From NCBI GenBank assembly GCA_016187335.1, contig JACPJW010000001.1, positions 404,170-468,169 of the forward strand: a stretch of 64,000 bases of DNA. The letters are read 5' to 3'. Under the pieces are notes generated by a model. The model did no database searches, was not told where the DNA came from, and worked only from the letters and a program-made list of their open reading frames with translations. This document shows positions 1 to 64,000 of this stretch, one piece after another (positions within the stretch are counted from its first letter, which is position 1; every line of letters starts with the position of its first letter). A program made the position numbers and the translations under genes. This DNA comes from Candidatus Aenigmatarchaeota archaeon. GTDB taxonomy: Archaea > Aenigmatarchaeota > Aenigmatarchaeia > GW2011-AR5.

Positions 1-436
1 CGGCGGCTTTACTTTGTCCAGATCATGGATACCTATGGCTATTTTCTTTCTTTTCCTGCCGAAGGTCTCGTGTATCTTTTCCTGCAGCTGTATCAGCGAG
101 CCAATCACGTAATCGTTGAGCTTTGCATTGCGCACGACAGCGGCAACAACATAAGGCCTGGACTCAACATTTTTTGCAGCCAGCTTTATGCCGCTTGACT
201 TTGACTTGTATTTGGAAAGTCCCTTGCTCAACCCCAGAAACGTCCGCAAGGCACGCGCAAACCCCTCGGGGCTCAGCAAATCAGGCCTGTTAGGGAATAT
301 CTCGTAATAAATCTTGCCGTCTTCCAGCTTCTCAAAGGGGCATCCCATCATGGGTATCAGTTCCGTTAATTCCTTTTCTGATAACTTCTTGCCTACAAGA
401 TTTTCTAGGTCGCTCAGGAAAAATTCTACTACTGCC
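1..436 (-). CDS. pheT: Phenylalanyl-tRNA synthetase beta subunit, N-terminal fragment (gene runs off window start)
   Basis: Minus-strand ATG near 434; hand translation MAVVEFFLSDLENLVGKKL...IFPNRPDLLSPEGFARALRTFLGL resembles archaeal PheT N-terminus; starts a few nt before the pheS stop (operon-like overlap). Confidence 0.65.
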
Positions 437-1658
437 ATAACACCGCTTCCCTCAGCAATTTCAGGTCATTCTTGTAATAGAAATTCCTGATATCATTCAT
501 ACCCATCTTGAGCATTATCAGCCGCTCAAGTCCAAGCCCCCACGCAAGTACAGGAACGTCAATGCCTACGGCTTTGCACATTTCCGGCCTGAATATCCCG
601 GACCCGCCCATCTCAATCCACTCCCCCTTTTCTTCAAAATATATCTCCGGCTCCGTTGACATCTCCGTGTAAGGGAAGTAAGCCGGACGAAACCTTACTT
701 TGAAGCCCATCCTCTGGTAGAATTCCTTCAGGTAGCCCAGCAAATCGCGGAAACCTATGTTTTCATCAAGAACTATGCCTTCTATCTGGGTGAATTCTGC
801 CGTATGCTTGTAATCTATGCTTTCATTGCGAAATGTCTTGCCTATGCAGAAGACCTTTGCAGGCGGCGTAAGCTTGCTCATCTCGCGGATGGAAACTGCT
901 GTCGTGTGCGTCCTTAACACAGCTTGTTTTGCAATTTCCTCGCTCCATTTGTAGCGCCATCCCAGCGAGCCTGTGCCGCCTCCGTTTTCATGAGCAGCCT
1001 TGACCTGATTAACAAGATTTTTGTCAGGTAATTTACATTTTTTAGGGTTTTTCATGTAGAAAGTATCCTGCAATTCCCTGCCTGGATGATCCTGCGGCAC
1101 GAACAGCGCGTCAAAGTTCCAGAAAGAGCTTTCTATCAACGGACCCGACGCTTCCTTAAAACCGAGGTCAAAAAATATATCTCTTATTTTCTGGATATAG
1201 AAAGAAACGATATGCTTTTTGCCGGGCTGAATTTTCTGACCGGGAACTTCAACATTATACGGTCTGAATTTCCCTAGACGCCAGTCCCGGGTTTTTATCA
1301 TTTCTTCCGTAAGAAATATAATTTCCTTTTCAATTTTTCTCGATTTTTCCGCAAGCTTCCTCTGGATCAGGACAGAAAGGATGTTTTCGTCAACTTTCTC
1401 CCCTCTGGATATTTTCTCCAGCGCCAGCTGCTCGGGGAAGCTTTTCGGTTCTTTGGCAAGATGGATTTTGCCTCCCTTCACTTCCACCCAGCCCTTTTTC
1501 TTCGCCCATTGTATGGCTATGGAAAAATTCTTCATCCTCCCTTTCAGCAGGTCAAAGGAAACTGGACCCTCTATAAGCAGCTCAACAAGGTTTTTTTCAG
1601 GCAAGCCTTCTTCTAGGTATTCTTTGCCCTCCTCTGTCAGCGCATACATGATAATCAC
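429..1658 (-). CDS. pheS: Phenylalanyl-tRNA synthetase alpha subunit (archaeal/eukaryotic type)
   Basis: 409 aa ORF; class II aaRS core motifs (FRPAYFPYTEMSTEPE, GWGLGLERL) and archaeal PheS N-terminal domain. Confidence 0.9.
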   Translation of the reverse strand: MIIMYALTEEGKEYLEEGLPEKNLVELLIEGPVSFDLLKGRMKNFSIAIQWAKKKGWVEVKGGKIHLAKEPKSFPEQLALEKISRGEKVDENILSVLIQRKLAEKSRKIEKEIIFLTEEMIKTRDWRLGKFRPYNVEVPGQKIQPGKKHIVSFYIQKIRDIFFDLGFKEASGPLIESSFWNFDALFVPQDHPGRELQDTFYMKNPKKCKLPDKNLVNQVKAAHENGGGTGSLGWRYKWSEEIAKQAVLRTHTTAVSIREMSKLTPPAKVFCIGKTFRNESIDYKHTAEFTQIEGIVLDENIGFRDLLGYLKEFYQRMGFKVRFRPAYFPYTEMSTEPEIYFEEKGEWIEMGGSGIFRPEMCKAVGIDVPVLAWGLGLERLIMLKMGMNDIRNFYYKNDLKLLREAVLWQ

Positions 1659-1702
1659 TTGCTTTTCCGAGTCTTAAATATTGGATTCTGGTAAATTTTT
1701 TA

Positions 1703-2059
1703 TCAGCGGATAAATCCCCATCCACGTCTTCGAGGCATTTGATCTGGATTTTCTGCCTTTGGATAAGCAGCATGCAGGCACCCGCCTGTGCACTCATTAT
1801 CCAGTACAGGCCTTATACTTACCAGTTCATCTCCACGTACCAAACCAGCACGAATGACGGAACCATAAGGACATCCTTTATGGCATTTAATTCCTCTGAC
1901 AGTAGCGCCATCATATGTGACAGCTTCGCATTCATGCGTGCCCTCGGGTAGAGACGCTCCGGTCAATATAGTTGCCTTGTCTCTTCTACTTCCTGCTTGT
2001 TCTATTTGTTTTGCAATGTATCCGCTTATTCTTGGGATTCCGTTTCCATCTGAACTCAT
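1703..2059 (-). CDS. Small Cys-rich hypothetical protein
   Basis: 118 aa ORF upstream of pheS on the same strand; several Cys/His (HECE, CHKGCPYG, CTGGC) suggest metal binding; no family recognised. Confidence 0.4.
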   Translation of the reverse strand: MSSDGNGIPRISGYIAKQIEQAGSRRDKATILTGASLPEGTHECEAVTYDGATVRGIKCHKGCPYGSVIRAGLVRGDELVSIRPVLDNECTGGCLHAAYPKAENPDQMPRRRGWGFIR

Positions 2060-2317
2060 TTCTCAGCACCTCTTTTCTATTTTCCTGCCTAACTGCTTAT
2101 CGGGCACAGCAGAACGCTGTGCCTAGATGTAAAAGAAAAACTCAAAAAATTCCGTGCAGAAGTTAGACAAGAAATCAGTATAACAACTAATCAGAACATT
2201 CCGGTTTAGCGAAGAAATTGGTACGGCATCAGTCCACCCTTGTAACATAATAATGAAGCGCTCAAATATATAAATTTATCTGAGCCGCTTTTAAAAACAT
2301 CTTGGCAAAATAAGATT

Positions 2318-3778
2318 ATGTCAAATACAGCGGAGATAGAAAAGATAGCGCTGCGAAGAGGCTTTTTCTTCCCGTCATCAGAAATTTACGGGGGGCTGTC
2401 CGGCTTATATGATTACGGCCCTCTGGGAACGCTGATGAAAAGGAAATGGGAGGGACTGTGGAGAAGGTTCTTTCTCGGACTGGACGAGAATTTCTACGAG
2501 ATAGAAGCAGCTGACATAATGCATGAAGGAGTTTTCATTGCTTCCGGCCATCTTCAGAGCTTTGTTGACCCTGTCGTGAAATGCAAGAAATGCGGTTATG
2601 CGGAAAGAGCTGACCACATCCTCGAAGATGTCCTGCAGGAAAAGTTTGAAGGACTTTCGCCGCAGCAGCTTGACGAGATAATAAAGAAGCACAATATAAA
2701 ATGCCCGAAATGCGGCGGCGCGTTTCAGGAAGTTGGAATTCTGAATATGATGTTCCCGCTGAATGTCGGCGTGGACAAGCCAGCTCGTGCCTATCTAAGG
2801 CCCGAAACGGCGCAGGGTGCCTATGTAAACTTCCGTAGAGCCTTTGAGGTATTACGCAAAAAACTTCCGTTGGGCTTGGCAATTATAGGCAAAGCCTACC
2901 GCAACGAGATATCGCCGCGTAATCTGCTGATAAGGATGAGGGAATTCACGCAAGCAGAATTACAGATCTTTTTCAATCCGAAGAAAATAGACGAGCATCC
3001 TGATTTCAACGAAGTGAAGGATTACCCGTTGCGTATTTATTCCGAAGAAAAAAAGCTGAAGTTCACCGAAGAGCTGTCGTCCTCACAGGTTTGCAAGGAG
3101 CAGAATTTGCCGGAATTCTACGTTTATTACATGGCGAAAATCCAGCAGTTTTATCTTGACGTGCTCAAGATAGACCCCAAGAAATTCCGCTTTCGTGAAT
3201 TAAGCAAAGAAGAAAGGGCGTTTTACAACAAGTACCACTGGGATGTAGAGTTAGAGCTGAGCGATGGTTTCAGGGAAGTCGGCGGCATCCACTACAGGAC
3301 TGACCATGATTTATCAGGGCATCAGAAAGTGTCGAAGCAGGACATGTCTGTTTTTGCTGACGCCGAGAAGTTTGTTCCCCATGTCCTTGAACTGAGCTTC
3401 GGGGTGGACAGGAATATTTTTGCCCTGATGGATTTGTCTCTGAAGAAAGGAAAAGAAGGAATGATTTTCGCTTTCCCGAAGATAGCTGCGCCTTATGACG
3501 CTGCCGTGTTTCCGCTGGTAAGCAAGAACGGCCTTCCTGAAAAGGCCCGGGAAATATTCGGAATCCTCTCAGGCTTCACCATGCTGTACGACGAGTCAGG
3601 CAGCATCGGCCGCAGATACGCTCGGCAGGACGAGGCAGGAACGCCTTTCTGCATCACCGTGGACCATCAGACGCTTGAGGACAATACCGTCACGGTCCGC
3701 GACAGGGATACTACAAAGCAGGTAAGGGTGGGCATAAACGAGCTAGCAGAAAAAATATCAGAAATGCTTTCCGAATAG
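2318..3778 (+). CDS. glyS: Glycyl-tRNA synthetase (archaeal/eukaryotic-type class II)
   Basis: 486 aa; N-terminal GFFFPSSEIYGGLSGLYDYGPLG signature and class II motifs; TATA-like AAATATATAAATTTAT about 40 nt upstream. Confidence 0.9.
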   Translation: MSNTAEIEKIALRRGFFFPSSEIYGGLSGLYDYGPLGTLMKRKWEGLWRRFFLGLDENFYEIEAADIMHEGVFIASGHLQSFVDPVVKCKKCGYAERADHILEDVLQEKFEGLSPQQLDEIIKKHNIKCPKCGGAFQEVGILNMMFPLNVGVDKPARAYLRPETAQGAYVNFRRAFEVLRKKLPLGLAIIGKAYRNEISPRNLLIRMREFTQAELQIFFNPKKIDEHPDFNEVKDYPLRIYSEEKKLKFTEELSSSQVCKEQNLPEFYVYYMAKIQQFYLDVLKIDPKKFRFRELSKEERAFYNKYHWDVELELSDGFREVGGIHYRTDHDLSGHQKVSKQDMSVFADAEKFVPHVLELSFGVDRNIFALMDLSLKKGKEGMIFAFPKIAAPYDAAVFPLVSKNGLPEKAREIFGILSGFTMLYDESGSIGRRYARQDEAGTPFCITVDHQTLEDNTVTVRDRDTTKQVRVGINELAEKISEMLSE

Positions 3779-3804
3779 ATTTTTGATTAAACTTTTTAAA
3801 AAGT

Positions 3805-4947
3805 TCACCTGAACTTTCTCAGCTGCCCGCTTTTCTTGGCGGCTTCGTGCCTTTGTACCTTCCCGTATTTTTTCTTTATTTCCCGTTCCAGCTTGCCCAG
3901 AACATCCTGCGCAACGTCAAGAGGCTTCCAGCCCATTGAGTGAGACACGAAAAGCCCCAGCGGCGTGCCTATTCTCGCGCGCATCACATAGCGGATTTTC
4001 TTATCGCCACCGCCATGGTCGTTCTGCCTCTCTACATGAACAAAGAGATATTGTACGCTGTCCATCATCCTCCCGATTTTCTGGACAAATCTTGTTGTTG
4101 CCTCGTCCACGCCGGCAATCAGTTCGCTGCTTTCGCCGTGAAGCCCAGTGACTTGCACGTAAACCTGTTTTTTAGGGCCTGAAACGAGCAGTTCAAGGAT
4201 ATCCTTTGGGGTTATTATTCCCGGCTCGCCGTTCATGACGATAACTTCTTCGCTTTTCTGCAGTAAGTCCAAAGCCCTTTCCAGAGGAGAGTTTTCTTTC
4301 AGTATGGCAGCAGCATGCATGAAAGATTCCACGCCAGCACTTTCAGTGGACATCTTTTCGCTGGCGCCCCGCTCCTTTGTTTTTCCTCTCATCTCCATTT
4401 TTTCTTTTCCTTCGAGCAGCTTTATCATGTCCAGCGTCCCTACGACCCCGAGAACCTTTTGGCCGTCGATAACAGGGACGCGCGATACGTTTTTGTTGAA
4501 CATGATTTTTTTGACTTTCCCGGCATTGTCACCTTTCGACACGCACTCACACTTGACAGCAATATCCCCGCAGGTTTTCTTCGTGTTCATCAGTTTTGAT
4601 GCAACCTTGACAACATCATATTCGGAAACAATACCCACCAGATTCCCTTTGTCCACAACAGGAACAGCCCTTAATCCCGTGTTCAGTAGGAGTTCTATGA
4701 TTTTCTGCAAGTCATGCTCCGGCGAAGCAGTGGAAGTGCTCGTTACGTAGTTCTCAACCTTTGTTGACTGTATGTCTATGTCCTTTGTAACAATGTTTTT
4801 CAATTCAAGCAGCCCGAGAACATTCTTCCCTTCAACGACAGGAAGCCGGTGGATATTGTATTTTTTCATCTTGGCCAATGCCGTGTTCAATGTGTCGCCC
4901 CTTCCGCAGGTTATCACGTTTCTGGTCATGATTTCGCTTACTTTCAT
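3805..4947 (-). CDS. CBS-domain protein (tandem CBS pairs plus C-terminal domain)
   Basis: 380 aa; repeated CBS-like segments (RLPVV, RAVPVVD, RVPVID with hydrophobic cores). Confidence 0.7.
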   Translation of the reverse strand: MKVSEIMTRNVITCGRGDTLNTALAKMKKYNIHRLPVVEGKNVLGLLELKNIVTKDIDIQSTKVENYVTSTSTASPEHDLQKIIELLLNTGLRAVPVVDKGNLVGIVSEYDVVKVASKLMNTKKTCGDIAVKCECVSKGDNAGKVKKIMFNKNVSRVPVIDGQKVLGVVGTLDMIKLLEGKEKMEMRGKTKERGASEKMSTESAGVESFMHAAAILKENSPLERALDLLQKSEEVIVMNGEPGIITPKDILELLVSGPKKQVYVQVTGLHGESSELIAGVDEATTRFVQKIGRMMDSVQYLFVHVERQNDHGGGDKKIRYVMRARIGTPLGLFVSHSMGWKPLDVAQDVLGKLEREIKKKYGKVQRHEAAKKSGQLRKFR

Positions 4948-4970
4948 GAAAACACCTAGGGTTTATGCCT

Positions 4971-4989
4971 TACTCTATAGAATAGAGTA
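4971..4989. promoter_or_regulatory. Perfect inverted repeat TACTCTAT-AGA-ATAGAGTA in divergent promoter region
   Basis: Lies between divergently transcribed CBS gene and DAHP synthase gene, next to A/T-rich TATA-like AAATAAATTTATA. Confidence 0.4.
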
Positions 4990-5054
4990 AATAAATTTAT
5001 ACAGATGAAATCTGGGAAAAATTTCTTTTTAAGGTTAATTGTTGTCGTTTATTT

Positions 5055-6335
5055 ATGGCTAAAGACGGTAAATCCAAAAAAGAACATGTAAGAGTCATGG
5101 TAAGAAATTTTGAAGTAGGTAGTGACGAATTATTCATAATAGCAGGCCCTTGTTCTGTTGAAAGCCGAGACCATATCATAGAAATGGCTTATTTAGTTAG
5201 AGGTGCTGGTGCTGATGCCCTACGTGGCGGTGCTTTCAAACCACGCACAGAAGCTGGTAAATTTGATGGCTTGAAAGAAAATGGTTTAAGGTATCTGGTT
5301 GAAGCTAGAGAAAAGACAGGATTGCCGATAGTTACTGAGATAATGGCAATAGAAGATATCCCATTATTTCAACAATACGGTGTTGATGTATATCAAGTAG
5401 GAACAAGAAATGCCCAGAACTTCCCCCTATTACATGCACTCGGAGATCTTGGTGTAACTGTTTTGCTGAAGAGAGGAATGGGAAACAAAGTTGAGGAATG
5501 GCTAGGTGCTGCAAGTCATGTAGTTTCAAGAAGGAATAAAAATCTGATTTTGTGTGAACGAGGAGTGTCTACATTTGATTCTAAGTTATTCAGAAACATG
5601 GCGGATATTGCAGGAATGGCTTACGCAGAAATGGAAGATAAATATCCGGTTTTATTTGACCCAAGCCACGCAACCGGTATTAGAAAACTTGTTCGTCCAA
5701 TGTCTCGCGCTGCTGTTACAGCAGGCGCTGACGGGCTTTTAATAGAAGTTCATGATGATCCGAATTACGCAAAAACAGATGGTCAACAGAGCATATACCC
5801 ACGTGAGCTTGAATTTTTAATAAAGGAAGCTAGGCGACTTAGAGCAGAATATATTGATTCGACGGCAGGACATGAAAAATGGATGGAAAAGCTGCAACCT
5901 AACATGACAATATACTTTCAGAAGGAATATCTAGATGATGTATGCGCTTTATTGGGATCTGATGCAGAGAGATTGAGGGTCAGGTCATACGGAGAAGACA
6001 CAGGAATTCTTCAGGCAAGGGTAAAGACAGGTCATGTAGGAAAATTAAAACAAAAAGGCGGTTATGCTATCGGAAGACTTTCGATGTGGAGTTCAGGTCC
6101 TGGAGAACCAGCTACAATACCGATGGCGAGTGTTGAGGCAGGGGGTCAACCAAAAACAATTCTAACCCTTTACGACAAAGAATTATTAGAAGACGCAGGT
6201 AAAAAGACAATAGACCAACGATACACACATCTTAGAAGATTACAAGTGAGACAATCGCACCCGGGAGATTTAGAACTTATAGCAAAAGCCTTTACGACTT
6301 ATACGGATAGACCTCTTATTCTATATCAACCATAG
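5055..6335 (+). CDS. 3-deoxy-7-phosphoheptulonate (DAHP) synthase, KDO8P-synthase-like class, with ~165 aa C-terminal extension
   Basis: 426 aa; FIIAGPCSVES and DPSHATG motifs typical of class I-beta DAHP synthase; codon third positions visibly more A/T-rich than neighbours. Confidence 0.75.
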   Translation: MAKDGKSKKEHVRVMVRNFEVGSDELFIIAGPCSVESRDHIIEMAYLVRGAGADALRGGAFKPRTEAGKFDGLKENGLRYLVEAREKTGLPIVTEIMAIEDIPLFQQYGVDVYQVGTRNAQNFPLLHALGDLGVTVLLKRGMGNKVEEWLGAASHVVSRRNKNLILCERGVSTFDSKLFRNMADIAGMAYAEMEDKYPVLFDPSHATGIRKLVRPMSRAAVTAGADGLLIEVHDDPNYAKTDGQQSIYPRELEFLIKEARRLRAEYIDSTAGHEKWMEKLQPNMTIYFQKEYLDDVCALLGSDAERLRVRSYGEDTGILQARVKTGHVGKLKQKGGYAIGRLSMWSSGPGEPATIPMASVEAGGQPKTILTLYDKELLEDAGKKTIDQRYTHLRRLQVRQSHPGDLELIAKAFTTYTDRPLILYQP

Positions 6336-6944
6336 TCAAGGCTTATGTCTTGTAATAGCGTAGTAGGTCACGTCTCCTTCGTTATCCACAATCGCCCATA
6401 ACATCCTTGCTCGTATGTTGTGGGCAAGCCTGACAGAGCGCGAAAGTTCCTGGAACGACATGGTGAAATCCTCCGGCACCGAGAAAACTATCCATTTCGT
6501 GTGCTCTTTGGCGGATTTCGGCCCTTTCTTCAGCTGCACGCCCCTTTCATACACGCGGAAGTCGCAGCCGAACTTGAATCCTGTCCTGACAAGCAGCCCG
6601 CGCTCCCTGAGGTCTTCGTAAACGCGGTAGCGCTCCGTGAACCTTTTGTCCAGAGCAGAAGAATGCCTGAACAGCTCGTCGAATGTTATTTGTTTCTTGC
6701 TGCTGTCAAAGACCCTTATCCTGCCGCGCTTCAGCAGCAGGCACGCTTCTACCAGAGCCAGTTCAAGCCTGTCAGGAAGAATTTTGCCGTAATAGCCGGG
6801 CTCGTAAACGCTTTCAAAGTTTTTCCATGCAACTGCTTTGTTCTCTTCCAGCGTTGTATCCACAACTTCTTTGAAAGGCTCCGGCTCCACGTATTCCGGT
6901 CTATCCTCTTCAGAATCATGCTTTTTCTTGGACATTTTGAACAC
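6336..6944 (-). CDS. endA: tRNA-splicing endonuclease subunit
   Basis: 202 aa; GFKFGCDFRVYERG and EHTKW segments match the EndA catalytic-domain fold (Tyr/His/Lys region). Confidence 0.7.
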   Translation of the reverse strand: MFKMSKKKHDSEEDRPEYVEPEPFKEVVDTTLEENKAVAWKNFESVYEPGYYGKILPDRLELALVEACLLLKRGRIRVFDSSKKQITFDELFRHSSALDKRFTERYRVYEDLRERGLLVRTGFKFGCDFRVYERGVQLKKGPKSAKEHTKWIVFSVPEDFTMSFQELSRSVRLAHNIRARMLWAIVDNEGDVTYYAITRHKP

Positions 6945-7079
6945 CTGAGAGGATTATGGATTACCAAAGCCTAGAGTATTCCTTATCATCAATGAAAATT
7001 ATTTCCGTTTGACAGAAGCAAGGTATGGGTCTATGCCCCCTTACTTCATGTTTTTGTTTTTATGACAAAGCTTAAAAGA

Positions 7080-7643
7080 TTAAGCGTAGTTTGTCTCGCC
7101 CGTTGCGCAATTGACGGTCAGATTTCCGCTGCATATGATTTTGTCATTCTCGATGCGCCACTGCTTCACCGTTGCGCTGTCCACATCGGATATTGTGCAG
7201 CATATGGATTTCACTGAGTTTTTCACAAGGTTCTTGTAGCCTATTGCAGATGCAGACTGGTTGGATTTTATGCTGTTTAACTCATTTCTGCATTCGTTCA
7301 GGCTGCTTTCCGACGAAGTTCTCAGGCTTGACAAATCGCCCTCGCACTTGCCAAGGCTTGCCGAATTACTCTGCAGATTCCCGGAACACTCGTTATAAAG
7401 AGCCGTTTTGTCATTAAGGCTTTTTGCGCAATCCACGCGCGCAGTTGAAATAATCTTCAGGTCCTCTTTGGTGTTGTTGAGCTCCGATTCAAGCTTTGTG
7501 GTGTAGGTCGTGTAGCCTGTAAAAACAGTTCCTACGGAATAAAGCACAAAAACAACAAGCACGGCAATAAGCGCGATTCCTATTTTTTTAGTATCTATAT
7601 TCATCTTGCCCGGCGGCGCGTATTCGTAACCCATAATTACCAT
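7080..7643 (-). CDS. Membrane-anchored Cys-rich extracellular protein
   Basis: 187 aa; N-terminal TM helix (IGIALIAVLVVFVLYSVG) followed by Cys-containing repeats. Confidence 0.5.
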   Translation of the reverse strand: MVIMGYEYAPPGKMNIDTKKIGIALIAVLVVFVLYSVGTVFTGYTTYTTKLESELNNTKEDLKIISTARVDCAKSLNDKTALYNECSGNLQSNSASLGKCEGDLSSLRTSSESSLNECRNELNSIKSNQSASAIGYKNLVKNSVKSICCTISDVDSATVKQWRIENDKIICSGNLTVNCATGETNYA

Positions 7644-7743
7644 TTCGCCGGGGCGATATTAATAGGTTGCCTTTAGAAAGCAGCAAAGAAAGCGTAATGC
7701 GGGTGTGATTTAACCCTTTTAGAAAAAGCGTCACGGAAAAAGA

Positions 7744-7980
7744 TGGGAAGGGAGGGATTTCCAGAACTTTTCATCGTTTTCCTCGAAGAACATCAGTTCT
7801 TCGGTATCTCGGAGAACTATCGTTCTCCGCAGATGATCGAACTTTTCTGAAAAGTTCGTTTGGACCCTCGACATTCCCGGCGTAGCACCAATCAAGTGCT
7901 ATGCTCCACGGTCTTCAGCCGTGTGCTCTCCCAGGCTTTGCCAACCGAAAAAATCATTCTCGGTTTTGAGCTACCTTCCC
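7744..7980 (-). tRNA. tRNA-Phe (anticodon GAA) with three putative introns (D-loop, variable loop, T-loop)
   Basis: Minus-strand acceptor GGGAAGG/CCTTCCC with discriminator A; D-stem GCTC/GAGC with AGCCUGGGA loop; anticodon arm CACGG-CUGAAGA-CCGTG; exons sum to about 73 nt; T-loop junction uncertain. Confidence 0.5.
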
Positions 7981-8399
7981 ATGGATGGAAAATATACTTT
8001 TTTCGTTTTCAAAGCTTCCAACGCTATTTTTACCGGTTCGAAAAGCGGTTTAGGCAGATTTTTCAGGTCAAACCACTTAAGTTCGCTGATATTTTCTTTG
8101 TCGACAATCCTTGGCTTGCCGGATTTTATTTTCGCAGTAAATTCCACATCAACGTAGTGTTTTTTGCCGTATTTCATTATGTCGCTGATGCACAGCAGCC
8201 TTAGATTACCGACTTCAAGTCCGACCTCTTCCTTTACCTCTCTCTTGGCGCATTCTTCCAGCGTCTCGCCAAATTCAACATGGCCGCCGAACCCTGACCA
8301 TTCTCCTTCGCCGTGAGAGCCCTTTCTCCTGCCCAGCAAAATCTTGTTGCCCTGTATTATCTGGCATCCTACGCCTACCAGAGGCCTTTCCTTTCTCAT
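7971..8399 (-). CDS. NUDIX hydrolase
   Basis: Nudix box GGHVEFGETLEECAKREVKEEVG; start taken at the internal Met (MRKERPL) because the track ORF extends over an upstream tRNA. Confidence 0.75.
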   Translation of the reverse strand: MRKERPLVGVGCQIIQGNKILLGRRKGSHGEGEWSGFGGHVEFGETLEECAKREVKEEVGLEVGNLRLLCISDIMKYGKKHYVDVEFTAKIKSGKPRIVDKENISELKWFDLKNLPKPLFEPVKIALEALKTKKVYFPSMGR

Positions 8400-8402
8400 G
8401 AG

Positions 8403-8521
8403 CGCCCCGGGACGGACTCGAACCGTCGACCTTCTGCAATTAGTCAAGAAATCCAAAAACTTGCTTGACTGTTAACAGCCAGACGCTTTAGGCGTCTATC
8501 TACCTGCTGAGCTACCAGGGC
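8403..8521 (-). tRNA. tRNA, anticodon unresolved, with D-arm intron and a second 27-nt hairpin intron
   Basis: Minus-strand 5' GCCCTGG TAGCTCAGCAGGTAG and 3' GACGG-TTCGAGT-CCGTC-CCGGGGC-G; removing a 19-nt hairpin restores D-stem GAGC; two parses give 73-nt exons but neither yields a canonical anticodon loop. Confidence 0.5.
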
Positions 8522-8558
8522 ATGCGTAGAAATAATCTGAGAATTAATATTTAAAACG

Positions 8559-9407
8559 TTAGAAGAAAGGCCTTATTACAAGCGCGGTTCCTGCGATAAT
8601 GAACAATGCGCCAATGAGCCTTCTTATCAGGTCTCCTTCCTTGTGGAACAGGTATCCGCCGAGAACGCTTATGACAATGCTCATCTGAACTACTATGGCT
8701 ACGTTGCTCACGTCCGTCAAATTATACGCCGTTATCTGCGAGAAATACCCGGCGGCAGCCAGCAAAGAAACGGCTATCATAGGCATTTTCATCTTATGAA
8801 ATGAAGCCTTAACTCTGTCGGCCCTGCCAAGCGCGGCTGGGGTAAGTATCATTGTAGGAAAAAGAAATACGAGAAATCCGTAGAATGCCGGGGTGAAATA
8901 AGCCAGACCTGTTTTGTCGATTACCGCTACCAAGCCCATAAGAAATGCGTTAATCAAAGTCAGAATTATACCCTTCTTGGAAATCCTTTTCAGCGGGTCT
9001 TTGTGCCATGCAAGGATTACAGCGCCTATCAGCAGCAAAAAGACGCCGAGGAACTTGTTAATCGTTAGCGATTCCTTCAGAATCAGCATAGAAAATATCA
9101 GCGTGAATAAAACGCTGGTCTTGGACAGCGGATCCCTTACAGAAATATCAGTATGCTTGTAAGCTTCGAGGCCCGTCACGTTGGCCAAAACGTACAATGA
9201 ACTCGCAAGCAGGACAATCAGCCACGCAATGTAGCTGGGCGGGAAGCTGGCTTCCCTCACAAACAGGAGAAAAAAGAAAGCCGCTGAAAAGACGTTGAAG
9301 AACCATGCATACACTATGGTGTTTTCCGTCTTCATTATATGCTTCTGGACAAGATTCCCCGCGCCGTAGCAAAGAGCCGCGAAAAGCGCGAGCAGTTCCC
9401 ATGACAT
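8559..9407 (-). CDS. EamA/DMT-family membrane transporter
   Basis: 282 aa, about 10 predicted TM helices in two-repeat arrangement typical of drug/metabolite transporters. Confidence 0.75.
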   Translation of the reverse strand: MSWELLALFAALCYGAGNLVQKHIMKTENTIVYAWFFNVFSAAFFFLLFVREASFPPSYIAWLIVLLASSLYVLANVTGLEAYKHTDISVRDPLSKTSVLFTLIFSMLILKESLTINKFLGVFLLLIGAVILAWHKDPLKRISKKGIILTLINAFLMGLVAVIDKTGLAYFTPAFYGFLVFLFPTMILTPAALGRADRVKASFHKMKMPMIAVSLLAAAGYFSQITAYNLTDVSNVAIVVQMSIVISVLGGYLFHKEGDLIRRLIGALFIIAGTALVIRPFF

Positions 9408-9431
9408 TAGAATACCTTGAGAAACAGGCTT

Positions 9432-12146
9432 TTAATCCAGGAAATCGCCCTTCTTCAGCTTATTAGGAAGGTAGGTCTCGGACATGAACTTAAGGCCGCG
9501 GTGCGACAAAGCTTCTATCTCGGCTTTTATTCCTTTTTCTATCATCAGGTTGATTTCCTTCTTCCATCTCGGGTTCTTGCTAAACCACTCGTAGTTGAGT
9601 AGTTCCTTCGCGCGCTTTATGTCAACTTCCTTGCATTTTATTGTCGCTTTTTTCAGGTCATACTCAAATATATCCGATATAGTAAGACCTATGTATCTGG
9701 CTTCCGGTGTCGCAATCCGATCTGAGACGTGAGCTAGGCTTATGGATCCGGATTTGATAACTGAATAAATATAGAAGCCGTACGAATCACTGTCGCAGCA
9801 TACATATACAGGCAGCTTGTGATCTTGGTTCAGCCTTTGTATCAGCAGCCTTGTTCCGCGTGATGGCTGCCCGCCTGTGCCGATCAAAACGCACTTCTGT
9901 TTCTGCCAGAACTTGTCCTCATGAAGCCGCTCAAAGCCTGCGTTCTTCTCCACGACCAAGACAAAGTCCGCGTTGACTTTTTTGAAATCTATTTCATCCA
10001 CGGTGCTCGGTATGGACCATCCCCCGCTTCCGAGCTTTGACCAGTCTATGCTGTCGCCGCGGTCTTCAATAATAACGTTGCCGGCGACAATGCCCTTTCT
10101 GTCGGTGGTGAGGTGCAATTGCTCGCGCAGAACGTCTATAGCCACTTCTATGTCAACAATTATAGGGTCAGAATTATGTAGAATTATAAATCCATTACCA
10201 CCAATGAAATTCTCAGTAGGTTCGACTGAAAGATCAACTGTATATTCAGGAGTTGGAGCGTCATTTATTTCAACTATCTTGTCCCACATAATGTCACTAT
10301 TAGCTATGGTTTCAAGTTCGGATACCAGCTGTAAATCTGGAGAATACTTTTGTAACTGCATCAAGGCGTTATATAACACAGGTCTGCTTATCGATTCGTT
10401 TTTATTTTCTATATAACTCCATGAAAAGTGGTTCCATTCAACACGATCCTTACAGGACTTTCTGACTTTTTCTACCAATTTCCCTATGTTTGGTATCCTG
10501 TCAGAAGATACGTCGTGTTTCCGCGGCTTACTGAATCTTTTATCATTGATTATTTCAGCCATCAATTTTACATCTTCTCTATTACCTATTCTAATTTCAT
10601 ATGCGTTATGGTGATTAGGATTTTGGACGCTTCTTTTATAGCGATAAATTCTTGCAAAAATTCCAAGCCTAAGCAGTAAAAATACCAATCCGTTAGCCAG
10701 CTTTTCGCTAGTTGTGTGGTACCTTAATCTAAATTTTGGAAGAAAAGTACTACCGTCTCCAAGCATAAACGAGAAAAGAAACATCTGTATACAATTTTCA
10801 GGTGAATCAAGCAAAACACGCGGTATTTCTTTATTCCATGCTCTGCAAGGCTTATACCCAATAACATAAGTCAATATGTGACTCAAAGTATCGTAACCTA
10901 CATTTAGCTTATAAACTCCATCTTTACCTAAACGTATCTTTCCGCTTACACAGCTTTTACCAAATGATTTTTCAAAGCAAATCATAAACTGCTTGAGAAG
11001 CTCTGAAGATTTGTTAGAAATAGCTACATGGTATGATTTTCGTGGTTCAAAAAGTGAATGCGAGCCTTCGCTCAAAAGAAGCCCTAGTACAAATCCTAAA
11101 TTTTCATCTTTTTTTATTAAAGCGTTGTAATAGTTCTTTGCACCCCTTCTTCCAATTTTTATTTTAGGAAGCAGATCTGAAATATCAATTCCGGTCGTTT
11201 TTACGACTTTAATTGGAATTGTTTTCCAGTTAATCCAGTTGGCTTTAACGTCAGACCATACATTCTTGTATCCGAAGTCATTTGAAATATTTTTTAGCTT
11301 ATCATTACCTATAAGCCTGATTATTTCTTTTATCGTGTCTTTATCCGATTTTATGTAAAATTCTTTTAATACACTTTCAGGGCAATTTTCAATAAGCTTT
11401 TCTAAAATATTTATATGATCAGAATTAACACCGACTTCTATTTTTCTTGGGATGGCTATCCAGTCTCCTATCTTTAGTTCTGATGTTTTTATGGATACAG
11501 GTTTTCCTTCAGAATTTGTAAACAAGCTGTGAGATTTAGTTACTTTGACACGCCTGCCACTTGATGTGATTATTTCCTTTACAATGTTAGGCGGGTGTTT
11601 CATTACCATCAGAACTTTCTGCTCCTTAATCCTGTAATTTTCATCGAAAGCGCAAACCTTAATGTCGCCAACTAAAATCTTCTTTTTATTACCATCATCA
11701 TAAATAATTCTCCCAAATTTTTCAGCATGGTCTACGACTTCGCTTGCTTGAGCTATTCTGAGTTCATCGTTTATTCTTACCAACAAAGGTTCATCGGGGC
11801 ATACAGACTCGCTCTGCTCGTCAAAGGTATTCTCGTTGCTGTCCGGCAGTGTCCTTTTCAGGTTGTAGTACATGTCTCGGATGCTGGCATGGATTTTCTC
11901 ATCAATGAGCGATTTACAGAAAGCACCGACCATAAGCGTCTGCATGAACTTCTTGGAGTGCGCGACGTTGAAGTAATACCTTTTTGCTGTCTTGGTGCCA
12001 AGCCTGAGCTGGCCGGTTTTCCTGTCGTAAACTACGTTGGAAAGAGCGCGTATTGGTATCTCTATGTTCGGGTTCTCGCCTTTCTCTATGTCATGCACGA
12101 CTTTCTTGCCCAGAACATTCAGTTCCTTTCTTACGTCTTTTTCCAT
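9432..12146 (-). CDS. top6A: DNA topoisomerase VI subunit A (Spo11-like) interrupted by an intein
   Basis: 904 aa; extein N-part (IPIRALSNVVYD...RDMYY) and C-part (WSKLGSGGWSIPS, Toprim LIGTGGQPSRGTR) match Top6A; central 543 aa has intein/LAGLIDADG blocks. Confidence 0.85.
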   Translation of the reverse strand: MEKDVRKELNVLGKKVVHDIEKGENPNIEIPIRALSNVVYDRKTGQLRLGTKTAKRYYFNVAHSKKFMQTLMVGAFCKSLIDEKIHASIRDMYYNLKRTLPDSNENTFDEQSESVCPDEPLLVRINDELRIAQASEVVDHAEKFGRIIYDDGNKKKILVGDIKVCAFDENYRIKEQKVLMVMKHPPNIVKEIITSSGRRVKVTKSHSLFTNSEGKPVSIKTSELKIGDWIAIPRKIEVGVNSDHINILEKLIENCPESVLKEFYIKSDKDTIKEIIRLIGNDKLKNISNDFGYKNVWSDVKANWINWKTIPIKVVKTTGIDISDLLPKIKIGRRGAKNYYNALIKKDENLGFVLGLLLSEGSHSLFEPRKSYHVAISNKSSELLKQFMICFEKSFGKSCVSGKIRLGKDGVYKLNVGYDTLSHILTYVIGYKPCRAWNKEIPRVLLDSPENCIQMFLFSFMLGDGSTFLPKFRLRYHTTSEKLANGLVFLLLRLGIFARIYRYKRSVQNPNHHNAYEIRIGNREDVKLMAEIINDKRFSKPRKHDVSSDRIPNIGKLVEKVRKSCKDRVEWNHFSWSYIENKNESISRPVLYNALMQLQKYSPDLQLVSELETIANSDIMWDKIVEINDAPTPEYTVDLSVEPTENFIGGNGFIILHNSDPIIVDIEVAIDVLREQLHLTTDRKGIVAGNVIIEDRGDSIDWSKLGSGGWSIPSTVDEIDFKKVNADFVLVVEKNAGFERLHEDKFWQKQKCVLIGTGGQPSRGTRLLIQRLNQDHKLPVYVCCDSDSYGFYIYSVIKSGSISLAHVSDRIATPEARYIGLTISDIFEYDLKKATIKCKEVDIKRAKELLNYEWFSKNPRWKKEINLMIEKGIKAEIEALSHRGLKFMSETYLPNKLKKGDFLD
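10173..11801 (-). mobile_element. Intein with LAGLIDADG homing-endonuclease domain inside top6A
   Basis: Begins with Cys after ...DEQSESV, block B GRRVKVTKSHSLFT, LAGLIDADG-like LGFVLGLLLSEGS and FLFSFMLGDGS, ends GFIILHN followed by Ser; region is A/T-rich relative to exteins. Confidence 0.7.
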
Positions 12147-12184
12147 AGAATCACTTTCCCAAAATATGGTTCCATTCCGCTTTA

Positions 12185-13837
12185 CTATTCTTCTTCAGCT
12201 TCTTCAGGCTTTTCTTTTTTAGGGTTCGACTGCGCAGCCGCCAGCTGCGGCGGCTGGACCGTTTCCAGCTCTTCGAAATCTTTCATCTTGTTCTTGTTTT
12301 CTATTATGGACAGCAGCTTCTTTTCTATAACAGCATCCTTGTCGCCCGTGAGAACGGACAGCGACGAGGCAACCTCCTTTGCGTACCTTTCAAAAATCTG
12401 TATCCTGCGTTTCTGCTCGCCGGCGCGCCGCTTTCCCGAAAGGTAGCGGGACAGCTCACGTGCCGCGTCCTGTATTGCCAGCTTCATTTCCTTGACAATT
12501 TCCGGGTACGGCGCAATGGCTTCTTTGCTTTCCGAAACGAAGGGCACCCACACGGACGACATGTGTATTACGAGAATCATGGGGCCTGATGGCAGCGAGT
12601 TCTTCGGATGCTGCAAGCCATACCGCTTCCAGTCCACGTCCTTGGCAGCTTCCGTCGTTGCGCAAGCGCCTGCTTGGTAGAGAAGAGGCACCCTGTTTGC
12701 AATTCTTATCACGTCTATCTGCTCTTCCAAAGCGCCTACATTGCCGAAAACGATGCCGATTTCAATCTGGAAAGGCATGCCGCGATAAACTTCACTTTCC
12801 CTTCCAATCACGGTTATAAATTCAGCCTGCGGATATTCCTTTTTCAGGCTTTTCTCGAGCTCTGCTTTCCCTACAGGCGACAGGCAATCCAAAGGAGGCC
12901 TTTGTATCTTGACTTTCTGCATGGCGCTGAGCAGTTTTTCTATTCCCGCCCTGTCAAGCGCCTGGGGCTTTCCGTTCGGATCTATTTTTGCCGTTTTGCA
13001 TATTTCCTTTGCTGTCTGCGACCCCACGGAAGAGAACTCGTTTACAAGAAATGACTGCACGGTCTTTGAATTTGTTTTTGACAGGAACCGCTGCAGAATT
13101 CCGAACTCAACGCCGTAGGGGTGCATTCTCATTTCCTTCGGCGGCTTCGGGAGATCGTCAAAGCTCCTTGGAAATGCCATCTTTGTTCCGTCGGGGGCGT
13201 GATAATTTATCTTTGCGAAAGGGTTTGAGATGCTCGTCTGCTTGAGATAGTCGTCAACGCCCTGCGTTTTCCTGTAGCGCCCGACAACATCAATTTCAAC
13301 TTTAACGCCGCGCTCCAGCCCGTCTTCCAGCGTTTCTTCCTTCACGATTTCCGGCTCGTTCTTGCTTGTGTTGATAAAAAGCTCGTAGTAACTGACCTTT
13401 TTCTTTTCGTCGGTCCTGGACCATACCTTTGTGGGGGAGCCTGTTGTAAGCTGCGAATAGAGCACCACAGCGGAAATTCCTATGCCCTGCTGGCCTCTTG
13501 ACTGGCGAAGACGGTGGAACTTGCTGCCATAAAGCAGTTTTCCGAAAATTCTGGGCACTTGTTCTTTCACGATGCCCGGTCCGTTGTCCTGTACGGTCAC
13601 GCGGAAGCGGTCCTCCCCGGTCTGCTTTATTTTCACGTTGATGTCCGGCAGAATGCCTGCTTCCTCGCATGCGTCTAGGGAGTTGTCCACGGCTTCCTTT
13701 ACGGTCATCAGCAGCGCTTTTGTCGGGTTGTCAAAGCCCAAGAGATGCTTGTTTTTTTCAAAGAACTCGCTTATTGATATTTCCTTCTGCTCTTTAGCAA
13801 ACTCCTCAGCGGTTTTTTTCGGGGATTTGTCAGACAT
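12185..13837 (-). CDS. top6B: DNA topoisomerase VI subunit B (GHKL ATPase)
   Basis: 550 aa; Bergerat-fold motifs (EAVDNSLDA, DNGPGI, GQQGIG) and transducer domain; directly upstream of top6A. Confidence 0.9.
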   Translation of the reverse strand: MSDKSPKKTAEEFAKEQKEISISEFFEKNKHLLGFDNPTKALLMTVKEAVDNSLDACEEAGILPDINVKIKQTGEDRFRVTVQDNGPGIVKEQVPRIFGKLLYGSKFHRLRQSRGQQGIGISAVVLYSQLTTGSPTKVWSRTDEKKKVSYYELFINTSKNEPEIVKEETLEDGLERGVKVEIDVVGRYRKTQGVDDYLKQTSISNPFAKINYHAPDGTKMAFPRSFDDLPKPPKEMRMHPYGVEFGILQRFLSKTNSKTVQSFLVNEFSSVGSQTAKEICKTAKIDPNGKPQALDRAGIEKLLSAMQKVKIQRPPLDCLSPVGKAELEKSLKKEYPQAEFITVIGRESEVYRGMPFQIEIGIVFGNVGALEEQIDVIRIANRVPLLYQAGACATTEAAKDVDWKRYGLQHPKNSLPSGPMILVIHMSSVWVPFVSESKEAIAPYPEIVKEMKLAIQDAARELSRYLSGKRRAGEQKRRIQIFERYAKEVASSLSVLTGDKDAVIEKKLLSIIENKNKMKDFEELETVQPPQLAAAQSNPKKEKPEEAEEE

Positions 13838-13921
13838 TATTCCGGACTCCTAAGGTTTGAAAGTCGCCGAAACTTCTCTGAAGTTTCGTGCGAAATGCTT
13901 TTGCCTGCAATGCATTTTATT

Positions 13922-14416
13922 TTATACGAGGAGATGAATTCTTTTTATGCCAATGGATTTGTAAACACTTTTATGCGAGTGCCCTATAATTAATCTCTCA
14001 ACGGCGCCTCTGGCCTTTTCTGCATCCTCGTATCTGCCTATAATCGAGACAGTTCTGCCGTAAACGGATATGAACGTCTTCGTCATAATCTCTATGTTTT
14101 TTCTGGCCTTGCCTCTGGTTCCAATTATCCTTGAGCGAACCCTTTTTAATGCTTTTTCGTTTTTCGGAAGCGGTATCATGTCAAGGGTGTATTCCTCGTC
14201 CAGCAGGTACATGGACCTCTCAGGAGAAAACCCGCGCCCTATGGCCTTCACTATGTTTTCCGCGTTCATTACGCGGAGCGCATCGCCCTCTATTTCAACA
14301 TCTTCATTCACAGATATTTTTACTTCTGCAAGATTTTCTATCTCCTTTTTTACCAGGCCGCCTTTTCCTATCAGAACGGCAAGTCTCTCTTTTGGTATCT
14401 TGACAACCCTGAGCAT
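13922..14416 (-). CDS. KH-domain RNA-binding protein (Dim2/Pno1-like)
   Basis: 164 aa; two KH-like segments with GXXG loops (VLIGKGG, IIGTRG). Confidence 0.65.
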   Translation of the reverse strand: MLRVVKIPKERLAVLIGKGGLVKKEIENLAEVKISVNEDVEIEGDALRVMNAENIVKAIGRGFSPERSMYLLDEEYTLDMIPLPKNEKALKRVRSRIIGTRGKARKNIEIMTKTFISVYGRTVSIIGRYEDAEKARGAVERLIIGHSHKSVYKSIGIKRIHLLV

Positions 14417-14420
14417 AAAA

Positions 14421-14711
14421 TCACTCTACGAGAAGTATGCCTTTCCTTTTCAGCCACGAAGCCTCTGTGGGGTTGTATTTCCATATTATGTCGCCGCTTT
14501 TCTCTCCTTGCACGCTCCACGGCTCTACGAGGACGGCATCGTCCTTCCTTATCCATATCCTTTTTCTCAGCTTGCCCGGTATCCTGCATATCCGCATTCT
14601 GTTGTCCTGGCACCGGACCATGAGCTTGTTGGAGCCTAGCATGGATTCTACTATGCCCAAAACTTCCTTGCCCCTCGGGATCCTCACGCGGAATACAGGC
14701 TGCTCAACCAT
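14421..14711 (-). CDS. Translation initiation factor 1A (aIF-1A)
   Basis: 96 aa; S1-like OB fold signature (RCQDNRMRICRIPGKLRKRIWIRKDDAVLVEPW). Confidence 0.8.
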   Translation of the reverse strand: MVEQPVFRVRIPRGKEVLGIVESMLGSNKLMVRCQDNRMRICRIPGKLRKRIWIRKDDAVLVEPWSVQGEKSGDIIWKYNPTEASWLKRKGILLVE

Positions 14712-14715
14712 GAAA

Positions 14716-15336
14716 TCACCTTATGGAATAATAGTCCCTGTAAAGCTTCTTTCCTTTCTTCTCCGTTATAAGCTTGTAGCTTTTCTTTATCTGAAAATTT
14801 TTAAGCATGCCAGCAATCCTTGCCGCGGTTCTTTTGTCGATAAATTTAACGTTGCAGCCGTCTTTGTCGCTTTCCGAAAACGCTTCGCCTTCCCCGGTCA
14901 GGAGAGAAACCTTTCTGATTATTTTTTTCATTCTGTCGCCTCTTATCTGGAAGATTGCCTGGTAGTATCCGCTCAGCAATTTAATGCAGGAATCGCACTT
15001 TCCCCTTTCTATAAGGAGCGGCACTGTTTTTTTCTCTCCCTTTATTTTTTTGCTGGGTTTAACGTAACCGCTGCATGAAAATTCCGCCTTGCCGTTGCCA
15101 ACCCTGATATTCATGTCCGATATCCTGTTTCTGGAAGATACCTTGCTTTCCAGTATTTTTTCCAGAGTGTTTTTTACCCACCCTTTGTCGTAATAAGCGC
15201 CGCAGCTGGTGCAGTGCCTGAGGAGTATTTTCTCCGGCACTTCAAAAAGGCTCCTGCTTTTCAGGAAGCATTTTTCACAGTAGTTGCTGGAGAAAACAGG
15301 CGAGCCGCAAACTATGCATATCTGCTGCGTTTTCAT
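14716..15336 (-). CDS. Zinc-ribbon protein, possible NMD3-like factor
   Basis: Four CxxC pairs (CIVCG..CEKC, CTSCG, CDSC) near N-terminus; start taken at the second Met (MKTQQICIVCG); family assignment tentative. Confidence 0.4.
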   Translation of the reverse strand: MKTQQICIVCGSPVFSSNYCEKCFLKSRSLFEVPEKILLRHCTSCGAYYDKGWVKNTLEKILESKVSSRNRISDMNIRVGNGKAEFSCSGYVKPSKKIKGEKKTVPLLIERGKCDSCIKLLSGYYQAIFQIRGDRMKKIIRKVSLLTGEGEAFSESDKDGCNVKFIDKRTAARIAGMLKNFQIKKSYKLITEKKGKKLYRDYYSIR

Positions 15337-15392
15337 GCGATGAAATTTGCTGTAAAGTATAAGAACACATGACGGATACATTTTTTTGACAG

Positions 15393-15473
15393 AACTTTTT
15401 CCTAAAAAGTTCTTTTTGATTAAACTTTTTCCTAAAAAGTTCTTTTTGATTAAACTTTTTCCTAAAAAGTTTA
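15393..15473. repeat. Tandem array (about 2.7 copies) of 30-bp unit AACTTTTTCCTAAAAAGTTCTTTTTGATTA
   Basis: Direct repeats read from sequence; each unit contains the palindrome AACTTTTT-CCT-AAAAAGTT; lies immediately upstream of the zinc-ribbon gene start. Confidence 0.85.
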
Positions 15474-16526
15474 GAAGAAGACCTTCCAGAACAACAGGCT
15501 CAATTCAAACTGATCGCCGCCAATTGATGAAAGGAGAGAGCTTTCCGAAAAAGACGGCGCCGGTGTTTTCTTGAAATTGTCCATTTTGTAATGTTCACCG
15601 GAAGCCCACATAAGCGCCGCCTTCGTAAGGTTCTTCGTCTCCTGCGCGCCCTGAGTGTCTTTTGCATAGTCGTATCCCGAAAACCACACGGTTCGCCCAT
15701 GGTTGTTCACAATGAACTGGTTTATCTTCACATAGGATATCTGGTTTCCTGGCGATGTTATTATAACGGACTTGTCCGTTACTTCAATCTGGTTTACGCC
15801 GCCGCCTGAAAATTCGCTGAATGCCGCGCTGGCGGGGTCTTTGCCAGTTAAGCCTCTGTAATATTTCGCTATCTTGTAAGAAACCTTTGAAGGCGTTACG
15901 GTGCTGTAAAATATTCCTTCGCCCCCGCCGCTCCCGGTCCACCTCAAATCAAAGACGCTGTTCATGAATCCGTCGCTTACCTGGTTTTCCGTCAGGTGCC
16001 CGAGCATGAATATTGTCCCGCCGCCGTCAAGGAAGCTGTTCAGCGCTGACATGTACGGATTGAGATTCTCATACCCGATTATGAAGGCAACGTCGGTCCG
16101 GGGGTTTATGTTGTTCAGGTTGTCGAGCCTCTGGATCCTCACGTCTATTTCCCTGTCCTTGTAGCCGAAGCGAAGAGGTGCAAGGAGAGATTCAAGGTCA
16201 TCTTTCTCTGTTTCACTGCAGAAGCATTCGACGTAAATTATGTCGTTGGGAATATCCCTGACTTCCAGCGAGAATTCTATGTTAGGGGGAAGGGTTTTCC
16301 TAAGGTCGTTGTTCAGCGAAGCTGCGTCATTGTTCTTCACATAGCCGGCAAGTTTGCCGCTTTTTTCCAAAGCAATAAGCGATTCCTTTGTCCTGGTGCT
16401 CAGAACCACGTCGTCCCACGAAGTCTGCTGCGTTGTGGGCAGGAAAAAATAGGATACTGAGGCTATGAGGATTATGGAAGCTATGATGGCTTCAAGCACC
16501 CTTATGAAACCTTTCATTATACCCAC
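15471..16526 (-). CDS. Pilin-like protein with class III (type IV pilin-like) signal peptide
   Basis: 351 aa; N-terminus MGIMKG-FIRVLEAIIASIILIASV (basic residues, Gly, hydrophobic helix). Confidence 0.5.
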   Translation of the reverse strand: MGIMKGFIRVLEAIIASIILIASVSYFFLPTTQQTSWDDVVLSTRTKESLIALEKSGKLAGYVKNNDAASLNNDLRKTLPPNIEFSLEVRDIPNDIIYVECFCSETEKDDLESLLAPLRFGYKDREIDVRIQRLDNLNNINPRTDVAFIIGYENLNPYMSALNSFLDGGGTIFMLGHLTENQVSDGFMNSVFDLRWTGSGGGEGIFYSTVTPSKVSYKIAKYYRGLTGKDPASAAFSEFSGGGVNQIEVTDKSVIITSPGNQISYVKINQFIVNNHGRTVWFSGYDYAKDTQGAQETKNLTKAALMWASGEHYKMDNFKKTPAPSFSESSLLSSIGGDQFELSLLFWKVFF

Positions 16527-16560
16527 CTTCGTCCTTGCTGCGACCCCATTTCATTTTTCA

Positions 16561-17058
16561 TCATGCGACGCCTACTTCTATGCTCACCCTTTCTTTGCTT
16601 TCCAAGACCCCGTATCTTTTCACGAGCGACTGCGGCAAAACAAGCGTAGCGACGGGCGGGGCGCAGTAAACATAAACCTCGTTTGTTTCCACGTTGGTTA
16701 TGTTTATGACGACAGCGAAATTGGGGTCGCCAGTTACCAGGTCCCTCACATTGTTGTAGTTATCGCTGCACATCCCCTTCAGGGCGTTTATTTTCTGCAT
16801 TGATATGACATATTTTTCCGGGGTTGACAGCCCGATTCTCTTCACGTTGCCGCTGTTCCAGTTTTTTGGTGCTCCCTCGTCCAGAAGAAGCGCTTCGGAC
16901 ATGGAAAAGCTTCTTGACCTCAGGGAAGATACCAGGGAGCCCTCGTGAAACTGCGGCACGTTGTTGGCCACGCTTATAATCAGAAAAAAAACCGTGCCTA
17001 AAAACACAAGGACAGAAATGATAAACTCTATGTTCACTACTCCCTTCATTTTGAACAC
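16561..17058 (-). CDS. Small pilin-like protein with class III signal peptide
   Basis: 165 aa; MFKMKG-VVNIEFIISVLVFLGTVFFLII. Confidence 0.45.
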   Translation of the reverse strand: MFKMKGVVNIEFIISVLVFLGTVFFLIISVANNVPQFHEGSLVSSLRSRSFSMSEALLLDEGAPKNWNSGNVKRIGLSTPEKYVISMQKINALKGMCSDNYNNVRDLVTGDPNFAVVINITNVETNEVYVYCAPPVATLVLPQSLVKRYGVLESKERVSIEVGVA

Positions 17059-17076
17059 CGATACGATTCTCTGTCT

Positions 17077-18027
17077 TCACGCGAACCCGGCTTTTATGAC
17101 CAGTACGAATATGAAGAAGCCGCTCAGCGTCATTATCAGGCTGTGCTTTATTCCCGCGGAAACGGAATCGGACACTATCTGGCCAGCTATAAGCCCGGAA
17201 AAGAATCCCTGGATGATTATCATGACAAGGAACAGCGAGCGGTAGTAAGACTCCGGCGCCTTTGCCGGGCCGAAATCAAGCGAGGACGAAACGCCCATGA
17301 ACAATGAGCATCCCAGGCATTCCGGGCTGTTCGACGAGATGCATGGCGTGCACGGGTTCGGGTTGAATTCCTGGAATATGCCGGCGATGCTTCCGCCTGT
17401 GCCGCCCGGCTGCAGGAGCGGTATAAGGAATTTGAGCAGCGCTATGCTGATTCCCAGGAATATGAAGAATATTGCGTACATCATAAGCACCTGCTGGTTA
17501 AGCAGGGAGGATTTTTCTTCCTGGACTTCCTTTATCATTTCAATGTTTTTCGCAAGCGACTCCATCGTATCTTCTATGCTGCCGCCGGATTTGTTCGCCT
17601 CATGGATTATCATTATGGACCTGACGATTATCCTGCTGTGCCTCATCCTTTTCGCCCAGTCATTGAGCACCTTTTCCAGCGGGATGTTCCAGCTGAGCTG
17701 GTTGTCTATCCTTTTTATCTCGGCGGTGAGCGGCCCGTAATCGGATTTTGCCGCGGATTTTATTGCCTGCAATACAGTAAGGCCAGCCCTTTGCGATTCC
17801 GACAAATCCCTGAGGAAGTTCGGGAACTCTTTTTCGTACGCCCGCACTTTCTTGAATTCAAAGAACCTGTAAAGGCTGTAAGGTATTGTCAGGACTGCAA
17901 GACCGATAAATACAAGGTTCAGCGCAAGAACTATGTCGCCGGAAAGGATTCCCATGGCCAGCAGGGAAATAAAAATAGCCGATGAAACCAGGATAATCTT
18001 CCTGCCATGGCTTAGTTTTTTCAGCAT
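17077..18027 (-). CDS. Pilus/secretion platform membrane protein (TadC/FlaJ-like, T2SS-F domain)
   Basis: 316 aa polytopic membrane protein with cytoplasmic helical domain; adjacent to TadB-like gene and secretion ATPase. Confidence 0.6.
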   Translation of the reverse strand: MLKKLSHGRKIILVSSAIFISLLAMGILSGDIVLALNLVFIGLAVLTIPYSLYRFFEFKKVRAYEKEFPNFLRDLSESQRAGLTVLQAIKSAAKSDYGPLTAEIKRIDNQLSWNIPLEKVLNDWAKRMRHSRIIVRSIMIIHEANKSGGSIEDTMESLAKNIEMIKEVQEEKSSLLNQQVLMMYAIFFIFLGISIALLKFLIPLLQPGGTGGSIAGIFQEFNPNPCTPCISSNSPECLGCSLFMGVSSSLDFGPAKAPESYYRSLFLVMIIIQGFFSGLIAGQIVSDSVSAGIKHSLIMTLSGFFIFVLVIKAGFA

Positions 18028-18033
18028 GATGAT

Positions 18034-18906
18034 CTACTCTTCTATAGGCGATATTGACTTTATCAAAAGGATAAAGCCCACGGAGATAAGCGGTATCAGT
18101 ATGAACACTATGAATGTCTGTATTGCTATCGTACCGAGTCCGCCCGAAAGCGCCGCCACTATTGACGACAGTATTATAAAAAATATTGAGCCGGTTATTA
18201 TCAGCGTCAGGTATATCTCCATGAACAGCGAAAGGTCCTGAGAATATTTTCTTATTTTTCTTCTGTACTCGCCCATAAGCTCTTCGGATTTCTTTTCAAG
18301 GTATTCCGCAAGGTTTCCCCCGGAAGAAGTGACGTTGTCTATGCCCCAGAAAAGCTCTCTCAACTCCGAGGACGGCGTCCTTCTGGCCTGCCTCCTCATG
18401 GCGTTTGAAAAAGTCATTCCGAACACTTCAACATTCTGGACTATTTCCCTTGCTTCCCTGCTCACTTCGCCGTACTCTTCAAAGCCTGCCAGCGTCCTGA
18501 AAGAGTCTATAGGCGGCAGACGCGACGAAGACATTGTGGCAAGGTATGAAACGGCGAAAGGCAGGGCCTTGTTAATCTTGCTGCTCCGGTTTTTCGATGC
18601 GGTCACGGGGTAAGAATAAAACAGGAAAAAAAGAATTCCCGACAGCGTAAAGGAAAGAGTGAGGCCAAGAATGATTGATGTCACAACAGGGAATCCCAGA
18701 AGCCCGAAGATGAAAGCGGACAGGGCTGCCTCAACGAGAAAGGTTACGGAAACGGCAAACAGCGCTATGGAAATGTATTCTTCCAACGTGTACTTGATGC
18801 CCGCCTTCTGCAAGTCGTCCTGCAAATCGCTCAGGTAATTCTTCAAGGACTTGCTGAGGCTGCCGAATATTTTGTAGGCAATAGCAGCATAATTAGGCAT
18901 ATTCAA
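18034..18906 (-). CDS. Pilus/secretion platform membrane protein (TadB/FlaJ-like, T2SS-F domain)
   Basis: 290 aa; TM helices flanking a cytoplasmic domain; start overlaps the ATPase stop. Confidence 0.6.
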   Translation of the reverse strand: MNMPNYAAIAYKIFGSLSKSLKNYLSDLQDDLQKAGIKYTLEEYISIALFAVSVTFLVEAALSAFIFGLLGFPVVTSIILGLTLSFTLSGILFFLFYSYPVTASKNRSSKINKALPFAVSYLATMSSSRLPPIDSFRTLAGFEEYGEVSREAREIVQNVEVFGMTFSNAMRRQARRTPSSELRELFWGIDNVTSSGGNLAEYLEKKSEELMGEYRRKIRKYSQDLSLFMEIYLTLIITGSIFFIILSSIVAALSGGLGTIAIQTFIVFILIPLISVGFILLIKSISPIEE

Positions 18907-20740
18907 TCCTCTGCAGCAAGAACTCGGGAGCAGTATAGAACAAATTGAATACGGAACCTAATTTCTGGTAGTCGTTGAGGTTTTTTTCAGCAGACCACTT
19001 CAGGACATTTGATTTTCTTTTTATGTCCTCGTTTATTTCTTCTTCTGATGCTCCGGTTGTTTCGGAGATTTTCTTAAGCAGCGAACTCTTGTTAACTACA
19101 GTGTAGGAATCATTTTTGGGGTTCCACCTGAAAACCTCGTTGGATACCACGGAATTGCTTCTCCTGTCGTACCCGAGGATTTCTATTACAGAAGAAATCC
19201 TCCTCTTGTAGACGCGTCCGTACTTCACCCTTTTGACGAATATTATCACGTCCAGGTTCTGTATAAGCCCTATAGGAAGGCTTATCGGCGGCGTTGAAAG
19301 CCTGTCCATAAGCTTGTTGAAATTTTCCGCATGTATTGTCGACAGGCCGGCATGGCCCACGGCCATCTGCTGGAAAAGAACGTACGCTTCGCGCCCGCGG
19401 ACCTCGCCGACGATTATGTAGTCAGGCCTCTGCCTCAGTGATTCTCTGAGCAATTCAAACATGTCAACCTTGCCTTCTTCCGACAGCGGAGTTCTTGCCA
19501 CTTCCGATATCCAGTGGGAATGCGGCAGCCTCAGTTCCGGCGTGTCCTCTATGCTCACTATTTTCATCTGCGGCTTGATGAACAGGGAAAGCGCGTTGAG
19601 GAGCGACGTCTTTCCGGTAGCAGTTCCCCCGGATATGAGCAGGCTCTGGTTGTGCTCTATAAGGTACCAGAAATACGAGAGCATCTTCAGGTCGCACGTC
19701 CCGAACTTTACCATGTCCACGGGTGTTAGCGGCTTTTCCGTGAACATTCTTATGGTGAAATTGCTGCCGTGCATTGCAACGTCGCTGCTCAGGGTTGCCT
19801 GGACCCTTGAGCCGTCGGGCAGCGCCCCGTCAAGGAGCGGCTTCGCGACAGAGATAAGCTTTCCGCACCTTTCGGCAAGCTTGTTTGCAAAGGAATCAAG
19901 GGAGTCCTTGTCGGAGAACTTTATGTTAGTCCTCATTGAGCCGAGCCGCGGGTCCCTGTGGTAAATAAAAATAGGGATGTTCATGCCGTCGCAGGATATG
20001 TCCTCTATCTGCTTGTCCTTCAGGAGGGGCTCTATTTTTTCCAGCCCGACAAAATCCCTTATAACGTAATACATGAGGACGTCTACATCCACGTCAGGCC
20101 CGGCGCGGAAATAAGAGAGCGCACCCTCAAATATTTTTTTGATGTAGCTCGTGGCGTCGCCCCTTACTTCCCCGAAGTTCACGTCAATCTTTTCCTGTAC
20201 ATACTCCTTTATTTCCCTGAGCAGCGCAGAGCTTTTCTCGTCAAGCTGCGGCTCAACAATGTCGTAGACAATTTCATTTATTTTCGGATTGAAGTAAATA
20301 TGGGCGTAAGCGAAGACGCGCTCGCCCTTTTTCGGCTCCGAGGGTATTAGCGGATATGTGATGTTGATTCTTCTCATCTCAATTGTTTCTTCAGTCATGC
20401 CGACGCTTTCAATAGTCGGGGACTCGGCGGTTTCAGGTATTTTTATCCCGCCTTTTACGAATTCCTTCATATCGTAATCTTCCGTCAGTATAACAGGTAT
20501 GGGGCCTGCCGGAAGCGCTGCAGCAGGCGGCGTTGAATACCCGCGGAATTCTGAAGAAGAATCAGGCTGCGAAGAATGCGGGCTGATATCCTGGGAAATT
20601 ATACCGGGTTGTTCTTTGGCTGGCTGGGTTTTCACTTTTAGCCTTATTTTCTTCAGGCCGGTGGAAGTTTTCATGGAAATTAACACGGTCTTTTCCGGCC
20701 ATGCTTCCTTTTTAGCGAGTTTTATCTTCATTCCAAACAC
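18893..20740 (-). CDS. Type IV pilus/archaellum-family secretion ATPase (FlaI/TadA/VirB11-like)
   Basis: 615 aa; Walker A LLISGGTATGKTSLLNAL, Walker B and His box region; low-complexity N-terminal extension. Confidence 0.85.
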   Translation of the reverse strand: MFGMKIKLAKKEAWPEKTVLISMKTSTGLKKIRLKVKTQPAKEQPGIISQDISPHSSQPDSSSEFRGYSTPPAAALPAGPIPVILTEDYDMKEFVKGGIKIPETAESPTIESVGMTEETIEMRRINITYPLIPSEPKKGERVFAYAHIYFNPKINEIVYDIVEPQLDEKSSALLREIKEYVQEKIDVNFGEVRGDATSYIKKIFEGALSYFRAGPDVDVDVLMYYVIRDFVGLEKIEPLLKDKQIEDISCDGMNIPIFIYHRDPRLGSMRTNIKFSDKDSLDSFANKLAERCGKLISVAKPLLDGALPDGSRVQATLSSDVAMHGSNFTIRMFTEKPLTPVDMVKFGTCDLKMLSYFWYLIEHNQSLLISGGTATGKTSLLNALSLFIKPQMKIVSIEDTPELRLPHSHWISEVARTPLSEEGKVDMFELLRESLRQRPDYIIVGEVRGREAYVLFQQMAVGHAGLSTIHAENFNKLMDRLSTPPISLPIGLIQNLDVIIFVKRVKYGRVYKRRISSVIEILGYDRRSNSVVSNEVFRWNPKNDSYTVVNKSSLLKKISETTGASEEEINEDIKRKSNVLKWSAEKNLNDYQKLGSVFNLFYTAPEFLLQRIEYA

Positions 20741-20748
20741 CAGAACGC

Positions 20749-21219
20749 TTACCCGCGCCTTATTTTTATTGTCTTCCCGTCCAAGTATATTTCTGCCCTG
20801 CCGGCTGTACTCAGGACCTCACCGCTCAGGCAGAAAATACCTTCAATACTACAATCTGTCTGGGCTATGTTAAATAGTTTTTGAGATACTTTTGTTTCCG
20901 GATCGCTGAAATCGTAAACTATAACGGAATCATCCTTGAGGGACACGACATAAACCTTTCCCGATATTTTATCCGGCAAACTTATCACTGCAGAAGAATT
21001 CTGGGCTGCTGTCCTGACAACGCCTGCTGCCACGACATCCCCGATGTTGCGGAAATGGTCCTTTGTGGAGACGCTGTTAAGCGATGCCTGTATTGTGCTG
21101 AAGCTGAGAGCAACATGGGCGGTTATCAGGACTCCTATGGCAAACAGTAGAACTTCGTTGACGACGAGATGCTGGCCCTTCATTCCCTTATTAAGAATAT
21201 TATTTTTCCTTTTTTTCAT
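20749..21219 (-). CDS. Pilin with class III signal peptide
   Basis: 156 aa; KGMKGQ-HLVVNEVLLFAIGVLITAHVALS (KGQ motif before hydrophobic helix). Confidence 0.6.
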   Translation of the reverse strand: MKKRKNNILNKGMKGQHLVVNEVLLFAIGVLITAHVALSFSTIQASLNSVSTKDHFRNIGDVVAAGVVRTAAQNSSAVISLPDKISGKVYVVSLKDDSVIVYDFSDPETKVSQKLFNIAQTDCSIEGIFCLSGEVLSTAGRAEIYLDGKTIKIRRG

Positions 21220-21261
21220 AAATATTCTTTATTGAGGCCGATAATAAAGATGCGGAATAAA

Positions 21262-21981
21262 TCAGATTAAGTCCAGATTTATGACGGTTTTTGTTATGAT
21301 CTTGCCGTTTTCTTCCGTTTCCGACGTGCCTTTGCTTTCAATTATGATTGAGTGGTCAAGGCCGGCGCTTTTGACCTGGTCTGAAGTGAGCACAAGAGAA
21401 TAAACCCTTATAGTCTGCGTTTTCAGCGGCACATATCGCAGCGTATAAGATGTCAGGTACTTGTTTTCGTCAAGCTTCACGCTCTTGACGCACAGGATGC
21501 CTGCGTCGTCAGAGCCCCATGCCCCTTCCGAAGCCGTGCACGTGCTGTTCTTCAGCGGTATCTCCGCGCCCGTGGCGTATATCGTCCCTTGCGTATCTGC
21601 GTCGAGCTGGATTACCCAGCCGTTCGGGCTGCTGTCTATTTTCACGATGCCTGACGCCGTGATTTTCAGCTGGTCTCGTCCGCCGGTGTTTGCAACTGTC
21701 TTTATCTTGCTGTCCAGGGTTTTCATGAACTGCTCGCTGCTCTGCAGCAGCGAGACGTCCTTGTTTTTCTGTATAAGGGGTATTCCCCAAAGATAGACGG
21801 ATCCCACGATGCCGATCAGTATCCCGCTCAGGAGTATCGCCGTGACAGCCTGTTCCTGGCCTTTAGAGGAGAAAAACCAAGGTTTTTCTCCCTCTACCCT
21901 CTTTTCCTTATTATTTTTTGATAGAACTTTTTTGTAAAAAGTTCTTCTCATTCCCTTATTAGAAATATTATTTGACATCAA
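21262..21981 (-). CDS. Pilin-like protein with class III signal peptide
   Basis: 239 aa; SSKGQEQAVTAILLSGILIGIVGSV; true start uncertain, an AACTTTTTT-AAAAAGTT palindrome sits in the first codons. Confidence 0.5.
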   Translation of the reverse strand: MMSNNISNKGMRRTFYKKVLSKNNKEKRVEGEKPWFFSSKGQEQAVTAILLSGILIGIVGSVYLWGIPLIQKNKDVSLLQSSEQFMKTLDSKIKTVANTGGRDQLKITASGIVKIDSSPNGWVIQLDADTQGTIYATGAEIPLKNSTCTASEGAWGSDDAGILCVKSVKLDENKYLTSYTLRYVPLKTQTIRVYSLVLTSDQVKSAGLDHSIIIESKGTSETEENGKIITKTVINLDLI

Positions 21982-22083
21982 AACCTAATTGTTTTCAAGG
22001 GTAATTAAGCTTTTCCAGATTTGGTAAAGCAAAGCTTTCCAAATCTTCAAGATGAATCAAAGATTTATCTTAGAAGAAAAAGT

Positions 22084-22491
22084 TCACACTATGGGCGCGG
22101 CTGGCATTCTTGGTCTTGCCATTTTCTTGGACATCGCTGACATGAGGATGGCATTAACGCGCTTTTCTAATTTTGCCAGACGCTCGTCCATCTTCCTTTC
22201 AAGCTGTGGCGACTCTTCCTTTACTTCCTCGCCTTCTATCTCAACCCGTGCCATGAAATCATCCAGTCTTGCCGTCAGCGCGCTCACGGACTGAATAGTG
22301 CTGTTCACCCTGTCAACCATCTCCGAGTTGCTTTTCACTATTTCATCCACAATCTGCTGGTTTGTCTTGACTATTTCCATCAAATCCTTCATCAATTCCT
22401 CGGAACCGCCGGACCGCTCAATCTTGTCAACCCTTTTTTCCAGCCGCCTTACCGGATTCATAGGCACAAGCTCGTATTCGTCTTCTTCCAT
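22084..22491 (-). CDS. Coiled-coil hypothetical protein
   Basis: Start taken at MEEDEYELVP because the track N-terminus (ELFKKVLSK) is the translation of an upstream palindromic element. Confidence 0.45.
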   Translation of the reverse strand: MEEDEYELVPMNPVRRLEKRVDKIERSGGSEELMKDLMEIVKTNQQIVDEIVKSNSEMVDRVNSTIQSVSALTARLDDFMARVEIEGEEVKEESPQLERKMDERLAKLEKRVNAILMSAMSKKMARPRMPAAPIV

Positions 22492-22577
22492 GAACAATAC
22501 ACCACATATCCGTTTTGATAGAACTTTTTTGAAAAGTTCTCTTTTATTATATTTGCAAAAGCGGTATAAATAGGTTT

Positions 22578-22895
22578 TCACGATCTCAAAGAGCTTCGCT
22601 CTTTGAGAATGTCCCCGAAAGCCCGGCAGAAATATTCCTTTGCACGCATAACGGCTTTCTTGCCCTCAGGCGTCAGCGAGTACACAATTATTTTGCCCCT
22701 TTTATCCCCCTTTATGAGGCCCTTGCTTTTCATGTCCTTCAGCGCAGGGTATATCGTTCCTGCCTTGGGCTTCTCGCCCCGGCGCTTCCCTATCTCCCCG
22801 GCAAGCTGCTCGCCGTTCATCTCCTTCTTTGACAGAAGCCATAAAACCTGGAAGGACAGCATCCCCCGCATGTCGCAGCCGTGATCATGTTTCAT
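22578..22895 (-). CDS. PadR-family transcriptional regulator
   Basis: Winged-helix core GEKPKAGTIYPALKDMKSKGLI; start taken at an internal Met (MKHDHG or MRGMLSFQ). Confidence 0.65.
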   Translation of the reverse strand: MKHDHGCDMRGMLSFQVLWLLSKKEMNGEQLAGEIGKRRGEKPKAGTIYPALKDMKSKGLIKGDKRGKIIVYSLTPEGKKAVMRAKEYFCRAFGDILKERSSLRS

Positions 22896-22931
22896 AGCAA
22901 TTATAGGGCATCCTATATATTTAAATACATG

Positions 22932-22948
22932 ACCGATACATAATATCG
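22932..22948. promoter_or_regulatory. Inverted repeat CCGATA-CATAA-TATCGG, candidate PadR operator
   Basis: In the ~80 bp spacer between divergent PadR and LUD-domain genes, flanked by two ATCCTATAT copies. Confidence 0.35.
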
Positions 22949-22975
22949 GATATCCTATATGCAGGAAGTGATGAA

Positions 22976-23578
22976 ATGGCGTTTGACAAATTGGGAAGCG
23001 ATGAAAGCATTGAAAAGGCTGTGGCTTCCTTGAAAGCCAACGGCATAGAAGCCTTTGTGGTTGAGAACGGCGAGCAGGCAAAGCAGAAAGCCCTGGAAAT
23101 GATACCGGAGGGTGCGGAAGTGATGAACATGACCTCCGTCACGCTTGATGCAATCGGCTTGACGGAAGAAATAATGTCTGGAAGGAATTCCGTCCGCAAA
23201 AAACTTATGAGCATGGACAGGACCAAGCATGGCAGCGAGATGAAAAAACTGGGGATTGCGCCTGATTACGCTGTCGGAAGCGTCCACGCCATTACCGAAG
23301 ACGGCAAGGTGCTTATCGCTTCCGCTTCCGGGAGCCAGCTTCCCGCTTACGCTTACGGGGCAGGCAAGGTTATCTGGATAGCAGGCACCCAGAAGATTGT
23401 GAAAAATCTGGAGGAAGGCATGAAGCGGATTTATGAGTATACATTGCCGCTGGAGGACCAGAGGGCGAGGATAGCATACGGCGTCGGGAGCGGCGTCAAC
23501 AAACTGCTGGTTGTAAACAAAGAATTCGCGCCCGGAAGGATAACCCTGATACTAGTGAAAGAAAAGCTCGGTTTCTGA
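22976..23578 (+). CDS. LUD-domain (YkgG/LutC-like) protein
   Basis: 200 aa; overall pattern consistent with lactate-utilisation LutC-like DUF162 fold. Confidence 0.6.
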   Translation: MAFDKLGSDESIEKAVASLKANGIEAFVVENGEQAKQKALEMIPEGAEVMNMTSVTLDAIGLTEEIMSGRNSVRKKLMSMDRTKHGSEMKKLGIAPDYAVGSVHAITEDGKVLIASASGSQLPAYAYGAGKVIWIAGTQKIVKNLEEGMKRIYEYTLPLEDQRARIAYGVGSGVNKLLVVNKEFAPGRITLILVKEKLGF

Positions 23579-23617
23579 TGTCTGTTTTGATGCTTAAACA
23601 AAAAGGAGTTGGTTGAA

Positions 23618-23749
23618 ATGTGCGTTGGTGCAATGAGAGGCTTCCTTACAAAGGAGGAAAAAATAGAAATGCTCAAGGAATACAAGGACTCCCTGGAAAA
23701 GGAAGCCGACGGGGTTGAGGAAAGAATCAAGGAACTGGAAAAAGACTGA
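23618..23749 (+). CDS. Small 43-aa hypothetical protein (not in ORF track)
   Basis: ATG preceded by GGAG; MCVGAMRGFLTKEEKIEMLKEYKDSLEKEADGVEERIKELEKD; charged helical. Confidence 0.3.
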   Translation: MCVGAMRGFLTKEEKIEMLKEYKDSLEKEADGVEERIKELEKD

Positions 23750-23951
23750 TTTTTTCTTTGTTTTTTATAAATTTTTTCTGCTGCTCAGGCATGAAAGGGA
23801 GCTGGAAAAAAACCAGCAGCCTGTCGAGAAGCGCAGGAAGAAATGAAAAAAGAACTCTGAGAAGTTCTGCCCTTTTGGTTAAACTCCTTCGAAGAACAAA
23901 GTTCTTCGAGGTCTCAGAGAAACTTCGTTTCTCTGCAGATTTTGGAAAAGT

Positions 23952-25598
23952 TTACTCCATGTCCATGTCTTCGCCGCCGGGCATTCCGCCAGGGCCGCCT
24001 CTCGGCATGCCGCCGCCGGACTTTGACGTTATGACGTCGTCTATGCGCAGTATCATTTCCGCCGCTTCCGTTGCGGACTTGATGGCCTGCGTCTTTATCT
24101 TCAGCGGCTCGACGACGCCGTTCTTCTTCATATCCTCTACTTTTCCGTTGACAACATCTATGCCGTAAGCGGATTTTCCTTTGTCGTGCAGCGTCCTTAA
24201 CTCTACAAGAAGATCAATAGGATCGCGTCCAGTGCTTTCAGCCAGCGTTCTTGGAATTATTTCAACAGCCTCGGCAAACGAATTTATTGCCAGCTGTTCT
24301 CTTCCGCCGACGGATTCTGCGTATTCCCTGAGCTTGCGGGCGATCTCTATCTCTACGGCTCCGCCGCCGTAGACAACCTTGCCTACTTCCAGGGCAGAAA
24401 TAACACCCAGGACTGCGTCGTCCATTGCGCGCTTCGCCTCGTCAACAACATGCTCCGTTCCGCCGCGCACAAGAATGCTTACTGATTTAGGATCCTTGCA
24501 GTCGCGGACAAAGATCATCTCTTCGCCGGCAATCTTCTGCTCCTCAACTAATCCGGCATAGCCTAAATCATCCTTTGATATCTCTTCCAGGTTCGAAACG
24601 ATGTTGGCGCCCGTGGCTTTTGCCAGCTTTTCCATGTCGCTTTTCTTCACGCGCCTTGCAGCTATAGTGCCTTCCTTGGCAAGATAATGCTGCGCTAAAT
24701 CATCAATGCCTTTCTGGCAGAAAACAACATTGCATCCTGTCGCTGACACCTTCTTTACCATTTCCTTGAGCATCTTTGTTTCCTGCTCGAGAAACGCCTG
24801 AAGCTGGTCAGGTGATGTTATTCTTATTTCCGCGTTCGTTTCGGTTTCCTTTACCTCCAGAGCCACATCCAGCAGCACTATTTTCGCATCCTTGACGCGC
24901 TTTGGCATGTTAGGATGCACAACTTCCTTGTCAATGACAATTCCCTTTATCAGTTCCGTGTCGTCAATTGAGCCGCCCTGCTTCTTCTCTATTTTCACAT
25001 CGTCCTTGTCGATGACAACCTTGCCGTTGTCCTGTTCCGCGACCATCTTGACAGCTTCAACGGCTAATTTCGCCAGGGATTCCTTTGCCGCTTCGCCGCC
25101 CTTCCCTGTCATTGCTGTCATCGCTATTTTCTGCAGCATTTCCGTGTCATTAATGTCAATGTCTTCGCCTATTTCCTGCAAAACTTCCAGCGCTTTTGTC
25201 TTCGAAAGCCTGTAACCCCTTACGATCATCGTGGGATGTATTTCCTGCTCCAGAAGACCCTCTGCTTTCTTCAGCAATTCACCAGCAAGAATTACTGCCG
25301 TGGTCGTGCCGTCGCCGACCTCGTCTTCCTGCGTCTTCGCCACTTCAACAATCATCTTTGCGGCAGGATGCTCTATTTCCATGTCCTCCAGTATTGTCGC
25401 GCCGTCGTTGGTTATGGTGACGTCACCTATAGAATTAACAAGCATCTTGTCCATGCCGCGCGGGCCCAGCGTAGTCCTTACAGACTCAGCAACGGCTTTC
25501 GCTGCCATTATGTTGCGCGACTGCGCGTCCCTTCCAGTGTTCCTCAAAGTGCCTTCCGGCAGGATGAATATAGGCTGTCCGCCAAGCTGGTTCACCAT
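23952..25598 (-). CDS. ths: Thermosome subunit (group II chaperonin)
   Basis: 548 aa; [27 protein letters not shown] and C-terminal GGMPGG repeats. Confidence 0.95.
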
Positions 25599-25750
25599 TT
25601 CAAATACACCTCGTTAATAGAATTTCTTTCCATGCACGCTTTCATTTTTGACGCAACTTTTTCCTAAAAGTTGCCGTATACTTTCATGCACATACATAGA
25701 AGAAGCTAATCTTTAAAAGGGTTGCGGTGCGGCTTAGCGTGTCACACAAT

Positions 25751-26329
25751 TCACAGGAACGACAGGCCGTAGCTTCCCAGATGAAGCCTGTAGTGAGACC
25801 TTACGTTATCGCTTCCAAAATAGTTCAGCAGGCCGAGACTTCTTGCCGCTTTCAGCGCATGAGTCCATGCGAACCTCTCTGAAAATCTTTCGTATTCCTC
25901 ATCCCCGAACGCTTTTATGCAGAATTCATGCACGGCCGCCAGCTGCTCAGAGTAAGACCCTGACAGGCTGCCGTGGCATAGTAAGGCATGGAGCGAGTCG
26001 TAAGTTTTTGCATGTCCTATTTCATGAAAAGACGACAGGATCCTTATCTCCCTTTCCCGCAGTTTCGGAATGCTTATTTGTATCTCCGGCACTGGCCTTA
26101 TGACGCCGTTCTCCCTTATGCAAATTTTGAAATTGGACCTGACAGGAATGAAAGTCCATCTGCCATTTTCCAGCAGATCGTTGAGCCTTATTACGCTTCC
26201 ATTTACACGGTAGTCGAAGAAATAGTTGCCACCTTCATGGGATTTGTCTTTGTAGAATGAAACCCCGTTTCCATTTTGATATTCGATTGAGCCCTCTTCG
26301 TATATTCTTGATGTAGGATTAGTATTCAC
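25751..26329 (-). CDS. HExxH-motif protein, putative zinc metallopeptidase
   Basis: 192 aa; FHEIGHAKTY motif; directly downstream of HTH regulator on same strand. Confidence 0.45.
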   Translation of the reverse strand: MNTNPTSRIYEEGSIEYQNGNGVSFYKDKSHEGGNYFFDYRVNGSVIRLNDLLENGRWTFIPVRSNFKICIRENGVIRPVPEIQISIPKLREREIRILSSFHEIGHAKTYDSLHALLCHGSLSGSYSEQLAAVHEFCIKAFGDEEYERFSERFAWTHALKAARSLGLLNYFGSDNVRSHYRLHLGSYGLSFL

Positions 26330-26331
26330 GT

Positions 26332-27312
26332 TTAGCTTCCATCACCCTTCTTTGCTGCTCTGACAATGTCCCGCTTTGTCATCTCCTTCAGCTCATCGGC
26401 AGGAATAACCGGGATTTCCAGTTCCATTCTTTTCTTCGTGACAACAATGACGGGTTTTTCGGTTATTTCTGAAAACGCCAGCATATATCCCTCGTTCTTC
26501 TCCACTCTTTTCTCGTTTTCTTCAGCATCGGAGAATACCAGAAAACGCTCCTTGTCATGCGTTTTGGCAATGATGTTGAAAGGCGCCTGGTAAACAAAGG
26601 AAGTTCCAAAGCCCTTCCTTTTCAGCTCTTTTGATATTGCCCTTTCAAATGCAGTCCTCGGCTCTTTGCCTGCCTCTTCAAAAGAGAAAGAAGTGAAGTC
26701 AATGCTTCTCGTTACGGAGCCCAGCAGCCGCTCCATTTTCTTCGCTATAACATATTTTGATTTCATCATTTTCCTTTCATGTTCGTAGACGTTCTTCTTT
26801 GTCGTGCCCAGTTTTTCCGCCAGTTCGCTCTGAGAGAATCCCCTGCCCTCTCTGGCATCCCGCAGCAGTTCTGGATCCACTTCGGCAAAAAAGCCGCCCC
26901 TGAACCTGTAAATCAGCGGGTTTATGTTGTGCACAAGAATATTTTCAAGCGTCTTAGGCGTGAAGGTGGGTATATCAAACCTGTCGTATATCACATTGTC
27001 ATGGAGCTTCTCGCGCCTTGTCCAGATGCCTACCAGGGCGGGCGAGGCGTCCAGATTTGATGACAGCGTTTTCAGGTTGTCTGATTGCTCTTCCTGGAAA
27101 GAATCAACGTTCTCAAGAACCTTCAGCAGAATCACTTCCTGCTTCCTGGCTATTATGTCAAAGCACCCGCTGTATTCGCTGTAATCGTAGTCAGACCTTT
27201 CCAGGATACGCCCGATTTCCTCCCTTAGCATGCATAACGTTTTCGGGAAAACTTTAAAACAATAATATCCAAGCAGATATTCAAAGAGCCAATTCAAAAG
27301 AGCTTGAAGCAC
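26332..27312 (-). CDS. HTH (XRE-like) transcriptional regulator with extra domains
   Basis: 326 aa; helix-turn-helix GRGFSQSELAEKLGTTKKNVYEHERKM in the middle of the protein. Confidence 0.6.
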   Translation of the reverse strand: MLQALLNWLFEYLLGYYCFKVFPKTLCMLREEIGRILERSDYDYSEYSGCFDIIARKQEVILLKVLENVDSFQEEQSDNLKTLSSNLDASPALVGIWTRREKLHDNVIYDRFDIPTFTPKTLENILVHNINPLIYRFRGGFFAEVDPELLRDAREGRGFSQSELAEKLGTTKKNVYEHERKMMKSKYVIAKKMERLLGSVTRSIDFTSFSFEEAGKEPRTAFERAISKELKRKGFGTSFVYQAPFNIIAKTHDKERFLVFSDAEENEKRVEKNEGYMLAFSEITEKPVIVVTKKRMELEIPVIPADELKEMTKRDIVRAAKKGDGS

Positions 27313-27332
27313 TTTGTGCTTCGTTCGGCTAT

Positions 27333-27491
27333 GGGCCGGTAGCTCAGTGGTAGAGCACCTGTCTTATACGACGTGTTTTCTTAATTGGAAAAAGAAAACA
27401 TTGCTAAGCCAGCAGGGGGTCGAGAGTCCGATACAAACTTTTCCAAAAAGTTTGATCAAAAGGGAAAGTTGCGGAATCCTCTCCCGGCCCA
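27333..27491 (+). tRNA. tRNA-Ile (anticodon UAU) with anticodon-loop intron and T-loop intron
   Basis: GGGCCGG-TA-GCTC-AGTGGTA-GAGC-A-CCTGT-CTTATA then ~42-nt intron, A-GCAGG; 3' end CTCTC-CCGGCCC-A; exons sum to about 72 nt; T-loop junction ambiguous. Confidence 0.6.
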
Positions 27492-27534
27492 TTCGGCTCT
27501 TTCAGAAAATGGCGGAAAATGTAGCAGAATAAAT

Positions 27535-28008
27535 TTATCCCTGGTACGTTTGCCTTCTTTCCCTGAACTCCAGTTTTTGCCACGAATCAGAAAGCTTTTT
27601 AGAAACCTTCGACAGATCCGGTTCAAATTCTCCGTTCCAGAAGTCCCAGACCTTCTTGATCCATTCGGCTGTCGCGTTTTCATCCGGCTTGAGCGTCAGC
27701 ATGGTGTTTTCCCATTTCAGGACCTGTATTTTCTTGTACAGCCTGAAAAGCTGCGTTACTTCCCTTTCCGTGAGCATGTTCTGCTCGTAAATGCCGGAAA
27801 ACGAATCGTAACCGGAAATTATGGGCTCTATTATCTTTTCCGTGAACATGAACAGTTTGTCTGACATCTCCGTTCTTATCTCGTCAAACGTCACTTCCTC
27901 GTCCTCAAGCTCCAGCTTGAACGCGGCTTTAAGGTCCGTCAGCTGGGGGAGCCCGAAGCGCTCTTGGATATTTTTGTATTTCTGAAAAGTAGGCTGCATT
28001 TTAGGCAC
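27535..28008 (-). CDS. Hypothetical protein
   Basis: 157 aa ORF with coherent codon usage, no recognised motif. Confidence 0.45.
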   Translation of the reverse strand: MPKMQPTFQKYKNIQERFGLPQLTDLKAAFKLELEDEEVTFDEIRTEMSDKLFMFTEKIIEPIISGYDSFSGIYEQNMLTEREVTQLFRLYKKIQVLKWENTMLTLKPDENATAEWIKKVWDFWNGEFEPDLSKVSKKLSDSWQKLEFRERRQTYQG

Positions 28009-28295
28009 CTTCAGCGTTATTTTTTTCTAAATCCAGGCAAAAATAAAAAAAGACTGATTTAATTGATAACAAATAAAGTATTAAAGCCTATTTCTGAAAA
28101 AGCACGAAGAAAATTTTGGAAAATTTTTCAATGTTGCCGCATTTTCAGGAATCAAAAGGCTATTTCAAACCTCAGAAGGAAAAAAAGAAGCAGTAAGTAT
28201 ATGGCAATCATCCCGAGCACAACGTATTTTTCTTCTTTTGGCATAATTTTATTTCTTTGCCACGCTTAAAAAGATTTTTGCCTTATTTTTTCGGT

Positions 28296-28802
28296 ATGAC
28301 AGAATATTTTGATGTCGTGGACGAAGGAAACAGCGTAATAGGAAGGGCAGCAAGGGAAGAATGCCACTCCAAAGGCTTGTGGCACAGGGCTTCGCACGTA
28401 ATTATAGTTAATTCTAAGGGCGAGCTGTTATTGCAGAAAAGGAGCATGAAGAAGGATCTGTACAAGGGGTACTGGATTGACGCAGCAGCGGGCCATGTGG
28501 ACAGCGGAGAAGCCTATGAACACGCAGCAAAAAGGGAGCTGAAGGAAGAAATTGGAGTAACCGCTGCATTGATGCAGCTTTTTGATTTCAAGAAACAAAC
28601 GGGCAATGACAATGAAATAATTAGGGTATTTGCAGCGAGGCACGACGGGCCGTTTTTTCCCAACAAGGAAGAAGTCGATTTTGTCAAGTTTTTCACTCTT
28701 GAGGAAATAAACGAGATGCTGAAAAAAGACAAATTCACCCCGGCAACCCTGGATATTCTCAAGGAAATAAACAGGGACCCGTCAATACTAAGCAGGTTTT
28801 AA
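28296..28802 (+). CDS. NUDIX hydrolase
   Basis: Nudix box GHVDSGEAYEHAAKRELKEEIGV; start taken at MTEYFDVVDEG; lacks the Cys motif of type-1 IPP isomerase. Confidence 0.7.
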   Translation: MTEYFDVVDEGNSVIGRAAREECHSKGLWHRASHVIIVNSKGELLLQKRSMKKDLYKGYWIDAAAGHVDSGEAYEHAAKRELKEEIGVTAALMQLFDFKKQTGNDNEIIRVFAARHDGPFFPNKEEVDFVKFFTLEEINEMLKKDKFTPATLDILKEINRDPSILSRF

Positions 28803-28827
28803 TCCTATTCTTCCGTAATTTTAGAAA

Positions 28828-28940
28828 GGGCTTGTAGTCTAGAGACCCTTTAGAAAAAGCGTCTACGAAAAGGGTTGGAAAATGGTTATGACGTCGCCTT
28901 CACACGGCGAAGGTCGGCGGTTCGAATCCGCCCGAGCCCA
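28828..28940 (+). tRNA. tRNA-Val (anticodon CAC) with 40-nt D-loop intron
   Basis: GGGCTTG-TA-GTCT-AG [intron 28843-28882] TGGTTA-TGAC-G-TCGCC-TTCACAC-GGCGA-AGGTC-GGCGG-TTCGAAT-CCGCC-CGAGCCC-A; exons sum to 73 nt. Confidence 0.8.
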
Positions 28941-28993
28941 TAGCAACTTTCTGGAAAAAAGTTGCATTTAAGCATTACGATATTAGTGGAAAT

Positions 28994-29983
28994 ATGAAAT
29001 CAACAGCGGCAGCCAACGCGAATATTGCGCTGGTGAAATACTGGGGCAAAAGGGACAGCAGGCTCATTCTGCCACAGAACAGCAGCATATCCATGACCTG
29101 CGACGGTCTCACGACAAAGACAACTGTAGAATTTTCCGAAAAATACGGCAAAGATACTGTGCTGATAAACGACGAGGAGCTTGTGAAGGACGAGCGTGAC
29201 ATATTAGGCCACATAGAGCGTATCCGAAGCATGGCTGGAATAAAGGAAAAGGCAAAGGTGATTTCTGAATCTAATTTCCCTGTAGCTGCAGGGCTTGCCA
29301 GCAGCGCTAGTGGCTTTGCTGCCCTGACGCTTGCAGCAGCAACAGCTGCAGGTTTGAAGTTAAGTGAAAAAGAATTGACAATACTTTCAAGGCAGGGATC
29401 CGGTTCTTCATGCCGCTCAATTCCTGAAGGCTTTGTGGAATGGCACAAAGGAATCGCCGCGGACGGCAGCGACAGCTATGCGGAAAGCATTGCCGGCAAA
29501 AATCACTGGCATGATTTCAGTATGATAGCCTGCATTGTGTCAGAAGCGAAAAAGAAGGTCAGCAGCCGCGCAGGCATGGCGCAGACCGTTGCAACATCGC
29601 CTTATTATGACGGATGGCTGAGAACGGTTGATGAAGACCTGAGAAAAATCAGGGAAGGAATATTGAACAAAGACTTTTCTTTGGTCGGCATTACAGCAGA
29701 GCAGAACTGCCTGAAGATGCATGCGCTGATGATGACAACGAGGCCTTCCATAATCTACTGGATTCCTGCAACGCTTGAAATTATCCATCACGTTCAGGCG
29801 TGGAGAGAAGAAGGAATAGAGTGCTATTTCACGATAGACGGCGGACCGCAGGTGAAGGTCATGTGCCTAGAAAAAGACGAAAAAGAATTAAACAAGAGAT
29901 TGCTGGATCTGGAAGGCGTCAAAAAAACCGTGTTATGCAAGCCCGGTGATGGCGCCCAGCTTATAGGAGAACATTTGTTCTGA
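28994..29983 (+). CDS. Diphosphomevalonate decarboxylase-family GHMP enzyme (MVD/PMD)
   Basis: 329 aa; NIALVKYWGKRD N-terminal signature and GHMP Gly-rich loop (AAGLASSASGFAAL). Confidence 0.8.
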   Translation: MKSTAAANANIALVKYWGKRDSRLILPQNSSISMTCDGLTTKTTVEFSEKYGKDTVLINDEELVKDERDILGHIERIRSMAGIKEKAKVISESNFPVAAGLASSASGFAALTLAAATAAGLKLSEKELTILSRQGSGSSCRSIPEGFVEWHKGIAADGSDSYAESIAGKNHWHDFSMIACIVSEAKKKVSSRAGMAQTVATSPYYDGWLRTVDEDLRKIREGILNKDFSLVGITAEQNCLKMHALMMTTRPSIIYWIPATLEIIHHVQAWREEGIECYFTIDGGPQVKVMCLEKDEKELNKRLLDLEGVKKTVLCKPGDGAQLIGEHLF

Positions 29984-29988
29984 TTGGT

Positions 29989-30732
29989 ATGAAAGTAATC
30001 GCACTTGATTTTGACGGCGTCATTGTAGACAGCATCGGCGAGCACTATTACCTTGCTGTTTCAGCCTTTGAAGAGATGAGAAGGAACGCACAAAAATTCA
30101 GAAACCTCAGGAAGAACTTCGATTTTTTCCGCAGATTCGCAAAGGTAGCCGAGGATTTTTACGCATTTTTCGTCATGATGGAACGCGGCAAGATTCCAAA
30201 GGACGAAAAAAAGCTTGTCGCAATGCGCGATGAAATACTGAAAAAGGAAAAGAAAAACGCCGAAAGTTTTGCGAAAATTTATTTTGACATAAGAAAAAGA
30301 ACGAAAGGCAGCGAAAATTGGGCAAGGTTTTTCAAGCCAAATAAGAAGTTCGTGAGCATGGCAAGGAAGCTTTCTTTGGAACATCCCATATTCATAGCGA
30401 CAACAAGAGACGGAGAAACCGCTTACAGCATTCTCCAAAGACTCGGCGTTGAAATATCCATGGGAAATATTTTATCAAAGGATGACACTACAAACAAAGG
30501 AGAGCAGATGAGAATAATAGCCCAAAGAAGCGGCGCCAGTCTTGGCGACATAATCTTCATTGAGGATAACTTCGAGAATCTCGTGGAATCTTCCAAGACA
30601 GGCATAAAGCCCGTCCTTGTTGAATGGGGTTACAACACGCCTAGCCAGAGAAAAGAAGCCAGGAAACTCGGCATACCTGTCCTTAAGAAAAAAGGATTTG
30701 AGAAGCAGCTTATGGAAATAATTGGGAATTGA
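29989..30732 (+). CDS. HAD-superfamily hydrolase
   Basis: 247 aa; motif I ALDFDGVIVDS; embedded between decarboxylase and mevalonate kinase genes. Confidence 0.65.
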   Translation: MKVIALDFDGVIVDSIGEHYYLAVSAFEEMRRNAQKFRNLRKNFDFFRRFAKVAEDFYAFFVMMERGKIPKDEKKLVAMRDEILKKEKKNAESFAKIYFDIRKRTKGSENWARFFKPNKKFVSMARKLSLEHPIFIATTRDGETAYSILQRLGVEISMGNILSKDDTTNKGEQMRIIAQRSGASLGDIIFIEDNFENLVESSKTGIKPVLVEWGYNTPSQRKEARKLGIPVLKKKGFEKQLMEIIGN

Positions 30733-31765
30733 TAGAATGATTACCGTCTCCGCACCGGGAAAGGTTCACCTGATAGGCGAGCACGCTGTCGTATACGGCG
30801 AGCCTGCAATAATAGCTGCTATAGGTAAGAGAACTTTTGTAACACTGGAAAAATCCCCTTCATTTGTTTACAAAGACGGCAGGTTTGACGAAGCCACGGA
30901 ATTTTCCTTGGAAGAAGCCTTTGAGAAAGCCGGTGAGGCGAAAAAATTGTGGCAGGAATGTTTTGAAAAAAAGGACTTCTCGCAGCTTTTTGCTTTTGTA
31001 AAGAAGGATTACTACGGCAATTACAGAAAAGCCGCCGTCGGCTTGCTTGCGAAGAAATTCGGAATTGACCATGGACTGAAAATTCATATTCACTCAGAAA
31101 TCCCGGCAGGCTCCGGCCTGGGTTCTTCTGCCTCTCTTGCGGTTGCTTTAACAAAAGGGCTTGCAGAATTTGCCGGAAAGAGACTATCCTTGGAAGAAAT
31201 ATACAACACTGCCTTTGAGCTTGAGCATTTTATTCACGGCACTCCGTCAGGCGGCGACCATTCACCGCCATGTTATGGAGGCTTGATATGGTTCCAGAGA
31301 AGCCAGCCGAGAAACATAATAAAATCGCTGAAGCAGGAAATCCCATACCAGCTGGAAAACTTTGTTCTTGTTTACACAAAGGAGCCGGAAAAAAACACGG
31401 GCGAACTGGTGCAGGCAGTAAGAAACCTGCCTGAAGATTACAGAAACCCAAGAATTAAAGAAATAGGCTTGATGACGGAAGAAATGAAAGGCGCACTGAT
31501 CAGGAAAGATTTCTTTAAAGTGAAGGAACTGATGAATAAAACGCAAAGGATTCTGGCAGAGCTTGGCGTTTCCGTTCCGGAGATAGACGAGATTCACGAG
31601 GCTGTCAAAGCGATAGGCGGCGCGGCAAAGCTTTCGGGCGCAGGCGGAGGCGGCGTTATGATCTGCTATCACGAAGACAATGAAAAACTCAACGAAACAA
31701 TCCGCTCCCTGGGCTACGAGCCTTTGGAAACGGACTTGGGTGTGGAAGGAGTTAGGGTAGAATGA
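30722..31765 (+). CDS. mvk: Mevalonate kinase
   Basis: 347 aa; SAPGKVHLIGEHAVVYG and GHMP ATP loop PAGSGLGSSASLAVA. Confidence 0.85.
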   Translation: MGIDRMITVSAPGKVHLIGEHAVVYGEPAIIAAIGKRTFVTLEKSPSFVYKDGRFDEATEFSLEEAFEKAGEAKKLWQECFEKKDFSQLFAFVKKDYYGNYRKAAVGLLAKKFGIDHGLKIHIHSEIPAGSGLGSSASLAVALTKGLAEFAGKRLSLEEIYNTAFELEHFIHGTPSGGDHSPPCYGGLIWFQRSQPRNIIKSLKQEIPYQLENFVLVYTKEPEKNTGELVQAVRNLPEDYRNPRIKEIGLMTEEMKGALIRKDFFKVKELMNKTQRILAELGVSVPEIDEIHEAVKAIGGAAKLSGAGGGGVMICYHEDNEKLNETIRSLGYEPLETDLGVEGVRVE

Positions 31766-32865
31766 TTCATTATTCCGCTCCCGGCAAGCAGTTCATATCG
31801 GGCGAATGGTCTATCCTTGAAATGGGCAACGTAGGCGTCGTTGCGGCCGTGAACAAACGAGTGCACGCTGTTGTTCAGGCTGCTGAAAAAATTACAATAA
31901 GCATAGATGATTTTGCTATCAGCGGTCTGGAAGCGGATTGGAACGGGAAGGAGATTGTTATTTCAGGCGGCCATGAAAAAGAAAAGCTGCAGTTCATCAA
32001 GGAATCCATGGAGACAACGCTGCGTTTCCTGCAGGACAAAGGCATCAAAACAAAGCCGTTCAAAATCCGCAGCTGGGGCGAGCTTTCGCAAATAATTGTG
32101 AATGGCGAAGCCAAGAAAATCGGCTTCGGCTCGTCTGCTTCGGTTACAGTGGCTGTAACCGCGGTGCTTCTGGATTATCACGGGTATGAAGCAAGCAAGG
32201 AAGAAATATACAAATTAGCGACAATAGCTCATTACTTCGCGCAAGGAAAGGTCGGCTCTGCCTTTGATGTTGCCGCATCCACATATGGCGGCGTCTTTGC
32301 TTATTCCCGTTTTGATCCTGGCTGGCTGACAAGCAAAATAGAAAGAGTAGAAAGAATTGCAGACATAGTGAAGGAAAAGTGGCCCGGGTTCTTCGTGGAG
32401 CAGCTCGAAGTCCCTGCGGATTTTTACTTGCTTATTGCTTGGACAGGAGAATCCTTTTCCACGTCCGCAGCCATAAAAAAGATGAACGAGTTCAAGGCGG
32501 CAGATTCCGGGCAGTACCAGGAACTTATTGGAAGGGTTGCAAATACGGCCCGAAGCGTTGCTGATTACTGGAAAAGAAAAGAACGGTCTTCGGTGCTGGA
32601 ATTGCTGCGGAAGAACGAGGATTATTTGCGCGAGCTTGGGGAAAAATCCGGGGTTCCTATAGAAACGCCTGCGCTGAAGCTATTGGCAGATATTGCAAAC
32701 AAGTGCGGCGCTGCCGGGAAGCTCTCTGGCAGCGGCGGCGGAGACTGCGGCATCGGCGTATGCTTTGATGACAGGACGGCTGGAAAAGTTAAGGAAGAAT
32801 GGGAAAAAGCAGGTTTGTACTTTGTTGATGCCACAATAGACTATGAAGGCGTCAAGAAGCATTAG
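31762..32865 (+). CDS. Phosphomevalonate kinase (ERG8/bacterial type)
   Basis: 367 aa; SAPGKQFISGEWSILE, KIGFGSSASVTVAV, KLSGSGGGDCGIGV as in ERG8-type PMK. Confidence 0.8.
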   Translation: MIHYSAPGKQFISGEWSILEMGNVGVVAAVNKRVHAVVQAAEKITISIDDFAISGLEADWNGKEIVISGGHEKEKLQFIKESMETTLRFLQDKGIKTKPFKIRSWGELSQIIVNGEAKKIGFGSSASVTVAVTAVLLDYHGYEASKEEIYKLATIAHYFAQGKVGSAFDVAASTYGGVFAYSRFDPGWLTSKIERVERIADIVKEKWPGFFVEQLEVPADFYLLIAWTGESFSTSAAIKKMNEFKAADSGQYQELIGRVANTARSVADYWKRKERSSVLELLRKNEDYLRELGEKSGVPIETPALKLLADIANKCGAAGKLSGSGGGDCGIGVCFDDRTAGKVKEEWEKAGLYFVDATIDYEGVKKH

Positions 32866-33050
32866 GCCTTTCTTTTGGCTACCCGGGCGATGTAGCCGGC
32901 GACCTTGTTCCTTACTATCTTGCTTTCAAATAATTTCAGTTCCTCAAGGATTTTCTTGTTTGCTTCAAAATCCCTGGAAAATCTGTCAGGGAATTTTTCC
33001 AGCAGGTCGTTGCTTACGCCTTTGATGTCAGATGTCATTATATTGCCCAT
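32862..33050 (-). CDS. rps17e: Ribosomal protein S17e
   Basis: 62 aa; MGNIMTSDIKGVSNDLLEKFPDRFSRDFEANKKILEEL matches S17e; 3' end overlaps the PMK stop. Confidence 0.8.
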   Translation of the reverse strand: MGNIMTSDIKGVSNDLLEKFPDRFSRDFEANKKILEELKLFESKIVRNKVAGYIARVAKRKA

Positions 33051-33127
33051 TTTTTCACCGTGAACCTTCCATTTGGATTGCTTCTTTTCCCGAAGGTTTT
33101 AATAGTATATAAAAAACTTAAATATCC

Positions 33128-34102
33128 ATGAAAGCCTTTGTCGTAAAATCGCCAATAGGCGTCTTCGCCTTCAGCGAAAGCGGCGAACTGGTTTACTACA
33201 GGGTATTCAGCAGCGATCCGCCAAAGGCGCTGCAGGAGTTTGAAAGCGTTATCGACAAAGACTTCATAGACGACCTGAAGGACTATGAATTAGCAGAAGA
33301 CAAGGGCGCGCAAATGATTCTCAGAAAGCACTTCCGGGAATATGCATTGTCTCTGGGCTTTGCAAAAAGCAGCGAGGAACTGAATAAATTTCTTTCTTCT
33401 TTTGCTGCGCTGCTCTCGCGCAAGAGGATGAAGCAGCAGATGAGTCGCGACAGGCTCATTATACAGGCATCCAACGCTTTGGAGGACATAAAGAAGACAG
33501 AAAACCTGCTTTCAGAGCGGTTCAGGGAATGGTACACCCTTCATTATCCCGAGCTGAAGAGCGTTAAAGCAGAAGATGTCATCAAATACGGCCCGCGCGA
33601 AGCGTTCCCCGATTTTAGGGAAAGCGTCGGCGTTGATCTGGCGGAAAACGATTTAGAAATAATCCTGGAGCAGGCAAAGACCCTGAAATCCGTGCAAGAG
33701 CACAGGAAAAGCCTGGAAAGGTATATCCGGAATGCCGCAAGGGAAGTGATGCCGAATTTTTCATCTCTTATTGAACCCTTTTTGGCAGCGCGCTTTCTTT
33801 CACTGGCCGGCTCTCTGGAAAAGCTGGCCAAGATGCCTGCCTCGACGCTGCAGCTGCTTGGCGCAGAGAAGGCCTTGTTCAGGCATCTCCGTGAGAAAGG
33901 AAAGTCGCCGAAATACGGCATCCTGTTTTTGGACACCCGCATCCATACTGCGCCTGACGAGCAAAGGGGCAAAATAGCCCGCGCCATATCGTCAAAACTT
34001 ATGCAGGCCGCGCGCATAGATTTTTACTCAGGCAGGGAAGAGCCGCGCCTGAAAGCAGAGCTTGGTCAAGAAATAAAGAAAATCAATGAGGAAAGGAAAT
34101 GA
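33128..34102 (+). CDS. nop5: Nop5 (Nop56/58) box C/D snoRNP protein
   Basis: 324 aa; NOSIC/Nop domain; immediately upstream of and overlapping fibrillarin. Confidence 0.8.
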   Translation: MKAFVVKSPIGVFAFSESGELVYYRVFSSDPPKALQEFESVIDKDFIDDLKDYELAEDKGAQMILRKHFREYALSLGFAKSSEELNKFLSSFAALLSRKRMKQQMSRDRLIIQASNALEDIKKTENLLSERFREWYTLHYPELKSVKAEDVIKYGPREAFPDFRESVGVDLAENDLEIILEQAKTLKSVQEHRKSLERYIRNAAREVMPNFSSLIEPFLAARFLSLAGSLEKLAKMPASTLQLLGAEKALFRHLREKGKSPKYGILFLDTRIHTAPDEQRGKIARAISSKLMQAARIDFYSGREEPRLKAELGQEIKKINEERK

Positions 34103-34749
34103 AAGAGATTTTTCCCGGCGTGTTCAGGTCAGGCAAAGACTTGCTTACTGTTAATTTAGTTCCCGGAAAGAGGGTCTACGGCGAAAAGCTGCTTGCCAAA
34201 GGCAGGCAGGAATTCAGGGAATGGGTCCCCCAGAGGAGCAAGCTTGCCGCAGCGATAATGAACGGGCTACAGAACATGCCGATGAAGCAGGGCAGCAGGA
34301 TACTCTATCTAGGCGCAGCATCAGGGACAACGCCGTCGCACGTGAGCGATATTGTTGGCCATGACGGAATTGTCTATGCCCTGGAATTCTCTGAACGCCC
34401 GTTCAGGTCACTGATAGAGCTGGCGCGAACCCGCAAGAACATTGCCCCGCTGCTTGCTGACGCGCGGAAGACAGAGGATTATTACTGGGTCGAGGCGTGC
34501 GACATTCTATATTGCGACATCGCGGACCCCCAGCAGACTGAGATTGCTATCCGCAATTTTGAAGAATTCATTGCCGAAGGTTTTCTTTTACTTTCAATAA
34601 AATCACAGAGCATCGACGTTGTCAAGGAGCCGCTGCGCGTTTACGAAGAGGAAAAAAGGAAATTAGAGAAAGCGGGATTTGACGTTCTTGAACTGATCGA
34701 CCTAGAGCCATACGAGGAAAAGCACTGCTTCATCGTAGCGAAGAAATAA
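34099..34749 (+). CDS. flpA: Fibrillarin (rRNA/tRNA 2'-O-methyltransferase)
   Basis: 216 aa; SAM-binding VLYLGAASGTTPSHVSD and conserved fibrillarin N-terminus. Confidence 0.9.
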   Translation: MKEIFPGVFRSGKDLLTVNLVPGKRVYGEKLLAKGRQEFREWVPQRSKLAAAIMNGLQNMPMKQGSRILYLGAASGTTPSHVSDIVGHDGIVYALEFSERPFRSLIELARTRKNIAPLLADARKTEDYYWVEACDILYCDIADPQQTEIAIRNFEEFIAEGFLLLSIKSQSIDVVKEPLRVYEEEKRKLEKAGFDVLELIDLEPYEEKHCFIVAKK

Positions 34750-35802
34750 TCACTTGCACAGCTTCGCCAGGTGCTCCTTGAACTTTTCCCAGTCGCTGGT
34801 ATTCAGAGTCGCGCCGGCTGCGGCTTCGTGCCCGCCTGCCGATGCTTTCAGCCCACGAGCGGCTTTCTGCAGCAGCTTTGCCACATCCATGCCGCTGTGC
34901 GTTCTTGCGGACATCTTCGCTTTCGCGCCGCTTTTCTCGTAAACGACAATTATTTTGTTCTTGTGCTTTTCCGCCAGCTTTGTTGAAATTATGGAAGAAA
35001 TATTGTATCTTGATTTTATGCCGTACAAGACAAGTCTGCCTAAAATCTCCGAGTTAACTTCGGCATCGGCGAACGTCATGTCAATTTCCGACTGCAGTTC
35101 CCTGTAGGCTTCCGTCATCTTTTCCGCGTCTTTGCTTTCCAAGAATTCTTTGTAGTCTTCGTGCCTTGCCAGAACGTTCACGATTTCCTCGCACGTCATT
35201 TTTTTCGTTGCTCTTGACGACTCGATCATGAAAGAAATCATTGAAAAATCCCCCATCGCATCATGGCCGTATCTATTTTTCACTTCGTCAACAAGCTCCT
35301 TTGAGTGGGAAAGGTCGTAATCCGCAACCATGCCTATTGCGGCGACCCATAAATACTGCGAAATATCGTGGACCCTTGAGCAAATCTTGTAAGCTAAATA
35401 AGAAGTGGACTGGTAGATCTTTGGATTCCTGAATCGCGGGTTGTAATGCACGACGTTGCCGCTGTTTAAATTTTTGAAGACCTGGTGGTGGTCGATAATC
35501 AGGATGTCGCAGATGCCCTTCAGCTTTTTTACAACATCCTCTTTCTGGTCTATGGCCATGTCAAGAAATATCATCTTGTTGGGCAGAGAAGTCTGAACCC
35601 TTTTTATCAAATTTTTCTCGGGCGGCATAGGCTGCGCTATGATGAAAGGCTTCTTCACGCCGTTCTTTTCCAGGGTTTTCATGACGAGCAAACAGGAAGC
35701 AATGCCGTCGCTGTCGTTGTTGAATATGATGACTACGCCGTCTTTTGCCGTTGTGTTCTTCAGGAACTCTACGGTCTTGTCTGTTTCAGTCATGACAATC
35801 AA
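34750..35802 (-). CDS. DHH/DHHA1 phosphoesterase (RecJ/NrnA-like)
   Basis: 350 aa; DHH motifs (NNDSDGIASC, IIDHH) and DHHA1 GGHEAAAG. Confidence 0.75.
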   Translation of the reverse strand: MIVMTETDKTVEFLKNTTAKDGVVIIFNNDSDGIASCLLVMKTLEKNGVKKPFIIAQPMPPEKNLIKRVQTSLPNKMIFLDMAIDQKEDVVKKLKGICDILIIDHHQVFKNLNSGNVVHYNPRFRNPKIYQSTSYLAYKICSRVHDISQYLWVAAIGMVADYDLSHSKELVDEVKNRYGHDAMGDFSMISFMIESSRATKKMTCEEIVNVLARHEDYKEFLESKDAEKMTEAYRELQSEIDMTFADAEVNSEILGRLVLYGIKSRYNISSIISTKLAEKHKNKIIVVYEKSGAKAKMSARTHSGMDVAKLLQKAARGLKASAGGHEAAAGATLNTSDWEKFKEHLAKLCK

Positions 35803-35903
35803 CAGAATAATTGAAGGAAAGGCTTAAATGAAGTTCAGAATGTTGAGGCAGAAGTCCCGGGCAAAGCTCTGTTGGAGGCAGAAAACCAATCTCCCTTTTG
35901 TTC

Positions 35904-38900
35904 TTACTTTATTTTCTTTATCTCTATACCTATTTTCCTGCCTTCAAAGTCCAGTTTTTCCCCTTCCGCCTTCGCGAACACGACCTTCGCCGCCCCCACT
36001 TCGTTCTTTATTTCTTTTTCCCATTTCTTCAGTTCCCCGGCCCCTTCTATTTTCAAGGCAATTTTGTCCATGACAACAAGCCCTGATTTCTTGCGCATAT
36101 CCTGCACTTTTCTGACAACCTCGCGGAGCAGGGCCTCTTTTTTCAGCTCGTCGGTGAGCAGCGTGTCCAGTTCCAGCTTGCCGCCGTCAAAGGGAACGCC
36201 ATTGTTCGTGTTTGCAAAAACAGCGGCTTTGACATTGCACATATTCTTTATTATTTCTGCAAAAGGCTTGAGATTCTCTTTGCTGTCCACTGTAAGCTTT
36301 GCCAGGGGCCACCTTATTTTTATGTTGCTTTCATGCCTTTGCGAGTTGGATGCTTCGACAAGGTTTTTTACGATATTCATGGCTTTCTCCGCCTTTGCGC
36401 TGATGTATTTTGAATCGTACTTAGGCCAGTCCCTGGTATGCACGGATTCCTTTTCGCCGAGGATTTCGAGGTTTATCTGCTCGGCGAGATACGGCGTTAT
36501 AGGCGCTAAAAGCTGCGATGTTTTTTCTGCTATCTCGTATAAGGTGTAAAAGGCCGCTTCCTTGTCTTTCCCTGAATACGCCGGCCATACGCGGTCCCGG
36601 ATCAGCTTTATGTACCACCTTGAAAAGTCGTTTACTAGGAAATCATGCAGCTCTGTTACGGCCTTGTGGCCGTTGTAGCTGCAGAAATGCTGGGTGCAGT
36701 TCTTTATGGTGGTGTTCAGGCGCGAAAGAATCCATTTGTCCTCTATATTCAGTTTTTTTGGCATTGAACCGCTTGACGCGTCGGTCTGTTTCGGTTTTGT
36801 TGCGTAGGTCTTCACGAAATTAAAGCTGTTTTCTATCACAATAAGAGACCTCGCAATGGCTTCAACGTCCGGCCACTTGAAGTAGAAGTCATCCCACGGC
36901 GCGCTTGACAGCAGATAGAAGCGAAGCACGTCCCGGCCGTATTTTTTTATAATGTCCTCCGGCTCGACAATATTTCCTTTGCTCTTTGACATTTTCACGC
37001 CGTGAGCGTCAAGTATGAAGCCGTGGAAAAGTATGTTCGTGAAGGGCTTCTCATCAAATGTTATTACCGACGTTATCAGCTCGGCGTTCCACCAGCCTCT
37101 GATTTGATCCGGGCCTTCTGTCTGGAAGTCGCTTGGCCACAGTTTCTTGAACAACGCCTTGTTTTTCGGGTAGCCGAGGGATGCCCATCCGGCAAGGCCG
37201 GCGTCAAACCAGACATCAAGGACATCGGCTATCCGTTTCATCGCAGAGCCGCACCTGCATTTCAAAAAAACGTTATCAATGTAAGGCCTGTGCAAATCAC
37301 GGGGTATTTCCGGCAATTCGTCAGCGGAGCCGATGACCTTGACGCTTTCGCATTTCTCGCATATCCATATCGGCAGCGGTATGCCCCAGTAGCGCTGCCT
37401 TGATATAGGCCAGTCGCCGAGGTTTTCAAGCCAGTTGTTGAACCGTTGCTTTGCCCATTCAGGGTACCAGTTCACATTCTTGTTTTCCTTGATGAGCTTG
37501 TCCCTTATCTTCGTCACGCGGAAGAACCACTGCGACACGGATATCAGCAGCAGGGGAGTGCTGCAGCGCCAGCATTGCGGGTAGTCGTGCGTTATCGTTT
37601 CCTCCTTCAGCAGCAGGTCTTTTTCCTTCAGCAGTTCAATTATTTTTTTGTCGCTTGCCTTGACAGGATTTCCAGCAAAAGCACCGCATTTCTCGTCAAA
37701 AGTGCCGTTGATTTTCACCGGAGATATTATGGGCAATTTGTTTTCCAGACCGACTTTGTAGTCCTCCTGTCCGTGCCCGGGGGCGGTGTGGACAAGCCCG
37801 GTGCCGTCTTCCATGCTCACGTACTGCTCTGAAAGCACAACCTTGTGCGCGCCTTTGAGCTGCTGCTGGAATGTAAAAATGTCCCGGAGCGGATGCTCGT
37901 ATTCTGTCCCAGCCAGCTTTTTTCCGGGAAACGTTTCCACAATGCTGAATGGCAGTCCGGCTTTCTTCATAACAGCTTCAAGAAGCGGCTTTGCCAGGAT
38001 AAGAAATTCAGTTCCACCAGAACTTTCCACCATTACCTTGACATATTCGTGCTTCGGATGCGCCATGATGCCTGTATTAGCTGGTAACGTCCACGGCGTT
38101 GTCGTCCATATGACCAGGAACACGTTTTCTTGTCCTTTCACCGGAAACTTAACATAAATAGAAGGGTCCTTGGCTTTGCTGTATTCTATTTCGTTGTACG
38201 CAACGGCTGTTTCGCAATTATGTGTCAAGAAGCCGTTAGTTATAAAGTTGTGATGAGTTTCAACTGCTATATCACATACTTTCCGTTTCCCCTTATATTT
38301 TATAGAATTTATTTCATCCCAAATAAATCCGTCTCTGAGGTCTTTTGCAGCATTTTTTAACCATGCATCGAATGCAGGGGTATATTTGGCAGCACGAACT
38401 GACTTAGACTTGCCATAAACCACATGCCTTACATAAAGTTCAGGTAAGTTAAGCATAATTGCGATTTTGCTGCAAGGGATCTTAGAATGTCTTAGTGATA
38501 AGATCCTACCTTTCAATTTTCTGTATTGTTTCTCAAGTGATTTTTTGTACAGAAGATAGCCCAAAACATGCGAAGCCCTGATTTTTCTGTATTTACAGTA
38601 CTCGTATCCTAAATACCGTATGAATTTAATGAGGTTGTAATCGTTGCAATCTATACTGATAGTGGTCTTCGATTTTTCTATTTTATTAACAATATTTCTT
38701 TCTGTTTTTATTTCTCCTGTCGATACCCCAAACTTATTGATAAGCGCGCATATCTGTTTTGCAAATTCCATCCCGTTTTCTTCTAGATGTCTATTTTTTG
38801 TAAGGTAAAGCCTCAGGCATTCAAATCCCTTTCCATATTTTCTGGGGCTTATTATCTGGAGTTCGCTTCCGAAGTAAGATGCCAAAAATTCCCTTGTTAA

Positions 38901-40421
38901 TTTTTTATTGGACTTTATCCATTTTGGCACAAATGTCTTTGTTTCCGTCTTTTTTCCTATAGGACAGCCTAGCGTTATAAGCAAAACAGCCAAAGACAAA
39001 GAATAACATCTCATGGATGTTGTAAATCCCTTTATTGCTCTGCCATTTACGACAGATTTAGTTGGCACGGTTGAAATATCCGAATGGCTAAAGCCAAGAA
39101 TCTTTAGGTCTTTTTGGATTTCTTTTAAATCTTCCTCTTTTCCGCAGAAATCTATGCCAAATACCGGGAATTTTCTGTTTTTAGATGTACGTACAACAAT
39201 AGATCCATCACCAAAAATATGACCTGCCAATCTGGCTAAAATAAATGATTTTGTAGATTTACTGTGAAGAGGTATCAGTTCTTTATCTTTCAATTCATTT
39301 ATTATAGAATCGTAGCGCGTAAACGTATTTACTTTTAAAATTTTTGCTACCCATGATTTTGAAACTCTTATTTTGAAGGCGTTTTGTATTTCTTTAATAA
39401 TTTTAGTATATGAATAGTTATTTTTTCTAAGTTCGGCAACAAAGTTCTTAATTTTAATTTTCGAATGACTTGTAAGGTCGTTAAATTTATGCAGATCTCT
39501 GAAAACTATATTTTCTAAGTTCTGCAAAGTAAACATTACATTATTCTCATTTACAAGAGCTTTGCCTGTTTCCGTAATTTCCGGCAGTCTGCTTTCCACA
39601 TTATTATATACGGCCACTTTGGTTCCTATTCTGAGCTTAGAAAGAGTCATCCATCCATCTTGCGTCCAGAACGGATGATCACTCGAAGCGATTAGTTTCT
39701 TTCCTGTTAGCGTTTTTACAAGAAATACATTATCTTCCAATTCCACATAGCCCAGAGGTTTTGCCGTAGTTAGAAGTTTAGAATTAGTATCAACAGCTAC
39801 AACCGTGTTGTGTTTCCAGCAGCCTTTCAGTTCTCCTATTTTTCTTGTTCCCCCTTCAACAAGAATAGTAGAATTAGGATCAACGCATCTCGGGCATACA
39901 TGCACCGGATAAAGACCCTTGTAGAGCAGTCCCTTGTCGTAAGCGGTCTTGAACGTGTGCCACGCGCCCTCTATGTACTCGTTGTTGTACGTTATGTAAG
40001 GGTTGTCCCAGTCCATCCACACGCCAAGATTCAGGAACTGGTTATTCATGACAGAAATGAACTGGCTGACGAACGCCCTGCATTCCTTGTTGAATCTCTC
40101 GACGCCTAGCCTTTCTATATCAGCCTTTGATTTTATCTCCAGTTTTTGCTCGACCTTGTTTTCTATCGGCAGCCCGTGGGTGTCGTAGCCCGGCTGGTCC
40201 CATACGTCGAAGCCGGACATGCGCCAGAATCGGATGTAGCTATCCTTCAATATTTTGTTCCAGGCAGTGCCTATGTGTATGTAGCCCGTGGCGTAAGGCG
40301 GGCCGTCAAGGAAGTAGAATTTCTTCTTTCCTTTTCTTTTTGTCTTGGCCTTCTGGTAAATGCCGTCTTTTGCCCAGAACTCGGCGATTTCTTCTTCTTT
40401 TTTCTTGCGGCTTTCTATCAT
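35904..40421 (-). CDS. ileS: Isoleucyl-tRNA synthetase interrupted by an intein
   Basis: 1505 aa; HIGH (YIHIGT), KMSKS (KMSKSKGN), WPISRQRYWGIPLP; 557-aa insertion between CPR and CETA of the zinc-binding region. Confidence 0.9.
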   Translation of the reverse strand: MIESRKKKEEEIAEFWAKDGIYQKAKTKRKGKKKFYFLDGPPYATGYIHIGTAWNKILKDSYIRFWRMSGFDVWDQPGYDTHGLPIENKVEQKLEIKSKADIERLGVERFNKECRAFVSQFISVMNNQFLNLGVWMDWDNPYITYNNEYIEGAWHTFKTAYDKGLLYKGLYPVHVCPRCVDPNSTILVEGGTRKIGELKGCWKHNTVVAVDTNSKLLTTAKPLGYVELEDNVFLVKTLTGKKLIASSDHPFWTQDGWMTLSKLRIGTKVAVYNNVESRLPEITETGKALVNENNVMFTLQNLENIVFRDLHKFNDLTSHSKIKIKNFVAELRKNNYSYTKIIKEIQNAFKIRVSKSWVAKILKVNTFTRYDSIINELKDKELIPLHSKSTKSFILARLAGHIFGDGSIVVRTSKNRKFPVFGIDFCGKEEDLKEIQKDLKILGFSHSDISTVPTKSVVNGRAIKGFTTSMRCYSLSLAVLLITLGCPIGKKTETKTFVPKWIKSNKKLTREFLASYFGSELQIISPRKYGKGFECLRLYLTKNRHLEENGMEFAKQICALINKFGVSTGEIKTERNIVNKIEKSKTTISIDCNDYNLIKFIRYLGYEYCKYRKIRASHVLGYLLYKKSLEKQYRKLKGRILSLRHSKIPCSKIAIMLNLPELYVRHVVYGKSKSVRAAKYTPAFDAWLKNAAKDLRDGFIWDEINSIKYKGKRKVCDIAVETHHNFITNGFLTHNCETAVAYNEIEYSKAKDPSIYVKFPVKGQENVFLVIWTTTPWTLPANTGIMAHPKHEYVKVMVESSGGTEFLILAKPLLEAVMKKAGLPFSIVETFPGKKLAGTEYEHPLRDIFTFQQQLKGAHKVVLSEQYVSMEDGTGLVHTAPGHGQEDYKVGLENKLPIISPVKINGTFDEKCGAFAGNPVKASDKKIIELLKEKDLLLKEETITHDYPQCWRCSTPLLLISVSQWFFRVTKIRDKLIKENKNVNWYPEWAKQRFNNWLENLGDWPISRQRYWGIPLPIWICEKCESVKVIGSADELPEIPRDLHRPYIDNVFLKCRCGSAMKRIADVLDVWFDAGLAGWASLGYPKNKALFKKLWPSDFQTEGPDQIRGWWNAELITSVITFDEKPFTNILFHGFILDAHGVKMSKSKGNIVEPEDIIKKYGRDVLRFYLLSSAPWDDFYFKWPDVEAIARSLIVIENSFNFVKTYATKPKQTDASSGSMPKKLNIEDKWILSRLNTTIKNCTQHFCSYNGHKAVTELHDFLVNDFSRWYIKLIRDRVWPAYSGKDKEAAFYTLYEIAEKTSQLLAPITPYLAEQINLEILGEKESVHTRDWPKYDSKYISAKAEKAMNIVKNLVEASNSQRHESNIKIRWPLAKLTVDSKENLKPFAEIIKNMCNVKAAVFANTNNGVPFDGGKLELDTLLTDELKKEALLREVVRKVQDMRKKSGLVVMDKIALKIEGAGELKKWEKEIKNEVGAAKVVFAKAEGEKLDFEGRKIGIEIKKIK
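38217..39887 (-). mobile_element. Intein with LAGLIDADG homing-endonuclease domain inside ileS
   Basis: Starts CVDPNSTILVEGG, contains ILARLAGHIFGDGSI, ends FLTHN followed by Cys; A/T-rich relative to exteins. Confidence 0.7.
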
Positions 40422-40600
40422 CGTTGAACACCGGAAAATACCATAACGGAAAGAAAAGGGAAATCCCAGGCATAACCTTTCTTTTCCGCCTTAATTACCC
40501 TTTTAAACCTAACTCTGTTGCTTAATTTTTTAAGCATTGAATGGTACTCTTATTAATCAAAGCCAGTGAGGTCATGTAGTCAGTTCTCGATGGTGCTTTC

Positions 40601-41038
40601 ATGACAGAATGCGAAATGTGCGGCTGGAACGGCGATTTGGTCAGGGCCAACGTCGAGGGCACGATCCTGAGGGTCTGCAAAAAATGCTCCGTCCTGGGCG
40701 CAAAAATGGAAGAAGCGAAAACGGAGCAGAAGCCGCTGAGTTTAGCCAGAAAGATGGAAATCTCCGAATTCGTGCCGGATTTTGCCGAGAAAATAAGGCA
40801 CGCCAGGGAGTCAGCAGGAATGAACAAAAGCGACCTGGCGCGCAGGATTGGCGTGAGCCCGTCATTGCTGTCGCGCATCGAGAAGGGCATGCGCCCTACC
40901 GATGCTTTGGCAAGAAAGCTGGAAAAAGAGCTGAAGATAGGCTTGTTCTACACGGACACATTGACCACGGTAAAGGCGGAAAGAACGCCTGAAGTAACCC
41001 TAGGCGACGTCGTTGAGCTGAGGATAAGGAAGAAGTAG
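40601..41038 (+). CDS. mbf1: Archaeal multiprotein bridging factor 1 (zinc ribbon plus HTH)
   Basis: 145 aa; N-terminal CEMCG...CKKC ribbon and HTH MNKSDLARRIGVSPSLLSRIEKG. Confidence 0.75.
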   Translation: MTECEMCGWNGDLVRANVEGTILRVCKKCSVLGAKMEEAKTEQKPLSLARKMEISEFVPDFAEKIRHARESAGMNKSDLARRIGVSPSLLSRIEKGMRPTDALARKLEKELKIGLFYTDTLTTVKAERTPEVTLGDVVELRIRKK

Positions 41039-41195
41039 TTTTTTCTAAAGCGGACATTCCATTTCCGATGGTTATCCCACGTTTTCTTATTTAAGTCTTG
41101 GCAAATTATTAGCAAAAGCAAACTGACTGATACACTTTGTACGTCAGTCAGGAATGGCCATTAAGAATCGGCATTGCTGGTAATGACTTAATCAT

Positions 41196-41330
41196 GGCCG
41201 CCATGGTGTAGAAAGCCCTTTTTGACGCTTCGCTTATCAAAAAGCGCTTGCGGAAATAATTAGGGTTTGCAAATTGGTAGCATCGGAGCCTGTGGAGCTC
41301 CTTGGCTGGGTTCGAATCCCAGTGGCGGCC
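41196..41330 (+). tRNA. tRNA-His (anticodon GUG) with encoded G-1 and 63-nt D-loop intron
   Basis: G-1 plus GCCGCCA, D-stem GTGT/GCAT, D-loop AG [intron 41212-41274] TGGTA, anticodon arm GGAGC-CTGTGGA-GCTCC, T-arm CTGGG-TTCGAAT-CCCAG, acceptor TGGCGGC, discriminator C. Confidence 0.8.
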
Positions 41331-41360
41331 CTAAATTATTGTTATGATTAAGAAAATAAT

Positions 41361-42248
41361 TCAATAACATAAATTCAAGCCAAGATGTCTGTCCAACTGT
41401 TCTTTTGCCATTCTTTGTTCTCTGTTGTTAAGATGCCAATATCGAAATGATTCTCTACGACAAAGATCCGTTCCTTCGTAGCATTCCAATAAATGCGGAT
41501 ACCCTGCGCCTATTATTCTCGGCTTCCCACCGTATTGGGAAGCCACGATTATTGGCGTGTCAAGGCTGTTTGGCGACAAGTTTGCAGGATAGAAAGTGAT
41601 GTGCATTTTTGCCGGGTCAAATTCGAAATAGGGCACTATGGTAAATCCATTTCTCTTGTAATCAAGCTCTACAGGCCTTTGTTGTGCTCTTTTCCCCCGT
41701 CGCCTCAATCCTTCGACAAGATTTCTGTAAAACTTGGAAGTTTTTACAGGCGATGCCAACAGTGGCATGTTTGCACTCTTAACATATCCGCTTGGTGTAT
41801 CATAATTTGGTTCGATTTCACCAAAGCGGAAGGAATACCAGAAGAAGTGCTTACCGGTAGTTTCTACTGCAATGCCTCTTATGTGAGGAGTTTCATAAGA
41901 TGATGGCGGAAAGCCAAATTCATCCCTTCCTGAAATATCTAGTCGGGGCCAATGAGATGCCGGCTTAACAGAAATAAAACATGGGACATTCAATCCATCT
42001 ATATTGACGTCTCTGACCAATATAGGAACATCATTTCTTGTCCACAGGCGAAATTCCTTCTCATCTTTATCCCCACGTCTGTTAATGAATACATGCCACT
42101 TAACTGTTGTCAGGCCTGCGCTGAATTCATCTTCTGTAAAAATTCGCCTTCCTTCAAAACCAAGCTGCCACCAGAATAAGTACCTTTTGTCTATTATCTT
42201 TTCCCCATCTAGTTTGTCAACTAGGCTTCTGTCAATCATATATAACAA
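41361..42248 (-). CDS. Hypothetical protein (A/T-rich gene beside tRNA-His)
   Basis: 295 aa; no recognised motif; no tyrosine-recombinase signature seen. Confidence 0.45.
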   Translation of the reverse strand: MLYMIDRSLVDKLDGEKIIDKRYLFWWQLGFEGRRIFTEDEFSAGLTTVKWHVFINRRGDKDEKEFRLWTRNDVPILVRDVNIDGLNVPCFISVKPASHWPRLDISGRDEFGFPPSSYETPHIRGIAVETTGKHFFWYSFRFGEIEPNYDTPSGYVKSANMPLLASPVKTSKFYRNLVEGLRRRGKRAQQRPVELDYKRNGFTIVPYFEFDPAKMHITFYPANLSPNSLDTPIIVASQYGGKPRIIGAGYPHLLECYEGTDLCRRESFRYWHLNNREQRMAKEQLDRHLGLNLCY

Positions 42249-42300
42249 GAATCAGGAAAATATTTAGCTGTAAAATAAACCACAGAAAATAAAATCAGCC

Positions 42301-42576
42301 CTATCCAGTCCTCTTTATCACGTGCCAGCCGAACTCGGTTTTCACGGGCTGGGAAATCTGGTCCTTTTCCAGAGCGAATGCAGCCATCTCGAACGTCCTG
42401 ACCATCATGCCCCTTCCAAAAGAACCAAGGTCTCCGCCATGCTTTCTTGACGGGCATAAAGAATGCTGCTGCGCAAGCTCCGCGAAGCTCTCGCCTTTCT
42501 TGATCTTGTCAAGGATAAGCTTTACTTCCTGCTCAGTTTTCACAAGGATGTGCGAGCATCGCACTTGGGATGGCAT
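42301..42576 (-). CDS. Parvulin-type peptidyl-prolyl cis-trans isomerase
   Basis: 91 aa; CSHILVKT, GGDLGSFGRGMMV, TEFGWHVIKR. Confidence 0.8.
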   Translation of the reverse strand: MPSQVRCSHILVKTEQEVKLILDKIKKGESFAELAQQHSLCPSRKHGGDLGSFGRGMMVRTFEMAAFALEKDQISQPVKTEFGWHVIKRTG

Positions 42577-42696
42577 CGTTCAATTTACCCACAAAAACTT
42601 TATATATTTCTTAGTAGGTTAATACAGACGGTGACAGAATGACCGGCTCAAGAAGGGATCTACTTCACTCGGCGCAGGAAGCGCGGTTCAGTTAGT

Positions 42697-42870
42697 TTAC
42701 TTAATTCTCAAAACAGGTTTTCTGTCACCATTGATGACCGCGGAAGGATATTCATCCCGGCAGAGATACGAAGGTCTTTCGGAATGACCGCAGGCGAGAC
42801 GCTGTTCCTTTACCCGATTACTTCTGAGAATGCTGTTTTGATTAAGAGAGGTGTTGGAAATGCTAAATGA
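42697..42870 (+). CDS. AbrB/SpoVT (MazE-like) swapped-hairpin small protein, start codon unclear
   Basis: Hand translation ...SVTIDDRGRIFIPAEIRRSFGMTAGETLFLYPITSENAVLIKRG...; no in-frame ATG/GTG/TTG upstream of the domain before a TGA at about 42640. Confidence 0.35.
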   Translation, partial: LLNSQNRFSVTIDDRGRIFIPAEIRRSFGMTAGETLFLYPITSENAVLIKRGVGNAK

Positions 42871-43495
42871 TTGTCTACTTTTCATATTCGATCTTGATGG
42901 AACGCTGTATTCTAAGGATAGGGAAAAAAATTACTACAGAGAGCTTCAAAAATTGAGGAAAAGATTCATTGCTAAAACATTAGGCGTACCATTGAAAGAA
43001 GCGGATAGAATTCTTGCAGGTCTAATCAGCAATTATGGTGAAAATATAGATATCACCTTAGAAACCGAATATGGTGTACCAAAGCCGAGATACTATGCAG
43101 AAACTGCAGGTTCTGTTCCTGTTGAAGACATAATTTCTTATGACCCAAAACTACGTTGCATCTTATGTCAAATAGACTCTACGAAATCTGTTTTGACAAA
43201 TGCACCTAGTGTCTGGGCAGAAAAAGCGATAGGACAGCTAGGAATTGCAGACCAGTTTGGCTTGGTAATGACATGTGATGACGGCATCGTAAAGCCGCAG
43301 GAAGAAGCCTTTCTAAGGGTATGCAGAGGCGCCGCTGTGGAACCAAAAAGAGCCATTGCCGTAGGAGATAACCCTCAACGGGACTTATACGTTCCAAGAA
43401 AGCTCGGGATGAAAACTGTTTCTGTGGGTGTTTTTGACACAAATGCAGATTTCTTCATAGATTCCATTTACGGGTTGCCAGAAATTTTGAGGTGA
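42851..43495 (+). CDS. HAD-superfamily hydrolase
   Basis: 214 aa; motif I FIFDLDGTLYS, motif IV AVGDNPQRD; A/T-rich codons. Confidence 0.7.
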   Translation: MLEMLNDCLLFIFDLDGTLYSKDREKNYYRELQKLRKRFIAKTLGVPLKEADRILAGLISNYGENIDITLETEYGVPKPRYYAETAGSVPVEDIISYDPKLRCILCQIDSTKSVLTNAPSVWAEKAIGQLGIADQFGLVMTCDDGIVKPQEEAFLRVCRGAAVEPKRAIAVGDNPQRDLYVPRKLGMKTVSVGVFDTNADFFIDSIYGLPEILR

Positions 43496-43504
43496 TAGTC
43501 ATGG

Positions 43505-44254
43505 GTGAATTACTTCATCGGCGAGAAAGTTGAAGGCAGTATCTTTGTGCTAGATGACGCAAAGCCTTTTGGGATAAAGTTTCCAGATGATTACGAAAAA
43601 CTGCTCAGAAAAAATAACGGCACTCTGAGAGTCATTGATGCAGAAGAGCTTACTTTTTACTTGATGTATTTTATGGAAACATCAACTGGGCAGAAGCCTG
43701 TTACCCTTATAGGAAAGGGCGGTGCATTGACAGGAGTTCTTCTGAGGCGCAGAGGATTCTCAAAACAAATGAGTTTTGCGGATGTTGAAAGGACTTACAG
43801 CAGCGATGGAAATGGTACGAAGATAAACTACCGTATTATTTCCTGCGATGATGAACTATACCCTCGCATAGCTGACGATGTAATTGCAAGCGGGACGACT
43901 TTGAATTTTCTGATGAGAGAACTTGGCCTGAGGGAGTCTGATGTATATACATTGGTCCTGAGCGGAGATACGAACAGCGGCTGGAGAGATGCAACAGGCA
44001 GTACACTGGCGAATTCAAGGAATGTTTACGCAGCTGCTGTTGCACTACGTCCTAACGCAAAGCCTGCAATATTTTCTACACGATATCTTTTGTACGGCGT
44101 CAAAAACAATCCAAGATACAGGGATTATTTGGCAAAATACGTCGGCGGGGAGCAGAATGTTCGTAGTATTCTGCCAATGCTCAGGGAAATTGATTTGTCA
44201 CCTTTTGATTTGCTGTACAAAGAACCGCGAGAATTTCTCCGGAAATATGGATAG
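43505..44254 (+). CDS. Phosphoribosyltransferase-like protein
   Basis: 249 aa; PRPP-binding-like motif IADDVIASGTTL preceded by acidic residues; N-terminal domain unassigned. Confidence 0.5.
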   Translation: MNYFIGEKVEGSIFVLDDAKPFGIKFPDDYEKLLRKNNGTLRVIDAEELTFYLMYFMETSTGQKPVTLIGKGGALTGVLLRRRGFSKQMSFADVERTYSSDGNGTKINYRIISCDDELYPRIADDVIASGTTLNFLMRELGLRESDVYTLVLSGDTNSGWRDATGSTLANSRNVYAAAVALRPNAKPAIFSTRYLLYGVKNNPRYRDYLAKYVGGEQNVRSILPMLREIDLSPFDLLYKEPREFLRKYG

Positions 44255-44261
44255 TGATTCT

Positions 44262-44798
44262 ATGAAGATTCAGGTTGGAGTTATAGGTCCTGCGGAAGAA
44301 GAGTATTCTTCTGACAAAAAAATGCGCGAAAAAATTGAGATAACGGCAGAGAGATTAGGCGAACTTGTCGCAGAAAGCGGCGCTGTTTTGTTTACAGGCG
44401 GCATGAGCGGCGTAATGGAAGCTGCATCGCGGGGTGCAAAAAAGAAAGGAGGTTTGACCATCGGCACGCCCGGACGAGACAGAGGAATTTCAAACAAATA
44501 CGTGGATGTGGAAATATGCACGCCTATAGACATAGGCGACTTTTTGTTTGCCGGGACGTGGAGCTGTGACGCAATTATTGTTGTTCCCGGAAGCGCAGGA
44601 ACACTGGCGGAAATGTGCCTGGCTTACAGGGCTAAAAAACCTATAATCGTATTGAGAGGATTTGATGAAATATACGAAAAATGGATAGATAACTACATTG
44701 ACGAAGGAAAGTTCGTAAAAATCTTAGGGACAGAAACTCCAGAAGAAGCAGTTGAAATGGCTATTAAAATCGCCAAATTAAATCTAAATAAAAAGTGA
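44262..44798 (+). CDS. LOG/SLOG-family (TIGR00725-like) Rossmann protein
   Basis: Start taken at MKIQVGVIG; GGMSGVMEAASRGAKKKGGLTIG and PGSAGTLAE motifs typical of LOG-like proteins. Confidence 0.65.
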   Translation: MKIQVGVIGPAEEEYSSDKKMREKIEITAERLGELVAESGAVLFTGGMSGVMEAASRGAKKKGGLTIGTPGRDRGISNKYVDVEICTPIDIGDFLFAGTWSCDAIIVVPGSAGTLAEMCLAYRAKKPIIVLRGFDEIYEKWIDNYIDEGKFVKILGTETPEEAVEMAIKIAKLNLNKK

Positions 44799-46069
44799 TT
44801 ATCATGCCCAAATTCCAGACGCCACGAGGCACCAGGGACTTTTTGCCTGAGAAGATGCTCAGAAGGCAGTTCGTTCTGGATACGCTGCGCGCTGTCTTTG
44901 AGAAATGGGGCTACGAGCCTTTGGAAACGCCTGCATTCGAGGACTGGGCCTTGCTGTCGGCGAAGCAGGGCGGCGGAGAAGAGATCAAGAAAGAGATATT
45001 TTATTTCAAGGACAAGGGCGACAGAGAAGTTGGCTTGCGTTTTGACCTGACCGTGCCGCTTGCCCGCGTTGTTGCAGGCAATCCCCAGCTGCCTAAGCCT
45101 TTCAAAAGATACGCCATCGGCAGGGTGTGGCGCTACGACGAGCCGCAGGCCGGCAGGTACAGGGAATTCTGGCAGGCTGACGTTGATATTATAGGCTCGC
45201 CCGAGAGCGACGCTGACGCCGAAATAATTGCTATAGCCTGCGAAGCCCTGCTGGTTCTAGGTTTCAAGGAATTCCAGATACGGCTGAACAACAGGAAGAT
45301 TCTGGAATCCTTTGTGAAGTCTCTGGGCATCAAGGACCCTATGGCTGTTTTCCGCGCCGTTGACAAGCTGGAAAAGACAGGAGAGGAGCAGGTCAGAAAA
45401 GAGCTGAAAAAAACAGTCAGCAGCGCCCAGGCAGACGAAATAATGAAATTCCTGAAGATTAGGGAAACGGAAGAATTGCGTTCCTTGGCAAAAAGCGACG
45501 AGATGAGGGAAGCCATAGCGGAATTGGAATCGGTCCTTAACTCAATGAAGGGCTACGGCTATTCTGCTTTTGTTCGCAGCGACATGTCCCTGGTCCGCGG
45601 CCTTGAATATTATACAGGGCCGGTTTTCGAAATAAAGGTGGGCAAAGCCAGGCTAAGCATAGGCGGCGGCGGCAGGTATGACAAGCTCATAGAATTGTTC
45701 GGCGGCAAGCCAACGCCTGCCACGGGCATTTCCTTCGGCGTTGAAAGGCTTGTGGATATCATGGAAGCGGAGAAAATGCTGGACACGCCGAAAACCATTG
45801 CAAGGGTGTTTATTGCGAGCGCCGGCGACGTCCGTCCGGCTGTCCTGAAAGCCGCCAAGGAGCTGAGAAGGCTTGGCATCAATTGCGAATACGACGTCAT
45901 GCAGCGCGACTTGGGCAAGCAGCTGCAGTACGTCAACGCCAGAAGCGTTCCTTTCGTGCTGATTATCGGCGAGAAAGAGGTTAAGGAAGGCGTTTATCGG
46001 CTAAGGGACATGAAAAGCGGCGAAGAGCAGTTGTTGAAAAGCTTGGAAGACGTGAAAAAGTGGGGTTAA
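44795..46069 (+). CDS. hisS: Histidyl-tRNA synthetase
   Basis: 424 aa; class II motifs and HisRS signatures (GLRFDLTVPLARV, RYDEPQAGRYREFWQ, GGGGRYD). Confidence 0.9.
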   Translation: MIIMPKFQTPRGTRDFLPEKMLRRQFVLDTLRAVFEKWGYEPLETPAFEDWALLSAKQGGGEEIKKEIFYFKDKGDREVGLRFDLTVPLARVVAGNPQLPKPFKRYAIGRVWRYDEPQAGRYREFWQADVDIIGSPESDADAEIIAIACEALLVLGFKEFQIRLNNRKILESFVKSLGIKDPMAVFRAVDKLEKTGEEQVRKELKKTVSSAQADEIMKFLKIRETEELRSLAKSDEMREAIAELESVLNSMKGYGYSAFVRSDMSLVRGLEYYTGPVFEIKVGKARLSIGGGGRYDKLIELFGGKPTPATGISFGVERLVDIMEAEKMLDTPKTIARVFIASAGDVRPAVLKAAKELRRLGINCEYDVMQRDLGKQLQYVNARSVPFVLIIGEKEVKEGVYRLRDMKSGEEQLLKSLEDVKKWG

Positions 46070-46129
46070 AGGAAAAAATTTGCAGGCCAGAAAGAGTCTC
46101 TCCTGTATCAAAGCCCTGTATCGCTGTTT

Positions 46130-46261
46130 TTATGACTTAACCAAGATGTACGAGCACGCCATGCAGATGAATTCTTCATCCGCGCTGTAAGTCCTGTACG
46201 AGCCGCATCTCGGGCAGCCTTTTCTTGTTTTTGCTTCTGCAAGTCTTGTCTTTGCTTTCAT
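46130..46261 (-). CDS. Small zinc-ribbon protein (43 aa, not in ORF track)
   Basis: Hand translation MKAKTRLAEAKTRKGCPRCGSYRTYSADEEFICMACSYILVKS with CPRC...CMAC pairs. Confidence 0.3.
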   Translation of the reverse strand: MKAKTRLAEAKTRKGCPRCGSYRTYSADEEFICMACSYILVKS

Positions 46262-46533
46262 TTTCGTCAGCCCACCTGTTCCCACAATATCGGCATCAGA
46301 ATATAAAGCTTCTAGCGGCGGAAACTATCTTTTACCCTACAATAATGCTTTTATGCGTAGTCTCTGGCAAGGGGTGAAAGCTTTAAAAAGGTTCCAGCCA
46401 AGTATAAAATGCTCTTACTTCTACGGTGTTTTAGCCAATGACAGTAAGGTTAGACAAAAATATGCAAAGCGGAAGAGCAGAACCGATTTCCGGCTTTTGG
46501 TGAGCTTCCGCCTTAGAAAAAGGTGAAAATATT

Positions 46534-48327
46534 ATGGCAAAGGAAAAAATAGTGCCTGATACGTCAGTGATTATTTCAGGCATCTTAACGGATCTGATAG
46601 CCAAAGGCGAGCTGTCGGACGCGGAAATAATCATGCCGGAGTTCGTTGTGGAAGAGCTTCGCGCCCAGTCGTCAAAAGGCAGGGAAATAGGCTTCAAGGG
46701 CCTGGAAGAACTGAAGAAATTGCGGGAGCTCAGCGGCGAGAAAATCAAGCTTGTCAAAATAGGCCGCAGGCAGACGATGGAGGAAATACAATTGGCAAAA
46801 TACGGCAGGATAGACGCTCTAATCATTGATATTGCCAGGGAATACGATGCCGTTCTTTACACTGCTGACTATGTCCAGTTCCTCGTGTGCGATGCCGAGG
46901 GCATCAAGACGCGCTACTTCAAGCCTTACGAAAAAAAAATAGAAACAAAGCTTTCCTCGATGCTGACCAAGGATACAATGTCCCTGCATCTGAAGGAAGG
47001 GACGGTGCCGATGGCGAAGCGAGGCCTGCCCGGTAAGTTTTCTTTAGTCAAGCTGAGGGAGGAGCTGCTGACAGAGGACGAACTGGAAGAGATTATCAAG
47101 GAGGTCATGGACGCGGCCAGGTATGAAGAGGACACGTTCATAGAAGTGGGCGGCCACGTGGCTTCTGTCGTGCAGATGGGCGACATGAGGATAGCGATAG
47201 CACGTCCTCCTTTCTCCGACGGCGTAGAGATTACAGTGGTCAGGCCAATAATCAAGCTGACGCTGGAAGACTACAAGCTTTCTGAAAAGCTCAAAGAGCG
47301 CCTTGCAAAGCGCGCTGACGGAATTCTCATAGCCGGCCCGCCCGGCTCAGGAAAAAGCACTTTTGCCGCCTCCCTTGCGGAGTTTTATGAAAGACAGGGC
47401 AAGATTGTGAAGACAATGGAATCACCAAGGGACTTGCAGGTAGGCCCGGAGATAACGCAGTACAGCAAATTGAAGGGCTCTTTCGAGAATACAGCGGACA
47501 TGCTCCTGCTTGTGAGACCGGACTACACTGTTTTCGACGAGGTGCGGAAAACCGAGGACTTTCTTATATTCAGCGACATGCGCCTTGCGGGAATAGGCAT
47601 GATCGGCGTTGTCCATGCCACGGAGCCCGTTGACGCCGTGCAGCGCTTCATCGGCAGGATTGAACTGGGCATGGTGCCTCACATCATTGACACAATCATA
47701 TACATCAAGGACGGCGTCATCAAAAATGTTTACGTATTGTCTTTGGTCGTGAGGACGCCGACAGGCATGACAGAAGCTGACCTGGCAAGGCCTGTTGTTG
47801 AAGTCAGGGATTTTGAAACAGGAACAATGGAATACGAAATATACACCTACGGCGAGGAGAACGTAATCATACCGGTGAAAGAGAAAAAAGAATCAGCGCT
47901 GCAAAGGCTTGCCAAAAAACACATATTCGAGGAAATCAAGCGCTTCGACAGGGACGCGCAGGTGGAATTCATGAGCGACGAGAAGATCCTCGTCAAGGTG
48001 GACAACGAAATTATCCCAAGAATCATCGGCAAGGAAGGCGTGACTATAAAGCATCTGGAAGAAAAGCTGGGATTGCACATTGACATCCTGCCGAAGGTGG
48101 AAACATTCGGAAAGGAGACGAAGTTTGACCAGGAAGAGAGCGGCGCGTACATGCAGTTCGTTTTCAGCGAGAAGCAGGGCAGGATTGTCAACTTCTACGC
48201 AGGAAAGGATTATTTGTTCTCGGCAACAATAGGCAAGAACGGCCGCATCAAGGTCAGCAAGGATTCCGATATAGGCAAGGAAGCCATGAAGGCGCTGGCC
48301 AAAGGGACCCTGAAGACGTTTGTATAA
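46534..48327 (+). CDS. PIN-domain/PilT-family ATPase with C-terminal KH domain
   Basis: 597 aa; N-terminal PIN-like region, Walker A GPPGSGKST, KH motif IIGKEGVTIKHLEEKLG. Confidence 0.8.
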   Translation: MAKEKIVPDTSVIISGILTDLIAKGELSDAEIIMPEFVVEELRAQSSKGREIGFKGLEELKKLRELSGEKIKLVKIGRRQTMEEIQLAKYGRIDALIIDIAREYDAVLYTADYVQFLVCDAEGIKTRYFKPYEKKIETKLSSMLTKDTMSLHLKEGTVPMAKRGLPGKFSLVKLREELLTEDELEEIIKEVMDAARYEEDTFIEVGGHVASVVQMGDMRIAIARPPFSDGVEITVVRPIIKLTLEDYKLSEKLKERLAKRADGILIAGPPGSGKSTFAASLAEFYERQGKIVKTMESPRDLQVGPEITQYSKLKGSFENTADMLLLVRPDYTVFDEVRKTEDFLIFSDMRLAGIGMIGVVHATEPVDAVQRFIGRIELGMVPHIIDTIIYIKDGVIKNVYVLSLVVRTPTGMTEADLARPVVEVRDFETGTMEYEIYTYGEENVIIPVKEKKESALQRLAKKHIFEEIKRFDRDAQVEFMSDEKILVKVDNEIIPRIIGKEGVTIKHLEEKLGLHIDILPKVETFGKETKFDQEESGAYMQFVFSEKQGRIVNFYAGKDYLFSATIGKNGRIKVSKDSDIGKEAMKALAKGTLKTFV

Positions 48328-48374
48328 CGGGTTGATTCTACAAGTTTTAATACTTTAAAGTAGTAACGAGTCGT

Positions 48375-48962
48375 GTGGTTAGAATGCCCAATGAAGGTTC
48401 AGGTCTAATCGTATTTCTTAATGGCACAAGCAGTTCTGGAAAAACCAGTATAGCTGCTGAGCTGACCAGAACACTGTTTGGCTACGAGTACATGGGGGTA
48501 GATGAATATTTAACGCGTGACAGAAATTTAGACGAACAACTTCAAAGACAGGATGAGCAAGGCATAGTTAAAGCGGCTACAGATGCCATTTATAATTTCC
48601 ACAACTCAATTGCGGCCAGGGCTGCTGCAGGACGGAACGTTGTCGCGGATCATGTTCTTTGGGATTCCGAACTGACAGAGCACGCCGCGAGAACCCTAGG
48701 GCCTTACCATGTCCTTCTCGTGGGCGTATATTGCCCTCTTGATATCGCAAAGGAGAGGGAAAAGAAACGTGGTGACAGAATTCTAGGGATTGTGCAATGT
48801 CAATTTCCGGTTGTTCATGAAGGCAAGCTATATGATGTGACGGTCGATACTTCTGTTTTGAGACCCGAGCAGTGCGCAACAGAAATTATAGACGCAATTA
48901 ATAGTAGGCAGTATATTTCTCGGCCTACTCGTGAAAAATTTGTTGTACCAACTGAATTATAA
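48375..48962 (+). CDS. P-loop kinase of the chloramphenicol-phosphotransferase-like family
   Basis: 195 aa; Walker A FLNGTSSSGKTSIA; overall CPT-like layout; A/T-rich codons. Confidence 0.5.
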   Translation: MVRMPNEGSGLIVFLNGTSSSGKTSIAAELTRTLFGYEYMGVDEYLTRDRNLDEQLQRQDEQGIVKAATDAIYNFHNSIAARAAAGRNVVADHVLWDSELTEHAARTLGPYHVLLVGVYCPLDIAKEREKKRGDRILGIVQCQFPVVHEGKLYDVTVDTSVLRPEQCATEIIDAINSRQYISRPTREKFVVPTEL

Positions 48963-49000
48963 ATAATAAGAGAAAGAAATCAAGGAAAACAAAGGAGAGG

Positions 49001-49321
49001 TTGGTCTTGTCTATGGACATAGAGTTTTGTGGTTGCGGCGGCATGCTTGCGCCTGCCGGAAAGGGATTGCTAAGGTGCAGGTCCTGCGGCAAGGAACTGG
49101 AAAAAAAATTTCATGGCAAAATAACGGCAAAGTCCGAGAAAAAGGAAATCGTCGTGATAGAAGACAACGCTCCTGATCTGCCGACAACTGACAAGGAATG
49201 CCCGAAGTGCAAGCATGGAAAGGCTTACTGGTGGCTCATCCAGACAAGGAGCGCGGACGAGCCGCCCACGCAGTTCTTCCGATGCATAAAGTGCAGGCAC
49301 GTGTGGCGGGAGTACAAGTGA
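49001..49321 (+). CDS. tfs: Transcription factor S / RNA polymerase subunit M (TFIIS-type zinc ribbon)
   Basis: 106 aa; N-terminal CxxC ribbon and C-terminal CPKC...QTRSADEPPTQFFRCIKCRHVWRE with acidic hairpin. Confidence 0.75.
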   Translation: MVLSMDIEFCGCGGMLAPAGKGLLRCRSCGKELEKKFHGKITAKSEKKEIVVIEDNAPDLPTTDKECPKCKHGKAYWWLIQTRSADEPPTQFFRCIKCRHVWREYK

Positions 49322-49394
49322 TTTTTTCGCAGTCTTCACGTGATTAATTAAAGTTTTCAATTTCCTTTAAGAAAATTGTTTCCAAAGGAAATTC

Positions 49395-50465
49395 ATGAAT
49401 TCTTCAGATGCACTTCTCAGGGAGCTTTCTCCTTATTTCATACCGCCTGAAAAGACCCGTGCAAGGCAGCGTTTCGGCGGCTTTGATGCGGCGAAAACAA
49501 CATTCAGGGATGCGAAGGTCATCGTATACGGCGTGCCGTTTGAAGGCACACAGACATATCATGCGGGCAGTCACCTCGGGCCGTGGGCAATCAGGGACGT
49601 AACGGGCAACCAGCTTGAACCCTTTGTAATCGACCAGGGAATCGATCCTTATGCCGCAGTCGGAGTTTTTGATATCGGCGACTTCAAACTTCGCGTTTAT
49701 AGAAACGATAGAAAACTGATTTATGATGTAATGCATCCTTCTGTCAGGGCAACCAAAAGGCAGATAGAAGCAGCCAAAGCCAGAGTAAACAGGGCTGTTG
49801 AAAAGCTAGGTAGCCTGGAAAGAATTACCGAAATGCTGAGGAATGAAGGCAAAGTTCCGCTCATGCTTGGAGGCGAGCATCTGGTTTCTTTGTGGCCTAT
49901 CAGGGGCGTTTCCAGAGAAAATCCTGTAGTTCTTCATTTTGACGCTCATATGGACATGAAAAGACAGTATTTAGGCGTCGTTTATTCTCATACAACACCG
50001 ATGTATCATGTGATTTACGGCGACAAGCCTGTTGAGGGCAGGGATTTTGTCCAGATAGGAATAAGGCAGGCGTCACCTGATGAGATTGGTAACGCCAAGG
50101 AAAAAGGCGTAAATGTTTTTTATTCGCTGAAACACACATGGAGAGGAATAGAATCGCAGTTTTCGGATGAAATGATAGCTGATGTGAAAACCTTTGTAAG
50201 GGAAATCACGCATGGCAGGCGGGTTTACGTGACATTTGATATGGACGTTTTGGATTGCCCTTACGTCCCATTCAGTGGAACTCCCGAGCCTTTTGGAATA
50301 ACTCCGCTACAGGCTTACAAAATATTTCAGTCAATAGATGACGGTGCCGAAATAATAGGCATGGATTTTGTTGAAACAAGTTCTGATGGCAAAAGCACAA
50401 TAGAAGGAGCTGTTGCCTCGCATCTGATTCTAAGAATGCTCTGCCACCCTTCACTGAGGCGCTAA
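49395..50465 (+). CDS. Arginase/agmatinase-family ureohydrolase
   Basis: 356 aa; manganese-binding motifs GGEHLVS, HFDAHMD, TFDMDVLD. Confidence 0.8.
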   Translation: MNSSDALLRELSPYFIPPEKTRARQRFGGFDAAKTTFRDAKVIVYGVPFEGTQTYHAGSHLGPWAIRDVTGNQLEPFVIDQGIDPYAAVGVFDIGDFKLRVYRNDRKLIYDVMHPSVRATKRQIEAAKARVNRAVEKLGSLERITEMLRNEGKVPLMLGGEHLVSLWPIRGVSRENPVVLHFDAHMDMKRQYLGVVYSHTTPMYHVIYGDKPVEGRDFVQIGIRQASPDEIGNAKEKGVNVFYSLKHTWRGIESQFSDEMIADVKTFVREITHGRRVYVTFDMDVLDCPYVPFSGTPEPFGITPLQAYKIFQSIDDGAEIIGMDFVETSSDGKSTIEGAVASHLILRMLCHPSLRR

Positions 50466-51163
50466 ACCCAAACCCCCAGCAATGAGCCGATAAGGAAGCC
50501 TGTCAATGCCGCTGCCATCCCGACCAAGGACATCTCTATTCCGCTCTTCCACCATGTGCCCAGAGTCATCTTCGCCTTGACGGAGCCGGCGATGAACAAA
50601 GTGATAGTTGAAATTATTACGGAAACAATTATAGCATCCTTTATCGGTATGAAGAAGAAAGGCAGCAGCGGTATCAGCGAGCCGATGATAGCTGAGAATC
50701 CTACGACGAATGCGCTTTTTGTCGGGTTCTCAGAGTCCTCAGGCGATACGTGAAGTTCCTCTGTCATCATCGTGTCCAGCCACACCTTCTTGTCGGACGT
50801 GATTTTGTCCACTATTTTTTTCAGCGGGGCGCCGCGGAATCCTTTCCTGTAATAAATGTCGCGAATTTCCTTCCTTTCGACATGCGGCAGTTCCCTTATC
50901 TCCTTCATCTCCCTTTCCTTTTCGCTTTTGTAGAAATCCCTGCTTGCCTTGAAGGACGTGTAAGCGACAGCTGCCATGGAAATGCTCTCCGCAAAGGTGG
51001 CGGCAATGCCGGCAATAATGACTATTCTGGCGTCCTGCACGGCTGTCGCGACACCGAGAATGATTCCCAGAACATTGACGAGGCCGTCCTGCCCGCCGAG
51101 GATGAAGTCGCGCAGCGTAGAGCCGCTCTTGTGCATTTCCCTGTGAACGTCTGCTGACGACAT
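50462..51163 (-). CDS. VIT1/CCC1-family membrane protein (iron/manganese transporter-like)
   Basis: 233 aa; GGQDGLVNVLGIILG N-terminal helix, central cytoplasmic segment, C-terminal TM helices. Confidence 0.7.
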   Translation of the reverse strand: MSSADVHREMHKSGSTLRDFILGGQDGLVNVLGIILGVATAVQDARIVIIAGIAATFAESISMAAVAYTSFKASRDFYKSEKEREMKEIRELPHVERKEIRDIYYRKGFRGAPLKKIVDKITSDKKVWLDTMMTEELHVSPEDSENPTKSAFVVGFSAIIGSLIPLLPFFFIPIKDAIIVSVIISTITLFIAGSVKAKMTLGTWWKSGIEMSLVGMAAALTGFLIGSLLGVWV

Positions 51164-51228
51164 GGTTTTCTCTTGGCGAAAACGTGATTTAAAGATTTTA
51201 GTTGAGTTTTAGTGTAGCATTAGTTCAT

Positions 51229-51492
51229 GCGCCCGTAGCTCAGCTTGGCAAACTTTGCTACTCCAAAGTTTGATCAAAAGAGGTCTGTGACGAAGTTTGA
51301 GCAAATAGAGCACTTCTCTCCTAGAGGTGAATTGAGCGCAACGGAAGACTGAAGTTTCTGAAGAAACTTCAGCCGGTTTTGTGCGATGATAATTTCCTGA
51401 AGTGAGGAAGGGGCCGCGCGTTCGAATGCACCCTTTCTTGGAAAGAAAGCGTGCACGGAAAGAAAAGGGTGCCGAATATCGCGCCGGGCGCG
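51229..51492 (+). tRNA. tRNA-Arg (anticodon CCU) with three introns
   Basis: Exons GCGCCCG-TA-GCTC-AGCTTGG / TAGAGC-A-CTTCT-CTCCTA / A-GGAAG-GGGCC-GCGCG-TTCGAAT / CGCGC-CGGGCGC-G; introns about 51249-51305, 51324-51404, 51428-51479; exons sum to 74 nt. Confidence 0.8.
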
Positions 51493-51495
51493 CTT

Positions 51496-51798
51496 ATGTT
51501 CCATTACAGAGATCCGATAAGGGAAATAGCGGAAGAAGACGGATATTTCCTCACCGAGACAGCCGAAGGTATGAATCTTGCCTTGAAGACAATCTTAGGC
51601 TTTGCAAGCATAATACTCAGGGAACTGGAAGGGGGGAAATGTTATGTAAAAATAGTACTTGAGCCTCCTAGAGGTTTATCAAGGACAGCCGAAGAAATTT
51701 TTGAAAGTCCTTATTCCGCGGCCGGATATGTTGCAAAATGGATGTGCGGACCTATCTATACGGATCTGGTTCAAGAAGTTGAGGCGTTAATTCTCTAA
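51496..51798 (+). CDS. Hypothetical protein
   Basis: Start taken at MFHYRDPIRE because the track ORF overlaps the tRNA-Arg 3' exon. Confidence 0.4.
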   Translation: MFHYRDPIREIAEEDGYFLTETAEGMNLALKTILGFASIILRELEGGKCYVKIVLEPPRGLSRTAEEIFESPYSAAGYVAKWMCGPIYTDLVQEVEALIL

Positions 51799-51832
51799 TC
51801 TTTATATTCCGCCTTCGCACAAAAGATTCATT

Positions 51833-53170
51833 ATGAGGAAATATCTGTTATCAATAGTCCTGCTGCTGCTTTCGTCTGTACCTGTTTTTGCAGTGGGCAA
51901 CCTCACGGTTTTCAGCGTTCCTTTATCACAGCCGGCTGTCTACGCAAACACCAACCAGTCCGTTAACGTCCTTAACCTGACCCTGAACGTGACGGCGGGC
52001 AGCGGCGCGGACGGCGTCATCAACATAACTGTCATCAATATTACGGTGACCAACAGCAGCGAAGGCAACCTGTCAGCGGGCAATATATCAGCGGTTGAGG
52101 TCAGGAACAGCACGGGGTTCCCGATAGCAAGGAACACAACAGTCAATCCTGCAAACAACATGACGTTCACGATTTCAATCCCGGGAGGGCTGACCATAAA
52201 CACATCTAATGCGACCATATGGATTGCCATCAACATATCAAGGTCGGCGGCGCGCTTCCTGAACATATCAGTGAACATAACGGGTCCCGGGGAAATAGGC
52301 ACGAACAGCTCTGTGAACAATATCACGATATCAGGCGTTTCAATAAAGTCAAACGGCGTGCAGATACAGAATTTACATTCAAACTCAACAATATCGCCGC
52401 GCTTTGTGGACACGGGCGTTGAGAACCAGTCGTTCACTTACACCTTGGTTCCGCCGACTGGAACGGATGCAATAAAGAACGTCAGTATTTCGTTCCCGGC
52501 CAATTACACCTTGTCCAAGCTCATTTCAATAATGGTTGGCGGCGGCGTCCCGGACGGCGCGACAAACAATACAGCCGTCAACGGCATAAACATTTCCCTG
52601 AGCACGGCCACGACCCAGACAATACAGGTAAACTTCACCGCCAACACTTCCGTCAATCCTATCCAGAACAGGGCGTTCTCATCAACCCTGGACGGAGGAA
52701 ACCTCTCTGCCGTGTCAACTGATCCCACGCTGGAAGGGGTGAATGTAAGCACACAGCCCATACTGAACCTTACGAACGTCACCCTGGTAAAAAGCACTGC
52801 AATAATCAACGGCACCGATTACTGGGAATTCAATTTCACTTTGAATTACACTGCCAACATATCAACAGGAGGCCTGATTCAGTTCAGGCTCACGGACTGG
52901 AACACTTCTTCCGGCAGCACGCTTGCATTGAACAATTCATTGTGCGATGGCAGCAGGTGCGCGTCCCTGAGGAACGAGACAACCATGAACACCACAGGGA
53001 AATTCAACATAACGAATGATTACGAATCTTTCACAAAGGGAATCACCATATCGTCCATAACACAGGGCACCCTGACAATACTGGTCTTGAGAATGGTAAT
53101 ACCTTCAAATGCCCCGACATCATCCAACTGGCAGGCTGCTTACGGATTTTTGTTCAGGTCAAGCCCTTGA
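51833..53170 (+). CDS. Secreted surface protein, extremely N-glycosylation-sequon rich
   Basis: 445 aa; signal peptide MRKYLLSIVLLLLSSVPVFA; about 40 N-x-S/T sequons counted by hand. Confidence 0.6.
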   Translation: MRKYLLSIVLLLLSSVPVFAVGNLTVFSVPLSQPAVYANTNQSVNVLNLTLNVTAGSGADGVINITVINITVTNSSEGNLSAGNISAVEVRNSTGFPIARNTTVNPANNMTFTISIPGGLTINTSNATIWIAINISRSAARFLNISVNITGPGEIGTNSSVNNITISGVSIKSNGVQIQNLHSNSTISPRFVDTGVENQSFTYTLVPPTGTDAIKNVSISFPANYTLSKLISIMVGGGVPDGATNNTAVNGINISLSTATTQTIQVNFTANTSVNPIQNRAFSSTLDGGNLSAVSTDPTLEGVNVSTQPILNLTNVTLVKSTAIINGTDYWEFNFTLNYTANISTGGLIQFRLTDWNTSSGSTLALNNSLCDGSRCASLRNETTMNTTGKFNITNDYESFTKGITISSITQGTLTILVLRMVIPSNAPTSSNWQAAYGFLFRSSP

Positions 53171-53191
53171 CGTTTTTAATAGTGATGCTGA

Positions 53192-54403
53192 ATGGATTAT
53201 CGCCTTTCAATACTTTTAGCTGCGGCATGCCTGCTTCTGCTGTCCTTCGTTTCCAGAGGAGAAACAACCGGCAATGTAAGCATCTCAACGCAGGGAAATA
53301 TTTCCCCGTCAACAGGGGTTTACGGATATGTAGCTCCCGGCGGATGCAACAGCAACGCGGAGTGCTACGACTATAAATGCTTCCAGGATTTTTTGGTGCC
53401 ATCCGGAAACAAGACCGGCAGGTGCGACGTCCCGGCAACCACAAAATGCTTTCACAGCGGGACAGGCTATTCAACCGGCACTTATTATTGCTCGGCTAAC
53501 ACATCGTATTACCGGTGCGATACAGGCGGCAACGGAAGCTGGACAGGCGCGTTTTCGTGCTCGTCAGGCCAGACGTGTTCTGTTGATAGTACGTCGTCTT
53601 CAGCCCCTTGCTCAACATCGTCGCCTTCAAGCAGCTCAAGCAGCAGCGGAGGCGGAGGCACAGCAATAAAGAAAGCCTCTGTCCAGCTTGTCTCGGGCAT
53701 AGCCGGCTTTGAAATTTATCAGGAGGAAGATGTCAACAAAACGGTTATCGTGAAAAACAACGGCGATTATGTCCTTGGCAATGTCTACCTTGACATACAG
53801 GGAATTCCTTTTGCTTCCGTCCTTACGGGCAGCAGCGAGATCAATTTGTCAAAAAATTACAACTTCACCGTGTCTTTCATGCCCAAAAACTCTACTGAAA
53901 TCAGGACGTACCCCGCCAATGCAACGGTTTATACCAACTTCACCAATACGACGGCAAACTTTTCCTTCACAGTCAAAGTACTCCCAAGCAACAGGACCGT
54001 TTCAGAGTCAATCATTCCCGCGTACGCAGAATATATCAACCTTTCTCTGGAATACGAAAAGAACGTAACGGCCCTGGAAAAGGAAGGGCATAACCTCACG
54101 GATGCGAGGGCGATTCTTACGACAATAAAGGCAAAGATGCAGGACATCAACCAGTCGATATCCAAGAAGGACTACTTTTCTGCTGCATCCCAGATCAGCG
54201 AGGTGAAGGTTCTTTTTGATGAGCTCCAGAAAACCATTTCAAAATCCGAAAAGCCGAAAGGAACGGATATAATAATTTATCTGGCCGTCGCCGCTGCCAT
54301 TCTGGTGGCAGTTATTCTGGCCTACCTTCTGTGGCCGTCAAAGCAGCAAAGAAGAGTTTTTCAGGGCCAGCAGTATTCGCAAGCAGCAGTAATTAAGCAA
54401 TAG
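53192..54403 (+). CDS. Surface protein with Cys-rich N-domain, Ser-rich linker and C-terminal TM anchor
   Basis: 403 aa; signal peptide, Cys-rich segment, poly-Ser stretch, many sequons, C-terminal hydrophobic helix IIIYLAVAAAILVAVILAYLLW. Confidence 0.6.
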   Translation: MDYRLSILLAAACLLLLSFVSRGETTGNVSISTQGNISPSTGVYGYVAPGGCNSNAECYDYKCFQDFLVPSGNKTGRCDVPATTKCFHSGTGYSTGTYYCSANTSYYRCDTGGNGSWTGAFSCSSGQTCSVDSTSSSAPCSTSSPSSSSSSSGGGGTAIKKASVQLVSGIAGFEIYQEEDVNKTVIVKNNGDYVLGNVYLDIQGIPFASVLTGSSEINLSKNYNFTVSFMPKNSTEIRTYPANATVYTNFTNTTANFSFTVKVLPSNRTVSESIIPAYAEYINLSLEYEKNVTALEKEGHNLTDARAILTTIKAKMQDINQSISKKDYFSAASQISEVKVLFDELQKTISKSEKPKGTDIIIYLAVAAAILVAVILAYLLWPSKQQRRVFQGQQYSQAAVIKQ

Positions 54404-54758
54404 AGATCCGGCCGGCGTCAGCGGCTGGTGGTTTCTTTCCCTGAACCGACCTTTCTGCGGCAAACTTGCAGAGGATGACAAATCTGCTGTTCAGTTCGCC
54501 GCGGTCAAGCTTGTTTTCAAAAATCACGGAAGCCAGTTTTCTCGCCTCTGAAATTATTTCGTCGTTGGAAAAAACCCTGTCGTTTTTCCCCCTTATCCTG
54601 CGCAGGTATTGCGATATTGCCGGCTGCGATATTCCCATCAGCCTTGCGGCCTCGCTCTGGTTAAGATTGTAGCCCTCAATAAGCTCTCTGGCTATCAATG
54701 ATCTCAGAGACGGAACTATTTCGCTGGCAATCAGTTCCCATTCAATTTTCATTTTCAA
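54393..54758 (-). CDS. HTH transcriptional regulator
   Basis: 121 aa; helix-turn-helix NQSEAARLMGISQPAISQYL. Confidence 0.55.
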   Translation of the reverse strand: MKMKIEWELIASEIVPSLRSLIARELIEGYNLNQSEAARLMGISQPAISQYLRRIRGKNDRVFSNDEIISEARKLASVIFENKLDRGELNSRFVILCKFAAERSVQGKKPPAADAGRISIA

Positions 54759-54993
54759 TCACCGATGCAAGGAGAAGCAAAGCTTCTATGATAAGAGATT
54801 GAAACAAACGTTTTTAAGCCTGATAAGTTTCTAGAATTTTATTATACCGAGGGCTATGAGGCCTGTCACCAGAACGATGGCCGTTATGAGTATCCAGAAA
54901 TAAGTGTAAACGTAATCATGCGTCGACTTTTCTTTCATAATCAGAACCCATCATGTTAATTAATTTTATTTAGTCGGTTCCGGTACCTCCGAC

Positions 54994-55518
54994 TTATTTC
55001 TTCATCATCAGGGGCTCCCCTTTTTCAGGGTAATGCACGTCAATCAGCTCGTAATCCTGCAGTACGCGGGCCCACTGCTCTACAAGGCCTTCATGGACGC
55101 CGAATTTCTTCGCGGCGTCTTTCAGTTTCACCTTTTTGTTTTTCATCACCAGGTCAAACAGCTCGTCCAGAGGCGCCTTGTAATCCTTCTTCAAATCAGC
55201 AATAACCTTTTCATTGCTCACGATGCCTTCCTTGGCGACTCTTTCAAAGAACTTTGCATTATCAATGATTATCTGCTTTGCAGGCTTGACAATGCTTTCT
55301 TTTACCGGCTCTGAAATGCTTGGCAGCTTTCTCAGAATATCCTTGTATCTTTCAAGAAGAAAATCCCTGTCGCTTTTCAGCTCGATGTTTTCTTTTTTCA
55401 GCTTGATTATAGTATCCTTCATGATGGAGAAGGATTCCTCCATGCGCTGCATCCTCCTGTTCATTTCCCTTTCAAGTCTGGCAATTTTTTTTTCGGCGTC
55501 GTCAGCGAATAGAGGCAT
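54994..55518 (-). CDS. Coiled-coil hypothetical protein
   Basis: 174 aa; heptad-like charged N-terminal half. Confidence 0.45.
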   Translation of the reverse strand: MPLFADDAEKKIARLEREMNRRMQRMEESFSIMKDTIIKLKKENIELKSDRDFLLERYKDILRKLPSISEPVKESIVKPAKQIIIDNAKFFERVAKEGIVSNEKVIADLKKDYKAPLDELFDLVMKNKKVKLKDAAKKFGVHEGLVEQWARVLQDYELIDVHYPEKGEPLMMKK

Positions 55519-55578
55519 AAGAAAAAATTCTTTTGATATTTTTTAAAGCTTATAACGAACGGGAGCGAACACATATGC

Positions 55579-56379
55579 ATGTACGTTGTCAAGGCCGACG
55601 GCCGGCGCGAGACTTTCAGCAAAGAGAAAATAATAAATACATGCCTCAAGGCCGGAACCGACAGGAAGAAGGCTGAGGAAATATCAGGAAAAGTTTTTTC
55701 GTCCGTCAAAGACGGGATTGCCACGAAGGAAATATACAGAATGATTCTGAATCTTCTTGAAAAAGCGAGCCATAGGTCATCTTTCTTTTTCCGCCTCAGG
55801 GACGCAATAGCAAAGCTCGATTCTGAAAGCTATGAACTCTATGTAAAAGAGCTTTTGGAATCCATGGGCTACAAATGCTCGTGGAATAAAATCATTGCCG
55901 GAAAATCCGTGGAGCATCAGGTTGATATTGTTGCAAAAAACGCGAAAGGCAGAATGTTTCTTGTTGAATGCAAAAGGCACGTGAACCCCCACAGGTTCTG
56001 CGGCCTGGGCGTCATTTTGCAGGTCCAGGCGCGCCTTGAGGACATAGATGACGGCTTCGAATCAGGGAAAAATAATTGCAGGTTTGACCAGGCGTGGATA
56101 TTCAACAACACGAAATTCTCGGAGCACGCAAAGCAGTACGCTGCGGCAAAAAATATCCTCCTGAGCGGATGGGGGTACAAAGGAAGCATTTCTATAGAAA
56201 AGCTTGCTGGCAGGAACAGGATATATCCCGTGACGCTGCTGAAAGCAGACAATTCAACAATACAGCAGCTGCTCCGTCAGAAAATAATCACGGTGGAGGA
56301 TGTCCTGAAAGAAAAGATAAGCATGCCGAAGAGCGTTGCCGATGAGCTCAGGAAGCAGGCACGTATCATTCTTTCTTAA
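55579..56379 (+). CDS. ATP-cone domain fused to Mrr-like restriction-endonuclease domain
   Basis: 266 aa; ATP-cone start MYVVKADGRRETFSKEKI; nuclease-like core YELYVKELLESMGYK...QVDIVAKNAKGRMFLVECKRH. Confidence 0.6.
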   Translation: MYVVKADGRRETFSKEKIINTCLKAGTDRKKAEEISGKVFSSVKDGIATKEIYRMILNLLEKASHRSSFFFRLRDAIAKLDSESYELYVKELLESMGYKCSWNKIIAGKSVEHQVDIVAKNAKGRMFLVECKRHVNPHRFCGLGVILQVQARLEDIDDGFESGKNNCRFDQAWIFNNTKFSEHAKQYAAAKNILLSGWGYKGSISIEKLAGRNRIYPVTLLKADNSTIQQLLRQKIITVEDVLKEKISMPKSVADELRKQARIILS

Positions 56380-56404
56380 AAATTATCTGTGCAGTTATTA
56401 GCAG

Positions 56405-56509
56405 GCCGGCGTCGCATAATCTGGTGGTGCACTGATTGCATGCGAAGCAAGTGTATGTCTCGAAAACCAGCGGGCTCTGCCCATGCAGGTTCAAATCCTG
56501 CCGCCGGCG
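56405..56509 (+). tRNA. tRNA, anticodon unresolved, probably intron-containing
   Basis: Acceptor GCCGGCG/CGCCGGC with discriminator G; T-arm GCAGG-TTCAAAT-CCTGC; internal 73 nt could not be folded into a unique cloverleaf. Confidence 0.5.
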
Positions 56510-56513
56510 CTTT

Positions 56514-56981
56514 ATGATAGAAATAAAACTAGCTGCTGAAAAGGATAGGCAAGGCTTTGAAAATCTGGCTGCAGAAAGAGACAAAGAAATAAGGCAGCGC
56601 AGGGCAAAAAATTACTGGGGCAAAAAATTCACGAAGCTTGTCATGGAAAAGAGGCTGGTAATTAGCCTTGACAAAGGCAAGCCATCAGGATTTCTTTATT
56701 TTACATTCGAATTTATCGACTATCCTGCGGCGTACGTTGAGCTTATTTTTGTTTCAAAGAAGAGCCGGAGAAAGGGTTCAGCCTTGTATTTGTTGAATAG
56801 ATTCGAGCGGCTCGCGTCAGAAAACGGTTTTGTCAATGTATTTTCCAGCACAAATCCAAGCAACAGGATCTCGCTGAAATTGCACAAGAAGCTCGGCTAC
56901 AAAGAATGCGGCTTTATCTACGGCATAGAAAACAGGCGCAGCAAGGAGATTTTTCTCTCAAAAGAACTGAAAAAAACCTAA
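56514..56981 (+). CDS. GNAT-family N-acetyltransferase
   Basis: Start taken at MIEIKLAAEK; acetyl-CoA motif region VSKKSRRKGSALYLLNRFERLA. Confidence 0.6.
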   Translation: MIEIKLAAEKDRQGFENLAAERDKEIRQRRAKNYWGKKFTKLVMEKRLVISLDKGKPSGFLYFTFEFIDYPAAYVELIFVSKKSRRKGSALYLLNRFERLASENGFVNVFSSTNPSNRISLKLHKKLGYKECGFIYGIENRRSKEIFLSKELKKT

Positions 56982-57022
56982 ACTTCCTTTTTAAGTTTTG
57001 AAACAAGTTCTTAGTATTTCAT

Positions 57023-57282
57023 GCCGGGATACCGAAATCAGGTCTCTCAAGATAAGAGTGAAGAAATTCACGATGATTGCCTTTCATTGGTAAACGGGCC
57101 AGTGCAGTTCCGCTTCAAAGAAGCGGTGCGGCCAACCTTGAGAGCTGGTGCGCCTTCGGCGCGTGGGGGTTCAAAGCACCCTTTCTTTTTGCAAAAGAAA
57201 GCGTGCGCGGAAAGAAAAGCAACTTTTCAGAAAAGTTGCATCAAAAATAAAGGAAAGGGCTGTGAAATTCCCTCTCCCGGCG
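57023..57282 (+). tRNA. Class II tRNA, tentatively tRNA-Ser (UGA), with three putative introns
   Basis: Acceptor GCCGGGA/TCCCGGC, discriminator G; anticodon arm CCAGT [intron] CTTGAGA-GCTGG; variable arm GCGCC-TTC-GGCGC; T-arm GGGGG-TTCAAA [~93-nt intron] T-CCCTC; exons sum to about 87 nt. Confidence 0.5.
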
Positions 57283-57336
57283 CTTTTTTCTTGAAGATGC
57301 AAGAAGCTTTTAAAATAACCATTTCTAATTATAAAC

Positions 57337-57861
57337 ATGGCAAGCGATTTTTACCGCCAGCTGGGGTCAGGCGTTGCCAGCCTGACGTTCGGCGTTGCGC
57401 TTTCCGTATTCATTTACGCTGCCGCTTCTGGTGCGGCAAGCAGCCTGCAGTCATGGCTGCTCTTTGCGGCATCGTTCCTGCTGATGCTCAGGTTCTGGTG
57501 GCGGTACAGCGAACTTTTCGTGCAGTTCCTGCCGTCCCGCACGTTTTCGCATTTCCTGTTTGACTTTGCGATTTCATTCTTCGGCATTCTGGCAGTGCTT
57601 TTTGTAAGCGCTATGCAGACATGGGCAGCCTTGGGGGCACTGGCTATGCTTTCAAGCGCGATACGATGCAGGCTTTCGTGGAACGAAGCATCCAAGGATG
57701 TAAAGGCAAAGCTGAAAAGAACTTTTGCAGGAGCATTGGCGATGCTTTTTGTCTTCGCTGCGATATACGCCCTTGCACCGGTCTTTGATCAGATTTTGCT
57801 TGCTGCATTAGTATTTCTCATAGTTCTGCTGTTCGTTGTTTACGCCTCAAGAAAGCCGTGA
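57337..57861 (+). CDS. Integral membrane protein (four predicted TM helices)
   Basis: 174 aa; hydrophobic segments separated by short loops. Confidence 0.55.
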   Translation: MASDFYRQLGSGVASLTFGVALSVFIYAAASGAASSLQSWLLFAASFLLMLRFWWRYSELFVQFLPSRTFSHFLFDFAISFFGILAVLFVSAMQTWAALGALAMLSSAIRCRLSWNEASKDVKAKLKRTFAGALAMLFVFAAIYALAPVFDQILLAALVFLIVLLFVVYASRKP

Positions 57862-57966
57862 TTTTGAAATCTCCCGGCGCTTTTTATATTCTGAAGAATA
57901 TATGTCAGCCAAGACAAAAGTATTTAAATCTTTAATCACTAATAAGTAGTATCAAAATTATGAGGT

Positions 57967-58230
57967 GTGGATATGGTAGAACATTTCATTGGAAAGATAT
58001 CAACTCAAGTTCTTACGGATTTAAATAGAGGCAGGGATACGTGGGAAGTTCCATATGAAGCCGTGATTTATGTAAAGGAAGGTCCAGAAGCATGTGGACA
58101 GGTTCTTGGAATAGTTCCGGGACTTAGCCCTGATATGAGAATGCGTACAATGAGCGTTTATGCAGGCAGAAAATTCGTGTCAAAGCCTTCAGAACACGGC
58201 TACAAAGATATTTTCGAAATCGTGGAATAG
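57967..58230 (+). CDS. Small hypothetical protein
   Basis: 87 aa; A/T-rich codons; no motif recognised. Confidence 0.4.
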   Translation: MDMVEHFIGKISTQVLTDLNRGRDTWEVPYEAVIYVKEGPEACGQVLGIVPGLSPDMRMRTMSVYAGRKFVSKPSEHGYKDIFEIVE

Positions 58231-58431
58231 AAATTTTCTAACGTAAAACAAAAACGTTGATTATTTTACAATTCTCTTTTTTATTTCACTATTTATCTTT
58301 CTTTTATTTCAAATTATAAAATTCTTTGATTAATTCTTCAAAATCCCGTGCTTCTCTCGTGCTTTCTGCGTAATTTGCGCCTTGGAAAATCTTTATTAAT
58401 GGGTTTTTACAAGAACTATAAAGGTGAAGAA

Positions 58432-59067
58432 ATGGTATCCCAGATAGTAGATGTATTATCTCAGTTTACCGTTGGTACAGTGTCTTTCCTGCCAAGCCTG
58501 GTTGCTGCCGTCATTCTTCTGGTCATCGGCTTGGTTGTTGGAAAAATAGTGGGAAGGGTAGTCAAGGAAGCCTTGGAAAAGCTGAAGGTTGACTACTACG
58601 TTTCGGAAACCAAGAAGCCCGTTGTGATGCTGAGCGATTTGTTCGCCCTCATAGCAAGATGGTGGATATACCTTGCGTTCGTAACGGCGGCTTTGTCCAC
58701 GAACGTTCTTGGCATACCGTCATTGGCGTTGTGGGTTTCTGAAATCAATGCATTCATCCCGCGAATCATCGGCGCAGCCGTGATTCTGATTTCGGGCTAC
58801 ATCCTGGCTGAGTACATCAGGGGTCACTTGGTGTCATTGAAGAAACTCTATGCAGAGGTTGTCGGCAAGATGCTATTCTTCTTCGTCATGTACGTGGCGC
58901 TTGCGCTTGCCCTGCCTATTCTAGGGGTTTCAGCAATCCTGGTGAACAACATCCTGATAGTAATCATAGCCTCGATAGGGCTTGCAATGGCAATAGCCCT
59001 GGGCCTGGGATTGAAGGACGCTGTTTCTGACGTTTCCAAGAGATATGTCAAAAAGCTGAAAGTTTGA
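58432..59067 (+). CDS. Integral membrane protein
   Basis: Start taken at MVSQIVDVL; multiple TM helices. Confidence 0.55.
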   Translation: MVSQIVDVLSQFTVGTVSFLPSLVAAVILLVIGLVVGKIVGRVVKEALEKLKVDYYVSETKKPVVMLSDLFALIARWWIYLAFVTAALSTNVLGIPSLALWVSEINAFIPRIIGAAVILISGYILAEYIRGHLVSLKKLYAEVVGKMLFFFVMYVALALALPILGVSAILVNNILIVIIASIGLAMAIALGLGLKDAVSDVSKRYVKKLKV

Positions 59068-59097
59068 TTTTTTTGCTTTCATTTCAATTTTTCATTT

Positions 59098-59442
59098 CTA
59101 ATGACTAGGCCGCCAAGCAATGGGATTGAGGCCTGATATTTCCCACCATGAAAAATCCTTGCCGGTTAAAATTTCCCTCGGGTCGTGTATTCCCGCTTTT
59201 CCGGAATGAACCGGCAGTTCTACCCCTTCCAGTTCCTGCTCACTTACAACACAGTAGTGTTCGTCGGATCTGGCGTGGCTGAATACAAGCCTGATTGAAG
59301 CAATCCCCGGAGCGATATACCCTTTATCCCATAATTGCTGGTACGGCTCAAGCCCTCTGAAAGCAAAGGGAAGGTTCGTCTCCCTGCGGTTTTTCAGATA
59401 ATTTTCAATAGTTCCGTCCCTTTCAGGTTTATAAAATGGCAT
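59098..59442 (-). CDS. Hypothetical protein
   Basis: 114 aa ORF, no motif recognised. Confidence 0.4.
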   Translation of the reverse strand: MPFYKPERDGTIENYLKNRRETNLPFAFRGLEPYQQLWDKGYIAPGIASIRLVFSHARSDEHYCVVSEQELEGVELPVHSGKAGIHDPREILTGKDFSWWEISGLNPIAWRPSH

Positions 59443-59484
59443 ACCCTTAGTTCTTAAGAATTAAGCATAAATAGAAATCTTGAC

Positions 59485-59665
59485 GCGATGGTAGTCTAGG
59501 AACCCTTTTTCTCGTTGCGCTCGAAAAAGCGTTCACGGAAAATGGGTTGGAAGATGGTAGGATACAACCTTGCCAACGGCCCTTTTCAAAAAGCGCCGGC
59601 GGAAAATGCAAACAGGTTGAGAGGCGAAAGCCCGACAAACCCGGGTTCAAATCCCGGCCGTCGCA
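59485..59665 (+). tRNA. tRNA-Gly (anticodon GCC) with D-loop, anticodon-loop and variable-region introns
   Basis: GCGATGG-TA-GTCT-AG [intron] TGGTA-GGAT-A-CAACC-TTGCCA [intron] A-GGTTG ... CCGGG-TTCAAAT-CCCGG-CCGTCGC-A; exons sum to about 72 nt. Confidence 0.6.
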
Positions 59666-59759
59666 TAAACAAGAAAAAAATAGCCGGAAACAAGGGTCCC
59701 AGTCAGGCAACGCATCTCAATTATTTATATAGCCCCCTGACAAATATTGTATTGATATC

Positions 59760-60242
59760 ATGTTCTTCAAAAAGAAAGACAATTACGAGGAAATAAAGCG
59801 CGCCGTTGAAGAGCCTGTTTCTTCCGAGCCGACATTGCAGGACCTGGAAATAGAGGACCTGCCGCCGGAAATGCGCTACGACAAGAATTATGCGGAGCCC
59901 CGGGACAGCGCGCCTCTTTTCGTCAAGGTGGAGAAGTACAAGGAACTGATAGGCCTCATACAGGAAATGCGGGCATTTACAAACGGATTGAAGCAGACGT
60001 TTTCTGTGATACACGAGTCTGATGCGCTGCGCAACGATGCCGTTAAAATCATGCGCACGACGGTCCAGCGGCTGGACAAGACCTTGGCAGAAATTGACAG
60101 CGAGCTGGTAAGGCCGCGCGGCATTGACATGGAAAAGCCGCCTTACGCCGGCAGCGAAATGAAATACATTGAAGGATCGCTGTCAGAATTGCAGCGCCAT
60201 TTGGCTGTTTTGCGCAAGGATCTGCAGGAAATGAAGGAATGA
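59760..60242 (+). CDS. Coiled-coil hypothetical protein
   Basis: 160 aa; charged helical segments. Confidence 0.45.
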   Translation: MFFKKKDNYEEIKRAVEEPVSSEPTLQDLEIEDLPPEMRYDKNYAEPRDSAPLFVKVEKYKELIGLIQEMRAFTNGLKQTFSVIHESDALRNDAVKIMRTTVQRLDKTLAEIDSELVRPRGIDMEKPPYAGSEMKYIEGSLSELQRHLAVLRKDLQEMKE

Positions 60243-60291
60243 TCAGGTTATCTGGTTCTTAAATATTTCATCAAAAATTACTACATTCAGT

Positions 60292-60563
60292 GCGGCCGTC
60301 GCCAAGAGGCCCTTTTTAGAAAAAAGCGTCTACGGAAAAACTAAAAAGCGTCTGGAAATCTGGTCAAAGGCGCGGGTTTCACTTGAGTGTTGATGCGCAA
60401 GCAGGTGAAAGCGTAACTCAAGGCAGCTGACGAGGCTGACGCACTTCGTGCGTCATGCTGTTTGATATCCCGTCGGTTAGTCCGTTCGGCGGTTCGAATG
60501 CACCCTTTCTTAGAAAGAAAGCGTGCACGGAAAGAAATGGTGCCGAAAATCCGCCCGGCCGCA
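60292..60563 (+). tRNA. Class II tRNA, probably tRNA-Leu, with three introns (anticodon unresolved)
   Basis: GCGGCCG-TC-GCC-AAG [53-nt intron] CTGGTCAAA-GGC matches the tRNA-Leu D-arm; T-arm GGCGG-TTCGAAT [51-nt intron] CCGCC-CGGCCGC-A; a third ~83-nt intron in the anticodon region gives 85-nt exons. Confidence 0.55.
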
Positions 60564-60621
60564 TTTATTCAATTTTCGCTTCACCAAAACCCTTAAAACC
60601 GCTCACTTTAAAGTAGCAACC

Positions 60622-61395
60622 ATGGATGAGTACCTGCTGACAGTGGGCATCGGCGTATTGATTCTTGCGCTCCTGCTGCTGATAACGAATGCCCAGTTCA
60701 TAACCGGCGCCGCCCCTTCAAGGCAGCTTGTCCCGGCTACGAGCGTTTTTGACCTTGGCAGTTTCAGCTCAACCTTCGTCAAGGAAACGAAAACTTATGA
60801 TTTGGGCAGCAAGGAAGTGTCTAATGGTGTTTTGTTTGGCGAAAACAAGCTGGAGTTCCACGCAGAAGCGCCTGAGATCGAATCAGCACTGGTAAAATTC
60901 CGTGTCGCGCGCATGAATGACCTGGGACCTCTTTTCGTGAAGTACAACGGCGACGTCGTTGAAAAAAAGCGCTACGCTGCGGGGGATTATGCCGTAAGAG
61001 TGCCAAAAGAAATGCTTAACGAATCAAGCACCATTGAAATGTCTGCTTCATCATCGCTTTGGCAGTTCTGGGCGCCCAATATCTACAGCCTCAGGAATAT
61101 AAATCTTATAGTGAAATCCTTTGATTTCAGCCCCGCGGAGCTTAACTTCACGCTTGGCGAGGAATACACAACGCTGAAGCAGGGAAGGATTGAGTTCAGC
61201 TTAGAAGAAAACACTGGAAGAATGGCTGTTGTTCTCAACGGGAAAGAAATCATGAATGATTTTGCGCGCAACGAGCAGTCCGTGCCATTCAGCAAAGAGG
61301 AAGCGAGAGCAGGGGAAAACAAAATAAGGATTGTGCCGCTGCAGGGCTCGCGCTTCAGCGGAACTGCGCATGTTGTCGTGTTTTGGGAGAAATAG
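60622..61395 (+). CDS. Membrane-anchored extracellular protein
   Basis: Start taken at MDEYLLTVGIGVLILALLLLI because the track ORF overlaps the tRNA-Leu 3' exon. Confidence 0.5.
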   Translation: MDEYLLTVGIGVLILALLLLITNAQFITGAAPSRQLVPATSVFDLGSFSSTFVKETKTYDLGSKEVSNGVLFGENKLEFHAEAPEIESALVKFRVARMNDLGPLFVKYNGDVVEKKRYAAGDYAVRVPKEMLNESSTIEMSASSSLWQFWAPNIYSLRNINLIVKSFDFSPAELNFTLGEEYTTLKQGRIEFSLEENTGRMAVVLNGKEIMNDFARNEQSVPFSKEEARAGENKIRIVPLQGSRFSGTAHVVVFWEK

Positions 61396-61547
61396 AAATT
61401 CGTTTTCTGTGTAATGTTTTTGCCTTACTAGTTTTCTGGAAACCTATATATTGCGCTTCTCACAAATCTATTGCAGAACAAAGTTTCTGCAATTTGTGAA
61501 ACTATGGTTCCACAGTATTGCAGTTAGTCGTAACTATCTGTGGTAAA

Positions 61548-64000
61548 GATGACGCTTATACTAAGAATAAACGGGCATAACGTTGCAATAGCCCCGGGCG
61601 CTCCTTATCCGACAGGGGCGTTTCCGCCCGCAGGAGTTGTTTTGCCTGCCGGCGAGCAGGAGCTGGATTTTTATTGCGAAGTCCAGACTGGCGGTCCAGG
61701 TGCTATTCCTGCCGGCTACGGTGGAAACTGGTTCTTTAATTTCTTTTCAGTGGACGACGGGATTTCCATAAATCCCAATCCCGAAACTCCAAGGCCGACA
61801 AACGCTGTGAAATTCAAGGCAAAACTGAAGCCCGGGGCTCACCAGATACTTGTAAGGGTTCAGGGAAGCCTGAGATTGCCGGCAGGGTACCCTCCTGTTG
61901 AATACGTCATGTTAACAATAACAATCCCGCCGCCGATAACGACATTGACAGTCAAAATAAAAAGCCCTGAAAACAATTCCAACGTAGTCCTAAAAAGAAC
62001 TCCTGCAGGACTGCCTTATCACGACCCCCTGAATTTTCAGTGCGAAATAAAAGGCGGAAGGTCTCCTTACATTGTCAGATGGTTTTCATATTCTGAATCA
62101 AATTTTAATGTATACACCGTGTCCAAAATACTCGTACACGAGGAAACGACAAAAAGCGGTTCTGTATCTTTTTCGCGCGGAGGAGAAGAATACCCGGTTC
62201 CTGCAAAGACGCTTCCACCTCCTCCAGCGCTACCTCCACCGTTTCCACCGCCTCCGGATCCAAAAATTCCGTTCAGCCTGCTTGAAGGCAGGCATACAAT
62301 TAGTGTAAACGTAGTAGATTCAACTGCGCCTGCGCCAATAACAGTCGGTGATATGGTCAATATCACGGTGAGCACGGAGCCTAAAAAAGCAGGAGACATA
62401 CTTCCGGGCGGCGACGAAAGCCTGGGAGGCGCTGCCCGCGGCAGGGAAGGCATGGGGCTTGCGGGCCTTCCCGGAATCAGGAAAAGGCTCGGCAAAGAAG
62501 TGGGAAGGCTTGACTGGTCAAAGCGTGCGGCAAATCCTGCATTGCGCTCAGCTATCAACAGAGGCAAGAAACTGCTTGACCAGGCGACCAATGCCGCTTA
62601 CTACAGGCTCTTTGATGGCCCCGGCGGCGTCCAGCAAAGGCAGCAAAGAAGAATACGGGAGCTTGAGGACGCGAGAAAGGATTACGAAGCATCGATGAAC
62701 TCACTGAGAAAATATTTCCGGAAATACAAGATAAAGGCAGGCGTTCCGTTGCTCGTGACGGCAAGGATGGCATCCGCTCAGGACCTGACGAACATTGCAA
62801 ACACGATTGCGCAGGAGCAGCCCGCGCTTCAGGCGCAGATGCAGGAGCACCAGAACGCAATAAAAAGATACCTTGAGCTGCGGGACAAATTCGACGAGAC
62901 TTCCGAAAACGAAATTGATAAAGCAGGCAAGGAGCTTCAGGAATATGCAAAGCAAAGGGCAGGAACCTTTGCAACAAGGCTCGGATACCAGTACGGATTC
63001 CCTGCTAACCCTCCCGATGAAAGAAACGCCCTGAAAACCGAGCTTGAACAATACGCTGTTGATATTGCAGAAGAATTCCTGAGGCGCGGAAGGTCAAAAT
63101 TTTTTGCAGCGGCGAGGTTCATGCGCCGCGTCGGACTGGGAACGGAAACAATCGCAGAAAGTTATTATAACGTTATCCGCAGCCTGTGGGACCTGATAAC
63201 CGGTCCTTGGACAATCGCGTGGCTTTTCGTGGTTGCGCAGTTTTACTTCTCCTTGAGCTACATAGGCTACCAGCCTACCCTGTTGTTCACCATGCCGGCC
63301 GGCGGCGCCGTGATGATGTTCCTCATGAACTTTTCGCAGATAAAACGGCCTCTTGACGGCGTCACGCACGCGGGCGTCGGAGCGCTCTTAGGTCAGGGCA
63401 TCATAATCTTCATGTTCGCCCTGGGCATCACGCCGAACCTCTGGGGATGGGGATGGTTCGTTGGAATATGGTTCATCTTCGGCACCATAGGCGCGTTTGA
63501 GTTCTATCCCGTCGGCGGACCGCAGATAATGTTCCAGACAGCCGTGCTTGTCATCATTTTCGGCTACATAGCACTCGGCCCTTACAAGGGCTACTGGGAA
63601 CTTGTAAAAGACCAGCTGAGGGCGCCTTTGTACACCATGTACGTATCTATGAAAAACGCCGTCAATGACGTCTGGCTGCTGGCTACAAACCCCACTGCCT
63701 GGTACGCGAAGCAGCAGGTTATCAATGTCCGGCCCGAGCAGCCCATATCGTTCCCCGTGGAGATAGAAACGCCTGTTTTTGAAGGCCTGCCGCCGTCAGC
63801 GCCGGCAGGCACAGCTTTCTCCGTATCAATAGTTACGAAAAACAGCGGCAAGCTTGACGCGAAGAACATTGTCATAGAGCACGCATGCAACGAGTGGTGC
63901 GAGAACAGGGGCGCAATCGTGCCTGATGCATATCCGCTGCTGCATCCCGGAGAAAGCCAGGCGTTCTTCATGCAGAAGTTCGCAGCAAAGAAAGCCACGG
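61548..64000 (+). CDS. Large membrane protein, partial (runs off window end)
   Basis: Hand-translated open frame from ATG near 61548 with no stop to window end: N-terminal domain, proline-rich PPPPALPPPFPPPPDP segment, coiled-coil region, then several TM helices. Confidence 0.45.

Follow-up and report, generated by a model that had tools for sequence, protein, structure and literature searches.

Gene content of the window

The 64-kb stretch of DNA analysed here (the window) contains two tRNA genes, tRNA-Ile(UAU) and tRNA-Phe(GAA), each of which is interrupted by an intron within the T-loop and has a C at tRNA position 55, as well as a gene for the tRNA-splicing endonuclease EndA. The coordinates of tRNA-Ile were parsed by hand and checked by script. 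The features of these three genes are as follows.

27333..27491, plus strand: tRNA-Ile(UAU) gene with two introns; exons 27333-27368, 27411-27432 and 27478-27491
27369..27410, plus strand: tRNA-Ile 37/38 intron, 42 nt, at the canonical position; its central helix CTTA/TAAG and anticodon stem CCTGT/GCAGG fit the BHB rule
27433..27477, plus strand: tRNA-Ile T-loop intron, 45 nt, between positions 59 and 60; strict hBHBh' motif; 'type A' family
27428, plus strand: C55 of tRNA-Ile, read directly (T54, C55 and C56 at 27427, 27428 and 27429)
27472..27475, plus strand: CGGA, the intron-side strand of the tRNA-Ile central helix; G27474 pairs with C55
7744..7980, minus strand: tRNA-Phe(GAA) gene with three introns; exons 7980-7967, 7936-7906, 7873-7859 and 7757-7744
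7937..7966, minus strand: tRNA-Phe D-loop intron, ∼30 nt; bounds uncertain by 1-2 nt, taken from the D-loop of intron-less orthologues
7874..7905, minus strand: tRNA-Phe variable-region intron, ∼32 nt, at 44/45; bounds set to give the variable loop GTGTC
7758..7858, minus strand: tRNA-Phe T-loop intron, 101 nt, between positions 59 and 60; strict hBHBh' motif; type A core with two extra internal hairpins
7863, minus strand: C55 of tRNA-Phe, read directly (T54, C55 and C56 at 7864, 7863 and 7862)
7760..7763, minus strand: TGGA, the intron-side strand of the tRNA-Phe central helix; G7761 pairs with C55
6336..6935, minus strand: EndA, tRNA-splicing endonuclease, 199 aa (Pfam tRNA_int_endo_N and tRNA_int_endo)

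Judging from its gene content and from thermosome identities, the window is from a Candidatus Aenigmatarchaeota (DPANN) archaeon. Its ORFs (∼48 scanned against Pfam) include topoisomerase VI, thermosome, fibrillarin/Nop5 and several aminoacyl-tRNA synthetases, and its thermosome shares 91% identity with the one encoded in a groundwater Candidatus Aenigmatarchaeota genome (L002; JACQIH010000037), and 77–83% with most other Aenigmatarchaeota matches.

The EndA gene lies ∼0.8 kb from tRNA-Phe, and exact-protein look-ups with the Nudix protein and the 187-aa protein adjoining tRNA-Phe returned no match. The best solved relatives of EndA are the M. jannaschii homotetramer 1a79 (E = 6e-33) and the N. 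equitans catalytic subunit 3iey_A, and it has in common with the latter subunit the insertion KKGPKSAKEH (KKGxxSxxEH). Kaneta et al. describe an insertion typical of DPANN enzymes that is linked to increased tRNA gene disruption (PMC5829648), to which KKGPKSAKEH may correspond. The EndA encoded in the window is presumably the enzyme cutting the introns listed above.

Detection of the tRNA genes

ARAGORN at its default settings reports no tRNAs across the window and, when run with introns and a relaxed threshold, makes many spurious calls, among them a 'tRNA-Phe' at 42261-42379 that was rejected because it lies inside a coding region. At the Rfam gathering threshold three of the window tRNAs, which number at least ten, are recovered. 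The tRNA-Ile gene is sub-threshold in the Rfam tRNA model (20.7 bits against a threshold of 29), tRNA-Phe gives no Rfam tRNA match even at E≤1, and the intron elements match no Rfam family at E≤1. Scanning with an intron-tolerant search for a T-arm together with an acceptor stem yielded ten window tRNA genes, of which the eight besides tRNA-Ile and tRNA-Phe are listed here.

8521-8403, minus strand: tRNA, probably Asn
28828-28940, plus strand: tRNA-Val
41197-41330, plus strand: tRNA-His
51229-51492, plus strand: tRNA, no identity given; keeps U55:A with a 59/60 intron
56405-56509, plus strand: tRNA, no identity given
57023-57282, plus strand: tRNA, no identity given; keeps U55:A with a 59/60 intron
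59485-59665, plus strand: tRNA, no identity given
60292-60563, plus strand: tRNA, no identity given; keeps U55:A with a 59/60 intron

Most of the window tRNA genes contain multiple introns, and the anticodons GAA and TAT are each found in one gene within the 64-kb window. Default tRNA finders overlook most tRNA genes of this DPANN lineage, and the 'incomplete' tRNA sets reported for such DPANN genomes should be read with caution.

Splice junctions of the T-loop introns

The interval 27427-27478, to which the original prediction drew attention, extends exactly from T54 to C60 of tRNA-Ile with the T-loop intron included. After the T stem GAGAG the tRNA-Ile gene continues TCCGATACAAAC..., with ...GTTGCGGAATC-CTCTC-CCGGCCC-A as its 3' portion; the minus-strand tRNA-Phe gene continues TCCAAACGAAC... 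after GAGGG and has ...GTTCTGGAAAT-CCCTC-CCTTCCC-A as its 3' portion. Direct reading of both genes thus bears out the claim that TCC occupies positions 54-56. We note that the T-arms and intron ends of the two genes are alike (GTCGAGRGTCCRA ... AAAGTTSYGGAAWT).

The motif on which the archaeal splicing endonuclease acts has a 4-bp helix with a 3-nt bulge at each end (PMC5829648). A script applied this BHB rule, with the two bulges on opposite strands. In the canonical 37/38 case, cleavage falls two bases 3' of each helix strand. The script found one strict hBHBh' motif in each T-arm, which is the computational prediction that had been called for. The tRNA-Ile motif, gagag-TCCG-AT^A-caa...ttg-CGGA-AT^C-ctctc, has helices of 5 bp (h) and 3 bp (h') and bulges ATA and ATC, with the inner helix resuming past a 1-nt bulge, and the tRNA-Phe motif, gaggg-TCCA-AA^C-gaacttttca...tgaaaagttc-TGGA-AA^T-ccctc, has h=5 and h'=10 and bulges AAC and AAT. 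In both genes the outer helix is the 5-bp T stem and the inner helix is the intron hairpin. The RNAfold minimum-energy structure of tRNA-Ile is made up of exactly 5 bp plus 4 bp, with the inner helix set between two 3-nt bulges (z = -2.6), and that of tRNA-Phe likewise contains the BHB motif (z = -7.3).

Cleavage is predicted after position 59 in both genes, at TCCGAT^A...CGGAAT^C in tRNA-Ile and TCCAAA^C...TGGAAA^T in tRNA-Phe, and on this geometry both T-loop introns are placed at 59/60, a documented non-canonical intron site in archaea (PMC4090602). The junctions of the original hand parse, at 56/57 with a 5' exon ending in TCC and a 3' exon beginning (G)AAT, are therefore wrong, and the tRNA-Ile loop that it gave, TCC(G)AATC, is replaced by TCCGATC. 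The same parse had offered shifted splice sites or an atypical T-loop as alternatives. Both turn out to be true: the junctions move to 59/60 and C55 stays in the 5' exon. It had also been suggested that differently placed junctions might give a canonical TTCRAAT loop. No placement of the junctions gives TTC, since the 5' exon includes the whole of positions 54-59, and the 5' side reads T-C-C-G-A-T-A in tRNA-Ile and T-C-C-A-A-A-C in tRNA-Phe. When all 7-nt loops that the sequence allows are listed, they start with CGG, TGG, TCG or TCC in tRNA-Ile and with TGG, TCG or TCC in tRNA-Phe, so that alternative junctions giving TTC do not exist and a TTCRAAT loop is unobtainable from the DNA.

Splicing tRNA-Ile in silico gives a 72-nt molecule that ARAGORN scores as a perfect cloverleaf tRNA-Ile(tat) with a 7-nt T-loop TCCGATC, its T-arm being GAGAG-UCCGAUC-CUCUC; the predicted junction would join ...GAGAGUCCGAU to CCUCUC.... 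The spliced tRNA-Phe, of 74 nt, is likewise a perfect cloverleaf tRNA-Phe(gaa) with the 7-nt T-loop TCCAAAT and the T-arm GAGGG-UCCAAAU-CCCUC, and here ...GAGGGUCCAAA would be joined to UCCCUC....

Comparison with relatives places the tRNA-Ile intron at the same site. A syntenic orthologue of tRNA-Ile(UAU) is present in ∼19 Aenigmatarchaeota relatives, where it is the sole Ile(UAU) gene seen, and four orthologues without the intron (L002, L018, L019 and L014) align with a single 45-nt gap at 27433-27477, between T59 and C60. The junction is flanked by GAGTTCGAT and CCTCT in the relatives, as against GAGTCCGAT and CCTCT in the window. The intron itself is identical at 39 of its 45 positions to the 59/60 intron of an unrelated tRNA at a metagenome locus, L058.

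The remaining introns conform less strictly to the rule. The 37/38 motif of tRNA-Ile is slightly relaxed, its inner helix beginning with an internal loop, and the script found no strict BHB parse for the D-loop and variable-region introns of tRNA-Phe. The bounds of these two were taken from orthologues, to which homologues of the adjoining EndA gene had led: the D-loop AGCCTGGGA is without an intron in L072, L074 and L078, and the variable loop is uninterrupted in L072 and L074.

C55 at the DNA level

Within the T-loop of a tRNA, U54 and A58 form a reverse-Hoogsteen pair, and U55 is both the substrate for pseudouridine 55 and the partner of G18; pseudouridine 55 helps to hold T-loop and D-loop together at the elbow of the tRNA. 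Few features of tRNAs are as conserved across all domains of life as U55, in its modified form pseudouridine 55 (PMC7912444), and this conservation is extreme (PMC7912444, PMC1616971). Both window genes have C at this position, at 27428 on the plus strand and 7863 on the minus strand.

The window comes from a metagenome-assembled genome, and intron repeats break short-read assemblies near both sites, so we considered whether the two C residues might be sequencing or assembly errors. The Logan assemblies of three separate sequencing runs, all from a groundwater series, contain identical bases with zero mismatches over several kb: contig L001 (SRR12113430) spans 23654-27462 and includes C55 of tRNA-Ile, and contigs L067/L082 (SRR12113383), spanning 3958-7888, and L081 (SRR12113424), spanning 1-7933, include C55 of tRNA-Phe, with zero mismatches across the relevant bases in every case. 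The same change is moreover present at two loci, each with a complementary G in its intron, and the chance of error at both positions is vanishingly small. The atypical T-loop is confirmed as real at the DNA level.

It is also rare. Among the distinct genuine tRNA T-arms within ∼0.8 Mb of related sequence, ∼42 read TTC and the two described here alone read TCC, and the eight other window tRNAs all have U55. All of the ∼19 syntenic tRNA-Ile orthologues have U55, with the loop TTCGATC or TTCAAAT, as do all three tRNA-Phe orthologues (L072, L074 and L078), with the loop TTCAAAT; at the EndA locus of the L002 genome (L071) tRNA-Phe is absent. From its L002 orthologue, which has the loop TTCGATC, the window tRNA-Ile differs solely at position 55 and in a compensated T-stem pair, A49-U65 having become G49-C65. 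Between spliced tRNA-Phe and its spliced L072 orthologue, 72 of 74 positions agree, and the two differences are U55C and a change of G7·U66 to G7-C66; the other introns of these two genes differ in position and sequence, and their EndA proteins are 86% identical.

Two or three introns per gene, together with a mutation at a near-invariant base and the failure of standard tools to find either gene, could be taken to mean that these loci are decaying, non-functional tRNA genes invaded by mobile introns, with canonical copies elsewhere in the genome. We regard this as improbable. All four stems are perfect in both genes, the BHB motifs are strict, and U54, C56, R57, A58, Y60, the G53-C61 pair and G18 and G19 of the D-loop are all intact, with D-loops unchanged from those of the orthologues; neither gene has broken stems, lost identity elements or diverged rapidly. 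The match of tRNA-Phe to L072 has persisted despite complete turnover of the other introns, tRNA-Ile occupies the conserved syntenic position of the sole Ile(UAU) gene seen in its relatives, the window contains no other gene with a GAA or TAT anticodon, and multi-intron tRNA genes are the norm in the window. The agreement with orthologues, the intact T-loop and D-loop bases and the lack of a second GAA or TAT gene in the window together indicate that both genes are probably under purifying selection and not in decay.

Pairing of C55 with an intron G

In both genes C55 pairs with a G of the intron inside the 4-bp central helix of the BHB motif (TCCG/CGGA in tRNA-Ile and TCCA/TGGA in tRNA-Phe). 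By contrast, U55 faces an A, in an intron strand reading CGAA or TGAA, in a further 14 genuine tRNAs that have 59/60 introns; six of these come from metagenomes, five from related genomes and three from the window itself. The L058 intron, for instance, has CGAA where the window tRNA-Ile has CGGA. The tRNA-Phe of a sister lineage, L072, differs again: its 59/60 intron belongs to the family of the window tRNA-Phe intron and likewise provides TGGA, and yet the exon keeps U55, giving a U55·G wobble.

When position 55 and its partner were mutated in silico in the window precursors, the probability of the central helix was 0.95-0.99 with C55:G, 0.54-0.82 with U55:A, 0.19-0.26 with U55·G and ∼0 with C55:A, values that are to be read with the crudeness of nearest-neighbour energies for an isolated 4-bp helix in mind, and with the enzyme itself stabilising the motif. 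The central helix is absent from the minimum-energy folds of the natural precursors L072 (U·G) and L058 (U:A). In these models the C:G pair makes the BHB motif intrinsically stable. It is clearly dispensable, since other tRNAs with 59/60 introns do without it.

Two simple accounts of C55 were rejected. That C55 is required for splicing at 59/60 is contradicted by U55:A in three further tRNAs of the window and in no fewer than 11 from elsewhere. That C55 travels with the type A intron, through co-conversion during transposition, does not hold as a general rule: a scan of metagenomes for T or C at position 55 followed by a type A intron gave ∼14 genuine tRNAs, and ∼14 of the ∼14 have TTC.

Origin and fate of C55

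The explanation that we consider probable is that these are functional genes, single-copy as judged within the 64-kb window of a contig of ∼0.9 Mb (918 kb), that the mature tRNAs left by BHB splicing at 59/60 have C55, and that C55 became fixed as compensation for an A-to-G change in the intron. In each pre-tRNA, the central helix would be formed by positions 54-57 and four bases of the intron, EndA would cut two bases 3' of each helix strand and so release the intron from between positions 59 and 60, and the exons would be joined by a ligase. The mature loops would then be U54-C55-C56-G57-A58-U59-C60 in tRNA-Ile and U54-C55-C56-A57-A58-A59-U60 in tRNA-Phe. Mature tRNAs without U55 could not contain pseudouridine 55.

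As to how this state arose, we propose two steps. The intron base opposite U55 would first have drifted from A to G, a change invisible in the mature tRNA that leaves a weak U·G pair in the 4-bp helix, and a U-to-C change at exon position 55 would then have restored the Watson-Crick pair. Fixation would have been possible if C55 is tolerated in the mature tRNA of a reduced, fast-evolving lineage. In one in-vitro processing study U55-to-C55 was the mildest of the T-loop substitutions (PMC4797305), which is consistent with C55 being tolerable. Had the intron changed before the exon, a U·G pair such as that of L072 would have been the intermediate; this is seen for tRNA-Phe alone, and none is present for tRNA-Ile among the orthologues compared. 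L072 evidently lives with its U·G pair, and the selective push toward C55 may accordingly have been weak.

This last point bears on a second reading, according to which constraint on position 55 is relaxed and C55 is near-neutral (for example because the pseudouridine-55 synthase has been lost or weakened, or because of a small population or an episymbiotic lifestyle), the C55:G pair being incidental or gene-converted and not selected for the BHB motif. Several observations are in keeping with it: two changes to C55 are found in one genome and none in the ∼42 other T-arms, other 59/60 introns function with U55:A and that of L072 with U·G, neither a Pus10 nor a Cbf5 gene was found in the 64-kb window (Pfam scan of ∼48 ORFs), and the T-arms and intron ends of tRNA-Ile and tRNA-Phe are similar, as gene conversion would have it. 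However, the eight other window tRNAs keep U55, so constraint has not been lost generally; the base opposite C55 is G in both genes, as against A in the 14 other tRNAs with 59/60 introns; and the sister lineage has the intron G before the exon C, the order expected for compensation. A conversion tract would have to be very short, given that positions 57 and 59 differ between the two loops. On balance we think drift unlikely, while granting it an appreciable chance, and we infer that selection for the pair was the cause.

A third reading keeps the mature T-loop canonical: C55 would serve the BHB helix of the precursor alone and would be deaminated to U55, and possibly pseudouridylated, after splicing. 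Archaeal C-to-U editing of tRNA has a precedent in the conversion of C8 to U8 by CDAT8 in Methanopyrus kandleri; we know of no precedent for editing at tRNA position 55. The extreme conservation of U55 and pseudouridine 55 (PMC7912444, PMC1616971) lends the idea some weight, as does the finding from the in-silico mutants that the C is useful solely in the precursor helix. Set against this, no deaminase-like gene was detected by Pfam among the ∼48 ORFs of the 64-kb window, which represents <10% of the genome, and the reduced genomes of DPANN archaea argue against a dedicated enzyme for two tRNAs. We judge editing to be very improbable, and consider it more likely that these elongator tRNAs translate with C55 and no pseudouridine 55. 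Were editing to prove true, it would reveal a previously unknown archaeal tRNA editing site coupled to intron removal.

If compensation for the intron change is the correct explanation, the two genes illustrate compactly how an intron can shape its own exon in nature, with U55 changed to C in two essential elongator tRNAs, and they provide a natural test of the extent to which tRNAs can do without U55 and its pseudouridine. Should C55 persist in the mature tRNAs, upkeep of a splicing motif would have overridden one of the most conserved bases of tRNA.

Comparison with known systems

BHB introns at 59/60 are known from Crenarchaeota/Thermoproteales and from other archaea (PMC4090602). The T-loop introns of the window resemble them in site, in hBHBh' geometry, in having the T stem as outer helix and bases 54-57 in the central helix, in the presence of several introns per gene and in their presumed removal by the splicing endonuclease, and differ from them in the DPANN host, the single ∼200-aa EndA and the pairing of C55 with an intron G.

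Multi-intron tRNAs, 59/60 introns and families of transposed introns have been described in Thermoproteales and noted for DPANN (PMC4090602, PMC5829648), and near-identical introns across different tRNAs and positions were attributed in Thermoproteales to 'intron transposition' (Fujishima et al. 2010, summarised in PMC4090602). The T-loop intron families of the window are likewise common to different tRNAs and positions; they occur in many metagenomes, and type A introns are present at 59/60 in ∼14 (at least 13) metagenome tRNAs. Unlike the Thermoproteales families they belong to a different clade, and the same hairpin is also found in intergenic positions, 5' of genes and in tRNA 3' trailers. 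To our knowledge, a hairpin element outside tRNAs has not been described for the Thermoproteales families.

The parallel with the CDAT8 system lies in a genomic C at a structurally critical and otherwise invariant U, and serves as precedent for the minority reading of editing alone; the position is different, and the window holds no deaminase candidate. With the canonical T-loop that is the substrate of Pus10 and Cbf5 (PMC7912444, PMC1616971), the predicted loops have in common U54, C56, R57, A58, Y60 and G53-C61, along with G18 and G19, and depart from it at C55, which would make pseudouridine 55 impossible and alter or abolish the G18-Ψ55 contact. What appears to be new is that a near-invariant T-loop base of the exon has changed together with the intron base it pairs with, and that the intermediate is preserved. 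We are aware of no published example of a near-invariant tRNA base being given up on the exon side of a BHB helix.

tRNA gene content and intron turnover

The 64-kb window contains at least ten tRNA genes, most of which have one to three introns. Default ARAGORN called no tRNA in it, and the Rfam curated threshold yielded three. Routine annotation of this lineage would give a badly incomplete tRNA set.

We compared the tRNA-Phe gene of the window (7980-7744) with its orthologue at locus L072 (1287-1453). The 59/60 intron is common to the two genes and the remaining introns are placed differently: L072 carries them after position 8/9 and at 28/29, and in the window gene they interrupt the D-loop and the variable region. 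The orthologue at L074 has a sole intron in the D-arm, and that at L078 is interrupted by introns at 28/29 and within the variable region. Intron gain and loss in tRNA-Phe is rapid relative to an almost constant mature sequence.

The tRNA-Ile gene with a UAU anticodon (27333-27491) retains its syntenic position across Aenigmatarchaeota, being present at about 19 related loci (e.g. 8256-8134 in the groundwater sequence L002). Archaea usually read AUA with an agmatidine-modified CAU tRNA; the syntenic conservation of tRNA-Ile(UAU) suggests that AUA is decoded in Aenigmatarchaeota by the UAU tRNA instead. The window also encodes an arginase/agmatinase-family protein:

49395-50465, arginase/agmatinase-family gene

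Splicing endonuclease and intein matches

The endonuclease gene and the genes with intein matches are as follows:

6336-6935 (-), tRNA-splicing endonuclease, about 0.8 kb from tRNA-Phe
9432-12146 (-), topoisomerase VI A subunit with an intein (Intein_splicing and LAGLIDADG_3 domains)
35904-40421 (-), isoleucyl-tRNA synthetase with an Intein_splicing match

The endonuclease is a single protein of about 200 aa that is most similar to the M. jannaschii homotetramer, and it has a short insertion in common with the N. equitans catalytic subunit. A domain search of the isoleucyl-tRNA synthetase found no LAGLIDADG domain.

Recurring intron elements

Two sequence families recur among the introns, labelled here type A and type B. 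Type A, which forms the core of the T-loop introns of tRNA-Ile and tRNA-Phe, is an xAACTTTT-N(2-4)-AAAAGTTx hairpin followed by (R)ATCAAAA...GGAAAG. A scan of the window gave 11 matches to this pattern (0.5 expected), and an Rfam search returned no matching family. The elements are located as follows:

7831-7846, 27446-27461, 51264-51279 and 57231-57246, within tRNA introns
3781-3796, 15384-15459, 21916-21931, 22513-22528 and 25646-25661, not in tRNAs

Outside tRNAs, type A elements occur in intergenic positions, with a TATA-like box on one side and a start codon on the other, and upstream of the thermosome gene; in relatives, a type A element lies directly 3' of tRNA-Ile. At 15384-15459 (-), the spacer separating two same-strand genes carries three 30-nt copies of the hairpin element head-to-tail, AACTTTTTAGGAAAAAGTTTAATCAAAAAG.

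Several public short-read Logan assemblies of this organism stop within the introns of tRNA-Phe and tRNA-Ile (window positions 7888, 7916, 7933 and 27462), likely due to the repeat nature of the intron elements.

Type B has the pattern ...CCCTTT..AAAGCG-N4-CGGAAA..., with eight matches in the window scan against 0.06 expected:

28856-28871, 41241-41256, 51446-51461, 57198-57213, 59526-59541, 59590-59605, 60323-60338 and 60518-60533, within tRNA introns

In the tRNA at 57023-57282 (+), the 93-nt T-loop intron is a type B element enclosing a type A element, and the elements therefore insert into one another.

All eight type B matches are intronic and are spread over six tRNA genes, where the introns interrupt the D-loop, the anticodon region or the T-loop. 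This distribution resembles the intron transposition known from the Thermoproteales.

Follow-up and report, generated by a model that had tools for sequence, protein, structure and literature searches.

A HAD phosphatase and an IDI-like Nudix hydrolase as conserved partners of mevalonate gene clusters in DPANN archaea

What is the role of a HAD-family phosphatase that is encoded among the mevalonate pathway genes of a DPANN archaeon, Candidatus Aenigmarchaeota, with a Nudix hydrolase gene lying upstream? The locus raising this question is located in a 64-kb stretch of one contig, which was analysed as a whole and is called the window hereafter. The elements that a preliminary description of this DNA had named are listed here with our assignments; all are on the plus strand, and Pfam, Rfam and NCBIfam matches bear out each of them.

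28296-28802, plus strand: Nudix hydrolase, IDI type-1/YfcD-like, 168 aa (Pfam NUDIX, E 5e-24)
28828-28940, plus strand: tRNA-Val(CAC) with a D-loop intron of about 40 nt at about 28843-28882 (Rfam; ARAGORN after excision)
28994-29983, plus strand: diphosphomevalonate decarboxylase (DMD/MDD), 329 aa, first of the four operon genes (TIGR01240)
29989-30732, plus strand: HAD-IA (C1-cap) phosphatase, 247 aa (Pfam Hydrolase/HAD_2)
30737-31765, plus strand: mevalonate kinase (MVK), 342 aa from the ATG at 30737 (TIGR00549)
31762-32865, plus strand: GHMP-type phosphomevalonate kinase (PMK), 367 aa (TIGR01220)

The genes form, as had been described, a tight same-strand cluster preceded by the Nudix and tRNA-Val genes. 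Because DMD and HAD are separated by 5 nt and HAD and MVK by 4 nt, while MVK and PMK overlap by 4 nt, DMD-HAD-MVK-PMK is regarded as a tight operon. The same order is found on independent assemblies and in a relative at 52-81% protein identity, and is therefore neither an assembly accident nor a product of chance. For the tRNA gene, the Rfam match (38 bits) covers 28872-28940 of the full gene at 28828-28940, and the anticodon CAC (Val) and the acceptor stem GGGCTTG/CGAGCCC were read from the sequence. ARAGORN called no tRNA at 28828-28940 on the genomic DNA, and called tRNA-Val(cac) once 35-47 nt were cut in silico at the D-loop.

Model scores and signature residues of the decarboxylase predict the classical lower pathway from MVK through PMK to DMD, in agreement with the preliminary description. 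In this route, MVK would phosphorylate mevalonate, PMK would make diphosphomevalonate (MVAPP) and DMD would decarboxylate it to IPP. The decarboxylase scores 311 bits against TIGR01240 (cut-off 171) and 183 bits against the phosphomevalonate decarboxylase (PMD) model NF040704, far under the cut-off of 475. MVAPP-binding residues of the S. epidermidis enzyme are Tyr18, Lys21, Ile/Asn27, Ser139, Ser141 and Ser192 (Dellas 2013, PMC3857490, Table 4), and in our alignment Y16, K19, I25, GSGS and SSR of the window enzyme line up with the MDD sequences of S. epidermidis and E. faecalis. All signatures (KYWGK, I25, GSGS, SSR..M and the catalytic Asp in FTIDGGP) were found, and by the same table the combination Tyr/Lys/Ile/Ser/Ser/Ser is that of a true DMD. 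MPD-type enzymes have Leu, Met or Asn for Lys21, Arg or Thr at 27, Thr or a polar residue at 192, and His for Met; in the alignment, the wild-type Anaerolinea PMD 6n0x (PMC9254496) has Asn, Arg, Thr-Gln and His, whereas the window decarboxylase has Lys, Ile, Ser-Arg and Met. PMD was rejected as its identity on the NF040704 score and on the lack of every PMD signature residue: it does not group with the PMDs, an alternative raised in the preliminary description, having Lys and Met and not Asn and His. Because it has every DMD residue and no PMD residue, the classical route is supported.

MVK scores 216 bits against TIGR00549 (cut-off 163) and shows the GHMP motifs PGKVHLIGEHAVVYG, GSGLGSSA, SGGD and GAGGGG in the alignment; it is called as 342 aa on independent contigs, the alternative start being a TTG at 30722. 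PMK scores 246.6 bits against TIGR01220 (cut-off 165.7), 108 bits against Arch_PMK (cut-off 500) and 98 bits against ERG8 (cut-off 377), a much closer fit to the Gram-positive GHMP-type model than to those for the Sulfolobus type or ERG8; among solved structures, Listeria Lin0012 (3k17) and S. pneumoniae PMK come nearest. As far as models go, the earlier label “bacterial-style” is therefore justified, but the PMK gene itself is entrenched in Aenigmarchaeota: the best 120 of 648 homologue clusters are all at least 52% identical, and wherever one of them carries a source name, it is archaeal (PMK from Aenigmarchaeota, Nanoarchaeota or “archaeon”). We conclude with high confidence that DMD-HAD-MVK-PMK represents the classical lower mevalonate pathway of an Aenigmarchaeote in one operon. 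This route is already known in DPANN, having been reported for some of these archaea (PMC11052028), and the window operon genes are already annotated. The classical operon itself is ordinary, and the accessory pair of HAD and Nudix is what matters.

The HAD is a conserved member of DPANN mevalonate clusters and no oddity of this genome. Its clade lies inside mevalonate clusters in all 12 of the independent archaeal contexts examined, with the MVK gene 0-3 genes off and nearly always directly adjoining. Gene order varies among these contexts, which cover both classical (DMD+PMK) and archaeal-type (UbiX/UbiD/AcnX/IPK) clusters, and identity to the window protein is 52% in the closest and 23-35% in 10 of the 11 other contexts. 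A rough neighbour-joining tree places the mevalonate-linked HADs in a single clade, separate from histidine-operon and bacterial members. More distant relatives in the family are encoded within histidine operons, next to Nudix-cupin genes in Atribacterota, or adjacent to a UbiA prenyltransferase gene, indicating that the family is not limited to isoprenoid metabolism; the Nudix-cupin neighbours lie downstream of DNA-repair genes. Other Aenigmatarchaeota mevalonate clusters carry an additional phosphatase of His_Phos_1, which we take to be the family of B. subtilis YhfR. Further conserved genes without assigned function accompany the clusters and encode a 281-290 aa protein, an MVK paralogue and a methyltransferase.

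Judging from protein identities, two close genomes have exchanged the lower route at one locus and kept the HAD: L043 has HAD-DMD-PMK and L044/L018 have HAD-UbiX-UbiD-AcnX, followed in L018 by an IPK-like kinase, while HMGS, thiolase and MVK are 78-95% and the HADs 73% identical between them. The HAD directly adjoins UbiX in L018 and L044 and sits between UbiD and AcnX in L049, a placement consistent with the HAD, alone or with the Nudix, making dimethylallyl monophosphate (DMAP) from DMAPP for UbiX and thus for the prenyl-FMN of the UbiD-type decarboxylase; in classical-route genomes it would then be a relic or serve another UbiD enzyme. DMAP is the substrate of UbiX, and Nudix enzymes are a known source of DMAP in E. 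coli (PMC12359138). We give this explanation only a slim chance, however, since in the window and in five further contexts DMD+PMK occur with neither UbiX nor UbiD close by (none in the entire 64-kb window), the HAD persisted, at the 73% identity given above, when the classical route was adopted, and a HAD monoesterase is expected to destroy DMAP and not to make it.

From its motifs and its structure model, the HAD is predicted to be a competent phosphotransferase. The catalytic motifs D7-F-D9 (motif I, DxD), T138 (II), K170 (III) and E192-D193 (IV) are invariant or at least 90% conserved among 23 clade members, and the confident AF2 model has a helical C1 cap inserted after motif I, with six helical segments in residues 16-112. 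The fold is closest to phosphoglycolate-phosphatase-like enzymes, beta-phosphoglucomutase being also among the structural matches; no characterised close homologue was found, and the best matches are structural-genomics proteins. The cap arginines R48 and R102 are conserved family-wide, histidine-operon members included. In the closest relative, the HAD is 52% identical compared with 72-81% for the neighbour genes, and this faster evolution suggests an accessory role and not a core one.

The upstream gene had been described simply as a NUDIX hydrolase, which its Nudix box and Pfam match uphold; we refine the assignment to an IDI type-1/YfcD-like protein that would belong functionally with the HAD. 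Against NCBIfam models it scores 98 bits for YfcD and, for IDI, 77 bits (cut-off 127) and 65 bits (cut-off 106), all under the cut-offs; among solved structures, E. coli YfcD (2fkb, E 5e-19) is its nearest match and IDI structures come next. The Nudix box, read from the translation as GHVDSGEAYEHAAKRELKEEIGV, is complete with respect to the consensus GX5EX7REUXEEXGU (PMC5389931). The IDI metal ligands His25, His32, His69, Glu114 and Glu116 correspond to H, H, H, D and E, the Glu116 equivalent being retained in the alignment and Glu114 replaced conservatively by Asp, and the equivalents of R51 and K55 are retained as well; the IDI residues for binding the diphosphate are thus preserved along with those for the metal. 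The position of the catalytic Cys67 of IDI is occupied by Ala in the window Nudix, L013 and P0241 and by Ser in L009. Type 1 IPP isomerase was rejected as its identity because Cys67 is absent and the IDI models are below cut-off. No IPP isomerase gene was found in the cluster or the 64-kb window, and no substrate of YfcD in the literature searched.

HAD and Nudix are conserved, sometimes fused, partners of DPANN mevalonate clusters. Fusions of the HAD to an IDI-like Nudix were found in at least five lineages (P0034, P0267, P0269, P0295 and P0342), whose Nudix part shows 51-61% full-length identity to the window Nudix; the HAD is fused to a small Nudix in L019, L020 and P0279 (MutT-like in the former two), and P0241 joins the IDI-like Nudix to PMK in one protein. 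In the non-Aenigmatarchaeota clusters L018, L042-L045 and L049 no Nudix was found near the HAD, which may therefore act alone there, on another substrate. The MutT-like partners would suit a housekeeping enzyme that has no mevalonate-specific substrate and merely rides in the operon, for example an inorganic pyrophosphatase of HAD type, or a nucleotidase that acts together with house-cleaning Nudix enzymes. The fast evolution of the HAD and the histidine-operon, Nudix-cupin (downstream of DNA repair) and UbiA contexts of its relatives point in the same direction, several of these pathways releasing pyrophosphate or abnormal nucleotides. Such a passenger is nevertheless quite improbable: all 12 clade contexts stay within mevalonate clusters despite rearrangements and the low identities given above, the mevalonate-linked HADs are a clade of their own, and fusions are made specifically to the IDI-like Nudix, which is itself also joined to PMK.

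The linkage of both genes to mevalonate genes is a direct genomic observation, and from it we infer their substrates and physiological role. In the likeliest reading, HAD and Nudix would dephosphorylate a pathway diphosphate in two steps, probably from IPP/DMAPP through IP/DMAP to the alcohol: the Nudix would cut the diphosphate, most likely IPP/DMAPP, to the monophosphate, and the HAD would strip off the remaining phosphate, leaving a free C5 alcohol. Since the two-enzyme module is wired to the pathway genes, it may act as an overflow or homeostasis valve against toxic IPP/DMAPP, a tentative reading that falls somewhat below even probability; in relatives with UbiX/UbiD-type clusters, it might instead supply DMAP. 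Nudix enzymes are known to hydrolyse DMAPP and IPP (PMC12359138), B. subtilis NudF and YhfR together relieve IPP/DMAPP toxicity with formation of isopentenol (PMC6132537), and a HAD enzyme of insects is a farnesyl diphosphate phosphatase (PMC3734299). As a whole, a classical operon with a HAD/Nudix accessory module is our best explanation, at just short of an even chance.

Several points stand against this explanation. Draining IPP within the operon for its synthesis would waste 3 ATP per molecule, no Nudix was found near the HAD in the non-Aenigmatarchaeota clusters, the family also occurs outside isoprenoid contexts, and the HAD is fast-evolving. In addition, R48, R102 and the phosphoglycolate-phosphatase-like fold better suit an anionic substrate (phospho-acid or pyrophosphate) than a hydrophobic prenyl tail, and the phosphomonoester that classical and archaeal-type clusters with the HAD have in common is phosphomevalonate (MVA-5-P) alone, not IP. 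It is accordingly conceivable that the HAD is an MVA-5-P phosphatase opposing MVK, which would set flux or recycle phosphate when downstream steps stall; its near-constant position beside the MVK gene agrees with this, phosphoglycolate-phosphatase-like enzymes act on small phospho-acids, and a carboxylate could be bound by conserved Arg residues in or close to the cap specificity loop. We regard this as unlikely, because a kinase co-transcribed with an opposing phosphatase makes a futile ATP-consuming cycle and the arginines are shared with histidine-operon members. Moreover, the recurrent fusion to a diphosphate-cleaving Nudix would be left unexplained unless the Nudix hydrolyses MVAPP, in which case its fusion to PMK would amount to a second futile cycle.

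The position of the HAD inside the cluster is strictly conserved under either lower route, HAD-IA enzymes include phosphomutases (compare the beta-phosphoglucomutase match), and conserved function-unassigned genes lie alongside. These facts leave room for an unrecognised step of a further pathway variant, such as a phosphomutase acting on mevalonate phosphates, or a membrane-permeant C5 alcohol exchanged by the episymbiont with its host. That the HAD catalyses such a step is very unlikely, as other cluster genes already cover all steps of both known routes and nothing points to a specific new reaction. Returning to the two-step dephosphorylation, its broadest form, for which we see a rather low probability, is that DPANN archaea have a natural, operon-encoded and previously unrecognised branch in which the IDI-derived Nudix and the HAD would turn IPP/DMAPP, or some other phosphate of the mevalonate pathway, into free alcohols able to cross membranes. 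It would be kept under either lower route and serve as a safety valve, as the missing archaeal DMAP source for prenyl-FMN, or for C5 exchange with a host.

Both gene position and gene fusion link the HAD and the IDI-derived Nudix to mevalonate genes in DPANN archaea that are deeply divergent, and no prior description of this link was found in the literature. If IPP/DMAPP are dephosphorylated, the pair would be the first natural, genetically hard-wired counterpart of the Nudix-plus-phosphatase valve that engineers use against IPP toxicity, and also of the plant Nudix/IPK cycle. Another question on which the pair could shed light is the archaeal source of DMAP for prenyl-FMN. Both are small, easily expressed proteins with a short, explicit substrate list. 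Related loci with exchanged classical and archaeal lower routes can be used directly to study how the variants of the mevalonate pathway evolved, which is a matter of debate.

Among known systems, the mvaK1-mvaD-mvaK2 operons of Gram-positive bacteria encode the same three enzymes (MVK, GHMP-type PMK and DMD) on one strand, and Sulfolobales and some DPANN use the classical pathway as in the window. Different from classical mevalonate operons are the order DMD-HAD-MVK-PMK with the HAD inside, the IDI-like Nudix upstream and the lack of an IPP isomerase gene in the cluster, and the PMK is unlike the Sulfolobus-type archaeal model, as the Arch_PMK score shows. COG0546/phosphoglycolate-phosphatase-like HAD-IA enzymes (e.g. 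S. pneumoniae SP0104, PDB 2ah5) are 12-18% identical to the window HAD, which has a larger cap; because these closest matches are themselves uncharacterised, they are uninformative on its substrate. The window Nudix has the Nudix fold and IDI-type ligands in common with IDI type 1 and YfcD, but differs from IDI in the absence of Cys67 and, by alignment reading, of the C-terminal Trp region, and in an intact hydrolase Nudix box, which IDI has lost.

The insect farnesyl diphosphate phosphatase presumably belongs to a different HAD subfamily (NagD-like, C2 cap); being eukaryotic and acting on a C15 substrate, it is likened to the window HAD at the superfamily level only. It is a HAD-superfamily enzyme that works on a prenyl diphosphate directly downstream of the mevalonate pathway (PMC3734299). 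In B. subtilis NudF/YhfR, E. coli NudB, NudF, NudI and NudJ, and the plant Nudix/IPK cycle, a Nudix enzyme cleaves a prenyl diphosphate to the monophosphate, after which a second phosphatase can complete the dephosphorylation; such a module relieves IPP/DMAPP toxicity or tunes the pools (PMC6132537, PMC12359138). The enzymes in these known cases are promiscuous housekeeping proteins encoded elsewhere, or have been engineered in, whereas the genes of the window pair lie within or beside the pathway operon, fusions of the two occur in several lineages, and the Nudix scaffold is derived from IDI.

Because the genes for diphosphomevalonate decarboxylase (DMD), HAD hydrolase, mevalonate kinase (MVK) and phosphomevalonate kinase (PMK) follow one another closely, with gaps of 5 nt (DMD/HAD) and 4 nt (HAD/MVK) and an overlap of 4 nt (MVK/PMK), and because a ribosomal protein S17e gene on the far side is convergent onto the PMK stop, these four genes form one tight operon. 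The genes were called as follows.

28296-28802 (+): Nudix protein; ORF listing and curated profile searches
28994-29983 (+): DMD; TIGR01240, 311 bits, cut-off 171
29989-30732 (+): HAD hydrolase; ORF listing and profile searches
30737-31765 (+): MVK; TIGR00549, 216 bits, cut-off 163
31762-32865 (+): GHMP-type PMK; TIGR01220, 247 bits, cut-off 166

ORFs, profiles and Rfam bore out the preliminary description, in which the decarboxylase, HAD, MVK and PMK genes form a tight same-strand cluster preceded by the Nudix and tRNA-Val genes; all of them lie on the + strand. Read by eye, the AT-rich ATTTAAG (28966-28972), some 25 nt ahead of the start of DMD, may be a TATA-like element; a sigma-70 promoter and terminator scan, unsuited to archaeal DNA, did not rise above chance. 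The window HAD and PMK match NCBI proteins of Candidatus Aenigmarchaeota exactly. Archaeal housekeeping genes surround the operon (thermosome, Nop5, fibrillarin, topoisomerase VI, tRNA-splicing endonuclease), and a Pfam scan of 30 further window ORFs found unrelated genes only, mostly housekeeping. HMGS, thiolase, IDI2, IPK, UbiX, UbiD and AcnX were found nowhere in the whole 64 kb by tblastn. A conserved ORF of 154-157 aa, for which no family match was found, adjoins the Nudix gene both in the window (27535-28008, -) and in L013 (1950-2417), a relative at 52-81% identity to the window proteins; a gene for a PRK04140-type HTH regulator (26332-27312, -) is on the far side of the ORF.

For the tRNA gene, Rfam gave a match at 28872-28940 and ARAGORN found no tRNA in the whole 64-kb window, a disagreement caused by extra D-loop sequence and explained by reading the DNA. 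The perfect partner of the 3' acceptor strand CGAGCCC is GGGCTTG at 28828-28834 and not the 5' end of the Rfam match, and when about 40 nt are taken out (roughly 28843-28882), what remains is a canonical D-arm, TA-GTCT-AGTGGTTA-TGAC-G. After a range of such in-silico deletions ARAGORN reported tRNA-Val(CAC), so that the earlier tRNA-Val call was correct, and the gene is read as 28828-28940 (+) with a predicted intron of about 40 nt at this non-canonical D-loop position. Two further Rfam tRNA matches in the window, at 8403-8521 (-; 119 nt) and 56405-56509 (+; 105 nt), are, judging by length, probably also intron-bearing, and a tRNA-splicing endonuclease gene is located at 6336-6944 (-). The genes for isoleucyl-tRNA synthetase (35904-40421, -) and topoisomerase VI subunit A (9432-12146, -) carry one intein each, the latter with a LAGLIDADG homing-endonuclease domain.

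The best solved relative of the decarboxylase is Anaerolinea thermophila 6n0x/6n0z (259-264 bits, only a little more than the true MDDs of Enterococcus, 249 bits, and Staphylococcus, 234 bits), which is a phosphomevalonate decarboxylase (PMD; PMC9254496). This relationship suggested a PMD, a candidate ruled out by signature residues and model scores. The phosphate-binding residues are Tyr18, Lys21, Ile/Asn27, Ser139, Ser141 and Ser192 in the MDD type, and Tyr, Leu/Met, Arg/Thr, Ala/Ser, Ser and Thr/polar at the same positions in the MPD type (Dellas et al., PMC3857490, Table 4). In residue-by-residue alignments the window protein (KYWGK...LILP, GSGS, VSSRAGM) is MDD-type at 6/6 positions and keeps the catalytic Asp (FTIDGGP), while wild-type Anaerolinea PMD has KYWGN, LRIP and GSTQGH at those sites. 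The 6n0z variant differs from wild type by exactly two changes, Asn to Lys and His to Met, both giving the residue of the window protein. Against the NCBIfam PMD model the window decarboxylase scored 183 bits (cut-off 475), and the classical lower pathway proposed at the outset thus withstood this test. Since a DMD-type decarboxylase and a PMK are encoded in the same operon, the sequences support well a route from MVK through PMK to DMD.

The PMK fits the Gram-positive model (TIGR01220) far better than the Sulfolobus-type (108/500) or ERG8 (98/377) model. There were 648 PMK homologue clusters at E <= 1e-20, and among the best 120 of these all are at least 52% identical and all source names are Aenigmarchaeota, Nanoarchaeota or “archaeon”, which argues for a trait entrenched in the phylum rather than recently imported; “bacterial-style” applies only to the fit of the PMK to the Gram-positive model. 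The classical operon itself is not new, as NCBI already names its proteins and a classical mevalonate route is on record for some DPANN archaea (PMC11052028).

The HAD protein is predicted to be a HAD-IA enzyme with a full catalytic residue set: across 23 clade members D7-x-D9, T138, K170 and E192-D193 show little or no variation, and a confident AF2 model (pLDDT 90.3) has an unusually large helical C1 cap at residues 16-112. Only six homologues were found among 5.8 billion proteins by single-sequence search and 480 by a profile of the archaeal members; when 1.84 billion cluster representatives were searched exhaustively with a profile, 366 had E <= 1e-30. A profile scan of metagenome contigs yielded only 7 loci, mostly short, and L035 was too short for neighbours. 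The contexts of every retrievable HAD locus are listed below; those of the high-scoring archaeal clade amount to 12 independent loci.

Gene contexts of the HAD family (L-numbers, retrieved loci; MVK', MVK paralogue; ::, gene fusion)
Window and L013/14: DMD-HAD-MVK-PMK
L017 (=L009): Nudix133-HAD-MVK-His_Phos_1-DMD-...-IDI-like Nudix-PMK
L025: HAD-MVK-His_Phos_1-DMD-x-PMK
L019 and L020: HAD::Nudix fusion, then MVK and type 2 IPP isomerase
L018 and L044: (HMGR)-HMGS-x-thiolase-DUF35-MVK-MVK'-HAD-UbiX-UbiD-AcnX; then in L018 AcnX swivel subunit and IPK-like amino-acid kinase; L044 contig stops inside AcnX
L043: HMGS-x-thiolase-DUF35-methyltransferase-MVK-MVK'-HAD-DMD-PMK
L042: methyltransferase-MVK-decayed MVK'-HAD-DMD-...-PMK
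L045: MVK-HAD-DMD-PMK
L049: MVK-UbiX-x-UbiD-HAD-AcnX
L047 and L027 (lower-scoring): between hisA and hisF, Woesearchaeota-type histidine operons
L048 (lower-scoring): beside histidine operon
L016, L023, L024, L046 (Atribacterota; lower-scoring): Nudix-cupin-HAD trio
L026 (lower-scoring): Nudix directly adjoining HAD
L021 (Thermoanaerobaculales MAG; lower-scoring): adjoins UbiA prenyltransferase

At 12/12 independent loci of the high-scoring clade the HAD gene lies inside a mevalonate cluster, with short flanking spacers (-4 to about 46 nt), and a rough neighbour-joining tree, built without bootstrap, groups the mevalonate-linked HADs as one clade. The closest to the window HAD is that of L013/14 (52% identical); in the other ten contexts identity is 23-35%. 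That the HAD is a housekeeping or pyrophosphatase enzyme is, beside this linkage, quite unlikely. Two other window genes fall outside the mevalonate-linked clades: a second Nudix (7971-8456, -; NAD diphosphatase/MutT-like), adjoining an EamA transporter and a tRNA, and a second HAD (42851-43495, +), which resembles pyrimidine 5'-nucleotidases at a below-cut-off 102 bits and has HisRS about 1.3 kb downstream. The histidine-linked members (L047:7001-7792, L027:272-1066, L048:1126-1896) are a sister clade in Woesearchaeota/Nanoarchaeia-type MAGs; another HAD there is likely the histidinol-phosphate phosphatase, and one idea for the histidine-linked HAD is removal of the by-product AICAR (ZMP) in purine-auxotrophic DPANN.

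Several further genes accompany these clusters. In three mevalonate superclusters of DPANN archaea (L018:5162-6022, L043:610-1482, L044:2237-3082), the HMG-CoA synthase and thiolase genes flank one for a conserved protein of 281-290 aa (53-61% identical) without Pfam or NCBIfam match. Tandem MVK paralogues precede the HAD gene (L018:8036-9954, L043:4969-6962, L044:5022-6962, L042:5100-6983); they are about 35% identical to each other and both above the TIGR00549 cut-off, and type “a”, whose motif II is altered (GVGLGYSSA), has decayed in L042 and is missing in L045 and L049. In two DPANN clusters of the classical type (L042:3708-5024, L043:3583-4917) the MVK genes are immediately preceded by a gene for a SAM-dependent methyltransferase of 438-444 aa. 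One homologous protein, P0363, is a HAD::SAM-methyltransferase fusion, a single case; its methyltransferase is not homologous to that upstream of the L043 MVK.

Between L043 and L044/L018, thiolase is 95%, HMGS 87-93%, the two MVK paralogues 78-89% and the HAD 73% identical, and yet at the same locus the HAD is followed by DMD-PMK in L043 (4969-9918) and by UbiX-UbiD-AcnX in L044 (5022-10792) and L018 (8036-15100). Since close relatives have different lower routes beside one HAD, it looks as if the lower-pathway cassette was recently exchanged at this locus and the HAD retained. Such retention requires a HAD substrate that both routes share or that lies downstream of both, with phosphomevalonate, IPP/DMAPP and their products as candidates. 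Supply of DMAP for UbiX is a very unlikely role for a HAD found beside UbiX-UbiD-AcnX and DMD-PMK alike.

Mevalonate genes thus have two conserved partners in physical linkage with them, the HAD and an IDI-like Nudix. Fusions of HAD with IDI-like Nudix were found in P0034, P0267, P0269, P0295 and P0342 (406-413 aa), in which the Nudix half shares 51-61% identity with the whole length of the window Nudix (E 1e-66 to 7e-80), and P0241 (535 aa) is an IDI-like Nudix::PMK fusion; the fusions thus tie the Nudix to both the HAD and the mevalonate pathway. In L019 (9983-11137), L020 (9950-11125) and P0279 the HAD is fused to a smaller MutT-like Nudix, the orthologue of the L017 Nudix overlapping the HAD start.

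The Nudix would convert a pathway diphosphate into its monophosphate, and the HAD would take off the phosphate that is left; we propose this two-step dephosphorylation of prenyl diphosphates tentatively, at somewhat less than even chances. IPP/DMAPP would be the most likely substrate because the Nudix pocket is IDI-type, because a Nudix::PMK fusion that hydrolyzed MVAPP would run a futile cycle, and because there is precedent, including the extra His_Phos_1 gene of L017/L025, which belongs to the YhfR family. DMAPP and IPP are hydrolyzed by E. coli Nudix enzymes (PMC12359138), relief of IPP/DMAPP toxicity was the basis on which NudF and YhfR were isolated from B. subtilis, with isopentenol as product (PMC6132537), and an insect farnesyl diphosphate phosphatase is a HAD enzyme (PMC3734299). 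A valve co-expressed with the pathway would be a sensible, though costly, safety device. Against the two-step reading, the clusters from outside Aenigmatarchaeota (L018, L042-L045, L049) showed no Nudix close to the HAD, cap arginines are conserved throughout the HAD family, and the HAD evolves fast (52% identity in the closest relative vs 72-81% for its neighbours). The only monoester common to both routes is, moreover, phosphomevalonate; a phosphomevalonate phosphatase is nevertheless unlikely, and an unknown new step highly improbable.

Our literature search found nothing on HADs or phosphatases in DPANN mevalonate clusters, on a HAD and IDI-like Nudix module or its conservation across both DPANN cluster types, on recurrent HAD/Nudix/PMK fusions, or on a lower-route cassette swap between close relatives; neither named phosphomevalonate or isopentenyl-phosphate phosphatases nor a function for YfcD were found. 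For an operon gene that lacked an explanation, the finding provides a few candidate reactions open to direct test.

The best families for the window Nudix are YfcD and type 1 IPP isomerase (IDI), both below cut-off, and the best structure is YfcD 2fkb (E 5e-19), followed by IDI; an AF2 model from a 3-sequence alignment reached a pLDDT of only 60. In alignments it keeps the metal and diphosphate ligands of IDI (both His, H69, E116, R51 and K55, with Asp for E114), and its hydrolase Nudix box is intact (consensus from PMC5389931). A role as the IPP isomerase of the operon was rejected because of this box and because Cys is missing at the catalytic Cys67 position in the window protein (Ala) and three aligned Aenigmarchaeota relatives; L009 has Ser there, and 0/5 HAD::Nudix fusion proteins read have Cys directly before Gly-His. 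Rather than a generic MutT, the protein appears to be a diphosphate hydrolase with a pocket of the IDI type: type 1 IDI has lost the hydrolase Nudix box, whereas the window Nudix has kept it.

Follow-up and report, generated by a model that had tools for sequence, protein, structure and literature searches.

Positions 28828–28940 (plus strand) hold a tRNA-Val(CAC) gene, which ARAGORN calls once an insert in the D-loop is removed. It is one of six tRNA genes of the window (the whole analysed stretch of 64,000 nucleotides), all on the plus strand, whose introns share a short repeated sequence. The gene content of the window is archaeal, with topoisomerase VI and mevalonate-pathway genes and a product that we take, from its translation, to be a thermosome; homing endonucleases and inteins also occur, and no transposase, reverse transcriptase or Y1 gene was found among 20 window ORFs scanned. 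An EndA tRNA-intron endonuclease is encoded on the minus strand at 6336–6944, containing the Pfam domains tRNA_int_endo_N and tRNA_int_endo (PF02778, PF01974); among PDB entries, it matches 1a79 best (E 6e-33), and it is 100% identical to an NCBI protein from a Candidatus Aenigmarchaeota MAG. This EndA is alpha4-like and carries an insertion of about 6 aa relative to the M. jannaschii enzyme. With default settings, ARAGORN reports zero tRNAs in the window, and with the -i option it returns only mis-called anticodons; the Rfam tRNA model finds three.

The repeated core of these introns had been singled out in an earlier note as conserved, and two results bear out that it is a real, non-random element. 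The 16-mer AAAGCGNNNNCGGAAA has 10 window matches at up to one mismatch, compared with 1.0 ± 1.0 expected from 100 dinucleotide shuffles of the window (shuffle maximum, 4). A covariance model, R1, built from 21 copies from other archaea with the window sequence left out and run with filters off, recovers nine of nine window copies, every one on the plus strand (E 8e-12 to 1.4e-6), and the next-best window match is partial, lies within a coding region and scores E 8.5e-4. Eight of the nine copies are located in introns of the six tRNA genes, the ninth being a solo copy; the R1 matches occupy D-loop, anticodon-loop and T-loop introns, as the note had stated. The T and A of its pattern GCGTnnACGG are not invariant, given that CTTG and CCGG are also found.

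The repeated motif corresponds to one part, the 3' strand with the tail, of a conserved hairpin-plus-tail module of approximately 27–50 nt, 5'-NNN-CCC-U(3-4)-(short loop or variable extra stem)-A(3-4)-GCG-N'N'N'-R-CGG-A(3-4)-3', in which the stem contains a conserved C·C mismatch. An alignment of short copies ties the four 'variable' bases of the core to the 5' flank: the first three of them are the reverse complement of the triplet that precedes CCC. Of 100 archaeal copies, 92 form all three of these flank pairs (in shuffles, 26 on average and 40 at most), whereas the fourth position (-4 versus 4) is paired in only 28%; among bacterial and viral chance matches, all three pairs are formed in 8 of 61. 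Across 113 R1 matches, 98.7% of the cells are paired, compared with at most 59% in slid controls, and double-change cells number 108, compared with 26 in shuffles. In the same 113 matches, the outermost pair is GC in 41, AU in 29, CG in 26 and UA in 10, and the other two outer pairs are distributed as AU 93, GC 10, CG 6 and AU 78, GC 23, respectively. By eye, the variable apical part also contains compensated helices, such as GCAC/GUGC, AGCG/CGCU and CUGUC/GACAG. About 20 bases are invariant across distant phyla, together with a fixed stem length. Among the variable pairs, G·U (7) is not more common than A·C mismatches (about 6), so the pairing carries no sign of selection on one RNA strand only. 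In the A/G tracts, which have near mirror symmetry, mirror and direct repeats are indistinguishable, an observation that bears on the idea of an intramolecular purine-motif triplex in which the tail would mirror the purine strand of the stem.

The earlier reading of the central 8-mer as a self-contained palindrome, or as a hairpin of its own, is not supported: its first three variable bases pair with the 5' flank, and the palindromic appearance is a side effect of the arrangement GCG-N'N'N'-R-CGG. Our first idea of a mini-hairpin, CG-YNNR-CG with a CUUG/UUCG-like tetraloop, was dropped on account of the same covariation, and by inspection the consensus does not fit a K-turn, a hammerhead or other small ribozyme cores. 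Neither the C box RUGAUGA nor the D box CUGA, nor a K-turn with tandem G·A pairs, is present in the consensus, and no copy has an Rfam snoRNA match. Rfam 15 gives no match on any window copy at E ≤ 10, and at the gathering threshold, 19 loci from other genomes match only the host tRNA, rRNA or RNase P RNA. Literature searches by topic and by sequence string returned no description of the module, the intron groups of Fujishima et al. (2010) being compared through a summary of that work; the impression that no described element matches the core is thus upheld for both types of search.

In the tRNA-Val gene, the module spans 28842–28873 (AGA-CCC-UUU-AGAA-AAA-GCG-UCU-A-CGA-AAA, with AGA pairing with UCU; R1 E 6e-7), and the D-loop intron, at about 28845–28880, has a strict BHB motif (Ha CUAG, B1 AGA, h2 CCCUUU/AAAGGG, Hb UUGG, B2 AAA). 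The tRNA-His(GUG) gene (41196–41331) is called by ARAGORN as His(gtg), 76 nt, after removal of the D-loop intron at 41214–41272, the module of which (41213–41256; R1 E 3e-7) has the outer pairs AAG...CUU; this intron has no strict BHB but a relaxed form. The tRNA-Gly(GCC) gene (59485–59665), called as Gly(gcc) with a 38-nt intron after deletion of the D-loop insert, contains two module copies: one in a D-loop intron (59502–59552; module 59499–59543; R1 E 8e-12) with a strict BHB, and one in a canonical 37/38 intron (59576–59613; module 59576–59607; R1 E 8e-9) with a relaxed BHB. A third short intron is probably present in its variable region.

The remaining three genes are long and multiply interrupted. 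A multi-intron gene of 264 nt (51229–51492), with the acceptor halves GCGCCCG/CGGGCGC and originally read as tRNA-Arg, carries a T-loop intron (51427–51478; module 51427–51463; R1 E 5e-7) with a perfect hBHBh' motif, comprising a UUCG/CGAA helix, the bulges AAU and UAU, an h1 of 5 bp and an h2 of 9 bp. A type II gene at 57023–57282 (acceptor GCCGGGA/UCCCGGC) is tRNA-Ser(UGA)-like, Ser(tga) being the most common ARAGORN call among its full-length variants (54); its T-loop intron extends over about 57176–57266 and includes a module at 57175–57215 (R1 E 1.4e-6). Another type II gene (60292–60563), originally read as tRNA-Leu, has a D-loop intron at about 60308–60359 (module 60306–60340; R1 E 2.6e-10; relaxed BHB) and a T-loop intron at 60499–60549 (module 60499–60535; R1 E 3.7e-7; perfect hBHBh'). 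The earlier identities of the Val, His and Gly genes are reproduced by ARAGORN, but the anticodon calls behind 'Arg' and 'Leu' are unstable. Of the two motif copies reported in the Leu D-loop intron, one is a module; the second duplicates its 3' strand and tail in part. By eye, the T-loop introns of the 'Arg' and 'Leu' genes are nearly identical.

A scan for the strict BHB arrangement (helix, 3-nt bulge, 4-bp helix, 3-nt bulge, helix) detects hBHBh' in four of the eight module introns, namely, the Val and Gly D-loop introns and the T-loop introns at 51427–51478 and 60499–60549, whereas the His, Gly anticodon, Leu D-loop and Ser-like T-loop introns display relaxed forms only. In the two nearly identical T-loop introns, the central helix is formed by the T-loop UUCG paired with CGAA of the intron. 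Removal of the inserts restores canonical tRNAs for Val(cac), His(gtg) and Gly(gcc), according to ARAGORN. Given these motifs, the introns appear to be ordinary EndA-type ones as far as their removal is concerned, and the EndA encoded in the window would be expected to excise them. As judged from the sequences, the splice signal appears to be made up of exon bases and the 3' end of the intron, rather than the module core; neither the BHB scan nor inspection revealed a BHB inside free-standing copies or copies within coding sequences.

The D-loop and T-loop introns terminate in YGRA-AAN (UGGAAAA, UGGAAGA, CGAAUAU), a stretch consisting of the 3' strand of the central helix and then the second bulge. 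The same pattern is seen in the module tail, CGGA-AAA, which is complementary to the T-loop UUCG. A full 4/4 complement to CGGA is located exactly 3 nt 5' of the hairpin in 11 of 111 copies, compared with about 2 expected and 0–3 at other offsets. In many introns, the module seems to be succeeded by a further '3' strand + helix strand + bulge', and introns consisting of nothing but the module were not encountered. We might speculate that the tail, CGGA plus AAA, represents a built-in 3' half of a BHB, in which case the element would be predisposed to turn into a spliceable intron.

The solo copy (7710–7741, plus strand; R1 E 4.6e-10) is intergenic, approximately 770 nt from the EndA gene, and slightly degenerate: GCG and CGG are separated by three rather than four bases, and the outer pair is imperfect. 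The copy itself is confirmed, but the tRNA-Phe gene that had been placed next to it is not, as there is no Rfam tRNA there at E ≤ 10; by reading, the adjoining sequence is the upstream region of the ORF at 7080–7643 (minus strand). The solo copy is absent from the EndA neighbourhoods of two relatives (L151 and L152), in which synteny holds on one side only, so that this comparison says little about it.

A sister hairpin of the same architecture, denoted family B (the module described above being family A), has the form NN-AAC-UUUU-loop-AAAA-GUU-N'N', with the tail AAUCAAAAA or RUCAAAAA. There are about 10 copies of family B in the window: three form a tandem array, another lies in a D-loop intron, and yet another is nested within an intron of family A. 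The tandem trio was detected by a hairpin scan at 15392–15472 (minus strand), as were copies at 7838, 21924, 22520, 25653–25690 (minus), 27454 (minus) and 57219; the last of these, a hairpin at 57219–57247, is the one nested in the T-loop intron of the Ser-like gene. Further copies were recognised by eye at about 28941 and about 51249, the latter (about 51249–51280) being located in the D-loop intron of the gene at 51229–51492.

A scan of 100,044 species genomes with the pattern CCCTTT-N(1-25)-AAAGCGNNNNCGGAAA yielded at least 120 loci, of which about 90 of the matches listed are archaeal, often several per genome. With R1, we identified at least 113 copies in at least 28 other genomes from at least 10 archaeal lineages; these counts and the frequencies of contexts given below are biased, because copies were first gathered with one exact pattern and among the matches listed only. 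Among the matches listed, the module is present in the DPANN groups Aenigmatarchaeota, Woesearchaeota, Nanoarchaeota, Micrarchaeota, Parvarchaeota, Altiarchaeota and Diapherotrites, as well as in three ANME-1 (Methanophagales) MAGs, a Methanocellales MAG, three Thermococcus MAGs and Bathyarchaeota. A match in a Bathyarchaeota trpB gene (L081) and about 30 bacterial pattern matches were set aside as chance. Strong module matches were also found on IMG/VR contigs, one of them beside a duplicated tRNA 3' end.

At least 54 of the 113 copies lie in tRNA genes or directly 3' of them, in sense orientation in all cases. The tRNA introns concerned occupy D, anticodon, variable and T positions, and the copies in tRNA 3' flanks begin 2–5 nt past the tRNA 3' end. 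Two 16S rRNA genes (L094, L098) and an RNase P RNA gene (L090), all confirmed by Rfam, also contain the module in sense orientation. About half of the 113 copies, among the matches listed, are outside tRNA introns. Some overlap stop codons and others are intergenic, with the upstream gene on the same strand in 12 cases and on the opposite strand in 11. In genes of ANME-1 type, copies are in frame and free of stop codons in the C-terminus of CobN and in an IS200-type tnpA, and there is a further in-frame copy in an ORF that we presume, from its translation, to be CbiZ-like. The search across genomes and the covariance model, both proposed as checks in the earlier note, place copies in many archaea, and the element is not specific to introns.

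Comparison of related sequences points to rapid turnover. Paralogues of the ANME-1 tnpA differ by an exact in-frame 39-nt family A insert, CCCTTTTAGAAAAAGCGTTTACGGAAAAATGCTTCGCAG, and the codons around it have diverged at synonymous sites. At a second site in the same gene, two copies contain family B, a 39-nt insert that is also in frame, and another contains family A, the two families having struck this site independently. Between the filled and empty tnpA sequences, the only repeat is CCC, and no consistent target-site duplication was seen by eye in other copies. As regards resemblance to MITEs, the hairpin arms are the inverted repeats, and the 3' tail lies outside the arms.

The tRNA-Gly and tRNA-Leu genes of the window flank a conserved Aenigmarchaeota-specific ORF, and the intron sets of these two genes differ in each of four related Aenigmarchaeota genomes. 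The tRNA-Gly(GCC) gene of the window has D-loop (family A), anticodon (family A) and variable-region introns. Its orthologue in L153 has introns in the variable region and in the T-loop (of another type), that in L154 a short anticodon remnant (AAAAGCGGAAC) and a T-loop intron of family A, that in L155 an anticodon intron of another type alone, and that in L156 D-loop (family B-like), variable-region and T-loop (other type) introns. The D-loop is thus empty in L153–L155. Intron presence, position and type vary likewise among the tRNA-Leu orthologues.

A conserved module that recurs in introns with fast turnover and in at least 10 other lineages is more suggestive of a very small mobile element than of a nuclease site. 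We therefore favour, as the probable explanation, that the module marks a family of miniature non-autonomous mobile elements present across Archaea, the copies in tRNA genes being carried inside EndA-spliced introns. In such a scheme, EndA would recognise a BHB composed of exon bases and an adaptor at the 3' end of the intron and cut the intron out of the pre-tRNA, after which a host RNA ligase would join the exons. The conserved bases would serve as the cis-signal read by the mobilising machinery. In genes for stable RNAs, a copy would persist only if it lies in sense orientation and completes a BHB; coding genes would retain in-frame, stop-free copies alone, and between genes either orientation would be tolerated. 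Movement may occur at the DNA level, in a hairpin-dependent, REP/IS200-like manner, or at the RNA level, by reverse splicing and cDNA. What speaks against a mobile element is, first, that neither a transposase nor a reverse transcriptase appeared among the 20 window ORFs scanned; second, that target-site duplications are not consistently seen; and, third, the invariance of about 20 bases across phyla, which is unusual for a purely selfish element and could instead reflect the binding of a universal host factor.

The alternative that fares best, albeit one that we consider rather unlikely, is that the module is a functional RNA element, either a site recognised by a conserved archaeal protein that binds or processes RNA or a folding aid. 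It would help in the processing of intron-bearing tRNA, rRNA and RNase P precursors or endow the excised, probably circularised intron with a job of its own, and the free-standing copies would be RNA stability or processing signals. The invariant bases, stem length and C·C mismatch in distant phyla fit this explanation, as do the uniformly sense orientation of the copies in RNA genes, the many copies 2–5 nt after tRNA 3' ends or overlapping stop codons, and a possible switch, in that, by reading, the U-tract pairs with either the first A-tract or the tail in forms of the type 'CCCUUUUCCG...CGGAAAAGG' (L068, L054). However, orthologous tRNAs of close relatives manage without the module or with a different element, and in-frame copies reside within a transposase gene and at the C-terminus of CobN. 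The intergenic copies show no orientation bias with respect to their neighbours, K-turn, C/D boxes and any Rfam family are lacking, and wobble pairs are not favoured over A·C mismatches.

A transcription terminator or other 3'-end element that was captured secondarily by introns appears improbable. Copies directly after tRNA 3' ends and at stop codons, including those on viral contigs, would be in the right place, and the hairpin has T4 runs on both strands. But eight of the nine window copies, and about 45 of the 113 overall, are inside RNA genes, where termination would be lethal; T4 is a weak archaeal terminator, about one in two intergenic copies has no co-oriented gene upstream, and some copies are located within coding genes.

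The suggestion that the palindromic core CGTNNACG, with its flanks AAAG and GAAA, is a double-stranded DNA site of a dimeric DNA-binding protein or nuclease, for instance, of the homing type, could draw on several perfect 8-bp palindromes (CGTGCACG, CGCCGGCG), on the mobility of the element and on the homing endonucleases and inteins of the window, but is highly implausible, as the most common centres (TTCA, TTTA, TTGA, CTGG) are not palindromic, AAAGCG and CGGAAA are not inverted repeats of one another, and the variable bases covary with the 5' flank rather than with mirror positions. Such free compensated change is unlike a fixed protein recognition sequence; the contrast drawn in the earlier note, between compensatory substitution and strict conservation, thus comes out in favour of covariation of the variable bases and against a fixed protein site.

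Several known systems resemble the proposed mobile element in part. Similar BHB introns at different tRNA positions are already known. A 2014 review (PMC4090602) describes Thermoproteales tRNAs with several BHB introns each, for which transposition was inferred (Fujishima et al. 2010); there, intron transposition is linked to a broad-specificity EndA, and its mechanism is said to be still unknown. The 16 transposed intron groups of Thermoproteales are marked by sequence similarity of more than 70% between introns of unrelated tRNA genes; in the window, two T-loop introns of different tRNAs are nearly identical by eye, and introns of six tRNAs at three loop positions share the module. The introns of the window differ in that the host, an Aenigmarchaeote, belongs to DPANN and its EndA is alpha4-like; in that a defined hairpin-plus-tail module recurs across many phyla rather than in one order, the Thermoproteales groups having been compared through a summary; and in that the module also appears in 16S rRNA, RNase P RNA, tRNA flanks, intergenic regions, in-frame coding sequence and viral contigs.

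With Rickettsia palindromic elements (RPEs), the likeness is in behaviour only, in that the module is in frame and stop-free in ANME-1 tnpA and CobN; the sequences and hosts are unrelated. RPEs are small palindromic repeats that are tolerated in frame in coding genes and in RNA genes. They are bacterial, about 100–150 bp long and not spliced, whereas the archaeal module measures 27–50 nt and is found in spliceable BHB introns. The REP/RAYT and IS200/IS605 (PATE) systems resemble the module in having an imperfect hairpin, a conserved mismatch and a short tag at the foot, the bottom strand of the module reading TTTTCCG-Y-hairpin; the tens of copies per genome and the tandem clusters of the sister family are also REP-like. 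REPs, however, are extragenic, species-specific and accompanied by a Y1 transposase gene, whereas the module is mostly inside genes, crosses phyla and has no Y1 gene among the 20 window ORFs; with respect to IS200, the module is inserted into the ANME-1 tnpA of that type and does not flank the gene. The C/D-box sRNA of the archaeal tRNA-Trp intron is likewise a conserved structured RNA within a tRNA intron, but the module has no C box, D box or K-turn and is not confined to one tRNA. What appears to be new, then, is a defined module with conservation across phyla, a sister family, and occurrence outside introns and on viral contigs.

A searchable sequence-structure module makes intron transposition experimentally approachable. 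Because ARAGORN finds none and the Rfam model only three of the tRNA genes in the window, the module could also point to multiply interrupted genes for tRNA, rRNA and RNase P RNA that stay hidden in genomes of DPANN and other uncultured archaea; in a paper on EndA, incomplete prediction of tRNA sets is named as a problem in these lineages (PMC5829648). A bolder version of the mobile-element explanation, which we regard as possible but put forward only tentatively, is that the module acts in cis as the core of a self-propagating mini-intron of pan-archaeal distribution: with the tail supplying half of a BHB, insertions next to a complementary tetranucleotide, above all the T-loop UUCG, would be spliceable at once, and the element would be moved by conserved host or viral machinery. 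If this is true, the mini-intron would be what has long been sought, namely, the vehicle by which archaeal introns transpose into tRNA, rRNA, RNase P RNA and even mRNA.

Copies of the studied module (family A: the hairpin NNN-CCC-U3-4-[loop]-A3-4-GCG-N'N'N' with the tail R-CGG-AAAA) are also present within genes for other structured RNAs. The 16S rRNA gene carries module-bearing insertions in two Aenigmatarchaeota, one in L094 (1349-1393, minus strand) and two in L098 (883-934 and 1082-1122, minus strand), and in an ANME-1 MAG the gene for RNase P RNA carries one (L090, 6669-6704, plus strand) that adjoins the GAGGAAAGTCC box. All these insertions are in sense orientation, and they may be either spliced out or retained as tolerated expansions.

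The window contains a second family of hairpin repeats, denoted B, NN-AAC-TTTT-loop-AAAA-GTT-N'N' with the tail (A)RTCAAAAA, which has the same architecture as family A and, likewise, compensatory outer pairs (GCAAC/GTTGC, CGAAC/GTTCG and AAAAC/GTTTT). Family B copies are found at 7838-7858, 21924, 22520, 25653-25690 (minus strand), 27454 (minus strand) and 28941-28963; three lie in tandem between genes at 15.4 kb (15392-15472), one is within a D-loop intron (51249-51280), and one is nested in a family A intron (57219-57247). The settings of family B include intergenic regions, a D-loop intron, a family A intron and also a coding gene, ANME-1 tnpA, which carries the repeat in frame (L135 and L137). 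Repeat copies within ANME-1 coding genes (L044, L046, L134, L135 and L140) have in common an additional stretch at the 3' side, A(4-6)-N-GCTTCGCAG, the family B version of which is GCTTCGCAA; intergenic copies in the same ANME-1 genomes are without this stretch.

In an IMG/VR contig (L008, 705-740), a module copy is located exactly where a partial, 21-nt duplication of the 3' end of a tRNA meets the full tRNA, which lies on the opposite strand; the layout resembles an attachment site used by an integrated element.

The tRNA genes at 51229-51492, 57023-57282, 59485-59665 and 60292-60563 of the window are extremely fragmented, each with what appear to be roughly 3-4 introns and a length of 180-270 nt. 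Archaeal tRNAs are not known to hold more than three introns, a maximum that any higher count would exceed. Across the 64 kb window, ARAGORN with default settings called no tRNAs, and the Rfam tRNA model recovered only 3. The tRNA-Ser(CGA) gene (56405-56510) directly follows a plus-strand gene (55579-56379) for a protein in which an ATP-cone is joined to an Mrr-type restriction endonuclease domain, with an AF1548-like domain at the C-terminus.

Aligned with the alpha4 enzyme of M. jannaschii, the tRNA-intron splicing endonuclease EndA of the window (6336-6944, minus strand) shows an insertion of roughly 6 residues (query residues 139-145), which may be the 'L3' loop of DPANN EndA, a feature tied to increased tRNA gene disruption (PMC5829648).

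A decay route of such introns is hinted at by the related Aenigmarchaeota genome L154, where the canonical position in the tRNA-Gly anticodon loop (about 1310-1330) holds a very short intron, 'AAAAGCGGAAC', that looks like a collapsed module remnant, with AAAAGCG fused to GAA.

Inteins interrupt the window genes for topoisomerase VI subunit A (9432-12146, minus strand; Intein_splicing and LAGLIDADG_3 domains) and isoleucyl-tRNA synthetase (35904-40421, minus strand; Intein_splicing). The small host genome is a carrier of several kinds of selfish insertion.
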